In this document: piece after piece, positions 1 through 17,256 of the stretch
How the letters are laid out: the number at the start of each line of letters is the position of its first letter
Position numbering within the stretch: the stretch's first letter is position 1
IMG/VR virus record: IMGVR_UViG_2778261160_000003
Coordinates: 1-17,256 of that record
Source: a virus
Lineage: Duplodnaviria; Heunggongvirae; Uroviricota; Caudoviricetes
Reading direction: 5' to 3' (one strand)
DNA length: 17,256 nucleotides
Translations under genes and position numbers: made by a program
The notes under the pieces: model-generated
The model's input: the letters and a program-made list of their open reading frames with translations, nothing else
Databases searched by the model: none
Told to the model about the DNA's origin: nothing

Positions 1-1053
1 TTACGGGGTAATGCCAACCGCTGCCGCCACTTTGTCGCCACTTGGCAGCGTTGCCAGAGGATTGAAACGGAGCGCCGTTTCCAGATGATCCGGTGCCAGA
101 TGTGCGTAACGCATAGTCATTTTTATATCGTGGTGTCCGAGAATTTTTTGTAAGGCCAGAATGTTTCCACCCGACATCATGAAGTGCGCCGCAAACGTAT
201 GGCGCAGAACGTGTGTGAGTTGACCGCGAGGGAGCACGATAGACGTTTTTTCCATCACGGATAAAAATTGAAAATAGCAGTCTGTGAAGAAATTGAACCC
301 ATCAAGCGCCATGATCTCTTCGTAAAGCTCTTTACTGATAGGGATGCTTCTGTTTTTCTTCCCCTTCGTTCGTACAAAGGTAATTCGGTATTTGGTCACC
401 TGTGAACGAGTAAGATTTACGGCTTCTCGCCAGCGTGCGCCTGTGCTTAAGCATATCTTAACTACCAGTGCCAGAATTGGGTCCTGACGTTTGCAATCAG
501 CCAGTAATTCAACAATCTGCTCATGGGTAAGCCATGCCATCTCTTTTTCTGCGATGGTGAATTTTCGCATGTTCTCCAGTGGGTTCGGATACGACCATTC
601 GCCCAGGCGGGATAGTTCGCTAAAAACACTACTTAGATAGCTTTGCTCCAGGTTAATGGTGACCGGGCTTGCTCCTTTCTTCCATTTCTCGCTGAAGTAG
701 ATCTCACCTGTCAGGCGTTTATCTCGATAGTGGGCAAACATTTTAGAGGTTAGATCAGTTGCAAGGGGATTGCCCAGAGCGTCAACCATCAGCAGCAATT
801 TGTCATAGACATGCTGCCCAGCAGTCAGTGATTTACCATGTAGTTTGAACCATAGCTCAACCACGTCTTTCAGTGTTCGACGATCCACTGATTCACCTAG
901 CCAGGGCTTTGCTTCGGTTTCTTCCATCGTGTGACGCTCAAAAGCCAGTGCTTCGCCTTTGGTGGCGAATTGTTTACGCACACGACGCCCACTACGTCCG
1001 GCGGGGTAACATTCGCAAAGCCATTTTCCTGTGGTGAGTTTTCGTACAGCCAT
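1..1053 (-). CDS. int: Prophage tyrosine integrase (P2/186-like)
   Basis: 350-codon minus-strand ORF; ATG is revcomp of 1051-1053, preceded by GGAGGG. N-terminus MAVRKLTTG..GRRVRKQFATKGEALAFE and boxes CLSTGARWREA / HVLRHTFA / MRYAHL resemble P2 Int as I recall it. Stop codon is bases 1-3. The ORF track extends to 1131 but has no RBS there. Confidence 0.9.
   Translation of the reverse strand: MAVRKLTTGKWLCECYPAGRSGRRVRKQFATKGEALAFERHTMEETEAKPWLGESVDRRTLKDVVELWFKLHGKSLTAGQHVYDKLLLMVDALGNPLATDLTSKMFAHYRDKRLTGEIYFSEKWKKGASPVTINLEQSYLSSVFSELSRLGEWSYPNPLENMRKFTIAEKEMAWLTHEQIVELLADCKRQDPILALVVKICLSTGARWREAVNLTRSQVTKYRITFVRTKGKKNRSIPISKELYEEIMALDGFNFFTDCYFQFLSVMEKTSIVLPRGQLTHVLRHTFAAHFMMSGGNILALQKILGHHDIKMTMRYAHLAPDHLETALRFNPLATLPSGDKVAAAVGITP
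19..40. repeat. Candidate attL core, 22-bp direct repeat CGCTGCCGCCACTTTGTCGCCA
   Basis: Matches 14402-14423 at 21 of 22 positions in direct orientation (single C/T difference). Lies in the last codons of int. Confidence 0.55.
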
Positions 1054-1078
1054 AAAAAATGCCCTCCAATAGAGAGCA

Positions 1079-1106
1079 TTTTTACTGTATGTATAACCAG
1101 TGTCAA
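1079..1106 (-). promoter_or_regulatory. Putative int promoter with a LexA-box-like CTG-N10-CAG in the spacer
   Basis: Read on the minus strand: TTGACA (revcomp of 1101-1106), 16-17 nt spacer, TAAAAA(T). The spacer contains CTGGTTATACATACAG (plus strand CTGTATGTATAACCAG, 1085-1100). It is 30-50 bp upstream of the int ATG. Confidence 0.35.
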
Positions 1107-1241
1107 TGTATGAAATCCTGCGACCATACATCTCACTGAAGCCATAATGAAGTAGGCTATTCTTTTTGCTATGTGATCATGTAACTTTTGCGGTTAACCT
1201 GTGGCTCATTTTTATTTTAGGCGCAGATATAAAAGCAAAAG

Positions 1242-1433
1242 TTATCGTGAGTTTTTAGTACAGATTTTTTTGGATTTACTAATAGTTCCATCATTGCAAA
1301 CGAATTTGCCATCAGAGGTACAGTGAGAAACACCTCCCTTTTTCCCTGAGCAGGGATAATTTCTAGCATAGGTAGCTAGTGGGTTTAATAACAAAGAACA
1401 TGACAAAACCACAAAAAATACCTTACCAAGCAT
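1242..1433 (-). CDS. Small hypothetical protein with predicted signal peptide and four cysteines
   Basis: 63-codon ORF whose ATG is preceded by GGGAGGAAATT. Hydrophobic N-terminus [20 protein letters not shown], then a Lys/Cys-containing tail. AT-rich. Sits between cI and int on the same strand. Confidence 0.45.
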
Positions 1434-1448
1434 AATTTCCTCCCGGTA

Positions 1449-2018
1449 CTATTTAACATACTTGACTGTTAAACTTATAATTTTACCAATTATTTCAATG
1501 TCTTCTATCTTACATTCGAAGGCTCTGTTTCCACCCTCGACGAAGATTCTTCCACCGGGTAAACGAGTAATGTCACGGATCGTTATTTCGCCATCAATAC
1601 TTATTACCCATTTACCATCACGTATATCATCAAATTCCTTATCACAAATAAATTCAGAATTATTATCTGTGATTACAAAAAGATTCTTGAATGCCGACGG
1701 TAGAAATTCTCTATCGAAAATATAAAAACCGTCTTCACACAAGGCCCCATCAGATAATACATATTTAGCAACTTCCATAGTATTTGTATTACCTGAAGTT
1801 TGCTTTGAACCATGCCCGGTTGTGAGCCAATTAAGCGAGGTGCCTGTTTCAAGGGCGCACTGGATTACCCATTCTGCTGGGAATGAGTCACGCATGTAGC
1901 GTGTGGCGAGTGTACTTTTAGAGATTCCTAAATGATCGCACAACGCCTGTCGAGTCTTGAATCCATAAGCTTCTACCATGCGCTCTATGGCGCCTCGTCC
2001 GCCTTTCTCCAAATTCAT
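1449..2018 (-). CDS. cI: CI-type immunity repressor (phage 186 CI-like)
   Basis: 189 codons from the ATG at revcomp 2016-2018, with GGAG about 5 nt upstream; the ORF track extends to a GTG at 2024. N-terminal HTH-like segment EAYGFKTRQALCDHLGISKSTLATRY. Size and position (between int and the divergent early operon) match 186 CI from memory. Confidence 0.75.
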   Translation of the reverse strand: MNLEKGGRGAIERMVEAYGFKTRQALCDHLGISKSTLATRYMRDSFPAEWVIQCALETGTSLNWLTTGHGSKQTSGNTNTMEVAKYVLSDGALCEDGFYIFDREFLPSAFKNLFVITDNNSEFICDKEFDDIRDGKWVISIDGEITIRDITRLPGGRIFVEGGNRAFECKIEDIEIIGKIISLTVKYVK

Positions 2019-2042
2019 GGTCACTCCAAGTGAACTTTTATC

Positions 2043-2071
2043 TTGACGATTTCACTGTGCGATCGTATGTT
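2043..2071 (+). promoter_or_regulatory. Putative rightward early (lytic) promoter
   Basis: TTGACG (2043-2048), 17-nt spacer, TATGTT (2066-2071), about 70 bp upstream of the first rightward ORF. Flanked by inverted hexamers GTGAAC (2030-2035) and GTTCAC (2078-2083), which could be operator half-sites. Confidence 0.4.
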
Positions 2072-2143
2072 TATGGTGTTCACAAAATACAAACGATCCG
2101 TATTCGTCCTGATTAATCATCATTAAACGAGGAATGTTGCATC

Positions 2144-2365
2144 ATGAGACCTAACATTTCAATCACTCTTACCACGCCTCATGTGACTATTGAACGCTAT
2201 AGCGAGCTGACAGGGCTATCCATCGATACCATCAATGACATGTTGGCTGATGGACGCCTTATCCGTCACCGTCTGCGCAAAGATAAAAAACGCGAAAAAG
2301 TGATGATCAACATAGCAGCAATGACCGTTGATGCGCTTTCAGAATGCAATCTAAACCTTAATTAG
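2144..2365 (+). CDS. Apl/Cox-type excisionase and transcriptional regulator (HTH)
   Basis: 73-codon first ORF of the rightward operon, with AGGAA upstream. HTH-like segment [26 protein letters not shown]. Position equivalent to P2 cox / 186 apl. Confidence 0.65.
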
Positions 2366-2397
2366 TTCGATTCTGAAATACATCAGAGGCATTGACC

Positions 2398-2907
2398 ATG
2401 TTTGATTACCAAGTTTCCAAACATCCACATTTTGATGAAGCCTGTCGTGCATTTGCACTGCGCCACAATCTGGTGCAACTGGCAGAACGTGCAGGCATGA
2501 ATGTGCAGATTCTGCGGAACAAGCTGAACCCAGCTCAGCCTCATTTATTAACCGCACCAGAAATCTGGCTGCTTACCGATCTGACTGAAGATTCAACGCT
2601 GGTAGATGGTTTTCTGGCACAGATTCATTGTCTGCCATGTGTACCGATTAATGAGGTGGCAAAAGAGAAACTGCCACATTACGTCATGAGTGCAACCGCA
2701 GAGATCGGGCGTGTTGCTGCAGGTACGGTGTCTGGCGATGTAAAAACCTGTGCCGGTCGTCGTGATGCTATCAGCAGCATTAACTCTGTAACACGACTGA
2801 TGGCGCTGGCGGCTGTTTCATTGCAGGCCCGTTTACAGGCTAATCCTGCGATGGCGAGTGCAGTTGATACCGTGACTGGCCTCGGTGCTTCATTTGGTTT
2901 GCTGTGA
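2398..2907 (+). CDS. cII: CII-type lysogeny-establishment regulator (phage 186 CII-like)
   Basis: 169 codons from ATG 2398, with AGAGG 8 nt upstream; the ORF track starts at TTG 2392. N-terminus [19 protein letters not shown] and length agree with 186 CII as I recall it. Confidence 0.7.
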
Positions 2908-2914
2908 GGTGCTT

Positions 2915-3115
2915 ATGCTGACGAAAGAACCATCATTTGCATCGCTGCTGGTTAAACAAAGCCCGGCAATGCATTACGGTCACGGCTGGATCATGGGGGA
3001 GGATGGTAAACGCTGGCATCCGTGCCGTTCACAAGATGAATTGCTGGCAGAACTATCTACGAAAAAACGGGGGAACAAATGGCTATTGAAGGCACTGCGG
3101 CGACTGTTCCATTAA
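2915..3115 (+). CDS. Hypothetical small protein (early operon)
   Basis: ATG 2915 with GAGG a few nt upstream, 66 codons. Overlaps the next ORF by 37 nt. No recognisable motif. Confidence 0.4.
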   Translation: MLTKEPSFASLLVKQSPAMHYGHGWIMGEDGKRWHPCRSQDELLAELSTKKRGNKWLLKALRRLFH

Positions 3116-3420
3116 GCCCCGGTGAACGCCTGAATGGACTTAATCACATTGCGGAGTTAAGGGCGAAAGTTTTTGGCCTAAATATTGAGTCAGAGCTTGA
3201 GCGGTTTATTAAAGATATGCGTGATCCATGGGATATCAATAATGAACAAAATAAAAGGGCACTGGCTGCCATATTCTTTATGGCAAAAATTCCAGCTGAA
3301 CGTCATAGCATCAGCATTAATGAGCTGACCACTGACGAAAAGCGGGAGTTGATTAAAGCAATGAATCATTTTCGTGCAGTGGTGAGCTTATTTCCCAGAC
3401 GGCTAACCATGCCGAATTAA
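3079..3420 (+). CDS. Hypothetical protein (early operon)
   Basis: 113-codon ORF in the co-directional early operon. Position is that of the 186 fil/dhr-type early genes, but I cannot confirm similarity. Confidence 0.5.
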   Translation: MAIEGTAATVPLSPGERLNGLNHIAELRAKVFGLNIESELERFIKDMRDPWDINNEQNKRALAAIFFMAKIPAERHSISINELTTDEKRELIKAMNHFRAVVSLFPRRLTMPN

Positions 3421-3487
3421 CCAACTAATGAAATTAATGGCGTAAACCCGCCGGGCATCCCTTTATCTAAATTCAGGAGAATTGATT

Positions 3488-3721
3488 ATGCGTAATATTG
3501 AAACCCTCACGACTAAAACCGGACCGGATGATGCAGGGCTTAATATTTTACTGACAGAGGCTCGTCTGGAAGAACGCCGGGCAAGGGCTGAAGCAATGGC
3601 AGCTCGCCTTGATAGCCTGGCGTGTCATATCACATCCCGCCAACTAAACCACGTCGAAGCGGCAGAACTGCTGCGTGTGACTGCTGAAGCAATCCAGAAC
3701 GAAGCGCAGGAGATCCACTGA
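3488..3721 (+). CDS. Hypothetical protein (early operon)
   Basis: ATG 3488 with AGGAGA 7 nt upstream, 77 codons; the ORF track starts at TTG 3482. Its stop overlaps the next start (TGATG). Confidence 0.5.
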   Translation: MRNIETLTTKTGPDDAGLNILLTEARLEERRARAEAMAARLDSLACHITSRQLNHVEAAELLRVTAEAIQNEAQEIH

Positions 3722-3948
3722 TGGCTGATGCAATGGATCTCGTACAGCAGCGCGTTGAAGAAGAACGCCAGCGCCACATCCGTGCTGCCCGTGCCAAAAC
3801 ACCGGGCGTGTCTCGCGTGCTTTGCATAGAGTGTGAAGCGCCAATTCCGCCAGCACGCCGCCGCGCCATTCCGGGAGTGCAGCTTTGCATTACCTGTCAG
3901 GAAATCGCAGAGCTGAAAGGTAAACATTACAACGGAGGTGCTGTATGA
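3721..3948 (+). CDS. TraR/DksA-family C4 zinc-finger protein
   Basis: 75 codons with CIECEAPIPPARRRAIPGVQLCITCQE (CxxC-N17-CxxC), the pattern of phage/plasmid TraR-like proteins. Start overlaps the upstream stop. Confidence 0.7.
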   Translation: MADAMDLVQQRVEEERQRHIRAARAKTPGVSRVLCIECEAPIPPARRRAIPGVQLCITCQEIAELKGKHYNGGAV

Positions 3949-4802
3949 GCACCATCCTGAAATGGGCGGGTAATAAAACCGCCATTATGCCAGAACTGAA
4001 AAAATACCTTCCTGCTGGCCCGCGACTGGTTGAACCTTTCGCGGGTTCTTGTGCTGTGATGATAGAGACGGATTACCCCAGCTATCTTGTTGCGGATATT
4101 AATCCTGATTTAATCAACCTCTATAAAAAGGTTGCTGCTGATTGCGAGGCGTTTATATCTCGTGCCAGAGCTTTATTTGAGGAAGCAAACAGGGAGGTGG
4201 CTTATTACAACATAAGGCAGGAGTTTAATTACTCCACTGAAATTACTGATTTCATGAAAGCGGTATATTTCCTGTATCTCAATCGTCATGGTTACCGTGG
4301 GTTATGTCGCTATAACAAGAGCGGGCATTTCAACATTCCCTATGGGAATTATAAAAATCCGTATTTCCCTGAAAAAGAAATTCGCAAATTTGCAGAAAAA
4401 GCCCAGCGAGCAACGTTTATCTGCGCCAGCTTTGATGAAACGCTGGCGATGTTGAAGGCGGGGGATGTGGTGTATTGCGATCCGCCTTATTACGGTACGT
4501 TTTCCGGCTATCACACTGATGGCTTCACTGAGGATGACCAGTATCACCTGGCATCCGTTCTTGAACATCGATCATCTGAAGGTCATCCGGTCATTGTTTC
4601 TAACAGTGACACATCCCTGATTCGTTCGCTGTATCGCAATTTCACTCACCACTACATCAAGGCAAAACGCAGCATCGGCGTGTCGGCTGGCAAGAGTAAA
4701 TCTGCAACAGAAATCATTGCTGTTTCCGGGGCGCGCTGCTGGGTGGGATTTGATCCTTCGCGTGGCGTAGATAGTTCTGCTGTGTACGAGGTGCGTGTAT
4801 GA
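3945..4802 (+). CDS. dam: DNA adenine (N6) methyltransferase, Dam family
   Basis: 285 codons. N-terminal KWAGNK, AdoMet-binding-like EPFAGSCAV, catalytic DPPY (CDPPYYGT). Start overlaps the upstream stop (ATGA) and its stop overlaps the A start. Confidence 0.85.
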
Positions 4803-7213
4803 GTCATGACGATATGAGCAACTCTAGCGGCTTTAACGAGGCCGCCGCATCATTTTCATGGAACGGCCCGAAAAAGGCCATTAACCCTTATCTGGACCCG
4901 GCGGAAGTTGCGCCGGAGTCTGCACTTTCAAACCTGATCACTCTGTATGCTGCCGATAACGAGCAGGAACAACTGCGCCGCGAGGCACTGAGTGAGCAGG
5001 TCTGGGAGCGTTATTTCTTTAATGAATCCCGTGATCCTGTCCAGCGCGAAATGGAGCAGGATAAGCTCATTAGCCGGGCAAAGCTGGCGCATGAGCAGCA
5101 GCGTTTTAATCCAGACATGGTCATTCTGGCTGACGTCAACGCCCAGCCTTCCCATATCAGCAAGCCGCTGATGCAACGTATTGAATACTTCAGCAGCCTG
5201 GGCAGGCCAAAGGCTTATTCCCGCTATTTGCGTGAGACGATTAAGCCATGTCTGGAACGGCTGGAGCATGTACGCGACAGTCAGCTATCCACTTCTTTTC
5301 GCTTTATGGCGAGCCATGAAGGGCTGGACGGCCTGCTGATCCTGCCTGAAATGAGTCAGGATCAGGTGAAACGCCTGTCCACCCTGGTAGCTGCGCATAT
5401 GAGCATGTGCCTTGATGCAGCTTGTGGCGATTTGTATGCCACCGATGACGTTAAGCCAGAAGAAATCCGCAAGACATGGGAAAGGGTGGCAGCAGAAACC
5501 CTGCGACTGGATGTCATCCCACCTGCGTTTGTGCAACTCCGCCGGAAAAGAAACCGCCGTAAACCCGTGCCCTATGAACTCATTCCGGGTTCGCTGGCGC
5601 GTATGTTGTGCGCCGACTGGTGGTATCGGAAATTATGGAAGATGCGTTGCGAATGGCGGGAAGAGCAGTTGCGTGCTGTCTGCCTTGTCAGCAAAAAAGC
5701 ATCTCCCTATGTCAGCTATGAAGCCGTGATGCATAAACGTGAGCAGCGCCGTAAGTCGCTGGAGTTTTTCCGTTCTCATGAACTGGTGAACGAAGACGGC
5801 GACACGCTGGACATGGAGGATGTGGTAAACGCCAGCAGCAGCAACCCTGCGCATCGCCGCAATGAGATGATGGCCTGTGTTAAAGGTCTGGAGCTTATCG
5901 CGGAAATGCGCGGTGACTGCGCCGTTTTCTACACCATCACCTGTCCGTCACGTTTCCATTCCACGCTAAATAACGGCAGGCCCAACCCGACCTGGACAAA
6001 TGCGACGGTAAGACAAAGCAGTGATTATCTGGTCGGCATGTTTGCTGCATTTCGTAAGGCAATGCACAAAGCCGGATTGCGGTGGTATGGCGTGCGGGTG
6101 GCTGAGCCGCATCATGACGGTACAGTTCACTGGCACCTGTTGTGTTTTATGCGCAAAAAAGACCGCCGCGCCATCACTGCATTACTGCGTAACTTTGCCA
6201 TCCGTGAAGACCGCGAGGAGCTGGGCAATAACACGGGGCCGCGCTTTCAGTCTGAGCTGATTAATCCGCGCAAAGGAACGCCGACAAGCTACATCGCGAA
6301 ATATATCAGTAAGAATATTGACGGGCGTGGTCTGGCTGGCGAGATCAGCAAGGAAACGGGTAAATCTCTGCGTGATAACGCTGAATACGTTAATGCCTGG
6401 GCGTCTCTGCATCGTGTTCAGCAATTCCGCTTCTTTGGCATTCCGGGGCGTCAGGCTTACCGTGAACTGCGATTGCTGGCTGGTCAGGCGGCAAGGCAGC
6501 AGGGTGACAAAAAAGCAGGTGCGCCGGTACTGGATAACCCGCGCCTTGATGCCATTCTGGCTGCTGCTGATGCTGGTTGTTTTGCCACCTATATCATGAA
6601 GCAGGGCGGCGTACTGGTTCCCCGTAAATATCACCTCATCAGAACCGCTTATGAAATCAACGAAGAGCCGACCGCCTATGGCGATCACGGTATTCGTATT
6701 TATGGCATCTGGTCACCCATTGCAGAGGGCAAGATCTGCACTCATGCAGTGAAGTGGAAAATGGTTCGTAAAGCCGTTGACGTTCAGGAGGCGGCAGCCG
6801 ACCAGGGCGCTTGCGCCCCTTGGACTCGTGGCAATAACTGTCCCCTTGCGGAAAATTTGAACCAACAGGAGAAAGATAAATCAGCTGATGGGGACACCAG
6901 AACGGACATTACCCGCATGGATGACAAGGAGTTGCACGATTACCTGCACAGTATGAGCAAAAAAGAGCGCCGGGAACTGGCAGCAAGGTTACGCCTGGTT
7001 AAGCCGAAACGGCGTAAAGACTACAAACAGCGAATTACAGATCATCAGCGACAGCAGCTCGTCTATGAACTGAAGTCCAGAGGATTTGATGGCAGCGAGA
7101 AAGAGGTCGATTTACTCCTTCGCGGTGGCAGTATTCCGTCAGGAGCAGGCCTGCGTATCTTCTATCGGAACCAGCGTTTGCGGGAAGATGATAAGTGGCG
7201 GAATCTGTATTAA
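4799..7213 (+). CDS. A: Rolling-circle replication initiator endonuclease (P2 gpA-like)
   Basis: 804 codons with an HUH-type motif TVHWHLLCF and a paired-tyrosine motif YIAKYISK (YxxxY), as in P2 A. Sits at the end of the early operon. Confidence 0.9.
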
Positions 7214-7305
7214 TTACGCGGGTTAACAATTCGTGCTCTTAATAATACCAGGCATATCAGGCTGATGAACGTAAAAAAACGTTTTACATCAGTAAGATTA
7301 TTATA

Positions 7306-7325
7306 TACTGTAAATATAAACAGTG
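7306..7325 (+). promoter_or_regulatory. LexA (SOS) box TACTGTAAATATAAACAGTG
   Basis: Perfect CTGT-N8-ACAG with an A/T-rich spacer at 7308-7323, about 40 bp upstream of the ORF starting at 7366. Confidence 0.6.
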
Positions 7326-7365
7326 GTTATGTATACAGTATTGCTTTGGTGTCATAGGAGGAAAG

Positions 7366-7554
7366 ATGCAGGACTATTTTTTGGAGTCTTTGAAGCTCCA
7401 GCGCATTGATTTTTTTCTTAAGCTTGTAGCGGCTAGTGAGTGTAGTGATGAAGAGAAGGGGCTGGCCCTGCAGTGGGTTTCTGAACTGACAGATGAACTC
7501 ATGGCAAAAATCAGAACCCACGAATACAACCGCTCAATGGATGTCATCAGCTGA
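7366..7554 (+). CDS. Small hypothetical protein, first gene of the putative SOS-controlled operon (Tum-position antirepressor candidate)
   Basis: 62 codons, strong RBS AGGAGG 4 nt before the ATG, downstream of the LexA box. In phage 186 the equivalent LexA-controlled position holds the tum antirepressor; sequence similarity not verified. Confidence 0.5.
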   Translation: MQDYFLESLKLQRIDFFLKLVAASECSDEEKGLALQWVSELTDELMAKIRTHEYNRSMDVIS

Positions 7555-7564
7555 GGTGACTTTT

Positions 7565-7798
7565 ATGCGCATTGAAATAATGATCGATAAAGAGCAAAAG
7601 ATTAGCCAGTCTACACTGGACGCCCTTGAATCCGAGCTTTACCGCAATCTGCGCCCCCTGTATCCCAAAACGGTAATTCGTATCCGCAAAGGTAGCTCTA
7701 ACGGTGTGGAACTGACCGGACTGCAACTGGACGAAGAAAGAAAACAAGTGATGAAAATTATGCAGAAGGTGTGGGAAGACGACAGCTGGCTGCATTAA
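7565..7798 (+). CDS. dinI: DinI-family protein
   Basis: 77 codons from ATG 7565, with GAGGTG 5 nt upstream. Begins MRIEIMIDKEQ and ends QKVWEDDSWLH, mirroring E. coli DinI (MRIEVTIAK ... ETWESADDW) in pattern and size. Confidence 0.7.
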   Translation: MRIEIMIDKEQKISQSTLDALESELYRNLRPLYPKTVIRIRKGSSNGVELTGLQLDEERKQVMKIMQKVWEDDSWLH

Positions 7799-7922
7799 GA
7801 AACGTTGCTGGCGTCTGAACTTGTTTCTGGCGTCAGCAAGGTTGAACAACGAGCCCTTGCGAGGCGTTAGCTCTGTAGTGCATGTCTATGCCGCATGAGA
7901 TCGCATGATCGTTTGAGGATCG

Positions 7923-7948
7923 TTTTTGCTAAGGCCCGCCAGAACTGG
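7923..7948 (+). terminator. Rho-independent terminator after the dinI-like gene
   Basis: GGCCCGCCAG / CTGGCGGGC stem with a short loop, followed by TTTTG. Confidence 0.5.
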
Positions 7949-8212
7949 CGGGCTTTTGCGTAGATCATGCAGGTGCATGAAAACCACTACATAAAGCGGG
8001 CAGGCGTGGCGGGGATACGAGCGCGCGCTGAAAAGGTTTAGCTAAATTTTTGTCGATAGGTGGTTTTAGTTGTTATACAAAAGTGTCACTGGTTTTGTTT
8101 TGAGCATTTGTGGTGCTAAAAATATTTTTTTTGGTTCAAAATTACCTTAAAAAGGTTTTTTTGGTGTATGATTGTTTGAAAAGTGGTTCGGTTTTGCCAT
8201 AAGGGTGGTTAG

Positions 8213-9295
8213 ATGATAAACGTTACAAACGAAATGCTCATTGATGTTGTCAGTGATGCTCTTACCGGGAAGAGGGAAAGTCTCCTCATGCGGTTGCGGA
8301 TTATGGCAAAAAAACTAAAAAAAGAATCTCCTGAATTAGCGGGTAAATTAGAAGATTTACTTATTAATACGGGTGGCGCAATTGCAGTCGAAAGGGCTAA
8401 TCCAGTTGTTCCTAAAATAACACCTGTTGATGCGGATACAAGACAAAAGCTGCTAGTTGAAACATATCCTGTGGTCATTGATGTTGAACCTGTTTGGCCA
8501 ACAAAAACTGATGTTCAACTGAATCGATTTGTGGCTGAGTGGGAAATGAAAGAACGCCTTTATAAAGAAGGGTTGCATCCCTCCAAATCTCTTCTTATGG
8601 GAGGACCACCCGGTGTGGGGAAGACTTTGGCTGCAAAGTGGCTCGCTTTTAAACTCGATATGCCATTGTTAACATTAGATCTCGCAAGTGTAATGAGTAG
8701 CTACTTGGGGAAAACGGGTAATAATATTAAGGCAGTCCTCAATTATGCTTCGTCATTCCCTTGTGTACTGCTTCTTGACGAATTTGATGCGATTGCTAAA
8801 AAAAGGGATGATGCAACAGATGTTGGAGAACTAAAAAGATTAGTTACAGTATTATTGCAAGCAATTGATGAATGGCCAAATACGTCTGTTCTTATAGCAG
8901 CAACTAACCATGCGGAGCTGCTTGATCCTGCTGCATGGAGAAGATTCGATCGAGTTATTGATTTTGAATATCCAACACAAGACCTAATGAGAAGATATCT
9001 CTGTTCTAAAAATATTGGAGATAGCTTATCGTACTATATTGCTACAAAACTCGAAAAAGTTTCATATGCAGTTCTTGAGAGAGCTATAAATCAAGCTAAA
9101 AGAAATGCCATTATAGAAGATATTCCTTTAAGTTCAGCTTTAATTGATGAGTTGTTAGATGGCGTGTCACTTGATGATGTTATAAAAAACATGTCAAACA
9201 ACAATGTATCACAAAGAAAAATCGCTTTAGATTTGGGGATTTCAAGGTCACAAGTACGTAAGGTTTTGACGGTTGAGGATGAAGACAATGAATGA
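8213..9295 (+). CDS. AAA+ ATPase with C-terminal HTH-like tail (cargo gene 1)
   Basis: 360 codons. Walker A GPPGVGKT (Lys codon 8621-8623), Walker B VLLLDEFD (8777-8782), sensor-1 IAATNH, second-region-of-homology-like AAWRRFDRV. C-terminal SQRKIALDLGISRSQVRKVL resembles a helix-turn-helix. AT-rich. Confidence 0.85.
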   Translation: MINVTNEMLIDVVSDALTGKRESLLMRLRIMAKKLKKESPELAGKLEDLLINTGGAIAVERANPVVPKITPVDADTRQKLLVETYPVVIDVEPVWPTKTDVQLNRFVAEWEMKERLYKEGLHPSKSLLMGGPPGVGKTLAAKWLAFKLDMPLLTLDLASVMSSYLGKTGNNIKAVLNYASSFPCVLLLDEFDAIAKKRDDATDVGELKRLVTVLLQAIDEWPNTSVLIAATNHAELLDPAAWRRFDRVIDFEYPTQDLMRRYLCSKNIGDSLSYYIATKLEKVSYAVLERAINQAKRNAIIEDIPLSSALIDELLDGVSLDDVIKNMSNNNVSQRKIALDLGISRSQVRKVLTVEDEDNE

Positions 9296-11480
9296 TAAAA
9301 ATATGCTTCTTGGCTATGGTGAAACACTAACTAACCCTGTTAAACTTAACAGAGGTGGAGGTGAAAAGAATAAACCTTACTCTTATTCAGAAAATAAACC
9401 AGTGATATCTGCTCAACTGGAAGAGTTGATTGAGGAAATTAATACCCTTCCATTGTTAGCAATGCCTGAAGGTAAGGCTGTAGCAAAATTTGTTTTGCAT
9501 CCGGCATTCTTAGCAAAAAGTTATTTTCCAGTAAGTCTTTTTGAGCGATTTTCCCTAGAAAGCATAGGCAGTAAGGCTGTAAAAGTAAAACCTAGAAAAG
9601 ATATTAAAAAAAGAGGGCGAAAAGAGGAATACACTACAGCGTGTATTTATGTTTCTGGCAAAAAAGAAAGTTTTCAATCATTCTTAGACTCTGTAAATCA
9701 AGATACCCTAACGAAAGGGCAGCAAAATGATTTTGTCACCTTAGAAAATATTTCAATACTGGAAGTTTCAGATAAAGTAAAAACGATTAATAGCAATGAA
9801 GTTATGAGTATTGAGGTCGCCTTACATACTCCTGATACAAGTTCCTCTATTGTCGATAGTTTTGAAGTTTTTGCTTCGCAAAATGGTGCTGTTATAGATA
9901 AGGCAAGAAGTATAAAAGTTAAGGGGCTAACCTTTATGCCTATTAAGGCTAGTAAAGATGTAGCTTTAAAAGTTGCAGAGTTTTCATTTCTCAGGACTTT
10001 GAGAGAACTTCCTGAATTAAGGCTAAGTGAGCCTGTTATATCACGTTCTGTGATTCAAACATCTAACCTTAGTTTACCATCTGAAGGAGCGGTAAACCCA
10101 CACATAAAGGTTGCCATATTCGATGGTGGATTGGGGATCGATGATTTCAATCCTTGGGTAACAGAGTACACTTTCAACGGTAATGCTAGTACTAATGCAA
10201 AACTTCTTTCTCATGGACAGGATGTCACCTCTACTGTGTTATTTGGTGTTCTTGGCTCTGAAACGGAAAAATTAAGTGTTCCTTATTGTAATATTGACCA
10301 TTATCGTGTACTGGATTCCAATGTTAATAACTCAGATGTCGATCTTTTTGACGTTCTGATCCGTATTAAAAGTGTATTAGAACAAAAAAAATATGATTAT
10401 ATCAATCTGAGCTTAGGACCTAGATTACCTGTTGATGACGATGACGTGCATGTGTGGACCTCAACTCTTGAGGAGATACTTGCATCAGGAGAAACACTTT
10501 GTACTGTCGCGGTTGGAAATGATGGTCAGCTGCCTGCCAAGTTAAATCGAATTCAACCACCTGCTGATTTAGTTAATGGTCTGTCAGTAGGTGCAGCAAC
10601 CTCTTTATCTGATAGTTGGGAAAGATGTTCTTACAGTTGTATTGGTCCTGGACGAAGCCCTGGCTTTGTGAAGCCTGATGGAGTTGCATTTGGAGGACAT
10701 TCTGATGAGCCATTCCAGGTATACAGCCCTATGGTTAATGGTCTTGCCCGCACTGCGGGGACTAGCTTTTCTGCTCCATTAGTCCTGAGGCAAGCAATCG
10801 CGTTAAGTGCTTCTCTAAATTACAACATTACACCACTTACGGCTAAAGCTCTGCTTATACATCATGCGGAGAGCAATAATATCAATCGTGCTGAAGTTGG
10901 TTGGGGACGATTTCCTCATGATCTTAGTGAAGTAATATTTTGTGATGATGATGAAGTTAAAGTTATATATCAAGGTACTTTAAAACCATCACAACACATG
11001 CGAGCACCTATTCCGTTTCCAGATGTACCTATGCGTGGATGTGTAAATTTAAGAGCGACATTCTGTTTTTCCAGTCCTGTTGATGCGGAACATCCTTTGA
11101 ATTATACAAGAAGCGGTCTAGAAGTAACCATGAGAAAAGGTGTTTCAGATAGTTCCGGGTTAACGTTTCCTCTTTTTAATCTAAAAAATGTTTATGCAGA
11201 TGAAAATGAGCAACGTGTTGATGCACATAAATGGGAGACTACGTTAAGAAGTGAACACAAATTTAAACCGAATGAGCTGACAAACCCATGCTTTGATATT
11301 ATCTACTATGGTAGAGACTGTGGTATGCCTATTGATGTTGACGAGTTAGAAGAACTACCATATGTTCTTGTTGTGACTTTATCTGCTGAAGAAATGCCGG
11401 ATTTATATAACCTAATTAGGCAGAAATATCAAACCTTACAGCCTATCCAAGTTCAACAGCAAATTATGTTACGTACTTAA
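9288..11480 (+). CDS. Subtilisin-like serine protease, S8 family, no signal peptide (cargo gene 2)
   Basis: 730 codons from ATG 9288; alternative ATG at 9279, ORF track starts at TTG 9273. Start overlaps the ATPase stop as ATGAATGA. Catalytic motifs in canonical order: Asp in VAIFDGG (10122-10124), His in SHGQDV (10212-10214), Asn in AVGNDG (10518-10520), Ser in GTSFSAP (10764-10766). N-terminus is hydrophilic. Confidence 0.85.
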   Translation: MNDKNMLLGYGETLTNPVKLNRGGGEKNKPYSYSENKPVISAQLEELIEEINTLPLLAMPEGKAVAKFVLHPAFLAKSYFPVSLFERFSLESIGSKAVKVKPRKDIKKRGRKEEYTTACIYVSGKKESFQSFLDSVNQDTLTKGQQNDFVTLENISILEVSDKVKTINSNEVMSIEVALHTPDTSSSIVDSFEVFASQNGAVIDKARSIKVKGLTFMPIKASKDVALKVAEFSFLRTLRELPELRLSEPVISRSVIQTSNLSLPSEGAVNPHIKVAIFDGGLGIDDFNPWVTEYTFNGNASTNAKLLSHGQDVTSTVLFGVLGSETEKLSVPYCNIDHYRVLDSNVNNSDVDLFDVLIRIKSVLEQKKYDYINLSLGPRLPVDDDDVHVWTSTLEEILASGETLCTVAVGNDGQLPAKLNRIQPPADLVNGLSVGAATSLSDSWERCSYSCIGPGRSPGFVKPDGVAFGGHSDEPFQVYSPMVNGLARTAGTSFSAPLVLRQAIALSASLNYNITPLTAKALLIHHAESNNINRAEVGWGRFPHDLSEVIFCDDDEVKVIYQGTLKPSQHMRAPIPFPDVPMRGCVNLRATFCFSSPVDAEHPLNYTRSGLEVTMRKGVSDSSGLTFPLFNLKNVYADENEQRVDAHKWETTLRSEHKFKPNELTNPCFDIIYYGRDCGMPIDVDELEELPYVLVVTLSAEEMPDLYNLIRQKYQTLQPIQVQQQIMLRT

Positions 11481-11485
11481 CAATG

Positions 11486-11509
11486 TGGAGGGGTTCCCCC
11501 TCCTTTATT
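11486..11509 (+). terminator. Rho-independent terminator after the cargo cassette
   Basis: GGAGGGG - TTC - CCCCTCC hairpin followed by TTTATT, 6 nt after the protease stop codon. Confidence 0.5.
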
Positions 11510-11518
11510 AAGCTTTAT

Positions 11519-12133
11519 CTATGTTGATTGTGGGTCATCGTTTATTAAGTTATATTTTTCAAAATGGATAATATTAATTCCTAACCATTCATTAAATTCC
11601 TGTAATCGTTTTTGTAAAGGCATTAATTCATTTCGAACAAACACTCGACTCGCCTTCTCTACATCTCCAAATCCTCCAACATTACTTGGCATAATCCCCA
11701 TCATTTGCGGCGGCACACGGTGTGCCGCCATCATGTCGTCCCGGCTCACGTTCTTGATATTCAGAAACTCATCCTTCGCCGCGACTTCTGACAACGGGAT
11801 GATCTGAAGCCCGTCCTTTTTGCCGTTAGGCGAGTACATAAACAGGTTGCGGAAGTTGCCAGGGCCTTTGGCGCTTTTCATCGCATTGCGGAGGTTGTTC
11901 ACATCCTCCTGGTTCTGCGCGGCATCGGTCATGTACATGATGAAGCCTGCATGACTGCCGTTAATATAATACTTCCGGCGGAACAGCGTGGCGGACTCGT
12001 TGAGCAGGGCTGACGGAATGGCAGAAAGATAACCTGGCAGGCCGTAGATCTCCTGGTTGATGTCAGGTTCCATCAGATGAAAAATGCTGCCTTTCGTGAA
12101 CTGATACGGCTGGGTTGTCATACCGTATTGCAC
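11519..12133 (-). pseudogene. Q: Portal protein (P2 Q-like) C-terminal fragment
   Basis: 204-codon minus-strand ORF with portal-like sequence, in the position and orientation of P2 Q. Far shorter than an intact portal; its 5' part is replaced by tail tube sequence on the opposite strand. Confidence 0.6.
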
Positions 12134-12558
12134 AAACCAGTAGGTATCCAGGTCTAACCCGCGTCGGGTGTATTTTGCCAGTGGATGTGGATCTGGGGCT
12201 TGATGACAGTGCGCTGGACACAGAATTTTCCATTGGTGGTACTGAATTGCTGCTGTTTAAGCAGATGGGCAAAGCCACGGTGGATGGCATCCAGTTGCGC
12301 TTTACCGGCTCTATCCAGCGTGACGATACCGGGGAAGTGCAGGCCGTGGAGCTTGTGGTGCGTGGACGTCACAAAGAAGTGGATTCCGGTGAGTGGAAGA
12401 CGGGCGAAAGCAACACCACCAAAGTGACCAGTACCAACAGCTACGCGAAGCTGACCATCAATGGTGAGGTGCTCTATGAAGTGGACCTTATCAACATGGT
12501 GGAAATTGTGGACGGTGTGGACCTGATGGAAGCGCACCGCAACGCCCTCGGCCTCTGA
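12115..12558 (+). pseudogene. FII: Major tail tube protein (P2 FII-like) C-terminal fragment
   Basis: ORF contains PVDVDLGLDDSALDTEF ... RFTGSIQRDDTGE ... INMVEIVDGVDLMEAHRNALGL, matching my memory of the P2 FII C-terminal half. Recognisable similarity probably begins near 12170. No sheath or upstream tail genes are present. Confidence 0.6.
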
Positions 12559-12612
12559 TGTATCTGAACGGCGCGGGATTCCGCGCCAGAACCCAATTTA
12601 CAGGACAACAAA

Positions 12613-12915
12613 ATGAGCGATAAGCAGACTGAAAAGACCATTCAACTGGATACCCCTATCAAGCGCGGTAAAACAGAAATTACCGAAATTGTGCTGCGTA
12701 AACCGCAGTCCGGTGCGCTGCGCGGTACACGCCTGCAGGCCATTATGGATATGGATGTGAACGCGATGATGACCGTGATCCCCCGCATTTCCAGTCCGGC
12801 ACTGACTGCACAGGAAATCGCAGAGATGGACCCGGCAGATCTCACAGCCATGTCGGTTGAGGTTGTCACTTTTTTGTTGAAGAAGTCGGTGCTTGCCGGT
12901 TTACCGACAGCCTGA
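12613..12915 (+). CDS. E: Tail assembly chaperone E (P2 gpE-like)
   Basis: 100 codons, MSDKQTEKTIQLDTPIKRGKTEITEI ... AEMDPADLTAM, immediately upstream of the tape-measure gene. Confidence 0.8.
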   Translation: MSDKQTEKTIQLDTPIKRGKTEITEIVLRKPQSGALRGTRLQAIMDMDVNAMMTVIPRISSPALTAQEIAEMDPADLTAMSVEVVTFLLKKSVLAGLPTA

Positions 12916-13049
12916 CGGTTGACGATCTGGTGGCAGATATCGCCACCATCTTTCACTGGCCGCCATCCGTTACTGACGTTATGCCGCTGACCGAAGTGCT
13001 GGAATGGCGGTATAAAGCGATTCAGAGAAGCGGGGCCAACGATGAGTGA
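12613..13049 (+). CDS. E+E' fusion product via programmed -1 ribosomal frameshift
   Basis: Slippery heptamer T TTT TTG at 12870-12876 near the end of E. The -1 frame is open from 12876 to a TGA at 13047-13049 (checked codon by codon) and overlaps the T start codon. Confidence 0.6.
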
Positions 13050-13971
13050 TAATAACCTGCGCCTGCAGGTCATTCTTAATGCGGTTGACAAACTCACCCG
13101 CCCATTCCGTGCTGCACAGGCCAGTTCGAAAGAGCTGGCTGGCGCAATCAGAAACTCCCGTGACGCATTAAAGCAACTCAATCAGGCGGGTAACAGCCTG
13201 GAAAAATTTCGCAAGCTGCAGGCCGATAACAAGAAGTTAGGCGACAGGCTGAACTATGCCAGACAGAAGGCTAATTTGCTTAGCTCTGAGCTGGAGGCGA
13301 TGGAACAACCATCACAAAGGCATCTTGTGGCTTTAGGTCGGCAAACGCTGGCAGTCCAACGCCTGGAAGAACAACAAAAATATTTGCAGAAGCAAACGGC
13401 TCTTGTGCGTGCAGAACTGTACCGGGCGGGAATTTCTGCGAAAGATGATGCGGGAGCAACTGCCCGTTTAGCCCGTGAAACATCACGTTATAACCAGGAA
13501 CTTTCGAAACAAGAGGCGCGGCTGAAGCGACTGGGGGAAGCTCAGCGCAGGATGAATGCGGCGCGTGCCAGTTATGCCCGTTCGCTGGAGGTGCGTGATC
13601 GTATTGCAGGTGCCGGAGCCACCACCACGGCTGCAGGGCTGGCAATGGGCGCACCAGTGATGGCGGCAGTAAAAAGCTATACCAGCATGGAAGATGCCAT
13701 GAAAGGTGTGGCAAAGCAGGTCAATGGTCTGCGTGACGATAATGGCAACCGCACCGCGCGTTTTTACGAAATGCAGGATGCCATCAAGGCTGCCAGCGAA
13801 CAGTTGCCGATGGAAAACGGTGCTGTGGACTTTGCTGCACTGGTTGAAGGTGGTGCGCGTATGAACGTCGCAAACCCTGACGACAGCTGGGAAGACCAGA
13901 AACGTGACCTGCTGGCCTTCGCCAGTACGGCGGCAAAGGCGGCAAATGCCTGTGAAGGTCAGTGGTTTTAA
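13042..13971 (+). pseudogene. T: Tail tape measure protein (P2 gpT-like), truncated N-terminal portion
   Basis: 309-codon ORF starting MSDNNLRLQVILNAVDKL with coiled-coil-like Gln/Ala/Arg-rich sequence. Far shorter than an intact tape measure; its 3' end runs into a D-like fragment in another frame. Confidence 0.6.
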
Positions 13972-14092
13972 ACAGCCGATAGATGATGCGGAATGGACCA
14001 TTACGACTCTGACACATACCGTCAGCCCGGATAACGGTTTTACGACCAGTCTGGAGCTTGAAGTGAGGATTGATGATTTCGAAATGGAATGA
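13904..14092 (+). pseudogene. D: Tail protein D (P2 gpD-like) C-terminal fragment
   Basis: 62-codon ORF ending SGFKQPIDDAEWTITTLTHTVSPDNGFTTSLELEVRIDDFEME, directly upstream of ogr as in P2. Fragment only. Confidence 0.5.
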
Positions 14093-14182
14093 TTCTTCGC
14101 AATGGAGAACTTTTAAGTTTGCAAAATGGAATAATACGGTATCATTATTGTGAATGTAGCAAAAATGGGGAGAACTCGAAAA

Positions 14183-14401
14183 ATGATGATTTGCCCACTG
14201 TGTGGAAGTGCCGCCCATACTCGCAGCAGTTTTCAGGTATCTTCATTGACCAAAGAGCGTTACAACCAGTGCCAGAACATTAACTGCAGCCATACTTTTG
14301 TTACTCATGAAACTTTTGTTCGTTCGATTGCAACGCCTAAAGAGTCAAATCCGGTTCAGCCGCATCCAATGAAATCTGGACAGGTGGCGCTCTCTCTTTG
14401 A
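14183..14401 (+). CDS. ogr: Late-gene transcriptional activator, Ogr/Delta zinc-finger family
   Basis: 72 codons from ATG 14183; the ORF track starts at 14150. MMICPLCGSAAHTRSS ... KERYNQCQNINCSHTF closely matches P2 Ogr (MFHCPLCQHAAHARTS ... KERYHQCQNVNCSATF) from memory. Confidence 0.85.
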   Translation: MMICPLCGSAAHTRSSFQVSSLTKERYNQCQNINCSHTFVTHETFVRSIATPKESNPVQPHPMKSGQVALSL

Positions 14402-14423
14402 CGCTGCCGCCATTTTGTCGCCA
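14402..14423. repeat. Candidate attR core, 22-bp direct repeat CGCTGCCGCCATTTTGTCGCCA
   Basis: 21 of 22 identical to 19-40. Begins immediately after the ogr stop codon. Confidence 0.55.
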
Positions 14424-14481
14424 TCGTTAAAAAACAGTGCTTCTAACATCATGATTTTAAACGGTATAAATTTCAGGCAAC

Positions 14482-14524
14482 AAAAAACCCATCAACCTTG
14501 AACCGAAATGGCGGGGTTGATGGG
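14482..14524 (-). terminator. Putative ybjL rho-independent terminator
   Basis: Inverted repeat CCCATCAACC (14488-14497) / GGTTGATGGG (14515-14524) with a T-run on the minus strand (plus strand CAAAAAA at 14481-14487). The 17-nt loop is larger than typical. Confidence 0.4.
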
Positions 14525-14636
14525 CTCCACAAAATGGGGACATCAAAGAAAAGCAGTGGCATTAATTAAGACTGATGCCCTGCGGAAAAGTTCTGCGGTT
14601 GTGCAAAAAAATTTCATTTTCAGGGCAACTTCAGTT

Positions 14637-16322
14637 TTATCCTAATCCTGGCCATACCATGACGATGATTGTCCCTGCCAGCGTCAGCAGGACGTTGGCG
14701 ATTGCGTAGGTGCCCGCATAGCCCAGCGCAGGGATGTTACTGCGAGCTGTATCACTGATGATCTCCATTGCCGGCGCGCAGGTGCGTGCGCCCATCATTG
14801 CGCCGAACAACAGTGCGCGGTTCATTCGCAATACATAAGCACCGAACAAGAAACAGATAACCACGGGCACAAGACTGACAATTAATCCGGCAATCAACAT
14901 CTGACCGCCAATCGCGCCCAGGCCGTTATTAATACCGCTACCGGCGCTCAGACCAACGCCTGCCATAAACACCATCAAGCCGAACTCTTTCACCATGCTT
15001 AATGCACCTTGCGGAATGTAACCGAAGGTCGGGTGGTTAGCACGCATAAAGCCCAGCATAATTCCGGCGAATAACAACCCGGCAGCGTTCCCCATGCCGA
15101 AACTGAATGTGCTGAACTGGAAGGTGATCATCCCGATCATCAGCCCAATAACAAAGAAGGCGCAAAATGCCAGCAGGTCAGTGACCTGGCTGTGAATCGA
15201 GATAAAGCCGATGCGATCGGCGATGGTTTTTACGCGACGGGCATCACCGCTGACTTGTAAAACGTCACCTTTGTTAAGCACGACGTTGTCATCTATCGGC
15301 ATCTCAATCTGGCTACGAATGACGCGGTTAAGGAAGCAACCGTGATCGGTCAACTTCAGTTGTGCGAGACGTTTACCTACAGCGTTATGGTTTTTAACGA
15401 CCACTTCTTCAGTGACGATACGCATGTCGAGAAGGTCACGATCGAAAACTTCTTTACCGTTACGGAAGCTGGGATCGAGTCGGGCATGGGCGTCGGGATA
15501 GCCTACCAACGCTATTTCATCGCCCATTTGTAGCACGGCATCACCGTCTGGATTTGCCAGAATCCCGTTACGTCGAATACGTTCAATGTAGCAGCCGGTT
15601 TGTCGATAAATACCCAGTTCACGCAGATTTTTGCCGTCGGTCCAGGCCACCAGCTCCGGGCCGACGCGATAGGCGCGGATCACCGGTAAATAAACCTTAC
15701 GGTTGGCATCAGTGTCCAGGCCACGTTCGCGGGCGATTTGCTGGGCGCTGGTCTGTAAGTCCTGATGCTGCAATTTCGGCAAGTAACGCGCACCAACAAT
15801 CAAACTCACCAGACCGATTAAATAGGTTAAGGCATACCCGAGGCTCAGATTATCCAGTGCCAGTGAGAGCTGCCTGCTTTCCATGCCGGAATGACGCAGT
15901 GTATCGCCAGCACCGACCAGAACCGGTGTCGACGTCATAGAGCCTGCTAACATACCGGCCGTCAGGCCAATATCCCAGCCAAACAGCTTACCTAACCCTA
16001 AGGCGATCACCAGCGCACTGCCAACCATCACCAGTGCTAACATTAGGTAATTTTTCCCATCGCGAAAAAAAATGGAAAAAAAGTTCGGTCCGGCTTCGAC
16101 CCCGACGCAGAAAATAAACAGCATAAAGCCAAGATTAAGCGCATCGGTGTTAATGCTGAAATGTTGTTGGCCTAATAACAGCGATACGACTAAAACGCCA
16201 ATGGAATTACCCAGTTGGATCGAACCAAGTCGTAACTTTCCGAGACATAGCCCAAGCGCGAGGACCACAAATAATAACAGAATGTAATTCCCATTTAACA
16301 ATTCGGCGACGTTTATATTCAC
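14637..16322 (-). CDS. ybjL: Putative transport protein YbjL (AAE-family transporter)
   Basis: 561 codons; sequence [33 protein letters not shown]... recognised as E. coli YbjL. Multiple hydrophobic segments and central soluble domains. Confidence 0.9.
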
Positions 16323-16591
16323 GGAGGCTAACTTCTTGTTTACTAGTAAGCTGTTGAAAGAAATGGTAATTTACGATAATGTTTTTTACCAGAATTCAGG
16401 GCGCAGATTCATTCAGCGCACCTAAACGATAGTAAAGTAACAATATATTTTACTAGTGTAATCACATTAGGTATCAACGGCTATATGAATTGCGTTGGCC
16501 TATATTAGCATGGAATGCGAAGCGGCTTTATCTTACTGAACGCCACACTGGCGAAAAATGTGTTCGATAGACGCAGTGTCAGGAGGAACGA

Positions 16592-16969
16592 GTGAAACAT
16601 AAACAACGTTGGGCGGGGGCAATCTGCTGTTTTGTCCTCTTCATTGTGGTGTGCCTTTTTCTGGCGACGCACATGAAAGGCGCTTTTCGGGCTGCCGGGC
16701 ATCCTGAAATCGGCTTGCTATTTTTCATTCTTCCTGGAGCAGTCGCCAGCTTCTTTTCACAGCGTAGAGAAGTCCTGAAACCTCTATTTGGCGCAATGCT
16801 GGCGGCACCCTGTTCAATGCTCATTATGCGGCTGTTTTTTTCACCGACGCGCTCATTCTGGCAAGAGCTGGCATGGTTACTAAGCGCGGTGTTCTGGTGT
16901 GCGCTGGGGGCACTGTGTTTCTTATTTATCAGTAGTTTGTTTAAACCACAGCACAGAAAAAATCAGTAA
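16592..16969 (+). CDS. ybjM: Inner membrane protein YbjM
   Basis: 125 codons from GTG 16592, with AGGAGGA upstream. MKHKQRWAGAICCFVLFIVVCLF... recognised as E. coli YbjM. Divergent from ybjL. Confidence 0.85.
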   Translation: MKHKQRWAGAICCFVLFIVVCLFLATHMKGAFRAAGHPEIGLLFFILPGAVASFFSQRREVLKPLFGAMLAAPCSMLIMRLFFSPTRSFWQELAWLLSAVFWCALGALCFLFISSLFKPQHRKNQ

Positions 16970-16990
16970 AGCCCTCAACGCGAGGGCTTG
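16968..16990 (-). terminator. Hairpin between convergent ybjM and grxA, probable grxA terminator
   Basis: AAAGCCCTC - AACGC - GAGGGCTTG hairpin. The T-rich tract lies on the minus strand (plus strand AAAAAATCAGTAAA at 16956-16969). Confidence 0.4.
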
Positions 16991-16998
16991 TCAGACGA

Positions 16999-17256
16999 TC
17001 AGGCGTCCAGATTTTCTTTCACCCATGCAGCAAAATCGGTATAGCCGCCGATATGTTGCTGATCGACAAAAATCTGCGGCACGGTTTCTACGGGTTTACC
17101 TGCCTTTTGTTGTAGATCTTCTTTAGTGATCCCTTCCGCACGAATATCTACATACTGATACTGAAAATCATCGCGTTCATTGCTCAATTTCTCAGCCAGA
17201 TCTTTTGCACGCACACAGTAAGGGCAACCCGAACGACCAAAAATAACGGTTTGCAT
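16999..17256 (-). CDS. grxA: Glutaredoxin 1
   Basis: 85 codons, MQTVIFGRSGCPYCVRAKDLAEKL with the CPYC active site, recognised as E. coli GrxA. Start codon is the last three bases of the window. Confidence 0.9.
   Translation of the reverse strand: MQTVIFGRSGCPYCVRAKDLAEKLSNERDDFQYQYVDIRAEGITKEDLQQKAGKPVETVPQIFVDQQHIGGYTDFAAWVKENLDA

Follow-up and report, generated by a model that had tools for sequence, protein, structure and literature searches.

In the P2/186 family, int is generally held to be transcribed by read-through from the repressor operon. Outside lambda, the regulation of integrases is poorly known (PMC2951348). Neither an int promoter nor LexA or SOS is mentioned in a comparative study of P2-like regulatory regions (PMC3448106). 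Control of a P2/186-family int by LexA was not found described in the full-text literature, a corpus that most subscription journals lie outside, nor specifically in PMC3448106, PMC7708051, PMC2951348, PMC4553209 or PMC3108266.

LexA repression of an integrase promoter is established for integrons. At intI promoters, overlapping LexA boxes bind LexA in EMSA, and derepression is 6.5- to 9.3-fold (PMC3108266). The locus described here resembles integron PintI1 and Vibrio intIA in that a tyrosine-recombinase gene has a putative promoter of its own, with an E. coli-type LexA box placed on the core elements. The box is conserved across many elements in both cases, and recombination, here by prediction, is tied to the SOS response (PMC3108266). 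The recombinase here, however, is a P2/186-family phage integrase, a class left out of that survey (PMC3108266). The integron box mainly overlaps the -10, whereas here it fills the spacer and is joined by a putative phage activator site and a leader hairpin.

Other systems share features with this locus. Lambda pI is a dedicated int promoter from which the lysogeny activator makes Int apart from the neighbouring operon (PMC2951348, PMC7708051). Lambda CII is unrelated to 186 CII, though, there is no LexA operator at pI, and CII action at our locus is deduced from the sequence. In KplE1, too, the integrase gene (intS) is separate from the excisionase gene and is expressed from a tightly controlled promoter of its own, but that promoter overlaps attL, is autoregulated by IntS/TorI and has no SOS link (PMC2951348). 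The p95-tum unit of 186 is a LexA-operated promoter in the same phage family, with a homologue at 7306-7340 of the DNA studied here (PMC7708051); p95 controls the antirepressor, not int.

The sequence-only reading of this DNA had proposed that int has its own DNA-damage-responsive promoter, separate from read-through from the cI promoter, and that this is not the arrangement of P2 or 186. The two precedents agree with the latter point. The int gene of 186 overlaps the cI stop codon (GenBank annotation) and has neither a LexA box nor a promoter of its own. P2 also has no separate int promoter, and its 115-bp C-int gap contains no LexA-like site (best score 1.9 bits).

The prophage and its early region

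The window (the whole stretch of 17,256 nucleotides analysed here) starts at the int stop codon and contains the early region of a 186-type prophage. The gene order is int, a 63-aa YdcA-family ORF, cI, apl/cox, cII, fil, a DksA-like gene, dam and the replication gene A. On the 3' side of gene A, a LexA-box promoter is followed by a 62-aa ORF and a DinI-like gene, in the position of tum in 186. The features needed below are as follows.

1-1053, minus strand: int, P2/186-family tyrosine integrase, 350 aa (Pfam Int_N and Phage_integrase; phrog_1)
1242-1433, minus strand: YdcA-family cargo ORF, 63 aa, between cI and int (phrog_6000; RefSeq product name)
1449-2018, minus strand: 186-type cI repressor (Pfam Phage_CI_repr and Phage_CI_C; RefSeq CDS of 570 nt)
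2392-2907, plus strand: cII, 186-type activator (Pfam Phage_CP76, PF06892, 1e-41)
7306-7340, plus strand: two overlapping LexA boxes at the tum-position promoter (7306-7325, 23.95 bits; 7321-7340, 15.25 bits)
7366-7554 and 7566-7798, plus strand: tum-position genes, the 62-aa ORF (phrog_698, function not assigned) and the DinI-like ORF
about 14180-14401: ogr-like gene, ahead of the RybB sRNA

An identical integrase gene in RefSeq also has 350 aa, which agrees with an int ATG at 1053. In E. coli, the identical locus adjoins rcdA/ybjJ. An intact RybB sRNA lies at 14479-14557 on the minus strand (Rfam), and a minus-strand ORF of 561 aa at 14637-16322 presumably corresponds to the host gene ybjL, which it resembles. 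The late genes are reduced to fragments, namely the portal C-terminus (11519-12133), head closure, tail and tape measure (13042-13971). Because the late genes exist only as fragments and RybB is intact, the element is a prophage that is defective, spans about 14.4 kb and is bounded by rcdA and rybB. The window copy thus sits in a decayed prophage, and the int control region may not be used here. The accessory region past the tum position carries, at 8213-11480, the anti-phage defence pair IetA (AAA ATPase) and IetS (S8 subtilase), with PADLOC values of 7e-84 and 2e-48.

A predicted int promoter and its probable LexA operator

The control elements upstream of int, and the CII site of the phage's own pE promoter, are listed here in the direction of int transcription.

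2398-2424, minus strand: pE CII site of the window phage, ATGTTTG-N13-CAAACAT, in the same position as the annotated site in 186
1106-1131, minus strand: inverted repeat ATGTATG-N12-CATACAT, a putative activator site of the 186-CII type, assigned by resemblance to the annotated 186 CII site
1101-1106, minus strand: predicted -35 hexamer TTGACA, consensus (promoter scan)
1083-1102, minus strand: predicted LexA operator 20-mer CACTGGTTATACATACAGTA, which fills the promoter spacer (weight matrix, 23.9 bits)
1085-1100, minus strand: its core CTG-N10-CAG, a 16-bp palindrome with an A/T-rich centre, CTGGTTATACATACAG
1078-1083, minus strand: predicted -10 hexamer AAAAAT, spacer of 17 bp (promoter scan)
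1055-1083, minus strand: predicted leader hairpin with a 13-bp stem (5' arm 1083-1071, loop 1070-1068, 3' arm 1067-1055)

The minus-strand TTGACA, the CTG-N10-CAG spacer with its A/T-rich centre and the following TAAAAA(T) are present as first described, and the promoter elements lie 25-53 bp upstream of the int ATG (1053), close to where the sequence-only reading had placed them. That reading took TAAAAA (1084-1079, spacer 16 bp) as the -10, which is an alternative to AAAAAT. The combination TTGACA/17/AAAAAT gives 10/12 consensus matches in the promoter scan, and a single T separates CTGGTTATACATACAG (1100-1085) from AAAAAT (1083-1078). A Shine-Dalgarno (SD) sequence, GGAGGG, is found at 1067-1062. 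No promoter was found by the scan on the opposite strand at this region.

Loose motif counts are uninformative on their own. There are 10 matches to CTG-N10-CAG in the window against 4.05 expected, and 5 promoter-like sigma-70 hexamer pairs against 5.7 expected. A LexA position weight matrix and a comparative analysis were therefore used in their place. The matrix was built from 18 published E. coli operators (PMC3009722), and the annotated LexA site of 186 p95 served as positive control (27.1 bits). It gave CACTGGTTATACATACAGTA a score of 23.9 bits, equal to that of the prophage's own tum-promoter box; the best unrelated site in the 17-kb window reached 8.2. In a leave-one-out comparison, the int box outscored 13 of the 18 known operators, which span 3.5-27.0 bits. 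Its Lewis-style heterology index was 4.37, with known operators between 0.3 and 8.5. A search with the consensus 20-mer at up to 3 mismatches returned the tum box only and missed the int site, which has 4 mismatches. It had been doubted whether LexA would bind a site with a CCAG half-site. This doubt is unfounded, because CCAG occurs in 7 of the 18 published operators (recN, dinI, ruvA, uvrD, cho, uvrB and dinB).

The tum position forms a second LexA node. Two overlapping LexA boxes are an arrangement familiar from colicin operators. The second of the two tum boxes, CAGTGGTTATGTATACAGTA, is closely similar to the int box. 186 has one Tum protein with a DinI-like C-terminus, whereas in the window this is split into the 62-aa ORF and the DinI-like ORF. 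Among the matches listed in the viral contig scan described below, strong LexA sites were present both at int and just past gene A in 17 of the 21 contigs that reach far enough.

Conservation of the box, the CII-type repeat and the leader hairpin

We retrieved 77 loci with the Int protein from a collection holding one genome per species. In 40 of about 70-77 genome loci, the best LexA match (11.8-27.3 bits) lay 47-54 bp upstream of the int start. These 40 loci, all from Enterobacterales, range from Escherichia (100% Int identity) to Rahnella, Pantoea, Pectobacterium, Brenneria, Mixta, Serratia and Yersinia (about 55-75%), and include a subgroup with weaker boxes of 11.8-17.8 bits. Matches of at least 12 bits numbered 39 in the 21-bp band upstream of int versus 10 in the roughly 510,000 other positions of the 77 loci. 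When the loci were aligned on the box, CTG and ACAG proved near-invariant; variation was seen in the eight central bases, in the flanks and in the leader. The box lies between predicted -35 and -10 hexamers that are both conserved in the 40 loci: the related loci have TTGAC, TTTACA or TTGAA at the -35 position, and a hexamer of the TAAAAT/TAAATT type directly follows the box in 40/40. In the box-less loci among the 77, a cI-like ORF ends 0-27 bp before int, as in 186. The box-bearing loci have at least 65 bp upstream of int, and the genes there are very varied.

Viral contigs were scanned with the exact pattern ACATTGA-N2/3-CTG-N10-CAGT, which gave at least 120 matches. At least 58 of them were followed by an Int homologue (47-100% identity) whose start lay no more than 100 nt away. 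Among the matches listed, all 58 int-linked sites scored at least 16 bits, with 37 distinct 20-mers, and most of the 62 matches without int scored below 10 bits. The int-linked sites therefore match LexA beyond the positions fixed by the pattern. The high-scoring matches without int, L109 and L137, were considered as counter-examples and rejected, as they are prophage dinI genes. Upstream of these dinI-like genes, ACATTGA is followed by tandem LexA boxes of 27-29 bits, the same -35/box junction in a different context.

Within E. coli, the 91-bp cassette was found in 666 of 5,426 complete genomes, mostly at 95% identity or more, E. coli B included. Similarity in the int module often stops at window positions 1111-1117, just past the -35. 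The same prophage type occupies the same rcdA-rybB locus in E. coli B-DidR (L203, NZ_CP115968, 3995-4096), and the E. coli B cassette shows two base differences, none in regulatory elements. The same regulatory elements are present in BL21 and REL606, and the integrase of the B strains is WP_000290930. For Klebsiella phage 4LV2017 (L079, KY271398, 102-1212), int was deposited with a start placed 24 codons too far downstream; just upstream of that annotated start are the conserved ATG, the hairpin, the LexA box (21.7 bits) and the CII-type repeat.

A box kept at a fixed distance from int, down to an Int identity of 47-55%, argues for function. Such a palindrome could in principle serve as an operator for CI, Apl or Int of the phage, or it could be a copy of the tum operator that has no function, and in either case only look like a LexA site. 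The close likeness to CAGTGGTTATGTATACAGTA makes a shared origin by recombination conceivable. A neutral copy, however, would not have lasted over the distances just given. The box persists in phages with CI proteins 31-100% identical to that of the window, and also where no cI adjoins; its conserved positions are those of the host LexA motif, and its variable positions are those that vary among chromosomal sites. We regard both forms of this explanation as extremely improbable. A phage-repressor operator in particular was rejected, since the box is kept across immunity types and at loci without a nearby cI. LexA binding to the int promoter, with repression and induction, is the likely reading of these sequence patterns.

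Two conserved neighbours of the box had been missed by the sequence-only reading, and as read from the comparisons they change the mechanism: a putative CII-type site and a hairpin predicted to sequester the SD. For the former, the reference is the site ATGTTTG-N13-CAAACAT annotated at 186 pE in GenBank (NC_001317). The pattern ATGTWTG-N11-14-CAWACAT occurs in the window only at the int repeat and at pE, with 0.00 expected. Relative to the 186 site, the int repeat has a symmetric T-to-A change in both half-sites and is 1 bp shorter. Its right arm abuts the -35, the last T being common to both. A repeat of this type lies 77-85 bp upstream of int in most box-bearing loci, several of which have the exact pE half-sites, and in 53 of 58 int-linked viral cassettes among the matches listed. 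All 32 repeat-bearing loci with the switch region in reach encode a 186-type CII, nearly all with their own pE site, and no P2-type C repressor was found in these 32. The cII product is a candidate for the protein that recognizes the repeat, and CII action at this site is plausible on these grounds. A second CII-type repeat, ATGTATG-N13-CATACAA, is present at the ogr promoter of Rahnella phages (L030, 2575-2601; also L026-L028, L032, L035 and L076), where CII may also control this late-gene activator.

The predicted int promoter and pE both combine 7-bp inverted half-sites (ATGTTTG/CAAACAT at pE) with a following repressor operator, which is CI FR at pE and the predicted LexA box here. They differ in the spacing (N13 at pE, N12 here), in that the repressor here is a host protein, and in the geometry. 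At pE, a weak -35 seems to be flanked by the half-sites, and the -10 seems to follow the right arm by about 10 bp, an arrangement not seen at int. The int repeat lies wholly upstream of a consensus -35, about 10 bp (roughly one helical turn) farther from the -10 than at pE. A consensus -35 is also unlike typical activator-dependent promoters. The label of a pE-type promoter was thus rejected for int, which carries only the CII-type site.

These comparisons bear on a rival view, in which the cassette is a CII-dependent establishment promoter analogous to lambda pI, with pE-like geometry, a -10 at 1095-1090 (TATACA, within the A/T-rich middle of the palindrome) and a start near 1083. The hairpin would then be on all transcripts, and LexA would be a secondary brake. 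Half-sites identical to those of pE speak for it, as do the position of the pE -10, which judging from the sequence and the annotated CI FR site appears about 10 bp past the right arm, and the -10-like hexamers in the centres of the LexA boxes. On the other hand, the CTGTTCAAACATACAG subgroup has no usable -10 inside the box and yet keeps TTAAAT/TAAATT after it, and a consensus or near-consensus -35 is conserved right after the right arm. Moreover, a promoter that is off without CII needs no strong LexA operator. We consider this view unlikely.

The second neighbour is the leader hairpin. Its 3' arm includes the SD GGAGGG (1067-1062) and runs into a U-run (UUUUUU), and the window hairpin has a minimum free energy of -14.5 kcal/mol (z -6.3). 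The transcription start was assumed to be 7 nt past the -10, at about 1071. Folding indicated that an RNA from this start lacks the 5' arm and is unstructured. The hairpin folds in 38 of the 40 loci, with 27 distinct stem sequences and a mean z of -4.8, and the U-run is kept in about half of the related loci. Over the 40 loci, the mean leader energy was -11.8 kcal/mol for read-through RNA versus -1.5 kcal/mol for promoter-initiated RNA. When 22 leaders were aligned with MAFFT, RNAalifold predicted no shared fold, as the hairpins are out of register, and so the leaders were folded sequence by sequence. Rfam has no family for the leader, RybB being its sole match in the window, and a terminator scan of the window did not flag the hairpin. 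By its predicted fold, it looks like an intrinsic terminator that would hide the SD in read-through RNA. These patterns suggest that RNA arriving from upstream is silenced by the hairpin, and that RNA begun at the int promoter is spared.

A different possibility is that LexA does bind, while int is expressed mainly by read-through from pL/pE via cI and the cargo gene, with the LexA site being a roadblock or controlling another transcript. 186 expresses int in this way, and the scan detected no intrinsic terminator between the cargo ORF and the cassette. Against this, a hairpin with a U-run right before the ATG is predicted to sequester the SD in just such read-through RNA, the -35 and -10 are conserved together with the box, and the scan found no promoter on the opposite strand. 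The cassette also persists at loci that have a clear terminator ahead of it and lack an upstream cI operon. In the Rahnella phages, int lies behind D and ogr and shares their orientation, past that terminator and far from cI, and the cassette is still present; it therefore belongs to int and not to the cI operon. Expression mainly by read-through is, in our judgement, highly unlikely. The earlier proposal that int has a promoter-like element of its own has thus held up: the -35 and -10 travel with the box, and the cassette is retained even where cI is far off. Overall, the original observation is confirmed, and its interpretation is supported by the comparisons and should be extended to a three-part cassette.

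A proposed int cassette and the cargo between cI and int

Taken from the sequence comparisons above, the reading that we think probable is that the int control region is a portable cassette, repressed by LexA, activated by CII and insulated from upstream transcription. The segment 1053-1131 on the minus strand would be a stand-alone unit for the expression of int. As long as a lysogen is undamaged, LexA at the sigma-70 promoter would bar RNA polymerase and silence int. When DNA damage sets off the RecA-stimulated cleavage of LexA, the int promoter and the tum promoter (7306) would be freed together, and Int would be made alongside the antirepressor, which would switch on Apl, the excisionase. 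By analogy with 186, Apl and CII would follow the inactivation of CI (PMC7708051). During the establishment of lysogeny, CII at the upstream site would drive int, in the manner of lambda CII at pI. With a strong and widely conserved LexA site at int, the integration and excision of the prophage appear to be coupled directly to SOS.

For the leader, the -10 and the bases after it would form the 5' arm of the hairpin, and the ribosome-binding site would form the 3' arm. RNA that enters from the cargo gene and cI would either be terminated or have a hidden SD, and RNA begun at the int promoter (+1 near 1071) would be free of the 5' arm and open to translation. This insulator role of the hairpin, together with the start site, is plausible from the folding. 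In a healthy cell that has just been infected, a LexA-occupied operator should hinder CII-driven transcription of int as well. Int for integration might then come from incomplete repression, from CII competing with LexA or from leakage past the hairpin.

In this int clade, the DNA between cI and int forms a hypervariable site for cargo. The cargo there includes PD-Lambda-1 (L003), HEPN (L005), ASCH (L009), KAP NTPase/PDC-S20 (L011) and AbiU/AIPR (L018), and the junction looks like a hotspot of defence genes expressed from the lysogenic promoter. We tentatively propose, as an idea that may well prove wrong, that a large 186-like clade carries a three-part int cassette with LexA and CII inputs and a terminator-hairpin shield, and that this cassette allows the hotspot of defence-gene insertion between cI and int. 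With the -10 and the initial transcribed region as the 5' arm, only promoter-born transcripts would escape termination and expose the ribosome site. Such insulation would let constitutively expressed defence genes insert at the cI-int junction without deregulating the integrase.

If this is true, widespread enterobacterial prophages put both the antirepressor and the integrase under direct LexA control, and the CII activator may be reused at a second promoter. Phage integrases would join the SOS-controlled recombinases, which are so far known from integrons. The build-up of cargo and defence genes between cI and int would be explained, and models of the induction and excision of 186-type prophages would change.

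Follow-up and report, generated by a model that had tools for sequence, protein, structure and literature searches.

A ydcA-family gene between cI and int of a P2/186-like prophage encodes a small, predicted periplasmic protein with a possible role in exclusion

The window, that is, the whole stretch of 17,256 nucleotides that was analysed, carries on its minus strand a short open reading frame (ORF) between a 186-type cI repressor gene and a P2/186-type integrase gene (int), all three in the same orientation (Table 1). Its position, strand and length of 63 amino acids coincide with those given in an earlier note made from the letters of the sequence. The ATG lies 15 nt from the cI stop codon (TAG, 1449–1451), and the end of the ORF is separated by 188 nt from int, which forms the downstream end of the lysogeny operon. 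The Shine-Dalgarno sequence placed in the cI-ORF spacer gives a duplex of −10.3 kcal/mol with the 3′ end of 16S rRNA, which ranks second among the 17 genes of the window and is equalled at just 0.6% of all the window ATGs on both strands. The earlier note was right in counting it among the best of the window, and at the sequence level the translation signal is strong. The AT-richness also noted for the ORF was confirmed (35.9% GC versus 46.7% for the window). However, the low-GC block spans also the C-terminal half of cI (1449–1774, 33.7% GC), so the ORF is not an isolated island of biased composition.

Table 1. Features of the cI-ydcA-int region, in coordinates of the window.
Feature	Coordinates	Strand	Description and support
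ydcA-family gene	1242..1433	−	63 codons plus TAA stop at 1242–1244; ORF list, NF007463, phrog_6000, RefSeq
Signal peptide (predicted), residues 1–23	1365..1433	−	MLGK / 12-residue h-region / NPLATYA; putative cleavage site of signal peptidase I behind Ala23
Mature peptide (predicted), residues 24–63	1245..1364	−	40 aa, 4 Cys, 4.3 kDa
Shine-Dalgarno GGGAGG	1439..1444	−	5 nt 5′ of the ATG, within the 15-nt cI-ydcA spacer (1434–1448)
cI repressor (186-type)	1449..2018 (alternative end 2024)	−	Phage_CI_repr 2.8e-33, Phage_CI_C 2.7e-27, PGAP
int, P2/186-type tyrosine integrase	1..1053	−	Int_N 3.4e-32, Phage_integrase 1.1e-21, PGAP WP_000290937.1
Long imperfect hairpin	1182..1244	−	starts at the ydcA stop codon; z-score −4.8 (RNA fold of 1245–1040)
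A5-stem-U6 hairpin	1055..1083	−	directly before the int ATG; −14.5 kcal/mol, z-score −4.7
Sigma-70-like site TTGACA-17-AAAAAT	1078..1106	−	upstream of int; 10/12 consensus matches

The ORF is a genuine protein-coding gene of the YdcA family, and it is already catalogued. Its product scores 114.6 bits with the curated NCBIfam YdcA model NF007463 (cut-off 93), with residues 5–63 aligned to profile positions 1–58 of 58, and matches phrog_6000 (PHROG 6000) with 3e-34. Precomputed annotation assigns the Pfam family PF27300 to the identical protein (P0001) and to nearly all the homologs, and RefSeq contains the identical locus, annotated by PGAP as WP_001513672.1, 'YdcA family protein'. So, with the identical protein in RefSeq and with NCBIfam, Pfam and PHROG models at hand, this is no new element. 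A Pfam scan of the ORF with a release older than PF27300 returned only a sub-threshold chance match, GULLO2-like, and a scan of the protein against PADLOC-DB 2.0 returned no defence-system model at E ≤ 0.001. At E ≤ 1e-3, 455 cluster representatives are related to it.

Some names and likenesses were discarded. The UniRef name 'Conjugal transfer protein' of the identical protein is a submitter or automatic name, and nothing in the context of the window supports it. The genes called ydcA in the gonococcal genetic island of Neisseria, in Bacillus and in plasmids appear to be unrelated and to have only the name in common. Relatives of 101–128 aa bear a C-terminal extension that we took to be like DUF3761 or the PBCV basic-adaptor motif (GPRGG.Y); this likeness was dropped, as Pfam scans of the ORF and of one relative (P0057) gave no such match.

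Between the ORF and the E. coli B allele there are 11 synonymous and two conservative non-synonymous codon changes, and across 49 species the core shows a pN of 0.19 and a pS of 0.81, the latter being saturated. As judged from these comparisons, purifying selection on the ORF is clear. In a 29-sequence alignment the invariant columns were P27, C28, S29, K32, G33, G34, C38, F44, C46, D48, G49, S52, S54, K55 and C58. The window protein has every one of them, including the four cysteines and the core PCSG.KGG..HC / F.C.DG..S.SK..C, a motif spread over alpha-, beta- and gamma-proteobacteria. The interpretation as an ORF that arose by chance in AT-rich spacer DNA, or as a cis-acting RNA region controlling int, could appeal to the shortness and AT-richness of the ORF and to the highly structured spacer 3′ of it, but it is practically untenable, as it is already refuted by the curated family models passed, the ratio of synonymous to non-synonymous changes, the amino acids conserved although synonymous sites are saturated, and the presence of the motif in three proteobacterial classes.

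The hydrophobic start of the protein had been read in the earlier note as a leader followed by a basic region with several cysteines, and both parts of this description hold. By heuristic features, the leader is built in three parts like a Sec signal peptide, with Lys4, a 12-residue h-region of mean Kyte-Doolittle hydropathy 2.86 and the sequence T-Y-A before Arg24. In a heuristic scan, 80–81 of the 82 homologs were alike, each with a variable leader that starts with basic residues and has a hydrophobic core followed by a small-x-small site. Although the hydrophobic N-terminus varies, the alanine at −1 (A23) is invariant in the alignments of homologs. E. coli K-12 YdcA has likewise been described as bearing a signal sequence and as predicted periplasmic (bioRxiv 10.1101/2024.02.12.579971). 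Export by Sec and cleavage after Ala23 would be expected from these features. The mature part contains nine Lys/Arg versus two Asp/Glu, with a net charge of +7 and a pI of 9.7, and in the homologs this basic core with four cysteines is near-invariant. The four cysteines would presumably form two disulfides, and the expected mass of the oxidised peptide (RNYPC...KNSR) is about 4289 Da. An AF2 model gave pLDDT values of 82–89 over residues 31–60.

Alternatively, Cys12 in the sequence VVLSC could be the lipid-modified cysteine of a lipobox, which would make a membrane-anchored 52-aa lipoprotein comparable to Llp and Cor. The V-L-S-C at residues 9–12 is loosely lipobox-like, and one Yersinia homolog (P0047) is named 'Lipoprotein' in UniRef, but we hold this to be very unlikely, and it was rejected because Cys12 is not conserved: it is confined to the E. 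coli clade, in contrast to the invariant Ala23, and the leaders of K-12 YdcA and of the homolog of Haemophilus phage HP2 lack cysteine. In addition, Leu at −2 is non-canonical, and lipoprotein signal peptides are usually longer than the 11 residues that precede Cys12; the window protein lacks a pattern [LVI][ASTVI][GAS]C preceded by a leader of at least about 15 residues.

Concerning transcription, a consensus scan of the minus strand from the start of cI to ydcA revealed no promoter of ydcA's own, and no terminator was found between the two genes. On these grounds, and in view of the 15-nt spacer, co-transcription of ydcA with cI is proposed. The placement of the gene within the cI operon, together with its strong Shine-Dalgarno sequence, suggests that the product is probably made in every lysogen. 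Directly 3′ of the ORF, no canonical terminator was found. The long imperfect hairpin that starts there has a 10-bp outer stem (AACUUUUGC...GCAAAAGUU) and no U tract behind it. In the second hairpin the int Shine-Dalgarno (GGAGGG) is paired, and the structure resembles an intrinsic terminator that would end the cI-ydcA transcript. The segment that contains it (1001–1111) is 95.5% identical in Klebsiella phages without ydcA, which indicates that the hairpin travels with int. The sigma-70-like site upstream of int is just a lead, the number of such sites in the region being that expected from shuffles, and a putative transcript from it would start inside the hairpin.

The order cI-ydcA-int, all on one strand, recurs in at least five P2-like lineages, namely the E. 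coli type, an Enterobacter-type lineage, a third lineage, Yersinia prophages and the Haemophilus phages HP2/S2, so that conservation at the same position in related prophages, which the earlier note had named as a point to check, is well documented. In the Enterobacter-type lineage, cI is 43% identical and 3 nt separate the ydcA stop from the start of int; in the third lineage, cI is 36% identical; in HP2, the homolog is an unannotated ORF whose ATG overlaps the cI stop. With the cI lineages as little as 36–43% identical, 221 of 237 viral loci have cI upstream of ydcA on the same strand. The gene occurs in 648 of 5426 complete E. coli genomes (~12%, about one in eight), including the B/BL21 lineage, where a decayed remnant in E. 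coli B still has ydcA beside cI; the copy in BL21 is 92% identical. In IMG/VR, at least 533 viral contigs encode a relative; a first scan retrieved near-identical E. coli prophages alone, and divergent queries revealed the other lineages.

The neighbourhood downstream of ydcA is variable. In NC101, ydcA is kept next to cI with extra cargo placed after it: homology to the window stops near 1265, a short way before the ORF ends, and a KAP NTPase (PADLOC PDC-S20) is encoded between ydcA and int. Phage 813R9 has a DUF4041-T5orf172 protein in the cI-int interval, and in this phage and in Klebsiella phage 4LV2017 the slot is occupied by other cargo or by none, without ydcA. In agreement with the earlier note, P2 and 186 have no gene there: in P2 the 115-nt gap from C to int has no annotated gene, and in 186 there is no gap at all, as the end of cI overlaps the beginning of int. 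In Moraxella and Acinetobacter phages, the homolog lies among structural or unassigned genes, outside the lysogeny module, so expression in the lysogen is not a family-wide rule. The majority of the family members are chromosomal and lie outside prophages, which argues for a general envelope role over a phage-specific one.

The proposal of a moron expressed from the lysogen survives in part. The gene is an accessory one, located in the cI operon and missing from the close relatives 186 and P2. What did not stand is its autonomy, as the consensus scan gave no promoter of its own, and the nearest terminator-like hairpin (1055–1083) belongs to the int-proximal module. Its base composition departs from that of the window and is close to that of the adjoining C-terminal domain of cI. 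The lack of its own promoter and the low G+C shared with this domain make it cargo of the operon and not a moron cassette in its own right.

The relationships of the YdcA domain offer a clue to function. The best match, both by profile (E 3.8e-5) and by Foldseek (probability 0.85), is Dis2 (7MUC/7MUD chain AN), the only relative with a solved structure and a known location. Comparison by hhalign with a Dis2 ortholog gave a probability of 88.8% and an E of 2.5e-6, and the same ortholog itself carries PF27300. It is probable that the ydcA core and the lobes of Dis2 are homologous. [quoted passage not shown] Weak PDB profile matches to Pin-II proteinase inhibitors and LDL-receptor class A repeats (E 0.06–8) were attributed to cysteine spacing and composition and judged non-homologous.

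The domain occurs also in other settings. Behind a signal peptide, it is fused to three unrelated families of secreted nucleases (Endonuclease_NS, SNase and PLDc_2). A longer ydcA paralog is embedded in type VI secretion (T6SS) clusters, in the order tssB, tssC, tssE, an unassigned 156-aa ORF, the ydcA-like gene, T5orf172, tssA and vasL. Family members also have nuclease-type neighbours, T5orf172 at nine loci, SNase at one and RNase_T at one.

Considering all these data, the interpretation that we favour, with somewhat better than even confidence, is that of a periplasmic binding module expressed by the lysogen and possibly acting as an exclusion factor. According to it, cI and ydcA would be transcribed together from the lysogenic promoter, and the near-consensus Shine-Dalgarno would ensure efficient translation of ydcA whenever repressor is made, i.e. 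in every lysogen. Sec would export the 63-aa precursor, and cleavage behind Ala23 by signal peptidase I would release into the periplasm a 40-residue mini-protein with a charge of +7 and two disulfides. The YdcA domain would act outside the cytoplasm as a small binding module, and Dis2 would be made up of two such domains. [quoted passage not shown] The phage copy may bring about lysogenic conversion, with hindrance to the entry of foreign DNA or phages (superinfection exclusion) as the most probable mode of action, although exclusion as the selected benefit is speculative.

A different benefit to the host could also be at work, with the phage gene providing an envelope or stress factor for tolerance to acid or organic acids, as chromosomal ydcA may do, unrelated to phage exclusion. 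According to one study, deletion of ydcA from E. coli W causes severe sensitivity to 300 mM 3-hydroxypropionate, and the gene is reported to be induced at pH 5 under YdcI control (PMC7642389). The mostly chromosomal location of the family, and a mature core about 70% identical between the phage and the K-12-type proteins, point in the same direction. We consider this alternative unlikely, but far from negligible: the phenotype is a single one, from that one study, with no complementation in its accessible part and no mechanism, a second copy would add little to an E. coli that already has chromosomal ydcA unless dosage or regulation matters, and the adjoining slot holds defence-type cargo in related prophages.

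A periplasmic DNA-binding peptide, which would block or divert DNA uptake (anti-transformation, anti-conjugation) or recruit or assist a nuclease, is distinctly unlikely. It would account for the fusions to three independent families of non-specific nucleases behind a signal peptide, the recurrent nuclease-type neighbours, the high positive charge and pI of the mature protein, and the phage-borne copies in the naturally competent genera Haemophilus, Moraxella and Acinetobacter. E. coli, however, shows no natural competence under ordinary conditions, no DNA-binding fold was recognised in the YdcA protein, and localisation or anchoring explains the nuclease fusions equally well. Moreover, Dis2, the only relative placed structurally, touches the outer-membrane cap and not DNA (PMC8486379). 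Finally, a secreted cationic, bacteriocin-like antimicrobial peptide used by the lysogen against competitors is highly improbable: the product is small, cationic and, by prediction, disulfide-stabilised, but there are no adjacent immunity, maturation or export genes, a Sec leader takes a Gram-negative product no further than the periplasm, elsewhere the domain makes up a structural subunit (Dis2) or the N-terminal module of enzymes, and its extreme conservation across classes is unlike that of bacteriocins.

Among the small exported proteins of proteobacteria, YdcA ranks with the most conserved, and in P2/186-like prophages its gene is hard-wired to the immunity repressor although the repressors have diverged so far. 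A bolder proposal, which we consider rather unlikely as a whole, is that YdcA would be a portable docking lobe, proximal to the outer membrane, used in Dis2, in T6SS and for parking nucleases, with the phage copies, from Escherichia to Haemophilus, serving as a decoy or plug against DNA entry. If this were true, ydcA would represent a class of factors for superinfection or entry exclusion, new and very small, that ~12% of E. coli genomes carry and that would interfere with the incoming DNA traffic, i.e. phage ejection, conjugation or transformation. Lysogens with and without the 192-bp gene offer a clean genetic handle on what YdcA and Dis2 bind. The unannotated copy in the HP2 reference genome constitutes a small annotation gap.

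Compared to Dis2 (Lpg0823), the phage protein shares the motif CSK.GG...C....G..VCN.G..S, and both are disulfide-rich and exported, the phage protein by prediction. Dis2, with its two lobes and five disulfides, is however a stoichiometric component of a secretion machine, while the phage protein consists of one lobe, with four cysteines in the mature part, and its gene has no secretion-system genes nearby; no Dot/Icm-type genes were found in the window, only P2-like prophage genes, an IetAS system and host genes. The 57-aa YdcA of E. coli K-12 (PRK10040 / NF007462–NF007464; PF27300) is alike in its predicted Sec-type leader, the same four cysteines and the PCSG.KGG..HC motif, but its gene is chromosomal, beside cybB and rydC (bioRxiv 10.1101/2024.02.12.579971), whereas that of the window is in a prophage lysogeny operon behind cI. 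The best sub-model is also different, NF007463 for the window protein and NF007462 for K-12 YdcA.

Known envelope morons and exclusion factors include Bor and Lom of lambda, the lipoproteins Llp of T5 and Cor of phi80/N15, and old, tin and fun(Z) of P2. The gene ydcA resembles them as a small accessory gene, absent from close relatives, in a prophage-expressed position and with a product predicted to be envelope-directed. It is related to none of them in sequence or fold, its product is neither a lipoprotein nor an outer-membrane beta-barrel, and it appears to use the cI transcript instead of a promoter of its own. So, as to the superinfection-exclusion class, the sequence supports the part that concerns a prophage-encoded and envelope-directed product. 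Another term of comparison is the 'integrase-to-primase' interval of P2-like phages, described as a minor defence hotspot (PMC13586616). The gene lies in the same cI-int interval, where related prophages have a KAP NTPase, a DUF4041-T5orf172 protein or a 350-aa hypothetical protein. It differs from the other cargo of such a hotspot in that it matches no PADLOC model and in that ydcA stays by cI while the other cargo varies downstream.

The window is a 186-like prophage of E. coli (Peduoviridae) that has integrated next to rcdA and ybjJ. An earlier note had proposed an AT-rich ORF of 63 codons with a strong RBS between cI and int on the same strand, and the ORF is indeed found there (1242-1433, minus strand); beyond cI, the opposite strand carries apl-like, cII (Phage_CP76), fil, dam and gpA genes. 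The ORF starts with an ATG 15 nt from the cI stop (TAG, 1449-1451). Its Shine-Dalgarno sequence, with a predicted pairing to the 16S rRNA 3′ end of -10.3 kcal/mol, ranks second among the 17 window genes, and only 0.6% of ATGs, both strands counted, equal its strength. Concerning base composition, the ORF is AT-rich (35.9% G+C versus 46.7% in the window), but the C-terminal half of cI is likewise so (33.7%) and low G+C is thus not confined to the ORF; the AT-rich block (about 1112-1774) comprises the cI C-terminal domain, the ORF and its 3′ flank. The note's statement that P2 and 186 have no gene here holds: the cI stop of 186 already overlaps the start of int, and in P2 no gene is annotated in the 115-nt gap between C and int.

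Coordinates of features in the window and, where a locus is named, in other genomes
Feature	Location	Strand	Evidence or remark
int, P2/186-type integrase	1-1053	-	Int_N 3.4e-32, Phage_integrase 1.1e-21; downstream of ORF
A5-stem-U6 hairpin	1055-1083	-	-14.5 kcal/mol, z = -4.7; directly before int ATG
Promoter-like TTGACA-17-AAAAAT	1078-1106	-	consensus scan; overlaps A5-stem-U6 hairpin
Hairpin beginning at ydcA stop codon	1182-1244	-	RNA fold
ydcA-family ORF	1242-1433	-	63 codons
Shine-Dalgarno GGGAGG	1439-1444	-	5 nt before ORF ATG
cI, 186-type repressor	1449-2018/2024	-	Phage_CI_repr 2.8e-33, Phage_CI_C 2.7e-27 (Pfam); upstream of ORF
Orphan Dam-type adenine methylase	3945-4802	+	PADLOC oMTase 2.2e-110
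DinI-like protein	7493-7798	+	Pfam 1.3e-22
IetA, AAA ATPase	8213-9295	+	PADLOC 6.7e-84
IetS, S8 subtilase	9273-11480	+	PADLOC 1.8e-48
Portal fragment, 204 aa	11519-12133	-	Phage_portal positions 109-291 of 321
Tail-chaperone E gene	12613-12915	+	directly after portal fragment
Host-type Asp-Al_Ex/TrkA_C permease (ybjL-like)	14637-16322	-	about 2 kb beyond E gene
KAP-family NTPase, strain NC101, after ydcA	L169 1142-2473	-	PADLOC candidate PDC-S20, 2.4e-171
558-aa DUF4041-T5orf172/MUG113 protein, phage vB_EcoM-813R9, replaces ydcA	L005 3591-5267	+	
T6SS-embedded YdcA paralog	L038 7995-8399	+	between tssE and T5orf172 protein

Judged by its sequence, the ORF is a real gene of the known YdcA family. 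Its product scored 114.6 bits with NCBIfam NF007463 (PRK10040.1-2; curated cut-off 93) and also matched two sister models, NF007462 and NF007464, as well as PHROG 6000 (3e-34). The local Pfam copy gave no model for it, while the newer PF27300 is carried by the identical database protein and by nearly all homologs; RefSeq names a 100% identical locus 'YdcA family protein' (WP_001513672.1). The exact protein heads a 355-member cluster that occurs on at least 1000 contigs. Of 5426 complete E. coli genomes, 648 have the cassette 1112-1448 (590 with coverage of at least 80%), and relatives are encoded on at least 533 IMG/VR viral contigs. Compared to the 92%-identical E. coli B (T7Express) allele there are 13 nucleotide differences, in 11 synonymous and two non-synonymous codons (A20T, in the leader, and R24K). 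Over a 32-codon core from 49 species, pN was 0.19 and pS 0.81, with synonymous sites saturated. These codon comparisons plainly point to purifying selection on ydcA.

The hydrophobic leader followed by a Cys-containing region was borne out as well. Across 29 aligned homologs, the sequence of the first ~23 residues is free to vary, yet every homolog retains a basic start, a hydrophobic stretch and a small-x-small site with an invariant Ala23; this three-part, Sec-type pattern is present in 80-81 of 82 genomic homologs. From Asn25 on, the sequence is almost frozen (P27, C28, S29, K32, G33, G34, C38, F44, C46, D48, G49, S52, S54, K55 and C58 are invariant). Such a combination is the signature expected when a Sec signal peptide is cleaved from a constrained mature domain. 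The mature product is predicted to have 40 residues, four Cys, 9 K/R against 2 D/E and a pI of 9.7. AlphaFold2, run on a 31-sequence alignment, predicted a small, beta-hairpin-based fold (mean pLDDT 75.8; 82-89 for residues 31-60). A lipoprotein reading of the leader (Cys12 in VLSC) was rejected because Cys12 is not conserved. [quoted passage not shown]

Conservation at the same position in related prophages, suggested earlier as a check, gave a clear positive result: cI-ydcA-int on one strand recurs across lineages, with cI directly upstream on the same strand in 221 of the 237 viral loci fetched. In the E. coli type the cI variants show 86-100% identity, and two distinct N-terminal (immunity) types occur among them, with the C-terminal domain and ydcA common to both. 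An Enterobacter-type lineage keeps the order with a 43%-identical cI and 3 nt from the ydcA stop to the int start, and a third lineage (cI 36% identical) has one extra small gene in between. Yersinia prophages have cI upstream and int downstream on one strand; in Buttiauxella one ORF separates cI from ydcA and the downstream gene is not int. Haemophilus phages HP2 and S2 encode a 60-aa homolog, without annotation in the reference record, which begins at the final base of the cI stop. Strain NC101 has the order cI, ydcA, KAP-family NTPase, int, so ydcA stays with cI and further cargo enters after it. Same-integrase prophages carry other cargo in the slot, as in phage vB_EcoM-813R9 and Klebsiella phage 4LV2017 (a 350-aa hypothetical protein); the interval just upstream of int holds defence-type cargo in NC101 and 813R9. 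Outside P2-like phages, homologs lie between head and tail genes (Moraxella phage Mcat17) or, unannotated, in mid-genome (Acinetobacter phage Ab11510-phi). The E. coli T7Express/B lineage, in common laboratory use, has a decayed copy of this prophage (L168 985-5230), with cII and gpA as pseudogenes and int, ydcA (WP_001321204.1) and cI intact, so existing BL21 transcriptome or proteome data could show whether the gene is expressed.

A consensus scan of the minus strand found no sigma-70-like site from the cI start to the ORF and no terminator between cI and the ORF, so the ORF most likely depends on the cI transcripts, which in the 186 annotation are lysogenic (pL-type) and establishment (pE-type). 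A sigma-70-like TTAACA-17-TATAAT (11/12) at 1453-1481 (+), in the cI 3′ end and antisense into cI, may be chance in AT-rich DNA; the count of such sites in the region equals the shuffle expectation. Between ydcA and int, which are 188 nt apart, the RNA is unusually structured (z = -4.8). The int Shine-Dalgarno is paired within the 1055-1083 hairpin, inside which transcripts from the TTGACA-17-AAAAAT site would begin. The hairpin segment belongs to the int module: Klebsiella phages that lack ydcA match window 1001-1111 at 95.5% identity. A reasonable reading is that cI-ydcA transcripts may end at this hairpin, or that int may go untranslated from them; hairpin and promoter-like site could form a terminator or translational switch uncoupling int from the cI-ydcA transcript.

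As for the rest of the window, the prophage looks defective from its gene content, with the portal gene present only as a fragment and the E gene directly after it. The host-type permease implies an element of at most ~14.6 kb, a full P2-like phage having ~30-33 kb. An IetA/IetS anti-phage system occupies the classical gpA-to-portal hotspot; another strain, whose lysogeny region is otherwise identical, has different genes at this site, for a TIGR04255 protein, a regulator and a hypothetical protein. The Dam-type methylase and the DinI-like protein are ordinary accessory genes in 186-like phages.

The family is a wide one: it comprises 455 50%-identity clusters (E<=1e-3), and species-representative genomes from the alpha-, beta- and gamma-proteobacteria gave 148 matches. 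The K-12-type chromosomal gene adjoins cybB. In several Enterobacterales, a 132-136-aa paralog lies inside type VI secretion clusters (tssB, tssC, tssE, unassigned 156-aa ORF, ydcA-like, T5orf172/MUG113 protein, tssA, vasL), as in locus L038 and the similar L032, L036, L040, L043, L047-L049, L056, L062, L063, L073 and L084. It has a conserved C-terminal extension (…QPTCAPLYMA.KPG.THLPICSGNQY) and may be an uncharacterised T6SS accessory component. The domain is also found in tandem, with two or three copies, and, between a signal peptide and a nuclease, in fusions with Endonuclease_NS (three proteins), SNase (one) and PLD-type (one) domains (P0154, P0137, the L027 ORF from 6024 onward, P0093 and P0141); one mini-domain has thus been recruited to three unrelated secreted-nuclease families. 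What these settings share is a small, basic extracytoplasmic module, locked by disulfides, that is attached to or works beside envelope machines and nucleases and behaves as a binding or docking domain, not an enzyme.

Phage ydcA would be co-transcribed with cI and efficiently translated; the precursor would be exported by Sec, cut after Ala23 and oxidised to form two disulfides, and YdcA would then reside in the periplasm near the outer membrane and bind a target that is anionic or conserved. The most likely benefit, as a speculation, is that the lysogen is shielded from incoming DNA (superinfection or entry exclusion). This is favoured because ydcA is fixed to the immunity gene, because defence-type neighbours share the slot, and because the family is associated with nucleases and secretion machines. 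Among the PADLOC models there is none for phage YdcA. The chief alternative is a stress role that benefits the host, as suggested for chromosomal ydcA: one study (PMC7642389) reports 3-hydroxypropionate sensitivity upon ydcA deletion, and induction at pH 5. Periplasmic DNA binding by phage YdcA is a narrower variant.

Overall, the earlier interpretation is supported. The element is already catalogued and therefore not new as an object. The literature searched yielded neither the link to Dis2, a Legionella Dot/Icm T4SS subunit, nor the nuclease fusions, the T6SS paralog, the recurrent cI-ydcA-int order from Escherichia to Haemophilus or the HP2 annotation gap, all of which make phage ydcA a good starting point for the study of a family that is very widespread yet uncharacterised. 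Concerning Dis2, the family profile gave one significant hit among solved structures, chain AN of 7MUC/7MUD (E 3.8e-5, two matches); this chain was still on top without the signal peptide, with an E of only 0.012, and ranked first in Foldseek with the AlphaFold2 model (probability 0.85, E 0.31). [quoted passage not shown] Homology of the YdcA domain to Dis2 is probable, although not proven.

What the first reader, a model, noticed from the sequence alone, without database searches (positions are those of the whole stretch)
7283..7798. LexA-boxed two-gene SOS module (small ORF plus dinI-like) after the A gene, as in inducible 186-type phages
A perfect CTGT-N8-ACAG box (7308-7323) sits about 40 bp upstream of a 62-codon ORF with a strong RBS, followed by a DinI-family gene. 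Phage 186 carries its LexA-repressed antirepressor tum with a dinI-like ORF at this genomic position. The small ORF here is much shorter than I recall Tum being and I cannot confirm similarity, so it may be a different SOS-induced antirepressor or regulator. Despite losing its structural genes, the remnant would retain DNA-damage-responsive control that could regulate the adjacent cargo or the immunity region.
Basis: partly seen in the sequence, partly recalled or inferred. Interest (0 to 1): 0.5.

Follow-up and report, generated by a model that had tools for sequence, protein, structure and literature searches.

The report
Split tum antirepressor–DinI SOS operon
This is the known DNA-damage switch of Fels-2/186-type prophages, a LexA-repressed operon encoding a small antirepressor (TumA) and a DinI homologue, sitting intact in a defective E. 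coli prophage; it is real but ordinary.

Summary
A high-scoring LexA box (7306-7325) precedes a 62-codon ORF (7366-7554) and a DinI-family gene (7565-7798), just after replication gene A of a degraded Fels-2/186-like prophage lying between rcdA and ybjL.

The module is already known. It is 97-98% identical in DNA to Fels-2 STM2728 plus STM2726.1. It has the same layout as PSP3 tumA/tumB, whose record links tumA to UV induction.

The ORF is short because tum is split here. Profile comparisons align its residues 5-43 with residues 5-43 of 186 Tum (hhalign E 7e-8, in-register PHROG cross-hits). The DinI gene matches the C-terminal half of Tum (41% identity).

The module occurs in 1144 of 5426 complete E. 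coli genomes.

Three points go beyond the finding:
- The operator is a double, one-base-overlapping LexA box, built like the ColE1 colicin operator.
- A second strong LexA box fills the spacer of the int promoter (1083-1102).
- An identical TumA is paired with at least 17 different CI repressor types.

SOS control of the neighbouring IetAS cargo is not supported, because a strong intrinsic terminator (7931-7957) lies between them.

The parts
7283..7288 (+). -35 element TTTACA of the p95-like SOS promoter
   Evidence: It is conserved as TTTACA in all nine Fels-2-type promoters fetched and invariant in 46 unique IMG/VR promoter variants. It corresponds to the annotated 186 p95 -35, TTCACA. The generic promoter scan did not call it, because the -10 is non-consensus.
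7304..7311 (+). -10 region: TATACT with a 15-bp spacer, or TACTGT with a 17-bp spacer as annotated for 186 p95
   Evidence: In the 186 record the p95 -10 is TACTGT, which is the first six bases of the LexA site. The same geometry is seen here. The transcription start has not been determined.
7306..7325 (.). LexA box 1, TACTGTAAATATAAACAGTG, overlapping the -10
   Evidence: 23.9 bits. It is nearly invariant in 79 IMG/VR operators.
7321..7340 (.). LexA box 2, CAGTGGTTATGTATACAGTA; its core GTGG-N8-ACAG (7323-7338) shares one G with box 1
   Evidence: It scores 15.5 bits. The architecture matches the ColE1 site CTGTATATAAAACCAGTGGTTATATGTACAG (NC_001371 5063-5093). Among 46 promoter variants the half-sites show 4 changes over 8 positions, against 49 changes over the 8 spacer positions.
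7356..7361 (+). Ribosome-binding site AGGAGG of tumA
   Evidence: Read directly from the sequence and conserved in relatives.
7366..7554 (+). tumA: 62-aa antirepressor homologue, equivalent to Fels-2 STM2728 and the PSP3 TumA class
   Evidence: It matches phrog_698 at 3.6e-38, and the N-terminal half of 186 Tum hits the same profile in register at 5.9e-6. hhalign gives probability 94.6%, E 7e-8. It is 98.4% identical to the Fels-2 protein and 88.7% to the SopEPhi protein. Against diverged relatives, 17-20 codons differ synonymously and 7-10 non-synonymously. AlphaFold2 predicts a two-helix hairpin, pLDDT 91.6.
7553..7559 (+). Ribosome-binding site GAGGTGA of the dinI-like gene, overlapping the tumA stop codon TGA (7552-7554)
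   Evidence: Read directly from the sequence.
7565..7798 (+). tumB: 77-aa DinI-family protein
   Evidence: Pfam DinI 6.6e-23. It is 41% identical to 186 Tum residues 71-145. It matches E. coli DinI structure 1GHH at E 2.7e-6.
7801..7843 (+). Stable hairpin just after the dinI-like stop codon, with no U tract
   Evidence: -23.5 kcal/mol, z -4.68. It ends the conserved block 7214-7870. Other phages carry cargo inserted just downstream of that block, at about 7870-7877.
7931..7957 (+). Intrinsic terminator closing the SOS operon: GC-rich stem followed by UUUU
   Evidence: -23.4 kcal/mol, z -4.92. It lies in the second conserved block, 7877-8028, which in Fels-2, SopEPhi and others follows the cargo placed at the position of 186 orf97.
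1449..2024 (-). 186-type CI repressor, the inferred target of TumA
   Evidence: Pfam Phage_CI_repr 2.8e-33 plus Phage_CI_C 2.7e-27. The S24 peptidase match is below cutoff. The same CI type is paired with the identical TumA in 29 of 70 IMG/VR loci.
1083..1102 (.). Third LexA box, inside the spacer of a TTGACA-N16-TAAAAA promoter in front of int (true start ATG at 1052-1050, minus strand)
   Evidence: It scores 23.5 bits. It is conserved in phages 4LV2017, 813R9 and ESSI2_ev129 and present in about 40 of 80 IMG/VR loci. It is inferred to be part of the same SOS circuit.

Best explanation
This is the SOS operon of a Fels-2/186-type P2-like prophage (Peduoviridae) in its split form, tumA then tumB.

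**Uninduced state (inferred).** LexA dimers occupy two overlapping boxes that cover the -10 and start region of a p95-like promoter, keeping the operon silent.

**After DNA damage (inferred from 186 and its relatives).** RecA-stimulated LexA self-cleavage opens the promoter. TumA, a 62-aa two-helix hairpin, binds the non-cleavable 186-type CI repressor and stops it binding its operators, which turns on the early lytic operon. The co-transcribed DinI-like TumB binds RecA filaments and modulates the SOS signal.

**Operon boundaries and second target.** The transcript most likely ends at the terminator at 7931-7957. A second LexA box in the int promoter would supply integrase at the same time.

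**Consequence in this remnant (inferred).** Head genes and most tail genes are deleted. The outcome would be derepression, excision and replication without virions, and possibly action in trans on related prophages.

**Shown here:** the boxes, genes, homologies, conservation and terminator. **Inferred:** LexA binding, the TumA-CI interaction and SOS induction.
For: - **LexA boxes.** Their significance is shown. They are conserved at the orthologous position in 14 reference phages and 79 IMG/VR loci.
- **Promoter geometry.** It matches the annotated 186 p95 promoter and LexA site.
- **TumA homology.** The N-terminal half of 186 Tum hits TumA's profile in register (PHROG cross-hits), and hhalign gives E 7e-8.
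- **DinI homology.**
- **Identity to known phages.** The module is 97-98% identical to Fels-2 and to phage vB_EcoM-813R9.
- **PSP3 annotation.** tumA is described as 'similar to 5' end 186 tum; UV induction of prophage', and tumB is the dinI-like gene.
- **Literature.** Fels-2 and PSP3 have tum split in two, with the upstream gene carrying antirepressor activity in PSP3 (PMC3121763). The SopEPhi Tum antirepressor is induced by the SOS response (PMC9827884).
- **Target present.** An intact 186-type CI with no significant S24 peptidase domain.
- **Real coding gene.** Purifying selection on the ORF.
- **Operon end.** Terminator.
Against: - No experiment exists on this locus.
- Plain BLASTP finds no similarity between the 62-aa protein and 186 Tum. 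Homology rests on profiles built from few sequences.
- Pfam, NCBIfam, PADLOC and PDB have no entry for it.
- The -10 is non-consensus and the generic promoter scan called nothing.
- Box 2 alone is only borderline against shuffles (15.5 bits against a 95th percentile of 15.2 for the window maximum).
- My weight matrix uses sites recalled from memory.
- The antirepressor activity of the PSP3/Fels-2 small protein is known to me only through a personal communication cited in PMC3121763 and a GenBank note. The primary paper (Bunny et al. 2002) was not available.
Confidence: 0.85

Rival explanations
1. The SOS promoter also drives the adjacent IetAS defence cargo (8213-11480) by read-through, so that DNA damage boosts defence expression.
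For: In 186 the p95 transcript reads partly through terminator t95a into orf97, a cargo-like gene whose expression blocks 186 infection (record annotation). IetAS is on the same strand and downstream.
Against: A strong intrinsic terminator (7931-7957, z -4.92) lies in a conserved block. In Fels-2 the orf97-like gene, and in SopEPhi and others the cargo at that position, sits upstream of this block, so the terminator is the t95b equivalent. IetAS is inserted after this block, at 8028. A 185-bp AT-rich stretch precedes ietA and could hold its own promoter. The in-operon cargo slot (about 7870-7877) is empty here.
Confidence: 0.12
2. The module is an intact-looking but functionally inert relic. 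It is transcribed on SOS induction, but TumA does not act on the resident CI, or derepression has no consequence in the remnant.
For: The prophage has lost its head genes and most tail genes. No sequenced phage in the collection has this CI at more than 56% identity. The TumA-CI pairing is untested.
Against: TumA is 100% identical to that of isolated phages. The same CI type is the commonest partner of this exact TumA in IMG/VR (29 of 70). CI, apl/cox, cII, A and int ORFs are intact. The operator half-sites are conserved.
Confidence: 0.1
3. The 62-aa protein is not an antirepressor. It could be a partner or regulator of the DinI-like protein or RecA, or an unrelated small SOS protein.
For: No curated family names it, and PGAP calls it hypothetical. 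A single TumA sequence goes with many CI types, which is unusual for a specificity-determining antirepressor. Some relatives carry a TumA-like gene without a DinI gene, so the reverse dependence is not excluded.
Against: It is homologous in register to the N-terminal half of 186 Tum, the half that lies outside the DinI-like region; the 186 record says Tum inhibits CI DNA binding. PSP3 tumA is annotated for UV induction. ESSI2-type phages keep the TumA-like gene with a LexA box but have no DinI gene, which argues that TumA acts on its own.
Confidence: 0.04

Closest known systems
Fels-2 STM2728 + STM2726.1, and PSP3 tumA/tumB (split tum operon)
   Same: - Same position after gene A.
- Same two-gene order.
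- 97-98% DNA identity to Fels-2, and 98.4% TumA identity.
- Same double LexA operator as Fels-2.
- PSP3 tumA and tumB are annotated as the 5' and 3' parts of 186 tum.
   Different: - Fels-2 carries an orf97-like gene between the dinI-like gene and the terminator; the window does not.
- PSP3 TumA belongs to the 186-like sequence class (20% identity to the window protein) and has a single LexA box.
- The window copy sits in a defective prophage with a different CI (46% identity to Fels-2 CI).
Coliphage 186 Tum and the p95 SOS operon
   Same: - LexA site overlapping a TACTGT -10.
- Location after gene A.
- N-terminal region homologous to TumA and C-terminal half homologous to the DinI gene.
- 186-type CI as partner.
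   Different: - 186 has one fused 146-aa protein with internal starts; here there are two genes in different frames.
- 186 has a single LexA box, against a double box here.
- 186 has orf97 inside the operon.
- TumA is only about 23% identical to the 186 N-terminal half, and BLASTP finds nothing.
SopEPhi Tum (Salmonella)
   Same: The 62-aa ORF (orf10) followed by a DinI-like gene (orf11) is 88.7% identical in TumA and has the same double operator. SOS-driven Tum expression has been linked to SopEPhi induction in the inflamed gut (PMC9827884 citing Diard 2017).
   Different: SopEPhi is an intact, transferable phage with a different CI (47% identity) and different cargo. I could not check which ORF that study calls tum.
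ColE1 and other colicin operators with two overlapping SOS boxes
   Same: Same CTGT-N8-MCAG/GTGG-N8-ACAG layout with a one-base overlap. 29 of 35 bases are identical between the ColE1 site and window 7306-7340 by my own hand count, not a tool result. [quoted passage not shown]
   Different: The double box controls a prophage antirepressor operon, not a colicin gene. Binding of two LexA dimers here is inferred only.
Gifsy prophage dinI-antirepressor operons (gfoA, gftA)
   Same: A LexA-repressed operon combines a DinI homologue with a small antirepressor that binds a non-cleavable repressor. Antirepressors act in trans across prophages (PMC3121763).
   Different: The gene order is reversed (dinI first). 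The prophage is lambdoid, and both the antirepressor and repressor families are unrelated.

Membership tests
Tum/TumA antirepressor of 186-type P2-like phages | Sequence homology to the N-terminal (non-DinI) region of 186 Tum | tested here: met
   The window ORF matches phrog_698 at 3.6e-38. 186 Tum residues 1-70 hit phrog_698 at 5.9e-6 in register (6-44 to 6-44), and both proteins hit phrog_8554 and phrog_1993. hhalign gives probability 94.6%, E 7.1e-8, aligning residues 5-43 with 5-43. Pairwise BLASTP alone is negative.
Tum/TumA antirepressor of 186-type P2-like phages | Transcribed from a LexA-repressed promoter | tested here: inconclusive
   At sequence level the feature is met: high-scoring LexA boxes overlap the -10 with the same geometry as annotated 186 p95. 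LexA binding and SOS induction were not measurable here.
Tum/TumA antirepressor of 186-type P2-like phages | Located after replication gene A in a genome with a 186-type, non-self-cleaving CI | tested here: met
   Gene A is at 4799-7213. CI is at 1449-2024 with PF07022 plus PF16452, and the S24 match is below cutoff.
Tum/TumA antirepressor of 186-type P2-like phages | Binds CI and prevents operator binding; required for SOS induction | not testable with these tools
   Known for 186 Tum (Shearwin et al. 1998, as cited in PMC3121763) and stated for PSP3 tumA in its GenBank note.
DinI family | Match to the DinI domain above the curated threshold, and to the solved E. coli DinI | tested here: met
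   PF06183 scores 81.3 bits against a cutoff of 24.2. 1GHH matches at E 2.7e-6 over the full length, including the C-terminal W-E-x-D-(D/S)-W motif. The NCBIfam equivalog for chromosomal DinI is below cutoff (42.7 bits against 111), so this is a phage paralogue rather than the host dinI.
DinI family | Binds the RecA filament and modulates co-protease activity | not testable with these tools
   Inferred from family membership. The 186 record annotates the DinI-like short Tum forms as modulating SOS induction.
Colicin-type double SOS operator | Two LexA boxes whose 16-bp cores overlap by one base | tested here: met
   The pattern CTGT-N8-MCAGTGG-N8-ACAG matches the window operator (7308-7338), all nine Fels-2-type loci and ColE1. 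Box 2 half-sites are conserved while its spacer varies.
Colicin-type double SOS operator | Occupancy by two LexA dimers giving tight, late-induced repression | not testable with these tools
   Stated for colicin operators in PMC2994835. No data exist for tum operators.

The most novel reading that the evidence does not exclude
TumA of the Fels-2 group may be a generic antirepressor rather than an immunity-specific one. One invariant 62-aa sequence is paired with at least 17 CI types that are 38-100% identical to the window CI. The residues shared by those CI types are concentrated in the N-terminal DNA-binding domain. If this is right, a defective remnant like this one, with its colicin-style double LexA operator and a LexA-gated int promoter, could on DNA damage derepress and mobilise any co-resident Fels-2-like prophage of different immunity.
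Probability: 0.35. Interest if true: 0.45.

Novelty: already known. Interest (0 to 1): 0.2.

Why it matters
The module itself adds nothing new. It is the textbook route by which 186/Fels-2/SopEPhi-type prophages sense DNA damage, and about a fifth of complete E. coli genomes carry it.

Its practical value is in annotation. The 62-aa gene is still labelled 'hypothetical protein' by PGAP and in most phage records. It has no Pfam or NCBIfam family, although it is very probably the prophage's induction trigger.

Three side observations could be worth a small experimental study of prophage cross-talk and of how tightly induction is gated:
- the double operator;
- the LexA-controlled int promoter;
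- one TumA sequence serving many CI types.

The two-slot layout also matters for reading P2-type defence hotspots. Cargo inserted at about 7870-7877 lies inside the SOS operon. Cargo inserted after 8028, such as IetAS here, lies outside it.

Tried and rejected
**Searches that found nothing**
- Pairwise BLASTP of the 62-aa protein against 186 Tum gave no alignment. Profile methods then resolved the question.
- Pfam, NCBIfam, PADLOC and PDB sequence searches gave nothing meaningful for the small protein.
- An Rfam scan of 7200-8300 gave only a chance miRNA hit, so no known RNA element lies in the leader or the 3' region.
- The generic sigma-70 scan found no promoter in 7100-8300. I rejected this as evidence of absence, because the experimentally annotated 186 p95 has the same weak TACTGT -10.
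- Searches for a published LexA-controlled int promoter in P2-like phages found nothing relevant. They were not exhaustive.

**Errors and unavailable sources**
- My first double-box pattern had the wrong spacing and found nothing. It was corrected.
- My first translation call used a wrong start for the DinI gene.
- A first local BLAST mixed up records because one file holds several loci. It was redone.
- Bunny et al. 2002 and the Christie and Calendar P2 review were not held in the library.

**Ideas considered and dropped**
- That the TumA type simply co-varies with whole CI. Rejected: TumA is 84-100% identical where CI is 37-63% identical, and 17 CI clusters share an identical TumA.
- That the window is identical to strain ChlosBP-23-1. 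Only the module is (100%). That strain has a different deletion.

I did not run the very large protein searches, because the answer did not depend on them.

Full report
**Context**

The window is E. coli chromosome carrying a degraded Fels-2/186-like (Peduoviridae) prophage next to ybjL and ybjM. In a related strain the prophage sits between rcdA and ybjL.

| Feature | Coordinates | Evidence |
|---|---|---|
| int | true ATG at 1052, minus strand | |
| 63-aa ORF | 1242-1433 (-) | |
| 186-type CI | 1449-2024 (-) | |
| cox/apl-like | 2144-2365 | position as in related phage records, |
| cII | 2392-2907 | |
| dam | 3945-4802 | |
| replication gene A | 4799-7213 | |
| the module under study | 7283-7960 | see below |
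| IetA / IetS defence pair | 8213-9295 / 9273-11480 | |
| portal fragment | 11519-12133 (-) | |
| tail-tube fragment | 12115-12558 (+) | |

The portal fragment abuts the tail-tube fragment, so the head genes and most tail genes are deleted.

**Observation**

CTGTAAATATAAACAG is at 7308-7323. The 20-mer at 7306-7325 differs from the LexA consensus at 3 positions, a match never seen in 200 shuffles.

I built a weight matrix from E. coli LexA sites recalled from memory. It gives the box 23.9 bits, inside the range of the training sites. The best shuffle score was 18.8.

AGGAGG (7356-7361) precedes the ATG at 7366. The ORF encodes 62 residues. The next gene (7565-7798) is a DinI-family protein. 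Its GAGG ribosome-binding site overlaps the tumA stop codon.

**What it is**

The 747-bp region is 97-98% identical to several sequenced phages, including Fels-2. There the two genes are STM2728 (hypothetical) and STM2726.1 (DinI family, 'similar to TumB of PSP3').

The PSP3 record names the equivalent pair. tumA is 'similar to 5' end 186 tum; UV induction of prophage'. tumB is 'similar to dinI and 3' end of 186 tum'.

Lemire et al. state that 186 Tum looks like an antirepressor fused to DinI. They add that Fels-2 and PSP3 have the coding region split in two, and that in PSP3 the upstream gene carries the antirepressor activity (PMC3121763).

The window proteins fit this picture:
- The DinI gene is 41% identical to 186 Tum residues 71-145.
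- BLASTP finds nothing between the 62-aa protein and Tum. Profiles do. The window protein belongs to phrog_698, and the first 70 residues of 186 Tum hit that profile at 5.9e-6 in exact register. There are reciprocal hits to phrog_1993 and phrog_8554.
- A small profile-profile comparison gives probability 94.6%, E 7e-8, aligning residues 5-43 with 5-43.

The ORF is under purifying selection, with 17-20 synonymous against 7-10 non-synonymous codon differences to diverged relatives. It is predicted with high confidence to be a two-helix hairpin.

Tum is 146 aa because it contains the DinI part. TumA is the other half.

**Promoter and operator**

In the 186 record the p95 promoter is TTCACA-N18-TACTGT, and the LexA site starts at the -10. 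The window has TTTACA (7283-7288), then TATACT/TACTGT (7304-7311), with box 1 in the same place.

Immediately downstream is a second box, with core GTGG-N8-ACAG at 7323-7338. It shares one G with box 1. This is the layout of the ColE1 operator: CTGTATATAAAACCAGTGGTTATATGTACAG in NC_001371. By my hand count, not a tool result, 29 of 35 bases are identical between that site and window 7306-7340.

All nine Fels-2-type tumA promoters fetched have the double box. 186, PSP3, Yersinia 06.16-2 and the ESSI-2 types have one.

In 46 distinct promoter variants from 79 IMG/VR loci:

| Region | Changes | Positions |
|---|---|---|
| box 1 half-sites | 4 | 8 |
| box 1 spacer | 3 | 8 |
| box 2 half-sites | 4 | 8 |
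| box 2 spacer | 49 | 8 |
| 20 nt downstream of box 2 | 33 | 20 |

This argues that the second site is functional. By score alone it is borderline.

**Operon end and the cargo**

Two hairpins follow the DinI gene. One has no U tract (7801-7843). The other is a classic intrinsic terminator (7931-7957).

Comparison with relatives shows two conserved blocks, 7214-7870 and 7877-8028. Fels-2 (orf97-like gene), SopEPhi (orf12-13) and others carry cargo between the blocks. That is the position of 186 orf97, inside the SOS operon. This slot is empty in the window.

IetAS is inserted after 8028, beyond the terminator. This is the known gpA-gpQ hotspot of P2-like phages (PMC9122126). SOS control of IetAS is therefore unsupported, though read-through cannot be excluded. 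In 186 the first terminator is only partial.

**Mechanism**

I commit to the 186 model at about 0.85 confidence:
1. LexA holds the operon off.
2. DNA damage removes LexA.
3. TumA inactivates CI by binding it. The CI here has the 186-type domains and no significant S24 peptidase domain.
4. TumB/DinI tunes RecA activity.

All binding and induction steps are inferred.

**Prevalence**

The module is found in 1144 of 5426 complete E. coli genomes. PGAP annotates it as 'hypothetical protein' plus 'DinI-like family protein'.

**Beyond the finding**

*A LexA-gated int promoter.* A third LexA box (1083-1102, 23.5 bits) fills the spacer of a TTGACA-N16-TAAAAA promoter directly upstream of the true int start. 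It is conserved in phages 4LV2017, 813R9 and ESSI2_ev129 and present in about half of 80 IMG/VR loci.

At 15 bits or more over the reference phage loci, the matrix hit only tum promoters, int promoters and the known ColE1 colicin operator. At 17 bits or more over 1.17 Mb of IMG/VR loci, it hit those two promoter classes plus six sites elsewhere in the loci. I found no paper describing a LexA-gated int promoter in P2-like phages.

*One TumA, many CI types.* TumA is far more conserved than its presumed target. It is 84-100% identical among phages whose CI are 37-63% identical. Among 70 IMG/VR loci encoding the identical 62-aa TumA there are 17 CI clusters at 80% identity.

Invariant CI positions are concentrated in the N-terminal domain, 25% there against 4% in the rest. 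This suggests that TumA recognises a conserved surface of the DNA-binding domain and could act across immunity types, as shown for Gifsy antirepressors (PMC3121763). The sample was selected for identical TumA, and this reading is untested.

**Verdict**

The feature is real and correctly read in outline, and it is already known. Interest is low (0.2). Three modest side leads remain.

Noticed in passing
window 1083-1102 (promoter 1075-1106, minus strand; int ATG 1052-1050): A third strong LexA box (TACTGTATGTATAACCAGTG, 23.5 bits) fills the spacer of a TTGACA-N16-TAAAAA promoter directly in front of int. It is conserved in phages 4LV2017, 813R9 and ESSI2_ev129, and present in about 40 of 80 IMG/VR loci. 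It suggests SOS-gated integrase expression. I found no published description. The 376-aa int ORF from 1131 is an over-extension.
   Followed up: partly
window 7308-7338: The tum operator is a double LexA box with a one-base overlap, the same architecture as the ColE1 colicin operator (NC_001371 5063-5093). It is specific to Fels-2-type tumA promoters; 186, PSP3 and ESSI-2 types have a single box. Box 2 half-sites are conserved while its spacer is the most variable stretch of the promoter.
   Followed up: yes
window 7366-7554 versus 1449-2024; loci L020-L099: An identical 62-aa TumA is paired with at least 17 CI clusters (at 80% identity) in 70 IMG/VR loci. The shared CI residues are concentrated in the N-terminal HTH domain. 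No sequenced phage in the collection has the window's CI at more than 56% identity.
   Followed up: partly
window 7870-7877 and 8028: There are two separate cargo insertion points after the dinI-like gene. One lies inside the SOS operon, at the position of 186 orf97; it is empty here and filled in Fels-2, SopEPhi, ST437phi4.1 and ST13phi12.1. The other lies after the operon terminator and holds IetAS here. The two hotspot papers I checked do not mention tum, dinI or SOS.
   Followed up: partly
window 8213-11480: An IetA (AAA ATPase, PADLOC 6.7e-84) and IetS (S8 peptidase, 1.8e-48) anti-phage pair occupies the gpA-gpQ hotspot. Both are below the NCBIfam equivalog cutoffs, so this is a diverged variant.
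   Followed up: partly
window 11519-12558: This is the deletion junction of the remnant. A 204-aa portal fragment (minus strand) abuts, with a slight overlap, a 147-aa tail-tube fragment (plus strand). The related strain ChlosBP-23-1 has a different deletion (portal, terminase and scaffold kept, then a gpD fragment), so the prophage decayed independently in different lineages.
   Followed up: partly
window 1242-1433 (-): A 63-aa ORF lies between cI and int. It has a hydrophobic N-terminus and several cysteines ([32 protein letters not shown]...), so it looks like a secreted or lipoprotein-type accessory (moron-like) gene. PGAP annotates it as hypothetical. Its presence separates int from the cI transcript.
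   Followed up: no
window 9337-9352: A second perfect CTGT-N8-ACAG (CTGTTAAACTTAACAG) lies inside the ietS coding sequence. It scores below 8 bits with the LexA matrix and is most likely chance.
   Followed up: yes
IMG/VR loci among L020-L099, 0.5-3 kb downstream of tumA: A few loci have additional LexA-like boxes of 17 bits or more in the cargo region downstream of the module (for example TGCTGGACATACATACAGTA). This hints that some hotspot cargo has its own SOS control.
   Followed up: no
L007 and L013 (ESSI2_ev040, ESSI-2): These phages keep a LexA-boxed TumA-like gene (41-49% identity) but have no DinI gene after it. The antirepressor half can therefore stand alone.
   Followed up: no

Follow-up and report, generated by a model that had tools for sequence, protein, structure and literature searches.

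A probable IetAS-family anti-phage cassette in the gpA–gpQ interval of a decayed P2/186-like prophage of Escherichia coli

Described IetAS systems and their relation to the locus

IetAS was first described as a plasmid-stabilizing toxin–antitoxin (TA) system (Yamamoto et al. 2009, as cited in PMC13069673 and PMC8562856). In Mycoplasma, a pair of an AAA-ATPase and a subtilisin-like protease is a functional TA module, in which the protease is toxic, the ATPase neutralizes it, and deletion of the ATPase alone is lethal (PMC8562856). In the case of ietHAS (Liu-DS4), the ietA mutant was unclonable, the protease was required, and the mechanism was reported as unknown (PMC13069673, 2026). Another IetAS acts through abortive infection, for which the phage gene yosG serves as the trigger (bioRxiv 10.1101/2022.08.27.505566), and the protease active site is required for defense in other IetAS systems. 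Our literature search retrieved no work on the structure or mechanism of IetAS. The gpA–gpQ interval of P2-like prophages is a hotspot and a reservoir of anti-phage systems (PMC9122126), and the IetAS pairing in this hotspot is already catalogued as system 7, "ietAS (Gao et al, 2020)", with 400 loci in Table S5 of Rousset et al. (2022); as a find, the present locus is thus an ordinary one.

The window, that is, the whole stretch of 17,256 nucleotides analyzed here (IMG/VR record IMGVR_UViG_2778261160_000003), carries an AAA+ ATPase gene followed by a gene for an S8 subtilisin-like protease. The original prediction recognized an IetAS-like architecture but left open whether the pair is an Iet homologue or an undescribed ATPase–protease system. 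We found that the ATPase matches the PADLOC IetA model PDLC02196 (6.7e-84, 280.5 bits, protein residues 7-355 vs profile positions 5-371 of 374) and the protease matches the IetS model PDLC02197 (1.8e-48, 163.4 bits, 25-617 vs 27-633 of 749). Five more IetS sub-models also matched, with PDLC02199 extending to residue 717. As in the PADLOC definition of IetAS, both profiles are hit, and the genes are adjacent and co-directional with the ATPase first and a full set of predicted catalytic residues. On the same IetA model, the P2-hotspot IetA of Rousset et al. reaches 297.8 bits, and this similar score argues that our pair is an Iet homologue; IetA homologues from Vibrio and Leptospira score on par with it. 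Furthermore, an IetS homologue lies directly downstream of IetA in 73 of the 75 species-level loci with enough downstream DNA, which span many bacterial phyla. The same pairing was found in mobile-element contexts of Vibrio, Leptospira, and Pseudomonas and, outside P2 contexts, in plasmids, integrative elements, and filamentous and Paenibacillus phages. Together, these matches support the assignment of the pair to the IetAS family rather than to an undescribed system.

The pair is also homologous to the NCBIfam families IteA (NF042959, 2e-73) and IteS (NF042956, 1.4e-35), with scores below their equivalog cut-offs (247.7 vs 510 and 122.8 vs 900 bits, respectively), which explains why PGAP names the proteins only "AAA family ATPase" and "S8 family peptidase". 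Because the IetA that Rousset et al. labeled as ietAS likewise falls below the IteA cut-off (253.1 bits), IteA/IteS represents a narrower subfamily and not the whole family. Plasmid genes named iteS by PGAP share 25-27% identity with our IetS, in the catalytic domain alone.

One of the nearest named systems is the ietAS of Rousset et al., which shares with our cassette the hotspot, the two-gene architecture, the gene lengths (IetA of 360 aa), the best PADLOC IetA model, the C-terminal helix-turn-helix (HTH), and a recognizably conserved N-terminal peptide of IetS. Accessions listed for that system occur in relatives of the window locus (WP_001154434 and WP_001217575 in L001, WP_001513123 in L014), and WP_021532214 falls in the 90% cluster of the window IetS. 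The two nevertheless share only 47% identity in IetA and 37% in IetS (over its first 399 aa), and thus the window cassette is a distinct allele family that occupies this slot. It is also far less common, with 11 carriers among 5426 complete E. coli genomes.

A further related system is the pair of plasmid pTiC58 (NC_003065, 97873-101373), which has the same order of ATPase and S8 peptidase. Since the examined region of 70-119 kb contains no other AAA + S8 pair, we take it to be the published, founding IetA/IetS. Both pTiC58 proteins match the PADLOC IetA and IetS models. The pairwise comparison that had been proposed as a check showed clear homology for IetA (40% identity, 4e-43, AAA core only), whereas BLAST did not link the proteases (E 0.043), whose N-terminal regions do not align. 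hhalign related them with 54% probability (E 1.3e-4, 423 columns), in the catalytic and C-terminal domains only. With 328 aa, the ATPase of pTiC58 is the shorter one, and no C-terminal HTH match was seen in it; the pTiC58 protease is longer (836 aa) and, in contrast to our IetS, has PDLC02198 as its best sub-model.

The IetA/IetS core is also shared with ietHAS (PMC13069673). This system needs an additional SNF2-type helicase gene, whereas the window cassette, bounded by terminators and by DinI-like and portal genes, has none. The Mycoplasma module, as described (PMC8562856), has a comparable layout, with an ATPase of 353 aa upstream of an S8 protease of 757 aa without a gap, but it resides on a Mollicutes chromosome and has no reported role in phage defense. 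The tested IetAS that we could trace come from B. cereus, ECOR52, Mycoplasma, and the Ti plasmid, and the literature search returned no experimental test of the present subtype.

Layout, surroundings, and distribution of the cassette

The cassette and its borders comprise the following features:

7931..7957, + strand: intrinsic-terminator-like hairpin, GC core 7933-7953, then TTTT
7958..8212, + strand: AT-rich cassette leader, between the upstream hairpin and ietA
8213-9295, + strand: ietA, AAA+ ATPase gene, 360 aa
9288-11480, + strand: ietS, subtilisin-like protease gene, 730 aa
11487..11509, + strand: terminator-like hairpin with T-rich tail, stem of 7 bp with 6 GC pairs (11487-11503)

Both reading frames are intact in the ORF listing of the window, and ietS has a longer ORF start at 9273 that would give 735 aa. 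The genes are co-directional, and the predicted overlap between the ietA stop and the ietS start was located as 8 nt at 9288-9295 (ATGAATGA). The AT richness, which had been judged by eye, was borne out by computation: GC is 0.382 for 8213-11480 vs 0.533 for gpA and 0.488 for the remaining window. Rfam and tRNA scans gave no match inside the cassette.

Two bracketing hairpins had been predicted, and both exist. The downstream one is at its predicted place, between the ietS stop and the convergent portal gene fragment (portal stop at 11519), while the upstream one, predicted at 7923-7948, actually lies about 9 nt further to the right. The latter folds with -23.4 kcal/mol (z -4.2, 0 of 200 shuffles equally stable); it closes the upstream early/DinI-like transcription unit and forms the left border of the cassette region. 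The downstream hairpin folds with -13.5 kcal/mol (z -2.2) and was also reported by a terminator scan. With the query 7900-11600, cassette-free prophages aligned only over query positions 1-130 or 1-158, and homology to other P2-like prophages therefore ends at about 8029-8057, within the leader. This suggests that most of the leader moves with the cargo. The ietA–ietS cassette is a compositional island having its own leader and terminator.

The predicted position between replication and portal genes of a P2-like prophage was recovered: gpA (4799-7213) and a portal fragment (11519-12133; portal_PBSX, 2.5e-78) flank the cassette, and annotated relatives share this layout. The element in this window is a decayed P2/186-like prophage remnant of E. 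coli. While the cassette is rare among the complete E. coli genomes, its flanks occur in about 1230-1280 of them. Identical IetA and IetS proteins were found on hundreds of contigs of E. coli, Salmonella, and E. albertii. At the ybjL site, at least four remnants with different deletions (the window, L001, L009, and L012) carry the cassette with 99.6-100% identity, and it is also present in apparently complete prophages. In the phage collection, no sequenced phage carried this subtype, the best match being Enterobacter phage phiT5282H with 40.5% identity. Two candidate natural knock-outs were dropped: the disruption of ietA in L010 consists of two deletions of 1 bp within A7 runs, for which sequencing error is the most likely cause, and the IS421 found in two genomes sits downstream of ietS, outside the cassette.

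Features of IetA, IetS, and the leader

The predicted AAA+ motif set of the first gene is complete, and every motif was located (GPPGVGKT, aa 131-138; LLLDEFD, 186-192; ATNH, 230-233; AAWRRFDR, 240-247). An N-terminal helical domain, with an invariant PVDxDxR at aa 71-77, precedes them. On the DNA, the features of IetA are:

8603-8626, + strand: Walker A, with the K137 codon AAG at 8621-8623, as predicted
8699-8710, + strand: pore-loop-like S-[Y/L/F]-L-G
8768-8788, + strand: Walker B
8900-8911, + strand: sensor-1 ATNH
8930-8953, + strand: Arg-finger WRRF
about 9200-9268, + strand: C-terminal HTH, from sub-threshold HTH family matches

Walker A, Walker B, and Arg-finger motifs are invariant in a five-sequence IetA alignment (43-48% identity), and HTH_23 is recorded for homologues. 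Against PDB sequences, IetA matched the AAA domains of VAT/Cdc48/p97 (1e-41 to 1e-35). Judged by its sequence, IetA is a classic-clade AAA+ ATPase related to unfoldases (Cdc48/VAT, proteasomal ATPases, and FtsH). The proposed domain check gave the expected families for both genes, with Pfam AAA at 5.4e-30 and Peptidase_S8 at 2.9e-17, far above chance.

IetS is a cytoplasmic S8 serine protease. Its subtilase tetrad was found as predicted, with IFDGG at aa 277-281, SHGQD at 308-312, GNDG at 410-413, and GTSFSAP at 491-497, and with the serine codon in its predicted place. The protein is organized as follows:

aa 1-14: N-terminal peptide, nearly invariant among aligned homologues
aa about 60-157 and 173-240: two alpha/beta modules
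aa about 275-545: S8 catalytic domain
aa about 555-725: C-terminal beta-sandwich
10122-10124, 10212-10214, 10518-10520, and 10764-10766 (AGC): catalytic codons of D279, H309, N411, and S493, respectively

The four catalytic residues are invariant in the homologue alignment. A PDB sequence search returned no IetAS structure; what it matched were generic AAA domains and, weakly, subtilisin E, whose alignment puts D, H, and N in the correct places. Pfam matched no family in aa 1-271 or aa 545-730. When the full IetS model was compared by fold, the top matches were pro-subtilases, and the top matches of the N-terminal region were subtilase prodomains; residues 173-240 also show the strand-helix order of such prodomains. 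Thus, IetS is predicted to retain a subtilase-prodomain-like module, which makes it look like a zymogen.

The leader contains these elements:

8060, 8110, 8183, and 8205: GTGGT repeats, n=4
8167-8172: candidate -10 hexamer TATGAT
8202-8207: Shine-Dalgarno GGGTGG

Four GTGGT copies compare with 0.66 in dinucleotide shuffles (P ~0.0025, post hoc). Because a sigma70 consensus scan of the leader found no full consensus promoter, its promoter is a putative one. This leader shares with those of Silvania and Xenorhabdus the block TTGGTGTAT[GC]ATT, TGGTT, and the Shine-Dalgarno sequence. Across phyla, a conserved inverted 8-mer overlies the promoter in 26 of 79 ietA loci, and promoters of the L028/L069 type carry GTGGACTA-N25-TAGTCCAC. 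This conservation suggests that ietA operons may be autoregulated, through the C-terminal HTH acting on the promoter-overlapping 8-mer. No copy of GTGGAC[TG]A, the strong putative operator motif, lies in the leader of this window, which has only the degenerate GTGGT repeat. A literature search on the 8-mer motif returned primer noise only. The perfect palindrome TTTAGCTAAA at 8037-8046 was dropped as an operator, as it is not conserved in distant ietAS leaders.

Proposed mechanism and alternative explanations

We consider it highly probable that the pair is an IetAS-family, TA-like anti-phage cassette carried as gpA–gpQ cargo by a P2/186-like prophage. By analogy with other IetAS systems, IetS would be toxic alone and IetA would neutralize it, and defense would take the form of abortive infection set off when a phage protein is expressed. 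The way in which IetA holds IetS back, like the choice of IetS substrates, is inferred throughout. In this model, IetS would be synthesized as a cytoplasmic subtilase resembling a zymogen, with its prodomain-like module retained. An IetA hexamer, with its pore-loop-like motif and arginine fingers, would use ATP to keep IetS inactive by remodeling or unfolding, and IetA would also repress the operon by means of its C-terminal HTH. Either a product of the phage or a loss of IetA activity that the phage induces would free IetS, which would then cut cellular or phage proteins; growth would halt before progeny are released, and this arrest would shield the lysogen population and the prophage. A more specific version, in which IetS never sheds its prodomain, IetA is an ATP-driven unfoldase that constantly inactivates IetS, maybe via the N-terminal peptide, IetA represses its own operon via the C-terminal HTH at a conserved, promoter-overlapping inverted operator of the GTGGAC[TG]A type, and the phage diverts or inactivates IetA, is offered tentatively, as a conjecture that may well be wrong.

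The TA-like behavior of the family raises the question of whether the cassette could be mainly an addiction module, stabilizing the prophage by post-segregational killing with no meaningful phage defense in its host. IetAS stabilizes the Ti plasmid and was originally described as a TA system (cited in PMC13069673 and PMC8562856), the cassette is intact both in the differently deleted ybjL remnants and in apparently complete prophages, and the E. coli IetAS of ECOR52, when tested alone, protected only to a limited degree. However, the gpA–gpQ locus is a documented anti-phage reservoir (PMC9122126), and other IetAS protect against phages through abortive infection. Moreover, the two roles are compatible, and the survival of the cassette in remnants could just as well stem from selection for defense, or from deletions that merely happen to spare the early region. 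We therefore regard a mainly addictive role as rather unlikely. The reverse relation between the two proteins, with IetS a harmless zymogen until IetA, acting as a sensor on a phage cue, unfolds or removes its prodomain, would fit the predicted prodomain-like module adjoining the catalytic domain, the kinship of IetA with unfoldases and its pore-loop-like motif, and the nearly invariant first 14 residues of IetS, a possible handle. In related systems, however, losing or mutating the ATPase either kills the cells or yields constructs that cannot be cloned, and the protease alone is toxic (PMC13069673, PMC8562856). An inert, ATPase-dependent zymogen would not give such lethality, which makes this arrangement less likely still. 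The earlier idea that an ATPase controls a protease effector is thus retained, but not its version with the ATPase as an activating sensor, since the published genetics of other IetAS point to an antitoxin.

A role for the pair as protease and chaperone in phage morphogenesis or host physiology, outside any conflict, might be suggested by its position next to the portal gene and by the maturation proteases that phages encode. Yet more than 99% of related P2-like prophages with the same flanks lack the cassette, whose GC content is low and which has a leader and a terminator of its own. The protease that P2-type phages use is the gpO scaffold/protease, found at another place in intact relatives, and the same ATPase–protease pair recurs in the non-P2 contexts mentioned above. 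As the top HMM matches are also models of defense systems, we give this explanation almost no credence. The defensive, TA-like reading of the cassette is the one that we retain.

As a result of genome scanning, the locus adds little, because standard defense HMMs call it as IetAS and the published table lists the same arrangement in the P2 hotspot. Its value is that of a specimen: a compact, intact IetAS allele borne by E. coli, with its own leader, which is handy for mechanistic work. The predicted prodomain-like module of IetS provides a testable handle on how an AAA+ ATPase may restrain a protease toxin, and the promoter-overlapping operator in other ietA operons provides one on operon regulation. 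If true, the unfoldase scheme would give IetAS its first mechanistic model. Last, the persistence of the cassette in independently decayed remnants offers a small example of defense or addiction cargo outlasting its phage.

Family identity of the cassette

The cassette comprises two co-directional genes flanked by hairpins.

8213-9295, + strand: ietA (gene 1), an ORF of 360 aa
9288-11480, + strand: ietS (gene 2), 730 aa counted from the ATG
7931-7957: strong upstream hairpin followed by TTTT (-23.4 kcal/mol, z -4.2)
Immediately 3' of the ietS stop codon: shorter, GC-rich downstream hairpin with a T-rich tail (terminator scan and fold)

As originally predicted, the stop codon of ietA overlaps the start of ietS (ATGAATGA, 9288-9295), and all of the quoted AAA+ and subtilase motifs, including the Walker A lysine (8621-8623) and the catalytic serine (10764-10766), were located at the expected codons. 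The proposed AT-richness of the block was borne out by computation: the GC content of the cassette genes is 0.382, as compared to 0.533 in the replication gene next door and 0.488 in the remaining window, and the cassette is a compositional island. Both bracketing hairpins exist; however, the upstream one is shifted rightward by ~9 nt from its predicted position.

Profile searches matched gene 1 to Pfam AAA (5.4e-30) and gene 2 to Pfam Peptidase_S8 (2.9e-17). Among the PADLOC profile HMMs, the IetA model PDLC02196 matched gene 1 over its full length (6.7e-84), while six IetS models matched gene 2, the best of them at 1.8e-48. The closest solved structures to gene 1 found by PDB sequence search were classic-clade AAA+ unfoldase domains, e.g., VAT, Cdc48, and p97. 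It had been left open whether the pair is an Iet homologue or an undescribed system. On PDLC02196, the window IetA scored 280.5 bits, on par with a P2-hotspot IetA labeled "ietAS (Gao et al, 2020)" by Rousset et al. (297.8 bits; PMC9122126) and with homologues from Vibrio (284) and Leptospira (280). Thus, judged by these profile scores, the pair is an Iet homologue and not an undescribed system.

The NCBIfam equivalogs IteA and IteS also matched the window pair (2e-73 and 1.4e-35), both far under the curated cut-offs. Because the Rousset IetA likewise falls under the IteA cut-off, and because plasmid genes named iteS by PGAP resemble the window IetS only in the catalytic domain (~25% identity), these two models describe a narrower branch within the Iet family. 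This narrowness explains why RefSeq names the window genes just "AAA family ATPase" and "S8 family peptidase."

The cassette is already known and is of low interest as a discovery, since the combination of Peptidase_S8 and AAA, annotated "ietAS," is summarized in Table S5 of Rousset et al. as the seventh commonest P2-hotspot system (400 loci; PMC9122126), and the exact window proteins are on record in at least 1000 (IetA) and 618 (IetS) contigs of E. coli, Salmonella, and Escherichia albertii. Identity between the Rousset "ietAS" representative and the window proteins is 47% for IetA and 37% for IetS. Four further Rousset accessions are each traceable to relatives of the window locus: WP_001154434 and WP_001217575 are encoded upstream of the cassette in a near-identical relative (L001), a second near-identical copy, L014, has WP_001513123 as its IetA, and WP_021532214 belongs to the 90% cluster of the window IetS. 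No experimental test of the window allele family was found in the literature.

A prophage remnant at the P2 hotspot

The cassette is carried by a P2/186-like prophage with the following organization.

1-14400: prophage remnant, between rcdA and rybB/ybjL
Left part, in order: integrase, CI repressor, early genes, Dam methylase, gpA, a small ORF, a DinI-like gene, then the cassette
11519-12133: portal gene fragment, C-terminal 204 codons only, fused at ~12181 to the tail-tube fragment
12115-12558: tail-tube (FII) fragment
12613-12915: gpE
13042-13971: tape-measure fragment
3' of the tape-measure fragment: gpD fragment, then ogr, then host rybB and ybjL
14479-14557, - strand: RybB small-RNA gene (Rfam RF00110, 105 bits)

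Read from its sequence, this prophage is a non-functional remnant. The cassette lies between gpA and gpQ, the interval defined as a hotspot by Rousset et al. in 2022 (PMC9122126), which places it in the P2-type accessory hotspot as anticipated. Because the RybB gene directly adjoins the right end of the remnant, the prophage attachment site may be at or near rybB.

Among 5426 complete E. coli genomes, the flanks were present in ~1230-1280 and the cassette in only 11. Homology to cassette-free prophages stops at ~8029-8057 on the left, and on the right it stops inside the portal gene, in its 3' end; therefore, the leader travels largely with the cargo. At the left edge of the variable region lies a perfect 10-bp palindrome, TTTAGCTAAA (8037-8046); it was found in near-identical copies only and is not conserved in distant ietAS leaders.

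Cassette copies that are 99.6-100% identical occur in two settings: prophages that look complete and occupy other attachment sites (L006-L008, L010, L011, and L013), and remnants at the ybjL site that differ in their deletions (L001, L009, L012, and the window). The first three of these remnants carry other deletions, with ietAS, the CI repressor, and the replication region intact in all. In L010 (8988-9525; GCA_974496725.1), otherwise identical, two 1-bp deletions disrupt ietA but leave ietS unaffected. The disruption was considered as a natural antitoxin knock-out; both deletions fall in A7 runs, and homopolymer sequencing error is the most likely explanation. In two genomes (L014 5155-6267, NZ_CP018995.1; and NZ_CM176496.1), an IS421 insertion separates the ietS stop codon from the portal gene, and both cassette genes are intact.

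Conservation of IetA and IetS

In an alignment of five IetA sequences (43-48% identity), the Walker A, Walker B, sensor-1, and WRRF arginine-finger motifs are invariant, as is PVDxDxR, a motif of the N-terminal domain. Also conserved are a C-terminal helix-turn-helix (HTH) and the pore-loop-like sequence S-[Y/L/F]-L-G-K-T-G.

IetS has more than 1000 detectable relatives, and full-length homologues (723-742 aa, 42-89% identity) are found in Proteobacteria, Leptospira, and Sulfurovum. Across 37 of the full-length homologues (42-87% identity), D279, H309, N411, and S493 never vary; unusually, the same holds for M1, N5, G9, G11, E12, and L14 of the N-terminal peptide (residues 1-14, window 9288-9329). 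In the AlphaFold model (pLDDT 82, pTM 0.86), the catalytic domain is preceded by two alpha/beta modules and followed by a beta-sandwich; the top PDB matches of the model were pro-subtilases and subtilases with C-terminal beta domains, namely ProN-Tk-SP, KP-43, S1P, and PCSK9. Residues 173-240 are predicted to follow the beta-alpha-beta-beta-alpha-beta order of an I9 prodomain. The N-terminal peptide has short strands and moderate confidence in the full-length model, whereas modeling of the N-terminal 271 residues alone leaves it disordered, which suggests that it docks onto IetA or onto one of two other parts of IetS, the catalytic or the C-terminal domain.

The AAA protein of the Ti plasmid pTiC58, which together with its S8 protease we take to be the founding IetA/IetS pair, shares the AAA core with the window IetA (40% identity). 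The pTiC58 protease could be aligned to IetS only in the catalytic and C-terminal domains, and only at the profile level (54% probability); thus, the N-terminal region seems to be specific to the window branch.

The pairing itself is widely conserved. Of 75 assessable species-level loci, 73 have an IetS homologue directly 3' of IetA; the loci come from Acidobacteriota, Myxococcota, Chloroflexota, Planctomycetota, Bacillota, Actinomycetota, and further groups. The sole loci in which none was detected after IetA, L037 and L081 (~4080-7050), are from metagenome-assembled genomes and may reflect decay or frameshift errors; downstream of ietA, the former has one 100-aa ORF only and the latter several short overlapping ORFs. 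Full-length IetS homologues (30-40% identity) are also encoded by sequenced phages of quite different kinds (NC_049429.1, OR818368.1, and OP503990.1). They include the 32-kb Enterobacter phage phiT5282H (NC_049429.1, 16848-19001), where an AAA ATPase is adjacent; homologues occur in the 14.4-kb Pseudomonas phage PfAC08, a filamentous Pf phage judging by name and size, and in several Paenibacillus larvae phages.

Regulation and mode of action

For 79 independent loci (L016-L095), we surveyed the 250 nt that precede ietA (~2750-3000 in most). GTGGAC[TG]A occurred 27 times and its reverse complement T[AC]GTCCAC 23 times, as compared to ~0.5 each in dinucleotide shuffles, 0-1 in far-upstream regions, and 0 within ietS. 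The 8-mer, of which no description was found in the literature, is carried by 26 of the 79 loci, from many phyla, at fixed distances from the ietA start codon (forward ~-162, -85, and -9; reverse ~-130 and -53). Many loci also have a TTGACA hexamer in the stretch from the -85 to the -53 site, the latter of which occupies the spacer separating the -35 and -10 elements. On sequence grounds, such an arrangement is that of an operator overlapping a sigma70 promoter, and the 8-mer is probably the operator for the IetA C-terminal HTH. Together, the operator-like layout and the conserved HTH suggest autorepression by IetA of the kind seen in type II toxin-antitoxin operons. A GTGGTA[AC] variant is found in gammaproteobacterial loci (14 versus 1.6 expected). 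The link to the window cassette is weak, because its leader holds only a degenerate form, four GTGGT repeats (8060-8210; 0.66 expected, P ~0.0025, post hoc). A plausible -10 hexamer, TATGAT (8167-8172), lies in a leader block that is also conserved in Silvania and Xenorhabdus.

The original prediction of an ATPase-protease defense module is supported for the cassette as an IetAS-family member; however, its ATPase sensor or regulator, if taken as a switch that turns the protease on, is disfavored by results on related systems. According to accounts cited in PMC13069673 and PMC8562856, IetAS was originally described as a toxin-antitoxin pair that stabilizes plasmids, the antitoxin ATPase counteracting a toxic protease. 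Phage defense by IetAS needs protease activity, and a plasmid with mutated ietA could not be constructed (PMC13069673). A Mycoplasma AAA-ATPase/subtilisin pair acts as a toxin-antitoxin system in which deletion of the ATPase only is lethal (PMC8562856). The IetAS of Bacillus cereus acts by abortive infection and is toxic upon expression of the SPbeta gene yosG (bioRxiv 10.1101/2022.08.27.505566), while E. coli IetAS (ECOR52) gives limited protection by itself and synergizes with Zorya II. By analogy with these systems, we favor an ATPase that restrains the protease.

The identities and architecture observed in the window support an IetAS-family, toxin-antitoxin-like defense module in the P2 hotspot. 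For the toxin-antitoxin and abortive-infection steps we draw on the related systems, and we infer the remainder. Most likely, ATP-dependent IetA would hold a zymogen-like IetS in check and would also repress the operon, and phage infection would free the IetS protease, aborting the infection.

What the first reader, a model, noticed from the sequence alone, without database searches (positions are those of the whole stretch)
9288..11480. Subtilase is predicted cytoplasmic with large uncharacterised N- and C-terminal extensions
Most S8 subtilases are secreted with a signal peptide and pro-domain. This protein starts with a hydrophilic segment (MNDKNMLLGYGETLTNPVKLNRGGGEKNKPYSYSENKP) and has no hydrophobic leader. 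The catalytic Asp is at about residue 279 and the Ser at about 493, so roughly 270 residues precede and 230 follow the catalytic core. An intracellular protease with extra domains would need tight control, consistent with partnership with the ATPase; the extensions could be sensor, autoinhibitory or substrate-recruitment domains.
Basis: partly seen in the sequence, partly recalled or inferred. Interest (0 to 1): 0.6.

Follow-up and report, generated by a model that had tools for sequence, protein, structure and literature searches.

The report
IetAS protease toxin in P2 prophage
The gene encodes the cytoplasmic subtilisin-like protease of a known two-gene ATPase/protease toxin-antitoxin and anti-phage system (IetAS). 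It sits in the defence-gene hotspot of a decayed P2-like prophage, and its "extra" domains look like a retained subtilisin pro-domain and a common C-terminal beta-sandwich.

Summary
ORF 9288-11480 encodes a 730-aa S8 subtilase with an intact triad (D279, H309, S493; oxyanion N411). It has no signal peptide, lipobox, Tat motif or membrane helix. About 262 residues precede the catalytic core and about 185 follow it.

It is a known kind of system. The protease and the overlapping upstream AAA ATPase (8213-9295) match the PADLOC IetS and IetA models (E 1.8e-48 and 6.7e-84). IetAS is a toxin-antitoxin and abortive-infection anti-phage system: the protease is the toxin and the ATPase the antitoxin. 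The pair lies between gpA and portal gpQ of a decayed P2-like prophage, which is the published P2 defence hotspot.

It is a divergent member. Both proteins score below the NCBIfam equivalog cut-offs, and the protease has no BLASTP similarity to the founding pTiC58 IetS.

The extensions resolve as follows:
- An invariant N-terminal tail.
- A clade-specific α/β module.
- A C-terminal β-jelly-roll, as in Tk-SP, KP-43 and Csp subtilases.

Likely mechanism (inferred): a zymogen-like protease is held off by an ATP-dependent AAA+ remodeller and released on phage infection.

Interest is modest. The system is ordinary, but the family's mechanism is unsolved.

The parts
8213..9295 (+). ietA: 360-aa classic-clade AAA+ ATPase, the putative antitoxin or regulator. 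Motifs: Walker A G131-T138, pore-loop-1 Y164-L165-G166, Walker B D189-E190, sensor N232, Arg fingers R243/R244.
   Evidence: PADLOC IetA PDLC02196 E 6.7e-84, full length. Pfam AAA E 5.4e-30. NCBIfam IteA scores 247.7 bits against a cut-off of 510, with next hits to CDC48, PAN and FtsH. Motifs are invariant in the 6-sequence alignment A4, except the pore-loop aromatic position, which varies Y/F/L. Codons checked.
9176..9277 (+). C-terminal helix-turn-helix-like segment of IetA (residues 322-355, SQRKIALDLGISRSQVRKVL). Possibly an autoregulatory DNA-binding domain.
   Evidence: Weak Pfam HTH hits (CENP-B_N, HTH_23, HTH_19, HTH_3; E 0.005-0.05). The motif is conserved in 5 of 6 IetA proteins of this clade and absent from pTiC58 IetA. 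The function is inferred.
9288..11480 (+). ietS: 730-aa cytoplasmic S8 subtilase, the putative toxin or effector.
   Evidence: PADLOC IetS PDLC02197 E 1.8e-48. Pfam Peptidase_S8. NCBIfam IteS scores 122.8 bits against a cut-off of 900. AF2 model has pLDDT 83 and pTM 0.86.
9288..9380 (+). Invariant N-terminal tail, residues 1-31 (M..KNLLLGYGETLT...GGG.K..PY). Function unknown. Candidate IetA-engagement tag or active-site plug.
   Evidence: N5, G9, G11, E12, L14, K27, P30 and Y31 are invariant in 50 homologues at 42-89% identity. Mean column identity is 0.61, against 0.49 for the rest of the N-region. The role is inferred.
9384..9782 (+). Long helix (residues 33-52) plus a first β-α-β-β-α-β subdomain (about residues 63-165). 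This N-module is specific to the clade.
   Evidence: Secondary structure of the AF2 model, with pLDDT mostly above 90. No Pfam hit at E<=10. The N-domain profile finds only IetS-like proteins, always at the N-terminus.
9804..10007 (+). I9-like pro-domain fold (about residues 173-240, β-α-β-β-α-β) packed against the catalytic domain.
10008..10073 (+). Linker, residues 241-262, with conserved P242, L244, R245, P249 and R253. This is where a pro-peptide junction would lie; subtilisin's mature N-terminus corresponds to about residue 248.
   Evidence: Conservation. Low pLDDT of 59-62. Register from the hhalign with pro-subtilisin E. Autoprocessing was not shown.
10074..10922 (+). S8 catalytic domain, residues 263-545. 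Catalytic codons: D279 at 10122-10124, H309 at 10212-10214, N411 at 10518-10520, S493 at 10764-10766.
10923..11477 (+). C-terminal β-jelly-roll or β-sandwich domain, residues 546-730.
11487..11503 (+). Terminator-like G+C-rich hairpin followed by a T-run, 7 nt after the ietS stop.
   Evidence: This is a consensus scan only.
4799..7213 (+). P2 gpA-type replication endonuclease, the left border of the P2 hotspot.
   Evidence: PHROG 91, E 9e-290. RefSeq annotation in L001.
11519..12133 (-). Truncated P2 portal (gpQ) remnant, covering only the C-terminal ~200 residues. This is the right border of the hotspot.
   Evidence: PHROG 68, E 1.2e-107, matching profile positions 146-342 of 344. The portal is full length in L001 and L007.

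Best explanation
The ORF is the protease subunit (IetS-like) of a two-gene IetAS-type module. It is carried as cargo in the gpA-gpQ defence hotspot of a decayed P2-like prophage in an E. coli-type chromosome.

**Shown here**
- The protein is a cytoplasmic S8 subtilase with an intact catalytic machinery.
- Its gene is translationally coupled to an upstream classic-clade AAA+ ATPase (IetA-like) that keeps its Walker motifs, arginine fingers and a pore loop.
- The protease is built as: invariant N-tail, clade-specific α/β module, I9-like pro-domain, S8 core, β-jelly-roll.

**Taken from experiments on relatives**
- The protease alone is toxic and the ATPase neutralises it.
- Protease activity is needed for phage defence.
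- Defence works by abortive infection and can be set off by a single phage protein.

**Inferred mechanism**
1. IetS is made as a zymogen-like enzyme whose own pro-domain caps the active site.
2. The IetA hexamer engages IetS, probably through the invariant N-terminal tail or module. It spends ATP to keep IetS inactive by remodelling it or blocking its self-activation.
3. When a phage product inhibits or titrates IetA, or acts on IetS directly, the protease activates itself and cleaves essential cell or phage proteins.
4. The infected cell stops growing before phage are released.
5. The C-terminal HTH of IetA may autoregulate the operon, as type II antitoxins do.
6. The same toxin-antitoxin logic would also addict the host to the prophage remnant.
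For: **Identity**
- PADLOC IetS E 1.8e-48 and IetA E 6.7e-84.
- NCBIfam's best hits are IteS and IteA.

**Conserved gene pair**
- The two genes overlap by 8 nt.
- The AAA gene lies directly upstream of the homologue in Leptospira, Sulfurovum and Cupriavidus contigs, in phage phiT5282H and in pTiC58.

**Location**
- The pair lies between gpA and portal gpQ. This is the hotspot defined in PMC9122126.
- An isolated P2-like phage carries a 40%-identical pair at the same locus.
- GC is 38%, against 53% for gpA.

**Cytoplasmic and catalytically intact**
-.

**Pro-domain and jelly-roll**

**ATPase competence**
- Motifs conserved. Relatedness to CDC48, PAN and FtsH.

**Genetics in relatives**
- PMC5006074: sgiAT.
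- PMC8562856: deleting the antitoxin alone is lethal.
- bioRxiv 10.1101/2022.08.27.505566: abortive infection, with toxicity triggered by SPβ YosG.
Against: - Nothing was tested on this allele. It is a divergent subtype: 122.8 of 900 bits for IteS and 247.7 of 510 for IteA.
- It has no BLASTP similarity to the pTiC58 IetS. Genetic results from relatives may therefore not transfer.
- The I9-like assignment rests on a predicted structure only. There is no sequence match to I9, and the model coordinates could not be inspected. That the pro-domain or the N-tail actually occludes the active site is therefore inferred.
- The direction of IetA action (inhibitor versus activator) is inferred from cloning failures in other subfamilies.
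- No IetA-IetS complex could be modelled.
- Protease substrates and the phage trigger are unknown.
Confidence: 0.6

Rival explanations
1. IetA is an activator rather than an inhibitor. On sensing infection, the AAA+ unfoldase pulls the I9-like pro-domain or the N-tail off IetS and so switches the protease on. Without IetA the zymogen would stay silent.
For: - The zymogen-like architecture, with a covalently retained pro-domain.
- An intact pore loop and classic unfoldase relatives.
- An invariant, probably accessible N-terminal tail that would suit engagement by an unfoldase.
Against: - In relatives the protease is toxic on its own and the ATPase rescues the cell (PMC5006074; PMC8562856).
- An ietA mutant could not be cloned alongside an active protease (PMC13069673).
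- Both results are the opposite of what an activator model predicts.
Confidence: 0.12
2. The pair is mainly an addiction (post-segregational killing) module that stabilises the P2 prophage remnant. Any anti-phage effect is secondary or absent for this allele.
For: - The family was first described as a plasmid and island stabiliser: pTiC58, cited, and SGI1.
- In three loci examined (the window, L001, L007) the prophage's late genes are decayed with different deletion end-points, yet ietAS and the early region are intact.
- The allele is rare, in 11 of 5426 complete E. coli genomes.
Against: - The pair occupies exactly the P2 locus that holds old/tin and many validated defence systems (PMC9122126).
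- IetAS systems from E. coli and B. cereus have measured anti-phage activity.
- The two roles are not mutually exclusive.
Confidence: 0.2
3. IetA and IetS form an ATP-dependent protease machine, like FtsH or Lon in trans. It unfolds and degrades specific phage proteins directly, without killing the host.
For: - An AAA+ unfoldase with a pore loop is encoded next to, and translationally coupled with, a protease.
- The closest ATPase relatives are the partners of proteolytic machines: PAN, FtsH and CDC48.
Against: - Subtilases are open-cleft monomeric endopeptidases, not chambered proteases.
- The protease is toxic without its partner in relatives.
- The B. cereus system behaves as abortive infection.
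Confidence: 0.08
4. The protease is exported by a non-classical route or released at lysis, and acts outside the cell like ordinary subtilases.
Against: - No signal peptide, lipobox, Tat motif or membrane segment in any of 50 homologues.
- The gene is always paired with a cytoplasmic AAA ATPase.
- Relatives are toxic inside the cell.
Confidence: 0.02

Closest known systems
IetAS (Gao_Iet) anti-phage system: PADLOC IetA/IetS, NCBIfam IteA/IteS
   Same: - Two-gene operon with the AAA ATPase upstream of an S8 peptidase of about 730-750 aa.
- HMM matches span the N-module, the core and part of the C-domain.
- Found on mobile elements and prophages.
   Different: - Scores are far below the NCBIfam equivalog cut-offs: 122.8 of 900 and 247.7 of 510.
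- Plasmid genes annotated iteS match only residues 263-659, at about 26% identity.
- No experiment exists on this clade that I could find.
pTiC58 IetA/IetS toxin-antitoxin (Yamamoto et al. 2009, J Bacteriol 191:4656; paper not held, cited through PMC13069673 and PMC5006074)
   Same: - Same gene order and tight spacing.
- The ATPases are 40% identical over the AAA core.
- The protease core and the C-terminal domain align by profile (hhalign probability 73%, E 3e-5).
   Different: - pTiC58 IetS is 836 aa. It has no BLASTP similarity to the window protein and an unrelated N-terminal region of about 320 residues.
- pTiC58 IetA lacks the C-terminal HTH.
- The best PADLOC model differs: PDLC02198 for pTiC58 and PDLC02197 for the window protein.
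SGI1 SgiAT and Mycoplasma TA132/133 (AAA-ATPase / subtilisin-like TA modules)
   Same: - Protease as toxin and AAA ATPase as antitoxin.
- Similar sizes: Mycoplasma 353 and 757 aa against 360 and 730 aa here.
- Chromosomal islands.
   Different: - Their described role is island stability, not phage defence.
Pro-domain / S8 / β-jelly-roll subtilases (Tk-SP of Thermococcus, Clostridial CspA/B/C germination proteases, KP-43)
   Same: - Same order of folds around the catalytic domain.
- Csp enzymes keep their pro-domain bound as a regulator.
   Different: - Identity is only 13-21%.
- They have no partner ATPase.
- IetS has an additional ~170-residue N-terminal module and an invariant tail.
- Tk-SP and KP-43 are secreted.
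Bacillus intracellular subtilisin proteases (ISP)
   Different: - ISPs carry only a short (~18-residue) inhibitory extension and no I9 domain, jelly-roll or ATPase partner.
- Any resemblance between the IetS K-x-x-P-Y tail and the ISP LIPY motif is recalled from memory and was not tested.

Membership tests
IetAS / Gao_Iet defence system | Adjacent, co-oriented AAA ATPase gene followed by an S8 peptidase gene | tested here: met
   ietA is at 8213-9295 and ietS at 9288-11480, with an 8-nt overlap. The same arrangement is seen in 5 other loci.
IetAS / Gao_Iet defence system | Both proteins match the family's profile HMMs | tested here: met
   PADLOC IetS PDLC02197 E 1.8e-48 (163 bits, residues 25-617). 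PADLOC IetA PDLC02196 E 6.7e-84 (280 bits, full length).
NCBIfam IteS / IteA equivalogs (the experimentally anchored subfamily) | Score above the curated equivalog cut-off | tested here: not met
   IteS scores 122.8 bits against 900. IteA scores 247.7 bits against 510. The pair is therefore a divergent subtype, not an equivalog.
IetAS / Gao_Iet defence system | Catalytically competent protease and ATPase, both required in tested relatives | tested here: met
   D279, H309, N411 and S493 are invariant. Walker A and B, the sensor residue and the Arg fingers are invariant.
IetAS / Gao_Iet defence system | Protease is toxic, the ATPase neutralises it, and the pair protects against phage | not testable with these tools
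   Known only from relatives.
Subtilase family S8 (subtilisin-type) | Asp-His-Ser triad in that order, an oxyanion Asn, and the α/β subtilisin fold | tested here: met
   [not shown]
Secreted pre-pro-subtilases | N-terminal signal peptide | tested here: not met
   No hydrophobic run longer than 3 residues in the first 40 aa of 50 homologues. No lipobox or Tat motif. This is a heuristic test, not SignalP.
Peptidase inhibitor I9 pro-domain | β-α-β-β-α-β fold immediately N-terminal to, and packed on, the catalytic domain | tested here: inconclusive
   - Sequence level: no Pfam I9 hit at E<=10, and the pro-peptide was not aligned by hhalign.
- The coordinates could not be inspected.
P2-like prophage defence hotspot (Rousset et al. 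2022) | Variable cargo located between replication gene A and portal gene Q | tested here: met
   - gpA lies at 4799-7213 and the portal remnant at 11519-12133.
- Annotated relatives L001 and L007 show the same arrangement.
- Phage phiT5282H carries a homologous pair at the same locus.
- The hotspot definition is in PMC9122126.

The most novel reading that the evidence does not exclude
IetS is a self-capped zymogen, and the AAA+ partner acts as an ATP-fuelled 'dead-man switch'. IetA continuously threads or remodels IetS through the invariant N-terminal tail, so the I9-like pro-domain cannot be released. Any phage activity that stalls the ATPase frees a lethal subtilase.

This would be a new logic of immune regulation by regulated proteolysis in bacteria. 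It would also explain how one module serves as both addiction system and abortive-infection system.
Probability: 0.3. Interest if true: 0.7.

Novelty: new member of a known kind. Interest (0 to 1): 0.35.

Why it matters
The system itself is ordinary: a recognised defence and addiction module in a recognised prophage hotspot.

[quoted passage not shown] The domain dissection here gives concrete, testable handles for that open question:
- an invariant N-tail;
- an I9-like pro-domain placed as in unprocessed pro-subtilases;
- a jelly-roll shared with the founding IetS;
- an ATPase with an intact pore loop and, in this clade, an HTH.

The question is how an AAA+ ATPase restrains a cytoplasmic subtilase and how phage release it.

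Tried and rejected
**Sequence searches of the extensions**
- Pfam scans of residues 1-265 and 543-730 at E<=10 found nothing.
- A PDB profile search of the C-domain found nothing.
- The N-domain profile against 5.8 billion proteins returned only 18 IetS fragments.
- The same profile against 1.84 billion representatives returned only IetS-like proteins. There is therefore no evidence that the N-module is shared with other effector types.

**Comparison with pTiC58 IetS**
- BLASTP showed no similarity. Only a profile comparison links the core and C-domain.

**Tail-sheath resemblance**
- The match was not reproduced with the C-domain alone or by Foldseek against viral structures.
- I treat it as an unexplained, probably generic α/β resemblance of the N-region.

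**Operator search**
- A search for repeats upstream of ietA found only short or terminator-like repeats.
- The promoter scan gave no more hits than shuffled sequence.

**Papers**
- Gao et al. 2020 and Yamamoto et al. 2009 are not held. Their content is cited second-hand.
- No mechanistic IetAS paper was found.

**Not possible**
- The IetA-IetS complex could not be modelled.
- Model coordinates could not be inspected.
Full report
**1. Observation**

The ORF runs from the ATG at 9288 to the stop ending at 11480 and encodes 730 residues.
- A GAGGA ribosome-binding site lies 9 nt upstream. The start overlaps the stop of the preceding gene by 8 nt (ATGAATGA), so the two genes are translationally coupled.
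- The longer TTG start at 9273 listed by the ORF finder is unlikely. In a 50-sequence alignment of homologues at 42-89% identity, M1 and the first 15 residues align at position 1. An N-domain profile matches from residue 1-12 of its hits.

- D279 (FDGG), H309 (HGQ), oxyanion N411 (GNDG) and S493 (GTSFS) are all invariant.
- Profile alignment to subtilisin E pairs them with D32, H64, N155 and S221.
- Pfam Peptidase_S8 covers residues 289-540. PDB sequence relatives cover only 256-542.

No export signal was found.
- The highest 19-residue Kyte-Doolittle mean is 1.07 in the window protein.
- In all 50 homologues the longest hydrophobic run in the first 40 residues is 3. None has a lipobox or Tat motif.
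- This is a heuristic test, because no SignalP-type tool was available.

**2. What it is**

The protease matches PADLOC IetS (PDLC02197, E 1.8e-48, residues 25-617). The upstream 360-aa protein (8213-9295) matches IetA (PDLC02196, E 6.7e-84, full length).

NCBIfam's best hits are the anti-phage IteS and IteA models, but both score far below the equivalog cut-offs: 122.8 of 900 bits and 247.7 of 510 bits.

I located the founding pair on pTiC58, at NC_003065 97873-98859 and 98863-101373.
- The ATPases are 40% identical over the AAA core.
- The proteases share no BLASTP similarity.
- A profile comparison links them from the catalytic His through the C-terminal domain (probability 73%, E 3e-5).
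- pTiC58 IetS best matches a different PADLOC model.

The window pair is therefore a genuine but divergent member of the IetAS family.

**3. Context**

The window is a decayed P2-like prophage. In order it contains:

| Feature | Coordinates |
|---|---|
| Integrase | 1-1131, minus strand |
| CI repressor | 1449-2024, minus strand |
| CII | 2392-2907 |
| Dam methylase | 3945-4802 |
| gpA replication endonuclease | 4799-7213 |
| DinI-like | within 7493-7798 |
| ietA-ietS | 8213-11480 |
| Truncated portal gpQ | 11519-12133, minus strand |
| Tail-gene fragments | 12613-13971 |
| Host gene ybjL | 14637-16322, minus strand |

- The gpA-gpQ interval is the P2 defence hotspot that holds old and tin in P2 itself (PMC9122126).
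- An isolated P2-like phage, Enterobacter phiT5282H, carries a 40%-identical AAA/S8 pair at the same locus.
- The cargo has 38% GC, against 53% for gpA.
- Only 11 of 5426 complete E. coli genomes carry this allele, all on the chromosome at 99% nucleotide identity or more. In the two loci examined (L001, L007) it sits next to ybjL.
- Their late-gene regions are decayed differently, while ietAS is intact.
- Full-length homologues also occur in a Pseudomonas Pf phage, in Paenibacillus phages and on plasmids of several phyla.
- The AAA gene directly precedes the homologue in Leptospira, Sulfurovum and Cupriavidus contigs.

**4. The extensions**

An AF2 model of the whole protein is confident (pLDDT 83, pTM 0.86).

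- EpiP.
- PCSK9 and the Clostridial Csp proteins.

The β-α-β-β-α-β pattern of residues 173-240 sits just before the catalytic domain. Together these results indicate a retained I9-like pro-domain docked as in pro-subtilisin. There is no sequence-level I9 signal, and I could not inspect the coordinates, so the occlusion of the active site is inferred.

Upstream of the pro-domain lie a second β-α-β-β-α-β subdomain (about residues 63-165), a long helix (33-52) and a strikingly invariant tail (N5, G9, G11, E12, L14, K27, P30, Y31).

The N-module is specific to the family.
- A profile search of 1.84 billion representative proteins finds 884 clusters.
- In the best 150 the match is always at the extreme N-terminus, in proteins of 723-766 aa or in fragments of them.

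This domain is shared with pTiC58 IetS.

**5. The partner**

IetA is a classic-clade AAA+ protein, with next-best relatives CDC48, PAN and FtsH. These motifs are conserved across six IetA proteins, although the pore-loop aromatic position itself varies Y/F/L:
- Walker A at G131-T138;
- a pore-loop-1 Y164-L165-G166;
- Walker B at D189-E190;
- sensor N232;
- Arg fingers R243/R244.

This clade also has a C-terminal helix-turn-helix-like segment (residues 322-355). It gives weak Pfam HTH hits, is conserved in 5 of 6 sequences and is absent from pTiC58 IetA.

**6. Mechanism**

Experiments on relatives show the following.
- The protease is toxic and the ATPase neutralises it: SGI1 sgiAT (PMC5006074), Mycoplasma TA132/133, where deleting the antitoxin alone is lethal (PMC8562856), and pTiC58 as cited.
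- Protease activity is required for defence. [quoted passage not shown]
- A B. cereus IetAS acts by abortive infection, and its toxicity is triggered by the SPβ protein YosG (bioRxiv 10.1101/2022.08.27.505566).
- E. coli ietAS tends to be prophage-borne (bioRxiv 10.1101/2022.08.21.504612).

Combining this with the anatomy, the best-supported model is:
1. IetS is a zymogen-like cytoplasmic subtilase.
2. It is held inactive by an ATP-dependent AAA+ remodeller, probably engaged through the invariant N-tail or N-module.
3. It is released to kill the cell when a phage product disables the restraint.
4. The HTH would give antitoxin-style autoregulation.

Steps 1 and 2 and the HTH autoregulation are inferred. 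Step 3 and the toxin-antitoxin logic are extrapolated from relatives. Only the anatomy is shown here.

The rivals considered were an activator ATPase, a pure addiction module, an FtsH-like degradation machine and export. Each is less consistent with the genetics of relatives or with the sequence.

**7. Novelty and verdict**

This is a new, divergent member of a known kind of system in a known hotspot.

The residual interest lies in the unsolved mechanism of the family and the specific handles listed in section 4. Interest is 0.35.

Noticed in passing
window 11519-14636; L001 13307-17715; L007 11232-17405: The P2-like prophage is decayed. In the window the portal gene is cut to its C-terminal ~200 codons, and only tail-protein and tape-measure fragments follow before ybjL. 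Two other strains with the same insertion have different deletion or frameshift patterns in the late genes. In all of them the early region and ietAS are intact. This fits retention of the cargo by selection or addiction.
   Followed up: partly
window 9176-9277 (IetA residues 322-355): IetA ends in a helix-turn-helix-like segment (SQRKIALDLGISRSQVRKVL). It is conserved in this clade and missing from pTiC58 IetA. It may autoregulate the operon as type II antitoxins do. No convincing operator repeat was found upstream.
   Followed up: partly
window 9288-9380 (IetS residues 1-31): The extreme N-terminus of IetS is more conserved than most of the protein. Eight residues are invariant across 50 homologues down to 42% identity, and it includes a K-x-x-P-Y motif. 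Its role is unknown. A resemblance to the inhibitory LIPY extension of Bacillus intracellular subtilisins is only recalled from memory and was not tested.
   Followed up: partly
[not shown]
   Followed up: partly
window 8000-11500: The ietAS cargo has 38% GC, while the flanking P2 genes have about 47-53% and ybjL 51%. This indicates acquisition from a lower-GC source. The identical protein is also recorded in Salmonella enterica (cluster P0001, 160 member sequences).
   Followed up: no
window 7928-7959 and 11487-11503: Two G+C-rich hairpins are followed by T-runs. One lies after the DinI-like gene, and so before the ietA promoter region. The other lies 7 nt after the ietS stop, facing the portal gene. 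They look like terminators that insulate the cargo.
   Followed up: no
window 3945-4802 and 7493-7798: The prophage early region also carries a Dam-type DNA adenine methylase, whose gene overlaps the start of gpA, and a DinI-like gene just upstream of the hotspot. Both are common P2-group accessory genes.
   Followed up: no
L004-L006 (Leptospira, Sulfurovum, Cupriavidus contigs): Distant IetAS-like pairs sit next to integrases, a reverse transcriptase, a Zeta toxin, a Tle1-like lipase and a RelA/SpoT-domain gene. These are typical mobile-element or defence-island neighbourhoods.
   Followed up: no

Follow-up and report, generated by a model that had tools for sequence, protein, structure and literature searches.

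Probable recent decay of a 186/P2-like Escherichia coli prophage through two short-homology deletions that leave portal and tail tube fragments head to head

In a stretch of viral DNA of 17,256 nucleotides (the window), a minus-strand open reading frame (ORF) resembling the phage portal protein gpQ lies against a plus-strand ORF resembling the tail tube protein FII. This arrangement raises the question of how the two genes came to be joined and whether the element that carries them is a decaying prophage or one that has been kept for its cargo. The original prediction proposed that a single deletion had removed the morphogenetic region of a P2-like phage and that the remainder was a domesticated prophage. 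The comparisons described here support a deletion origin and lead to a different view of its history. In our assessment, the element has very probably undergone ordinary and recent prophage decay via two microhomology-mediated deletions, leaving inert pieces of portal and tube pseudogenes (Q′ and FII′) and a prophage that forms no particles unaided.

Judged by its gene content, the element is a defective 186/P2-like (Peduoviridae) prophage of E. coli situated between rcdA and ybjL. This placement comes from a BLAST search with the whole window in 5,426 complete E. coli genomes. By ORF listing and family matches, the window reads as a 186/P2-like prophage and then the host genes ybjL (14637–16322), ybjM, and grxA. 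The rcdA|int boundary places attL about 75 bp to the left of the window, and the right end of the prophage (attR) lies at about 14465, as the match to the empty site begins at 14466. The gene order int–CI–apl/cox–cII…A–cos–Q…D–ogr is collinear with that of P2/186-like prophages, and the retained proteins are orthologous to those of strain EC102 (NZ_CP196706.1). The prophages of EC102 and of strain 200088 (NZ_CM128592.1) are intact and share the site, gene order, and cos of the window element. EC102 also carries the same IetAS cargo, with IetA split, while 200088 has other cargo. Both have the full set of morphogenetic genes from Q to D, about 19 kb that the window element has lost. Compared to these two prophages, the functional-phage gene set of the window element lacks 23 annotated genes, U, and parts of Q, FII, T, and D.

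The remnant measures about 14.5 kb, compared to about 33.7 kb for the full-length EC102 prophage with the same cargo at the same site. Thus, about 19.2 kb, or 57% of the length, is gone; the two deletions sum to 19,151 bp as measured on mosaic proxies, the left arm being closest to ChlosBP-23-1 and EC102 and the tail island closest to 200088. Against the EC102 locus, BLAST returned three collinear blocks (window positions 1–12181 with 98.4% identity, 12179–13955 with 93.8%, and 13944–17256 with 99.1%), separated in the reference by gaps of about 15.5 kb and 3.6 kb. The element itself is a mosaic: its identity to ChlosBP-23-1 is 100% over 7000–12181 but only 89–95% across int–CI–cII (1–3070), and its tail island is nearest to a third strain, 200088, which has different hotspot cargo. 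A separate observation concerns the host transporter YbjL, which phrog_4489 of the PHROG collection covers end to end (561/561); a mis-called prophage boundary probably let this host gene into PHROGs.

Alignment to intact relatives, which the original prediction had suggested as a check, mapped the breakpoints on EC102 and 200088, both intact at the same site. The first junction was mapped by base-level alignment, with ChlosBP-23-1 (the closest) and EC102 as references for the left side and 200088, with two differences in the island, as the closest reference for the right. It lies at 12179–12181, where the two sides share a 3-bp microhomology (CAG), and about 15,545 bp is missing relative to EC102. 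At this point Q (minus strand, codons 130–349) is joined head-to-head to FII (plus strand, from codon 46). A C-terminal fragment of Q abutting a C-terminal fragment of FII is what had been predicted, and both profile coverage and the EC102 blocks bear this out; the true position falls at the upper edge of the 12130–12180 range originally estimated for the junction.

The portal fragment, Q′, occupies 11519–12181 on the minus strand and holds codons 130–349 of 349, without the start codon, the N-terminal 129 codons, or a promoter. The ORF at 11519–12133 corresponds to the C-terminal part of the portal only, as it matches positions 109–291 of 321 in the Pfam profile PF04860 (E = 3.6e-12) and positions 146–342 of 344 in phrog_68 (E = 1e-107), and its protein is 100% identical to the EC102 portal. 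The tail tube fragment, FII′, spans 12179–12558 on the plus strand (codons 46–171 of 171) and has neither a start codon nor a promoter. The corresponding ORF, 12115–12558, resembles FII from profile position 38 only (PF04985, 38–165 of 165; E = 9e-41); this part does not differ from the complete tube of strain 200088, and the opening 22 codons are antisense portal sequence. Neither ORF, then, is full length with a start of its own. The two fragments stood as originally described, and their extents were revised: portal homology had been taken to end at 12133, which is merely the first GTG of a mechanically called ORF, and it reaches 12181, while tube homology, placed at about 12170, begins at 12179. 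For the protein of 12115–12558, the label of phrog_55 ("head closure") conflicts with the "tail tube" of Pfam and RefSeq, and tail tube has been adopted here.

The interval lost at the first junction contains 23 annotated genes in EC102. Those for head and lysis functions comprise the terminase ATPase and endonuclease subunits, scaffold, capsid, head completion, X, holin, lysozyme, LysA-like, LysB, and LysC. Those for the tail comprise R, S, V, W, J, I, H, the fiber assembly genes, an invertase pseudogene, and the sheath. All four late promoters known from P2 (P_P, P_O, P_V, and P_F) presumably fall within the same interval. The loss of terminase, capsid, lysis, baseplate, fiber, and sheath genes agrees with the original prediction, but the single deletion invoked to explain it does not, as there is a second one at 13944–13945.

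This second deletion, of about 3.6 kb, fused codon 301/302 of the tape-measure gene T out of frame to codon 318 of the late gene D. With 200088 as reference, the tape-measure match stops at 13945 and the D match starts at 13944, giving a 2-bp microhomology (AA) and 3,606 bp missing. A 12-bp overlap (13944–13955) seen in the BLAST alignment was rejected as an extension artefact; EC102 alone is a poor reference for the island (93.8% identity) and is the source of this apparent overlap. The loss comprised the C-terminal 724 codons of T, U as a whole, and codons 1–317 of D. Between the two deletions survives a promoterless island of 1.8 kb, FII′–E–E′–T′. The ORFs of the tail assembly chaperone genes E (12613–12915) and E′ (12930–13049), both on the plus strand, are intact and have no late promoter; the E protein is identical to that of 200088 and matches Pfam Phage_TAC_7, and Phage_P2_GpE was also called in the E/E′ span. 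The truncated tape measure T′ (13042–13971, plus strand) retains codons 1–301/302 of 1025, followed by eight out-of-frame residues and a stop at 13971. The D′ fragment (13944–14092, plus strand) holds the last 48–49 codons of D, out of frame with T′. A promoter scan of 3.4 kb returned two sites, compared to 3.9 expected, and none was placed to drive Q′ or FII′.

These features suggest two illegitimate deletions of the RecA-independent type between very short direct repeats, CAG and AA. The first would have run from portal codon 130 to tube codon 46, taking with it the terminase, scaffold, capsid, head completion, lysis, baseplate, fiber, and sheath genes; the second would have taken U entirely, along with the greater part of T and of D. 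The late leftovers Q′, FII′, E, E′, T′, and D′ would all be left promoterless, with Q′, FII′, and D′ also deprived of start codons. Having neither promoter nor start codon, Q′, FII′, and D′ are expected to be inert, and the late-region fragments as a group are predicted to be unexpressed. From its gene content, the element should be unable to build capsids or tails on its own, unless another prophage supplied structural genes in trans.

The rest of the prophage presents a different picture. The early, regulatory, and cargo proteins all align end to end and gap-free to their counterparts in intact relatives, in agreement with the original view that the immunity, replication, SOS-type, and cargo genes are intact. 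The integrase (1–1053, minus strand, with its stop codon at 1–3) is a full-length protein of 350 amino acids that belongs to phrog_1 and is 100% identical to that of EC102 over 350/350 residues by tblastn. The 186-type CI repressor (1449–2018, minus strand; phrog_4) is likewise full length and identical to EC102 CI over 189/189 residues. The early operon (2144–7213, plus strand) encodes apl/cox-like, cII, fil, DUF5347, DUF2732, TraR/DksA, Dam methylase, and A products, all full length; the Dam methylase (3945–4802, plus strand) matches Pfam MethyltransfD12, and the replication gene A (4799–7213, plus strand) matches Phage_GPA. At the far end of the element, the late-gene activator ogr/B (14183–14401, plus strand) is an intact gene for 72 amino acids that are 100% identical to ogr of both EC102 and 200088.

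Downstream of A lies an SOS module (7308–7798, plus strand), 100% identical to EC102 over its full length. A perfect LexA box, CTGTAAATATAAACAG (exact match, 7308–7323), stands upstream of an ORF for 62 amino acids (7366–7554) and a DinI-like, Tum-type gene (7565–7798). The arrangement resembles the SOS-controlled tum operon of 186, and it is consistent with retained SOS induction of the 186 type. The cos site follows at 7975–8029 (plus strand), upstream of the cargo. A search of the window for the literal P2 cohesive-end 19-mer with up to three mismatches gave no match, and cos was located by comparison with phage Cartapus, to whose annotated cos it is identical at 55/55 positions. Its first 13 nucleotides equal the start of the 186 cos (13/13), and the equivalent of the cohesive end, GGCGTGGCGGGGATACGAG at 8003–8021, differs from the P2 19-mer at five positions, so that the site is of P2 type. 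The proposed remnant would thus comprise an intact int, CI, apl/cox, cII, A with its origin, a LexA-controlled Tum-type antirepressor, cos, IetAS, and ogr. Since the early arm and IetAS are intact, the element could confer immunity and, if IetAS is expressed, anti-phage defense.

The cargo lies between cos and the 3′ end of Q; cos is not located between the cargo and Q. It consists of an intact AAA ATPase gene, ietA (8213–9295, plus strand; PADLOC IetA, E = 6.7e-84), and an intact S8 peptidase gene, ietS (9288–11480, plus strand; PADLOC IetS, E = 1.8e-48). The two are adjacent and co-oriented with an 8-bp overlap, as in the sequence definition of IetAS (of the type of Gao et al. 2020), and the defense activity is predicted. 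The cargo has a GC content of 38%, and its proteins are 100% identical to those of STEC308. Between the stop codons of ietS and Q there is a GC-rich, terminator-like hairpin (11487–11503) at the tQ/tW position; tQ and tW are annotated at the matching position in P2 and 186. A cos-proximal hotspot for defense genes, the tin/old locus between gpA and gpQ, has been described in P2-like phages (Rousset et al. 2022, PMC9122126; PMC13586616). IetAS sits exactly there, and phages whose core genes differ exchange it as a cassette; here, the right exchange boundary could be mapped to about 20 bp in Q, and the element that hosts it is defective.

This boundary was located by composition and by comparison with IetAS phages at another site. 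The original prediction drew attention to the AT-rich last 40 or so codons of Q (11519–11640) as a hint that the cargo had recombined within the Q 3′ end, and both points proved sound. The last 120 nucleotides of Q have a GC content of 27%, compared to 53% in the rest of Q and 51–54% in the same stretch of P2 and 186, and they still encode a recognizable portal C-terminus. The segment from 11519 to about 11659 (26% GC) forms part of the cargo cassette. Identity to IetAS phages at the ssrA site (strains 127, 600468, and TUM1887, with a different integrase and CI) is 99–100% from about 7830/7950 to 11659, and mismatches to these phages rise from three in 10800–11659 to 37 in 11660–12065, mainly with third-codon spacing. 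Because this near-identity stops at about 11659, cos, ietA, ietS, the terminator, and the Q tail move as one unit. On this evidence the right cassette boundary is inside Q at the switch from AT-rich to GC-rich sequence, within the roughly 20 bp of 11640–11660, and it is unrelated to the deletion. Another origin of the AT-rich tail, as a native feature of the portal lineage, holds only in part: GC content is lowered there also in prophages with other cargo (D9, 200088, and Cartapus). Identity to these, about 100% near 11800, drops to about 57% over 11521–11560, and by this comparison the tail is cassette-linked rather than core.

Several further observations were made on IetAS and its carriers. 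P2-like phages that sit at ssrA and differ in integrase and CI encode identical copies of IetA and IetS (WP_001513123.1 and WP_001513122.1). Only one structurally intact prophage with IetAS was seen at rcdA|ybjL, that of EC102, and its IetA is split into two ORFs of 246 and 102 amino acids (locus 28701–29783), while IetA of the window is intact. Intact IetAS in defective phages and a split IetA in the intact EC102 prophage gave rise to the idea that IetAS is incompatible with the late genes of its own phage. The idea was rejected, as strains 127 and 600468 carry identical IetA and IetS in fully intact prophages. The IetAS prophage of TUM1887 at the ssrA site (locus 29054–30111) has a deletion of its own, in which baseplate gene V is joined to sequence immediately preceding ogr; the whole tail module is lost, and the head and lysis genes are kept. 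The otherwise intact prophage of 200088 has a GmrSD-type restriction gene between S and V (locus 21575–23350), and the S–V interval may be a further cargo position in these phages.

The age and distribution of the junctions bear directly on how the remnant is to be understood. Neither junction was spanned in any of the 5,426 complete E. coli genomes, and the exact junction strings were absent from the GTDB species representatives, JGI metagenomes, and IMG/VR. An exact look-up of the T′ fusion protein led only to the NCBI draft GCA_002230265.1 (contig NLOH01000001.1, three samples) and to the Logan assembly of SRR3989635, each matching the window at 100% identity across both junctions. Compared to the intact prophage of 200088, the island shows two synonymous differences; compared to strain 127, it shows 33 synonymous, 3 nonsynonymous, and 5 intergenic differences. 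With 33 synonymous changes against 3 nonsynonymous ones, this divergence would predate inactivation and would have accumulated under purifying selection. The island has gathered no signal of relaxed selection since it was inactivated, and the dead pieces of late genes show no more decay than the genes that were kept. By these comparisons, both deletions happened recently and are restricted to a single narrow lineage.

The site itself is commonly occupied. Among the 5,426 complete genomes, ogr abuts ybjL in 1,105 and int abuts rcdA in 1,033; about 20% are therefore occupied at rcdA|ybjL, and an element with one prophage end usually has the other as well. Besides the window element, at least six independently arisen internal deletions with other breakpoints were seen there, often with other cargo (AIPR, DUF262, SieB-like, PIN, etc.). 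Truncated elements were seen in G4/9 (Q′|D), ECCWS199 (P′|FII′ and E′|D′), MB06234 (P′|H′ and T′|D′), ChlosBP-23-1 (O′|D′), and P15-25 (T′|D). STEC308 from China and Eco_23-3571 from St Kitts have one IetAS remnant in common, with IS421 added in Eco_23-3571. All these truncated variants retain int→A→cos→cargo→Q 3′ end plus ogr, in a sample that was found with a query containing the early arm and is biased towards elements keeping that arm. A literature search on P2-like elements together with ybjL found nothing.

An alternative to ordinary decay is domestication. The remnant would be kept by selection for IetAS defense and/or CI immunity, and the loss of the lethal late and lysis genes would itself have been favored. 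Whether defense genes in defective P2 elements are domesticated has been posed as an open question by a 2026 survey (PMC13586616). For the window element, we consider domestication possible but doubtful. The early and cargo ORFs are all intact, as is IetA, which is split in EC102, the fully intact phage at the site. Moreover, at least six other independently deleted elements keep the arm from int through A, cos, and cargo to the Q 3′ end together with ogr, and the remnant of STEC308 and Eco_23-3571 in China and St Kitts suggests persistence. Against this stand several observations. First, decay has not been uneven: Q′, FII′, and T′, although useless, are in as good a state as the genes that were kept, and so intactness is uninformative about selection. 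Second, both junctions are confined to one narrow lineage, which leaves too little time for selection to be visible. With undecayed fragments and private junctions, an intact early arm is what a recent deletion would give without any selection. Third, the sample of variants is biased by its early-arm query. Fourth, intact IetAS also occurs within fully intact phages, so that defense needs no decay of the phage. Domesticated prophages in the sense of Bobay et al. (2014) would show purifying selection on their retained genes after inactivation and vertical persistence across diverged strains; here, the retained genes are intact, but so are the dead fragments, and the element is found in one lineage only. 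With fragments no more decayed than the retained genes and junctions private to a narrow lineage, the claim of a domesticated prophage kept for its cargo remains doubtful.

A second possibility is that the element acts as a helper-dependent, satellite-like vehicle. SOS induction would lead to excision and replication, Ogr would transactivate a co-resident P2-like prophage, and multimers (e.g., a dimer of about 29 kb) would be packaged, spreading IetAS; sub-genomic monomer packaging by P2 is not expected. The necessary parts are present: the cos site agrees with that of a functional phage at 55/55 positions, no truncation affects int, A, or ogr, and the Tum-type gene has a LexA box upstream. 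There is also a precedent in Sp13 of O157 Sakai (PMC2669165). On the other side, the data examined, which cover the window locus, show no helper; the element has no capsid-size redirection genes of the sid/psu type; and the exact element occurs in one lineage and at its native att site only, with no sign of horizontal spread. Since neither a helper, nor hijacking genes, nor horizontal spread was seen, we rate this possibility low.

It might also be argued that the junctions are draft misjoins and that the real locus is intact, as the source is a draft (WGS) assembly. This is very improbable. The NCBI and Logan (SRR3989635) assemblies were produced separately and agree base for base at both junctions, which argues against an assembler-specific artefact. 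In addition, neither junction has a collapsible repeat, just 2–3 bp of shared sequence, and closed long-read genomes carry analogous deletions at rcdA|ybjL. Finally, that the portal and tube ORFs are intact genes of another kind, which the original prediction had named as the finding that would overturn it, has next to nothing to recommend it and is refuted by alignment: both are open over 147–204 codons with possible alternative start codons, but their proteins are 100% identical to the C-terminal parts of full-length portal and tube proteins in close relatives, and the ORF at 12115–12558 starts with 22 antisense-portal codons.

The element can also be compared to known systems. The defective prophage Sp13 of E. 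coli O157:H7 Sakai, which is P2-like and has no head or packaging genes, was nonetheless induced by mitomycin C and yielded DNase-protected packaged DNA; it is regarded as incapable of propagating alone and has kept regulatory and replication functions (Asadulghani et al. 2009, PMC2669165). The window element resembles Sp13 in being P2-like, in having lost most morphogenetic genes, and in retaining regulation and replication. It is a different element with other cargo, and it is known from sequence alone, whereas induction and packaging of Sp13 were seen experimentally. The cryptic P2 remnant of E. coli K-12 consists of ogrK plus yegZ, a pseudogene of the gpD C-terminus. That remnant likewise has ogr and a 3′ fragment of D by the attachment site, as does the window at 13944–14401, but it has lost all else, whereas the window element keeps its early arm, cos, and cargo.

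With P4-like satellites, the element shares a size in the range of 11–15 kb, a cos site, an integrase, a defense hotspot beside cos, and an activator of the Ogr/Delta type. Unlike them, it lacks hijacking genes of the sid/psu/alpA type and is a deletion derivative rather than a member of a satellite lineage. Helper-hijacking core genes of the sid, psu, delta, alpA, and epsilon type are absent: every ORF maps to a P2/186 orthologue present in EC102, and the sole related function is the element's own ogr.

Defective P2-like prophages, the cos-proximal hotspot, and IetAS have all been described already, and the locus matters little in itself because defective prophages with internal deletions are commonplace. 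Its value lies in the mapping of a defective P2-like element to the exact base, with 2–3 bp microhomologies at both junctions, and in direct evidence for exchange of a cos-proximal defense cassette with a boundary in the last 45 or so codons of the portal gene. If the element were helper-dependent after all, the many deletion elements with int, A, cos, cargo, and ogr would represent a recurrent route from phage to satellite. In any case, the truncated elements at rcdA|ybjL with their varied defense cargo provide a convenient natural series for the question of domestication posed by the recent survey (PMC13586616).

What the first reader, a model, noticed from the sequence alone, without database searches (positions are those of the whole stretch)
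12870..13049. Conserved -1 programmed frameshift site for E/E' retained in an otherwise defective tail region
The heptamer T TTT TTG (12870-12876) lies 13 codons before the E stop. The -1 frame is open from 12876 to a TGA at 13047-13049 (verified codon by codon) and ends 5 nt after the start of the T gene. This is the arrangement of the P2 E/E' tail chaperone frameshift, analogous to lambda G/GT. Its preservation suggests the E to T segment decayed recently or is under some constraint. It is also a correct call the six-frame ORF track cannot show.
Basis: partly seen in the sequence, partly recalled or inferred. Interest (0 to 1): 0.4.

Follow-up and report, generated by a model that had tools for sequence, protein, structure and literature searches.

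The report
Known P2 tail-chaperone frameshift, orphaned
This is the well-known ribosome-slipping site that P2-type phages use to make two versions of a tail-assembly helper protein, left intact by chance in a recently and heavily deleted prophage of E. coli, so it is a correct but ordinary call.

Summary
Gene E (12613-12915) carries an in-phase T TTT TTG at 12870-12876. The -1 frame is open for 57 codons to TGA 13047-13049 and overlaps the T start (ATG 13042) by 8 nt.

It is the P2 E/E+E' cassette:
- E residues 9-88 match Pfam Phage_TAC_7.
- The -1 frame matches the full Phage_P2_GpE domain (E = 2.9e-18).
- RefSeq P2 annotates the frameshift at the same heptamer.
- The same layout appears in 156 of 160 related loci and in 386 phage records.

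The window is an E. coli P2/186-like prophage remnant between rcdA and rybB/ybjL. Two illegitimate deletions (16.2 kb and 3.6 kb) left FII', E, E' and T' stranded. This fragment differs at 2 of about 1,770 nt from an intact prophage at the same site, and at none in E/E'. The deletion-specific T' fusion protein was found on only 2 contigs. No late promoter remains.

Preservation therefore reflects recency, not constraint. This is already known biology and of low interest.

Two side notes concern the family rather than this window: a conserved Shine-Dalgarno-like GAGGUG 7 nt upstream of the heptamer, and a conserved hairpin 51 nt downstream. Both are untested.

The parts
12179..12558 (+). FII' : 5'-truncated tail tube gene (lacks first 136 nt and its start codon)
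   Evidence: Pfam Phage_tube matches profile positions 38-165 of 165. The alignment to the intact prophage L016 starts at FII nt 137.
12179..12181 (.). Deletion junction 1, with 3-nt microhomology CAG. It joins the portal fragment (antisense) to FII'. 16.2 kb is missing relative to the intact prophage.
12570..12587 (+). GC-rich hairpin GGCGCGG-gatt-CCGCGCC in the FII-E spacer. It occupies the position of the 'tI partial terminator' annotated in phage 186.
   Evidence: Read from the sequence. The phage 186 annotation is. The correspondence is by position only and was not tested.
12613..12915 (+). Gene E, tail assembly chaperone, 100 aa, intact
   Evidence: Pfam PF10109 Phage_TAC_7, residues 9-88, E = 1e-18. 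The exact protein occurs on 1000 or more contigs.
12859..12867 (+). Shine-Dalgarno-like GAGGTTGTC (GAGGTGGTC in most relatives). Its GAGG core ends 7 nt before the heptamer. It is a candidate 5' modulator of the shift.
   Evidence: The anti-SD duplex minimum lies at -11/-12 from the heptamer: -10.3 kcal/mol in the window and a mean of -12.5 kcal/mol over 120 unique relatives, against a background of -2.4. The Glu codon is fixed as GAG in 118 of 127 sequences.
12870..12876 (+). Slippery heptamer T TTT TTG (Phe87 in the P site, Leu88 in the A site)
   Evidence: It is conserved as TTTTTTG in 151 and TTTTTTA in 5 of 156 scorable related loci.
12876..13049 (+). E' : the -1 frame extension, 57 codons plus TGA. 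It has no start codon of its own between its upstream stop (12858-60) and GTG 12930.
   Evidence: Pfam PF06528 Phage_P2_GpE, profile positions 1-37 of 37, E = 2.9e-18. Translation is. tblastn matches come in two frames in 386 phage records.
12928..12948 (+). Conserved 7-bp hairpin TGGTGGC-agatatc-GCCACCA inside E', 51 nt 3' of the heptamer. Its role is unknown.
   Evidence: It is the RNAalifold consensus structure. 94.9% of cells are paired and 5 of 7 pairs show double-sided changes. The stem codons show suppressed synonymous variation and the loop codons do not.
13042..13971 (+). T' : truncated tape measure, made of 301 of 1025 codons plus 8 out-of-frame codons from the D region
   Evidence: This exact 309-aa product occurs on only 2 contigs.
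13944..13945 (.). Deletion junction 2, with 2-nt microhomology AA. 3.6 kb is missing: the rest of T, all of U, and D except its last 152 nt.
13946..14092 (+). 3' fragment of gene D (last 48 codons)
14183..14401 (+). ogr (late-gene activator), intact, but no late promoter is left for it to activate
   Evidence: Pfam Ogr_Delta appears in the gene calls of L017. No TGT-N12-ACA box is found in the prophage part of the window.

Best explanation
The segment is the E/E+E' tail-assembly-chaperone cassette of a P2/186-like temperate phage (Peduoviridae).

**How it works in an intact phage.** This account comes from established work on P2 and lambda, not from tests here. The Ogr-activated late promoter PF drives an FI-FII-E-T-U-D transcript. 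Most ribosomes translate E (100 aa) to its stop. A minority, about 10% in P2, slip back one base on U UUU UUG with tRNA-Phe in the P site and tRNA-Leu in the A site. They then read GUU and continue for 57 codons, making E+E' (145 aa, junction ...T-F-L-V-E-E...). Both products act with the tape measure T during tail assembly, like lambda G/GT.

**What has happened in this window.** The cassette is sequence-intact, but two recent illegitimate deletions have orphaned it. There is no late promoter, sheath, U or D gene. The tube gene has lost its 5' end, and the tape measure is cut to 29% of its length. Its preservation is most likely passive: too little time has passed for mutations to accumulate.

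**Shown versus inferred.** Shown here are the anatomy, the homology, the conservation, the deletion map and the recency. Inferred are that frameshifting would occur if the RNA were made, and that the remnant is transcriptionally near-silent and functionless.
For: - **Anatomy:**
- **Domains in both frames:** PF10109 ends exactly at the slip codon (residue 88), and a full PF06528 lies in the -1 frame. PHROG tail families also match.
- **P2 reference:** the RefSeq record annotates a '-1 translational frameshift' at the homologous TTTTTTG, and its 142-aa E+E' fits the same model. Lynch et al. 2010 (PMC3091744) describe the P2 site as TTTTTTG giving a 91-aa E and a 142-aa E+E'. The Atkins et al. 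2016 review (PMC5009743) says efficiency in P2-type phages is 2- to 3-fold that of lambda.
- **Conservation of the layout:** 386 phage records match in two frames. Of 156 scorable related loci, 151 have TTTTTTG and 5 have TTTTTTA. In the 77 diverse loci, the E stop is 13 codons after the A-site codon in 73, and the -1 ORF is 56-59 codons in 76.
- **Synonymous variation:** it collapses at the heptamer, across the E/E' overlap, and at the E'/T overlap. It is normal (about 1) in the -1-only stretch 12915-12929 just after the E stop, where the amino acids are conserved. That stretch has no start codon upstream in its frame, so it can be reached only by frameshifting.
- **Deletion map:** compared with an intact prophage at the same chromosomal site.
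- **Recency:**
  - Only 2 substitutions in 12179-13945, and none in E/E'.
  - The T' fusion protein is on 2 contigs, both 100% identical to the window.
  - No complete E. coli genome out of 5,426 has both junctions.
- **No promoter:**
Against: - Nothing here measures frameshifting or expression in this strain.
- The window's SD-like element is weaker (GAGGTT) than in most relatives (GAGGTG), so efficiency could differ from P2.
- Absence of a recognisable promoter does not exclude read-through or antisense-driven transcription.
- Recency explains preservation but cannot by itself exclude selection.
Confidence: 0.9

Rival explanations
1. The orphan cassette is retained by selection. Under this reading, E, E+E' and the N-terminal third of the tape measure are expressed in the lysogen and poison or titrate tail assembly of superinfecting P2-like phages. 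Alternatively, they serve as a recombination or complementation reservoir.
For: - The remnant keeps immunity genes (CI), ogr and an IetAS defence pair, so it is the kind of grounded prophage in which host-beneficial genes persist.
- E, E' and the T' reading frame are undamaged.
Against: - The deletion genotype was found in only two places, an NCBI assembly contig (recorded in 3 samples) and one Logan run. Both are 100% identical to the window over their overlap, and the genotype is absent from 5,426 complete E. coli genomes.
- There are zero substitutions in E/E' against an intact prophage, so there is no time over which selection could be detected.
- A related remnant with the same cargo (STEC308) lost E-T entirely, and another (P15-25) has a different T truncation.
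- No Ogr box and no sigma-70-like promoter lies upstream, and a terminator-like hairpin follows ietS.
Confidence: 0.03
2. E' is a separate small gene, translated on its own from GTG 12930 as the 39-aa 'GpE family phage tail protein' that PGAP annotates. No frameshift would then be needed.
For: - RefSeq and GenBank records annotate it this way, and that 39-aa sequence is stored from 994 contigs.
- The column is GTG or ATG in 123 of 127 relatives.
Against: - No Shine-Dalgarno sequence precedes 12930, and the GTG sits inside a hairpin stem.
- The -1 frame opens exactly at the slip site. The 18 codons before the GTG encode conserved residues with normal synonymous variation once the E overlap has ended.
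- The heptamer and its phase are conserved even though the amino acid of the preceding codon varies (T/N/G/S/L).
- Fusion-protein and complementation experiments in P2 showed that E' is made as a -1 extension of E. This is from my own knowledge of Christie et al. 2002; the paper could not be opened here and is summarised in PMC3091744.
Confidence: 0.03
3. The frame change is made by RNA polymerase, not the ribosome. Transcriptional slippage on the T6 run would add one U to a fraction of mRNAs, giving an E+E' with junction F-F-V.
For: - The site is a homopolymer run of 6 T, or 7 in some relatives such as L011.
- One IMG/VR relative (L019) has T8, which shows that the run is indel-prone at least at the DNA or sequencing level.
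Against: - From general knowledge, productive transcriptional slippage in enterobacteria normally needs runs of about 9 or more.
- The conserved feature is a phased heptamer ending in G or A, which is the signature of tandem tRNA re-pairing, not simply the longest possible run.
- Lynch et al. 2010 and the review by Atkins et al. treat the P2 case as ribosomal frameshifting.
Confidence: 0.03
4. It is a chance juxtaposition of a T-rich heptamer and an open -1 frame, with no biological meaning.
For: TTTTTTG occurs 16 times in the window. With 17 in-phase XXXYYYZ sites and a 1.75% chance each of a long open -1 frame, about 0.3 such coincidences would be expected from ORF length alone.
Against: - The -1 frame matches the full-length Pfam domain (E = 2.9e-18).
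- Position and phase are conserved across Enterobacterales, Pseudomonas, Burkholderia and Ralstonia phages.
Confidence: 0.005

Closest known systems
Bacteriophage P2 genes E and E+E' (-1 programmed ribosomal frameshift in the FETUD operon; Christie et al. 2002)
   Same: - The heptamer T TTT TTG is the same.
- It lies at the end of the Phage_TAC_7 domain, as in P2.
- The -1 extension is 57 codons long and carries the GpE domain.
- The E' stop overlaps the T start by the same ATGAnTGA geometry.
- The gene order is FII-E-E'-T.
   Different: - The E+E' protein is 49% identical to P2's.
- The E zero-frame tail after the slip is 12 codons here and 6 in P2.
- The host element is a deletion remnant that lacks PF, FI, U and D and has truncated FII and T.
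Intact P2/186-like prophages and phages of E. coli and Klebsiella (e.g. the prophage of E. coli 200088 at rcdA-ybjL; Klebsiella phage 4LV2017, Elveevirus)
   Same: - The E/E' DNA is identical to the E. coli 200088 prophage, and the fragment is 97% identical to 4LV2017.
- The attachment locus is the same as in strain 200088.
   Different: Those elements carry the complete morphogenesis gene set. The window has lost 16.2 kb and 3.6 kb on either side of the cassette.
Phage 186 orf51/orf52 (gene H)
   Same: The heptamer and the 57-codon -1 ORF are the same. The GenBank note reads 'probably produced by a translational frameshift'.
   Different: The protein is 43% identical, and E in 186 has a longer N-terminus.
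Lambda G/GT and the general tail-assembly-chaperone frameshift of long-tailed phages (Levin 1993; Xu, Hendrix & Duda 2004)
   Same: Two nested products are made by -1 slippage from the gene pair between the major tail (tube) gene and the tape measure gene. The functional logic is the same.
   Different: There is no sequence similarity. Lambda uses G GGA AAG at about 3.5-4%, and P2-type efficiency is reported as 2- to 3-fold higher.
E. coli dnaX -1 frameshift (A AAA AAG with a 5' Shine-Dalgarno-like stimulator and a 3' stem-loop)
   Same: It is a bacterial -1 heptamer preceded by an internal SD-like sequence. The P2-family loci have one of the strongest anti-SD matches in the gene just upstream of the heptamer.
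   Different: The spacing here is 7 nt after the GAGG core, against 10 nt in dnaX and the reported 9-14 nt window. There is no stem-loop 5-9 nt downstream; the only conserved hairpin is 51 nt away. This is a mechanistic analogy only, not homology.

Membership tests
P2-type E/E+E' frameshift cassette (Peduoviridae tail assembly chaperone) | The zero-frame gene is a gpE homologue (Pfam PF10109 Phage_TAC_7). | tested here: met
   residues 9-88, 67.5 bits (cut-off 25), E = 1e-18; phrog_103, E = 2e-42.
P2-type E/E+E' frameshift cassette (Peduoviridae tail assembly chaperone) | An in-phase slippery heptamer T TTT TTG lies near the 3' end of E. | tested here: met
   12870-12876, phase ACT TTT TTG. 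The homologous position in P2 is annotated as the frameshift site.
P2-type E/E+E' frameshift cassette (Peduoviridae tail assembly chaperone) | The -1 frame is open from the heptamer, encodes the GpE (E') domain PF06528, and has no initiation site of its own. | tested here: met
   57 codons, PF06528 profile positions 1-37 of 37, 65.5 bits (cut-off 23). There is no ATG, GTG or TTG in that frame between 12861 and 12929.
P2-type E/E+E' frameshift cassette (Peduoviridae tail assembly chaperone) | It is located between the tail tube gene (FII) and the tape measure gene (T), with the E' stop overlapping the T start. | tested here: met
   FII' lies upstream and T' downstream, with an 8-nt overlap (ATG 13042, TGA 13047-49). 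Both neighbours are truncated.
P2-type E/E+E' frameshift cassette (Peduoviridae tail assembly chaperone) | An E+E' fusion protein is actually produced by -1 ribosomal slippage. | not testable with these tools
   This needs a reporter assay or mass spectrometry. It is inferred from identity of the E/E' DNA to intact prophages and from published P2 work.
P2-type E/E+E' frameshift cassette (Peduoviridae tail assembly chaperone) | It is expressed from an Ogr-dependent late promoter as part of a functional tail operon. | tested here: not met
   PF and FI are inside the 16.2-kb deletion. There is no TGT-N12-ACA box in the prophage part and no sigma-70-like site between 11503 and 12613. The sequence element is therefore a member of the family, but the operon context is not functional.
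Lambda-type G/GT tail chaperone frameshift (functional class of Xu et al. 2004) | Two overlapping ORFs lie between the major tail/tube gene and the tape measure gene, joined by a -1 slippery site, and the shorter product is nested in the longer. | tested here: met
   The class is described.
Lambda-type G/GT tail chaperone frameshift (functional class of Xu et al. 2004) | The proteins are homologous in sequence to lambda gpG/gpGT. | not tested
   No lambda G/GT comparison was run. The Pfam hits were to P2-specific families only. The literature states there is no similarity; that is my own recollection of the Christie 2002 abstract.
dnaX-like stimulated -1 frameshift | A 5' SD-like element lies 9-14 nt upstream of the heptamer, and a stem-loop lies 5-9 nt downstream. 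| tested here: not met
   An SD-like element is present, but its GAGG core ends 7 nt before the heptamer. No conserved structure lies close downstream: the window fold has z = -1.5, and the only conserved hairpin is 51 nt away.

The most novel reading that the evidence does not exclude
The orphaned module, consisting of E, frameshifted E+E' and the N-terminal 301 residues of the tape measure, is expressed at a low level in the lysogen. Under this reading it acts as a dominant-negative decoy that derails tail assembly of superinfecting P2-like phages. Together with CI immunity and the IetAS pair, it would add a defence layer to a grounded prophage.

A second, more probable reading concerns the family rather than this window. 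The conserved GAGGUG 7 nt upstream of the heptamer and the conserved hairpin 51 nt downstream may be uncharacterised cis-modulators of P2-type frameshift efficiency. I put that at about 0.3 probability and about 0.3 interest.
Probability: 0.02. Interest if true: 0.55.

Novelty: already known. Interest (0 to 1): 0.1.

Why it matters
This has little importance as biology. The P2 E/E+E' frameshift has been known since 2002 and is conserved across the family, and this copy is a stranded, probably silent relic.

It has some practical value in two respects:
- **Annotation.** Pipelines split E' off as a 39-aa 'GpE family' gene. The true 145-aa product of this lineage is absent from a collection of 15 billion proteins.
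- **Interpreting prophage remnants.** An intact recoding signal in a remnant says nothing about constraint when the deletion is very recent.

The family-wide SD-like element and the hairpin could be cheap targets for anyone studying how frameshift efficiency is set in the absence of a classical 3' stimulator.

Tried and rejected
- **A close 3' stimulatory structure.** The fold of 12877-12960 has z = -1.5. The alignment fold found nothing within 50 nt of the heptamer. I rejected a dnaX- or IS-type stem-loop.
- **Rfam.** A permissive scan of 11400-14700 found only RybB. No curated RNA family covers the site.
- **A solved structure for E+E'.** There were no PDB sequence matches at E up to 1.
- **The same deletion genotype elsewhere.** None of 5,426 complete E. 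coli genomes has both junctions. An exact look-up of the T' fusion protein found only 2 contigs, both identical to the window. A test of post-deletion selection (dN/dS within the remnant lineage) is therefore impossible.
- **Promoters.** I searched for Ogr boxes and sigma-70 promoters that could drive E. None was found in the prophage part.
- **The primary paper.** Christie et al. 2002 (PMC135442) is not held. I relied on secondary descriptions and mark my recollection of its abstract as such.
- **Prior mention of an SD-like stimulator in P2-type phages.** Literature searches found none, but the library is incomplete, so I make no claim of novelty.
- **Chance.** I considered it as an explanation and rejected it.

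Full report
**1. Observation**

The sequence shows gene E from ATG 12613 to TGA 12913-12915, encoding 100 aa. Near its end the codons read ACT (12868-70), TTT (12871-73) and TTG (12874-76). TTTTTTG at 12870-12876 is therefore in the X XXY YYZ phase needed for tandem -1 slippage.

The -1 frame has a stop at 12858-60 and is open from 12861. After the slip it reads GTT at 12876 and continues for 57 codons to TGA 13047-13049. The next gene starts at ATG 13042, so the two overlap by 8 nt.

The bare heptamer is not special, with 16 copies in the window against 7.6 expected. However, of the 17 in-phase XXXYYYZ sites in the window's genes, this is the only one followed by at least 57 open -1 codons. 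Only 1.75% of codon positions have such an open -1 frame.

**2. Identity**

- The zero-frame product matches Pfam Phage_TAC_7 ('tail assembly chaperone proteins E, 41 or 14') over residues 9-88, which ends exactly at the slip codon.
- The -1 frame matches the whole Phage_P2_GpE model, profile positions 1-37 of 37, E = 2.9e-18. PHROG tail families agree.
- Upstream is a tail tube (FII) fragment, and downstream is a tape measure fragment.
- RefSeq P2 (NC_001895) annotates 'E+E', -1 frameshift' with the site inside the homologous TTTTTTG.
- Applying one rule to P2, 186, phiCTX, RE2010, ENT90, KS14, ST11-VIM1phi8.4 and RsoM1USA gives the same picture each time. The heptamer is TTTTTTG, the -1 extension is 55-58 codons, and its stop falls 3-10 nt into the T gene. 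The rule reproduces the annotated 142-aa P2 product.
- Smp131 has TTTTTTT and VHML has TTTTTTC.
- A tblastn search with the modelled 145-aa fusion hits 419 phage records, 386 of them over at least 80% of the query. Every full-length match listed was in two pieces, meaning two frames.
- Lynch et al. 2010 (PMC3091744) describe the P2 site in these terms.
- The recoding review of Atkins et al. 2016 (PMC5009743) notes that P2-type efficiency is 2- to 3-fold that of lambda G/GT.
- I recall about 10% from the abstract of Christie et al. 2002. That paper could not be opened here.

**3. Conservation in depth**

I collected 80 close relatives from IMG/VR and 80 loci from species-representative genomes. 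The genome loci are mainly Enterobacterales, including Citrobacter, Pantoea, Xenorhabdus, Photorhabdus and Providencia, plus Pseudomonas and Chromohalobacter.

- Of the 160 loci, 156 could be scored. 151 have TTTTTTG and 5 have TTTTTTA.
- Among the 77 diverse loci, the E stop is 13 codons after the A-site codon in 73, and the -1 ORF is 56-59 codons in 76.
- Of the four loci that failed the filter, two are truncated matches. One (a Symbiopectobacterium symbiont) has the T6G run but failed the ORF-length filters. One (L019) has a T8 run.

A codon-level comparison of 127 unique sequences shows where synonymous variation is suppressed:
- It collapses (observed/expected 0-0.15) at the heptamer.
- It is mostly low across the stretch where the E tail and E' overlap (12876-12912).
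- It returns to about 1 in the -1-only stretch 12915-12929 just after the E stop, where the -1 frame amino acids are nevertheless conserved.
- It drops again in the last two E' codons, which overlap the T start.

The codon before the heptamer varies in amino acid (T/N/G/S/L). Its third-position T was required by the search pattern, so that point is not independent evidence. No start codon exists in the -1 frame between 12861 and 12929. Those conserved residues can therefore only be reached by frameshifting. This argues against the pipeline annotation of E' as an independent 39-aa gene starting at GTG 12930.

**4. Context: what the window is**

The window is 100% identical to contig NLOH01000001.1 of assembly GCA_002230265.1 and to a Logan assembly of SRR3989635. 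Its flanks (rybB, ybjL, ybjM, grxA) are E. coli chromosome.

It is a P2/186-like prophage inserted between rcdA and rybB/ybjL. It carries int, CI, CII, fil, a Dam methylase, replication gene A, dinI and an IetA/IetS defence pair.

E. coli 200088 has an apparently complete prophage at the same site. Aligning the window to it shows two deletions:
- **Deletion 1 (16.2 kb).** It runs from inside the portal gene to nt 136 of FII. It removes terminase, capsid, lysis, baseplate, fibre and sheath genes and all late promoters. The junction is at 12179-12181 with CAG microhomology.
- **Deletion 2 (3.6 kb).** It runs from T codon 301 to 152 nt before the end of D. The junction is at 13944-13945 with AA microhomology. 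It creates a 309-aa T' product with 8 foreign codons.

The E/E' cassette sits in the 1.77-kb island between these two deletions.

**5. Recent decay or constraint?**

- The island differs from the intact 200088 prophage at two positions only: 12247 in FII and 13401 in T. There are none in 12613-13049. At that divergence, about 0.5 changes would be expected in the 437-nt cassette, so an undamaged frameshift site needs no special explanation.
- The deletion-specific T' protein occurs on only 2 contigs of a collection of 153 billion gene positions. The E protein occurs on 1000 or more contigs.
- No complete E. coli genome out of 5,426 carries both junctions.
- Other remnants at the same locus decayed differently. 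STEC308, which shares the early genes and the IetAS cargo, has lost FII-E-T altogether. O139:H1 P15-25 keeps FI-FII-E-E' with a different T truncation.
- No Ogr box (TGT-N12-ACA) remains in the prophage part.
- No sigma-70-like site lies between the terminator-like hairpin after ietS (11487-11503) and E.

I conclude that preservation is passive and recent. I estimate the chance that the module has a selected function at a few per cent.

**6. Mechanism**

- **Shown here:** a phased U UUU UUG; a -1 ORF reachable only from it; family-wide purifying selection on both the signal and the E' protein.
- **Inferred from P2 and lambda work:**
  - tRNA-Phe (P site) and tRNA-Leu (A site) re-pair one base back.
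  - The junction is F-L-V.
  - About a tenth of ribosomes shift.
  - E and E+E' chaperone the tape measure and recruit the tube protein.

Two cis features emerged that I could not find discussed in the library.

(a) **A Shine-Dalgarno-like element upstream.** It reads GAGGUGGUC in most relatives and GAGGUUGUC in the window.
- Its GAGG core ends 7 nt before the heptamer.
- It is the strongest anti-SD match in the 360 nt examined: mean -12.5 kcal/mol against a -2.4 background, and at or below -6 kcal/mol in 97% of 120 unique sequences.
- Its Glu codon is GAG in 118 of 127 sequences, although most other Glu columns prefer GAA.
- The review gives 9-14 nt as the spacing that stimulates -1 shifts and 3 nt for +1 shifts. 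At 7 nt its effect is therefore uncertain.
- It is absent from some Pseudomonas and Stenotrophomonas members.

(b) **A 7-bp hairpin at 12928-12948, 51 nt downstream of the heptamer.**
- It is the only consensus structure in the alignment.
- 94.9% of cells are paired, and 5 of 7 pairs show double-sided changes. It exceeds the shuffle and slide controls, although relatedness inflates such numbers.
- Its stem codons (GTG, GCC, ACC) are synonymously constrained, while the loop codons are free.
- It is too far away to be a classical stimulator, and its role is unknown.
- No structure lies within the usual 5-9 nt. This agrees with Lynch et al., who found none within 60 nt.

**7. Rivals**

- Independent initiation of E' at GTG 12930, transcriptional slippage on the T run, and selection for a decoy function each get about 3%.
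- Chance is excluded by homology.
- The tests that would separate them are listed under decisive next steps.

**8. Comparison and novelty**

The element meets every sequence-level criterion for the P2 E/E+E' family. It fails only the criterion of a functional operon context. It works like lambda G/GT without being homologous to it. It resembles dnaX only in having an upstream SD-like sequence.

This is already known biology in an ordinary degraded prophage. The 145-aa product is absent from a 15-billion-protein collection, while the 39-aa artefact is stored from 994 contigs. That is an annotation gap rather than a discovery. Interest: 0.1.

Noticed in passing
window 12859-12867; same position in L099-L178 and the phage loci L004-L013: A Shine-Dalgarno-like GAGGTG(G/A)TC is conserved just upstream of the slippery heptamer across P2-type loci.
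- It is the strongest anti-SD match in the region examined: mean -12.5 kcal/mol against a -2.4 background.
- Its Glu codon is fixed as GAG, where most other Glu codons are GAA.
- The spacing of 7 nt after the GAGG core is just short of the 9-14 nt reported to stimulate -1 shifts.
- The window has the weaker form GAGGTT.
   Followed up: partly
window 12928-12948 (alignment A2, columns 80-100): A conserved 7-bp hairpin (TGGTGGC / GCCACCA) lies inside E', 51 nt 3' of the heptamer.
- It shows compensatory changes.
- Its stem codons are synonymously constrained and its loop codons are free.
- It contains the GTG that PGAP uses as the start of its 39-aa 'GpE' gene.
- Its function is unknown.
   Followed up: partly
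window 12930-13049; L001, L002, L014, L015: GenBank and RefSeq (PGAP) records annotate E' as a stand-alone 39-aa 'GpE family phage tail protein', stored from 994 contigs. The frameshifted 145-aa product of this lineage is absent from the collection of 15 billion proteins. This is a systematic annotation gap for a known recoding event.
   Followed up: yes
window 8213-11480: The prophage cargo between dinI and the portal remnant is an IetA (AAA ATPase) / IetS (S8 peptidase) anti-phage defence pair. The PADLOC E-values are 7e-84 and 2e-48. A terminator-like hairpin follows at 11487-11503. The intact prophage of strain 200088 carries different cargo at this hotspot.
   Followed up: partly
window 14479-14557 (- strand): The RybB sRNA gene (Rfam RF00110, 105 bits) lies immediately beyond ogr. 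The prophage is therefore inserted next to, or at the 3' end of, rybB, between rcdA and ybjL.
   Followed up: no
L003 (E. coli STEC308), L015 (E. coli O139:H1 P15-25), window: The same attachment site holds independently decayed versions of the prophage in different strains.
- STEC308 lost FII-E-T but keeps U and D.
- P15-25 has a T-D fusion at a different breakpoint.
- The window has two deletions with 2-3 nt microhomologies.

The locus makes a natural series of prophage erosion.
   Followed up: partly
L019 (IMGVR_UViG_2734481921_000002), around position 842: One relative has a T8 run where its closest relatives have T7 followed by G. This would place E' in frame with E, so that only the fusion is made. 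It could be a real slippage mutation or a homopolymer sequencing error.
   Followed up: no
window 12570-12587: A GC-rich hairpin (GGCGCGG gatt CCGCGCC) without a T tract lies in the FII-E spacer. It is at the position where phage 186 has an annotated 'partial terminator tI'. It may set the tube-to-chaperone expression ratio in intact phages.
   Followed up: no

Follow-up and report, generated by a model that had tools for sequence, protein, structure and literature searches.

A deletion scar joining tape-measure and D gene fragments beside an intact ogr in a probable defective P2-like prophage of Escherichia coli

The DNA analysed here, a stretch of 17,256 nucleotides referred to as the window, very probably carries an E. 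coli prophage of the P2-like (Peduoviridae) type that is defective and is lodged between rcdA and rybB/ybjL; in it, a deletion scar joins the beginning of the tape-measure gene T to the end of the late control gene D. Directly after the scar is an intact gene for an Ogr/Delta-type late activator, as the preliminary description of this DNA had noted. Nothing about the arrangement goes beyond the routine decay of prophages, for which E. coli K-12 already offers a known example.

Compared as a whole by megablast with 5,426 complete E. coli genomes, the window maps between rcdA and ybjL–ybjM–grxA. At the right end of the element is the attR core (CGCTGCCGCCATTTTGTCGCCA, positions 14402–14423), whose attL partner lies at about 19–42; the two form a 22-nt direct repeat with one mismatch, the flanks are the E. 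coli ybjL and rcdA sides, and because the repeats mark both ends the remnant can be sized at about 14.4 kb. The gene for the small RNA RybB (14479–14557, minus strand; Rfam RF00110, 105 bits) is separated from the attR core by 55 bp of flanking DNA, which means that this prophage family integrates right next to rybB. The stretch comprising ogr, attR and rybB (window 14100–14560) was found at a coverage of at least 80% in 1,119 of the 5,426 complete genomes (about 21%), which places the site among those most commonly occupied by the family.

The surviving genes keep the P2-like order int–cI–...–A–(hotspot)–Q...FII–E–E′–T–U–D–ogr–attR, both att cores are present, and the remnant DNA is 96–99% identical to that of intact P2-like members (96–97% for phages of the Klebsiella phage 4LV2017 type). 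Intact relatives are about 33 kb long (33,540 bp in 4LV2017), compared with 14.4 kb here. Whereas the intact elements have full-length T, U and D together with head, lysis, baseplate and sheath genes, the remnant has truncated portal, tube, T and D genes and has lost U along with the sheath, head, terminase, lysis and baseplate genes. Relative to the intact elements the window lacks 3606 bp at the T/D join and about 15 kb at a first join further upstream, the latter value being derived from element sizes.

The left 11.5 kb of the remnant is collinear with the prophage of strain Eco_23-3571 (L003), whose genes encode, in order, an integrase, CI, CII, Fil, a TraR/DksA protein, Dam, a replication endonuclease, a DinI-like protein, an AAA ATPase and an S8 peptidase. 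Between the rcdA-side flank and the integrase gene, Eco_23-3571 has a further 1.3 kb (L003 886–1638) that includes a DUF2971 gene and has no counterpart in the window (42–59).

As reference for the breakpoints we used an intact prophage at the same locus, that of E. coli 200088 (L002, NZ_CM128592.1), in which FII, E, E′, T (1025 amino acids), U (161 amino acids), D (366 amino acids) and ogr are followed by ybjL. The window has the same gene order, and its E, E′ and Ogr proteins, residues 1–301 of T and residues 319–366 of D are identical to those of the reference. Window positions 12179–13955 align with the reference from FII to the first part of T at 99.7% identity, and for positions 13944–17256, which match the reference starting at the end of D, the figure is 99.3%. 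Compared base by base in a three-way alignment, identity to T is perfect through 13945 and identity to D is perfect from 13944, with no inserted bases, so that the join falls at 13944/13945 within a 2-bp ‘AA’ common to the two sides. T and D agree at 10 of 14 positions around this point. On either side the identity to the reference is 1765/1767 nt (99.9%, over tube–E–E′–T) and 746/756 nt (98.7%, over D–ogr–attR), and a junction flanked in this way is not a product of chance.

Missing from the window are exactly 3606 bp, corresponding to L002 8768–12373, give or take the 2-bp overlap. The lost segment holds T codons 302–1025 (724 codons), all of U (161 amino acids) and codons 1–318 of the 366 of D. 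What produced the scar was a clean illegitimate deletion, and microhomology at the join is minimal; two shared base pairs are often to be expected by chance, and replication slippage and end joining are candidate mechanisms. The event joined T codon 302 to D codon 319 through the 2-bp overlap, within a short patch of imperfect similarity. The preliminary description had placed the breakpoint at 13880–13950 and had proposed that the rest of T, U and most of D were gone, to be checked by alignment to intact relatives; that alignment bears the proposal out, with the breakpoint at the right edge of the expected range, and nothing in the sequence comparisons was found to contradict this structural reading.

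Upstream of the join is an open reading frame of 309 codons with an ATG start (T′, 13042–13971, plus strand). Its first 301 residues are identical (301/301) to the N terminus of the 1025-residue T protein of the reference, and the remainder consists of eight residues encoded by D sequence (NACEGQWF) and a stop. T and D are in different frames at the join, notwithstanding that 3606 is a multiple of three, which is why T′ stops after eight wrong-frame codons. Residues 200–304 of T′ match the NCBIfam tape-measure model TIGR01760 (E = 2 × 10−17, 63.2 bits against a cut-off of 28.8), but the match covers only profile positions 2–90 of 349, and the tape-measure domain is thus cut. Full-length tape-measure proteins, which act as length rulers, have about 800–1000 amino acids in P2-like phages; T′ retains 301 of 1025 residues. 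By these alignments T′ is best described as a pseudogene fragment of the tape-measure family and not as a working member. Analogous stumps in other strains are annotated by RefSeq as incomplete tape-measure pseudogenes.

Reading T′ instead as a complete gene in its own right, for a short tape-measure-like or coiled-coil protein, has in its favour that the 309-codon frame runs cleanly from ATG to stop and that the product has no Pfam match. The probability left to this reading is vanishingly small: the identity to T is complete over the first 301 residues, the DNA homology to T breaks off abruptly at 13945 and switches to D, the TIGR01760 domain ends at 90 of 349 positions, and the missing 3.6-kb segment is present (at least 80%) in 986 of the 5,426 complete E. 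coli genomes. The proposal that the 309-codon frame is a truncated tape measure is thereby upheld, and the finding that would have spoken against it, a complete and unrelated gene at 13042–13971, did not emerge from alignment to intact T. The complete-gene reading is refuted by the T/D alignment, the cut domain and the protein identity to T.

Downstream of the join is the D fragment (D′, 13946–14092, plus strand), which comprises the last 48 of the 366 codons of the late control (baseplate hub) gene D; all 48 residues are identical to the C terminus of D in the reference. D′ has no native start codon. It forms the end of a 62-codon open reading frame with a GTG start (13904–14092, plus strand), the short frame with a D-like C terminus that the preliminary description had reported in a frame other than that of T; 48 of its 62 residues are indeed the D terminus, and the preceding 14 are T sequence read out of frame. 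Searches with D′ gave no match to any Pfam or NCBIfam model, the fragment being too short, and with 48 of 366 residues left D′ has no whole-protein homology to gpD (P2 gpD, VgrG/Pvc8-like). The stretches 13042–13971 and 13904/13946–14092 should accordingly be annotated as T and D pseudogene fragments and not as genes, and the element as a defective prophage.

The loss between T and D had been described as the second of two internal deletions, and a first join was likewise located, at 12179–12181, where portal homology on the minus strand ends at 12181 and tube homology on the plus strand begins at 12179, with an overlap of 3 bp. To its left is a Q-like portal fragment (11519–12181, minus strand), which keeps the C-terminal part of the protein and has lost the N-terminal part in the first deletion (NCBIfam TIGR01540, portal_PBSX, E = 2.5 × 10−78, profile positions 119–314 of 320; also Pfam Phage_portal); window positions 11488–12181 align to the 3′ part of the portal gene of Eco_23-3571, on the minus strand. 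To its right is an FII-like tail tube fragment (tube′, 12181–12558, plus strand) without the start codon and the first 46 codons; the 125 residues kept are identical to residues 47–171 of FII in the reference and match Pfam Phage_tube from profile position 45 to 165 of 165 (E = 3.4 × 10−39).

Between the tube fragment and T′ are two intact coding segments, both on the plus strand: E, the tail assembly chaperone gene (12613–12915; Pfam Phage_TAC_7, E = 1 × 10−18), and the E′ segment of the GpE family (12930–13049; Pfam Phage_P2_GpE, E = 1.6 × 10−20, full profile). A slippery site, T TTT TTG, can be read in E at 12870–12876, and a −1 shift there leads into the E′ frame. E, E′ and the slippery site are thus all intact, yet no tail is left to assemble. 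Going by the P2-like gene order, the first and larger deletion took away all that normally lies between Q and FII, from the terminase, capsid and other head genes to those for lysis, baseplate, fibre and sheath, and we take the four late promoters PP, PO, PV and PF to be among the losses. With both deletions in place, the element can no longer make particles.

A crude consensus search for the Ogr late promoter, TGT-N12-ACA, found no site within the prophage; the two matches in the window, at 16283 and 16938, both lie in the chromosomal flank and are fewer than expected by chance. Located at 11487–11503, after ietS and upstream of the tail-gene fragments, is a terminator-like hairpin. With no late-promoter consensus remaining and this hairpin in place, T′, D′, tube′, E and E′ are probably silent, promoterless and non-functional leftovers.

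An alternative to the deletion at T/D is that the join is an assembly artefact, formed by reads collapsed across a repeat, and that the real genome has an intact T–U–D segment. Neither this join nor the portal/tube join is spanned in any of the 5,426 complete E. coli genomes, and the exact 37-nt T/D join has no match among GTDB species-representative genomes, which is what an artefact would give. An artefact is nevertheless extremely unlikely. Over a stretch of 6930 bp that includes both joins, a contig in the Logan assembly of SRR3989635 shows 100% identity to the window; this contig was built separately, and it may come from the same strain as the window. The exact 309-residue T′ protein is on record on two contigs. 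T and D share just 2 bp at the join, too little to mislead an assembler, and comparable deletions are present in finished genomes. Since the overlap offers an assembler nothing to collapse, we take the deletion to be real and private to one lineage.

Intact at the end of the element is ogr (14183–14401, plus strand), which encodes a zinc-finger late activator of 72 amino acids identical to the Ogr of the reference (WP_000972391.1). The protein matches PF04606 (Ogr_Delta) with 78 bits against a cut-off of 26.3 (E = 5 × 10−22), and it is 51% identical to OgrK of K-12, both being 72 amino acids long and aligning without gaps, with cysteines C4, C7, C30 and C35 conserved. PADLOC gave no match for either Ogr or T′. 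The 90-bp spacer upstream of ogr is also retained and contains a candidate sigma-70-like promoter (14118–14145, plus strand; TTTGCA-16-TATCAT), found by consensus scan only and agreeing with the consensus at 9 of 12 positions; the whole region has two such matches, fewer than its shuffled versions (mean 3.9). Owing to the retained spacer and this site, ogr is potentially expressible, and the gene of the remnant could be expressed.

Activators of the Ogr/Delta family act on P2 and P4 late promoters through the alpha subunit of RNA polymerase. In the remnant, where no late-promoter consensus is left in cis, any effect of ogr could be exerted only in trans, the targets being P2-like phages that enter the cell, or P4-like satellites; ogr and its upstream spacer have survived the deletions. 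By analogy with ogrK of K-12, which has the same arrangement of a D fragment followed by ogr, it is plausible that the gene responds to, or interferes with, such phages or satellites. A passage of PMC8628076, citing Halling & Calendar 1990, states that Ogr and P4 delta both activate the late genes of P2 and of P4.

Functional ogr genes are said to have been described in E. coli K-12 and B by Slettan et al. in 1992. CI of phage 186 represses B, the Ogr homologue of that phage. If the CI of the remnant acts on ogr in the same manner, ogr would be off, since cI is intact. A comparison of the cI–apl control region (1990–2200) with the D–ogr spacer for a shared CI operator returned only AT-rich k-mers of at most 10 nt, nothing convincing.

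At this locus, a truncated T has also been fused independently to a truncated D, beside an intact ogr, in no fewer than four further lineages, represented by O139:H1 strains P15-25 and ETEC6333, AREA_497, H3 and IAL7250. In each of these a truncated tape measure abuts a truncated D, followed by intact ogr beside ybjL, and RefSeq lists the fragments as incomplete pseudogenes. In L002 coordinates the T-side breakpoints of the other lineages are at 10704, 10011 and 10017, with another in IAL7250, compared with 8767 in the window; on the D side they are at 11473, 11763 and 12212, again with another, compared with 12372. Because all breakpoints differ, these are independent events and not a shared allele. 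The fusions lie at L001 6864–9400, L004 3862–5601, L005 3749–5774 and L008 2501–4684. Three of the four have a second upstream deletion, which is within T in L001 (in frame, 1350 bp) and L004 and spans the E′/T boundary in L005. On the T side, L004 and L005 break just 6 bp apart (L002 10011 and 10017), which possibly marks a deletion-prone spot in T.

A further example is the cryptic prophage PR-X of K-12 MG1655, which consists of yegZ, a 72-codon fragment of D, and intact ogrK, next to cyaR. PR-X and the window have in common a C-terminal fragment of D (72 codons in K-12, 48 in the window), an intact 72-residue Ogr/Delta gene and an attR beside a small-RNA gene. The two D fragments are 62% identical (yegZ is a pseudogene), and at 51% identity, with the four cysteines conserved, the K-12 Ogr belongs to a different Ogr lineage. 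PR-X extends over the 3′ end of cyaR, a small RNA gene, whereas the prophage of the window sits beside rybB/ybjL; and PR-X is about 0.6 kb long, all else having been lost, whereas the remnant of 14.4 kb still has int, cI, early and replication genes, the defence pair IetAS, E/E′ and the T stump. A D tail and an intact ogr at attR thus constitute a known, recurrent end state of P2-like prophage decay. Of the carriers of the ogr–attR–rybB arrangement, comparison of the totals (986 against 1,119) indicates that most are intact across T–U–D and roughly a tenth are degraded, an approximate figure in that it sets one genome count against the other.

The preliminary description had stressed that both deletions spare regulatory genes. 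This holds as a description; it fails as evidence of selection, given that the useless portal, tube, E/E′, T and D remains are spared as well. The deletion pattern might have been shaped by selection (domestication), with the tail genes purged and ogr kept, together with regulatory, SOS and defence genes, for a benefit to the host; the benefit might lie, for example, in switching on the late genes of incoming P2-like phages at the wrong time or in control over P4-like satellites. Pointing in this direction are the independent origin of T/D deletions with intact ogr in at least five lineages at the locus, the Ogr accession WP_000972391.1, which the reference shares with three of the other four (P15-25, H3 and IAL7250; AREA_497 has WP_074152979.1), the retention of an intact IetAS pair, cI and a module with a LexA box in the remnant, and the likewise retained D fragment and ogrK of K-12.

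We nevertheless consider selection very unlikely. As the last gene before attR, ogr is the gene most easily left by position, and internal deletions spare it for that reason. That ogr is always spared is in part a circular observation, because the search for remnants, made with ogr-proximal query sequence, could find only those keeping the 5′ end of T and the 3′ end of D with ogr. Only 2 of 1767 nt on the T side distinguish the window from an intact phage, which makes the deletion recent and leaves selection no time to have become visible. Furthermore, the T–U–D segment is still present in most genomes that have this ogr at rybB, about 986 out of about 1,119. The position of ogr, the spared junk, the search bias and the recency of the event do not support selection.

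Still less probable, in our assessment, is the more specific view that the recurrent T-to-D deletions with intact ogr, at the rybB/ybjL site and in PR-X, represent a selected resident late-activator ‘sentinel’. Were this so, the late genes of incoming P2-like phages might be transcribed at the wrong time under its influence, or P4-like satellites already resident in the cell might be triggered by it, and the tail genes would have been purged to avoid their cost; the alternative is neutral decay sparing the terminal gene. With decay as the preferred reading, the scar has little importance beyond correct annotation, the idea of a leftover activator already having a precedent in ogrK of K-12. The combination of an intact ogr with IetAS, cI and the LexA-box module in one remnant makes the strain a possible test case for an influence of leftover late activators on infections by P2-like phages or P4-like satellites.

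Located at 8213–11480 (plus strand), and intact, is the IetAS anti-phage defence pair, composed of the AAA ATPase IetA (PADLOC, E = 6.7 × 10−84) and the S8 peptidase IetS (E = 1.8 × 10−48). It occupies the variable cargo position, with the replication/SOS genes on one side and the portal gene on the other; in Eco_23-3571 it is followed by IS421. A perfect match to the LexA-box consensus is found at 7308–7323 (plus strand; CTGTAAATATAAACAG), with 0.27 such matches expected by chance. A second match, at 9337–9352, is inside ietS and is probably due to chance. The box at 7308–7323 lies about 40 bp upstream of a 62-residue open reading frame (7366–7554) and of the DinI-like gene, an arrangement that fits an SOS-inducible (Tum-like) module of the 186 type.
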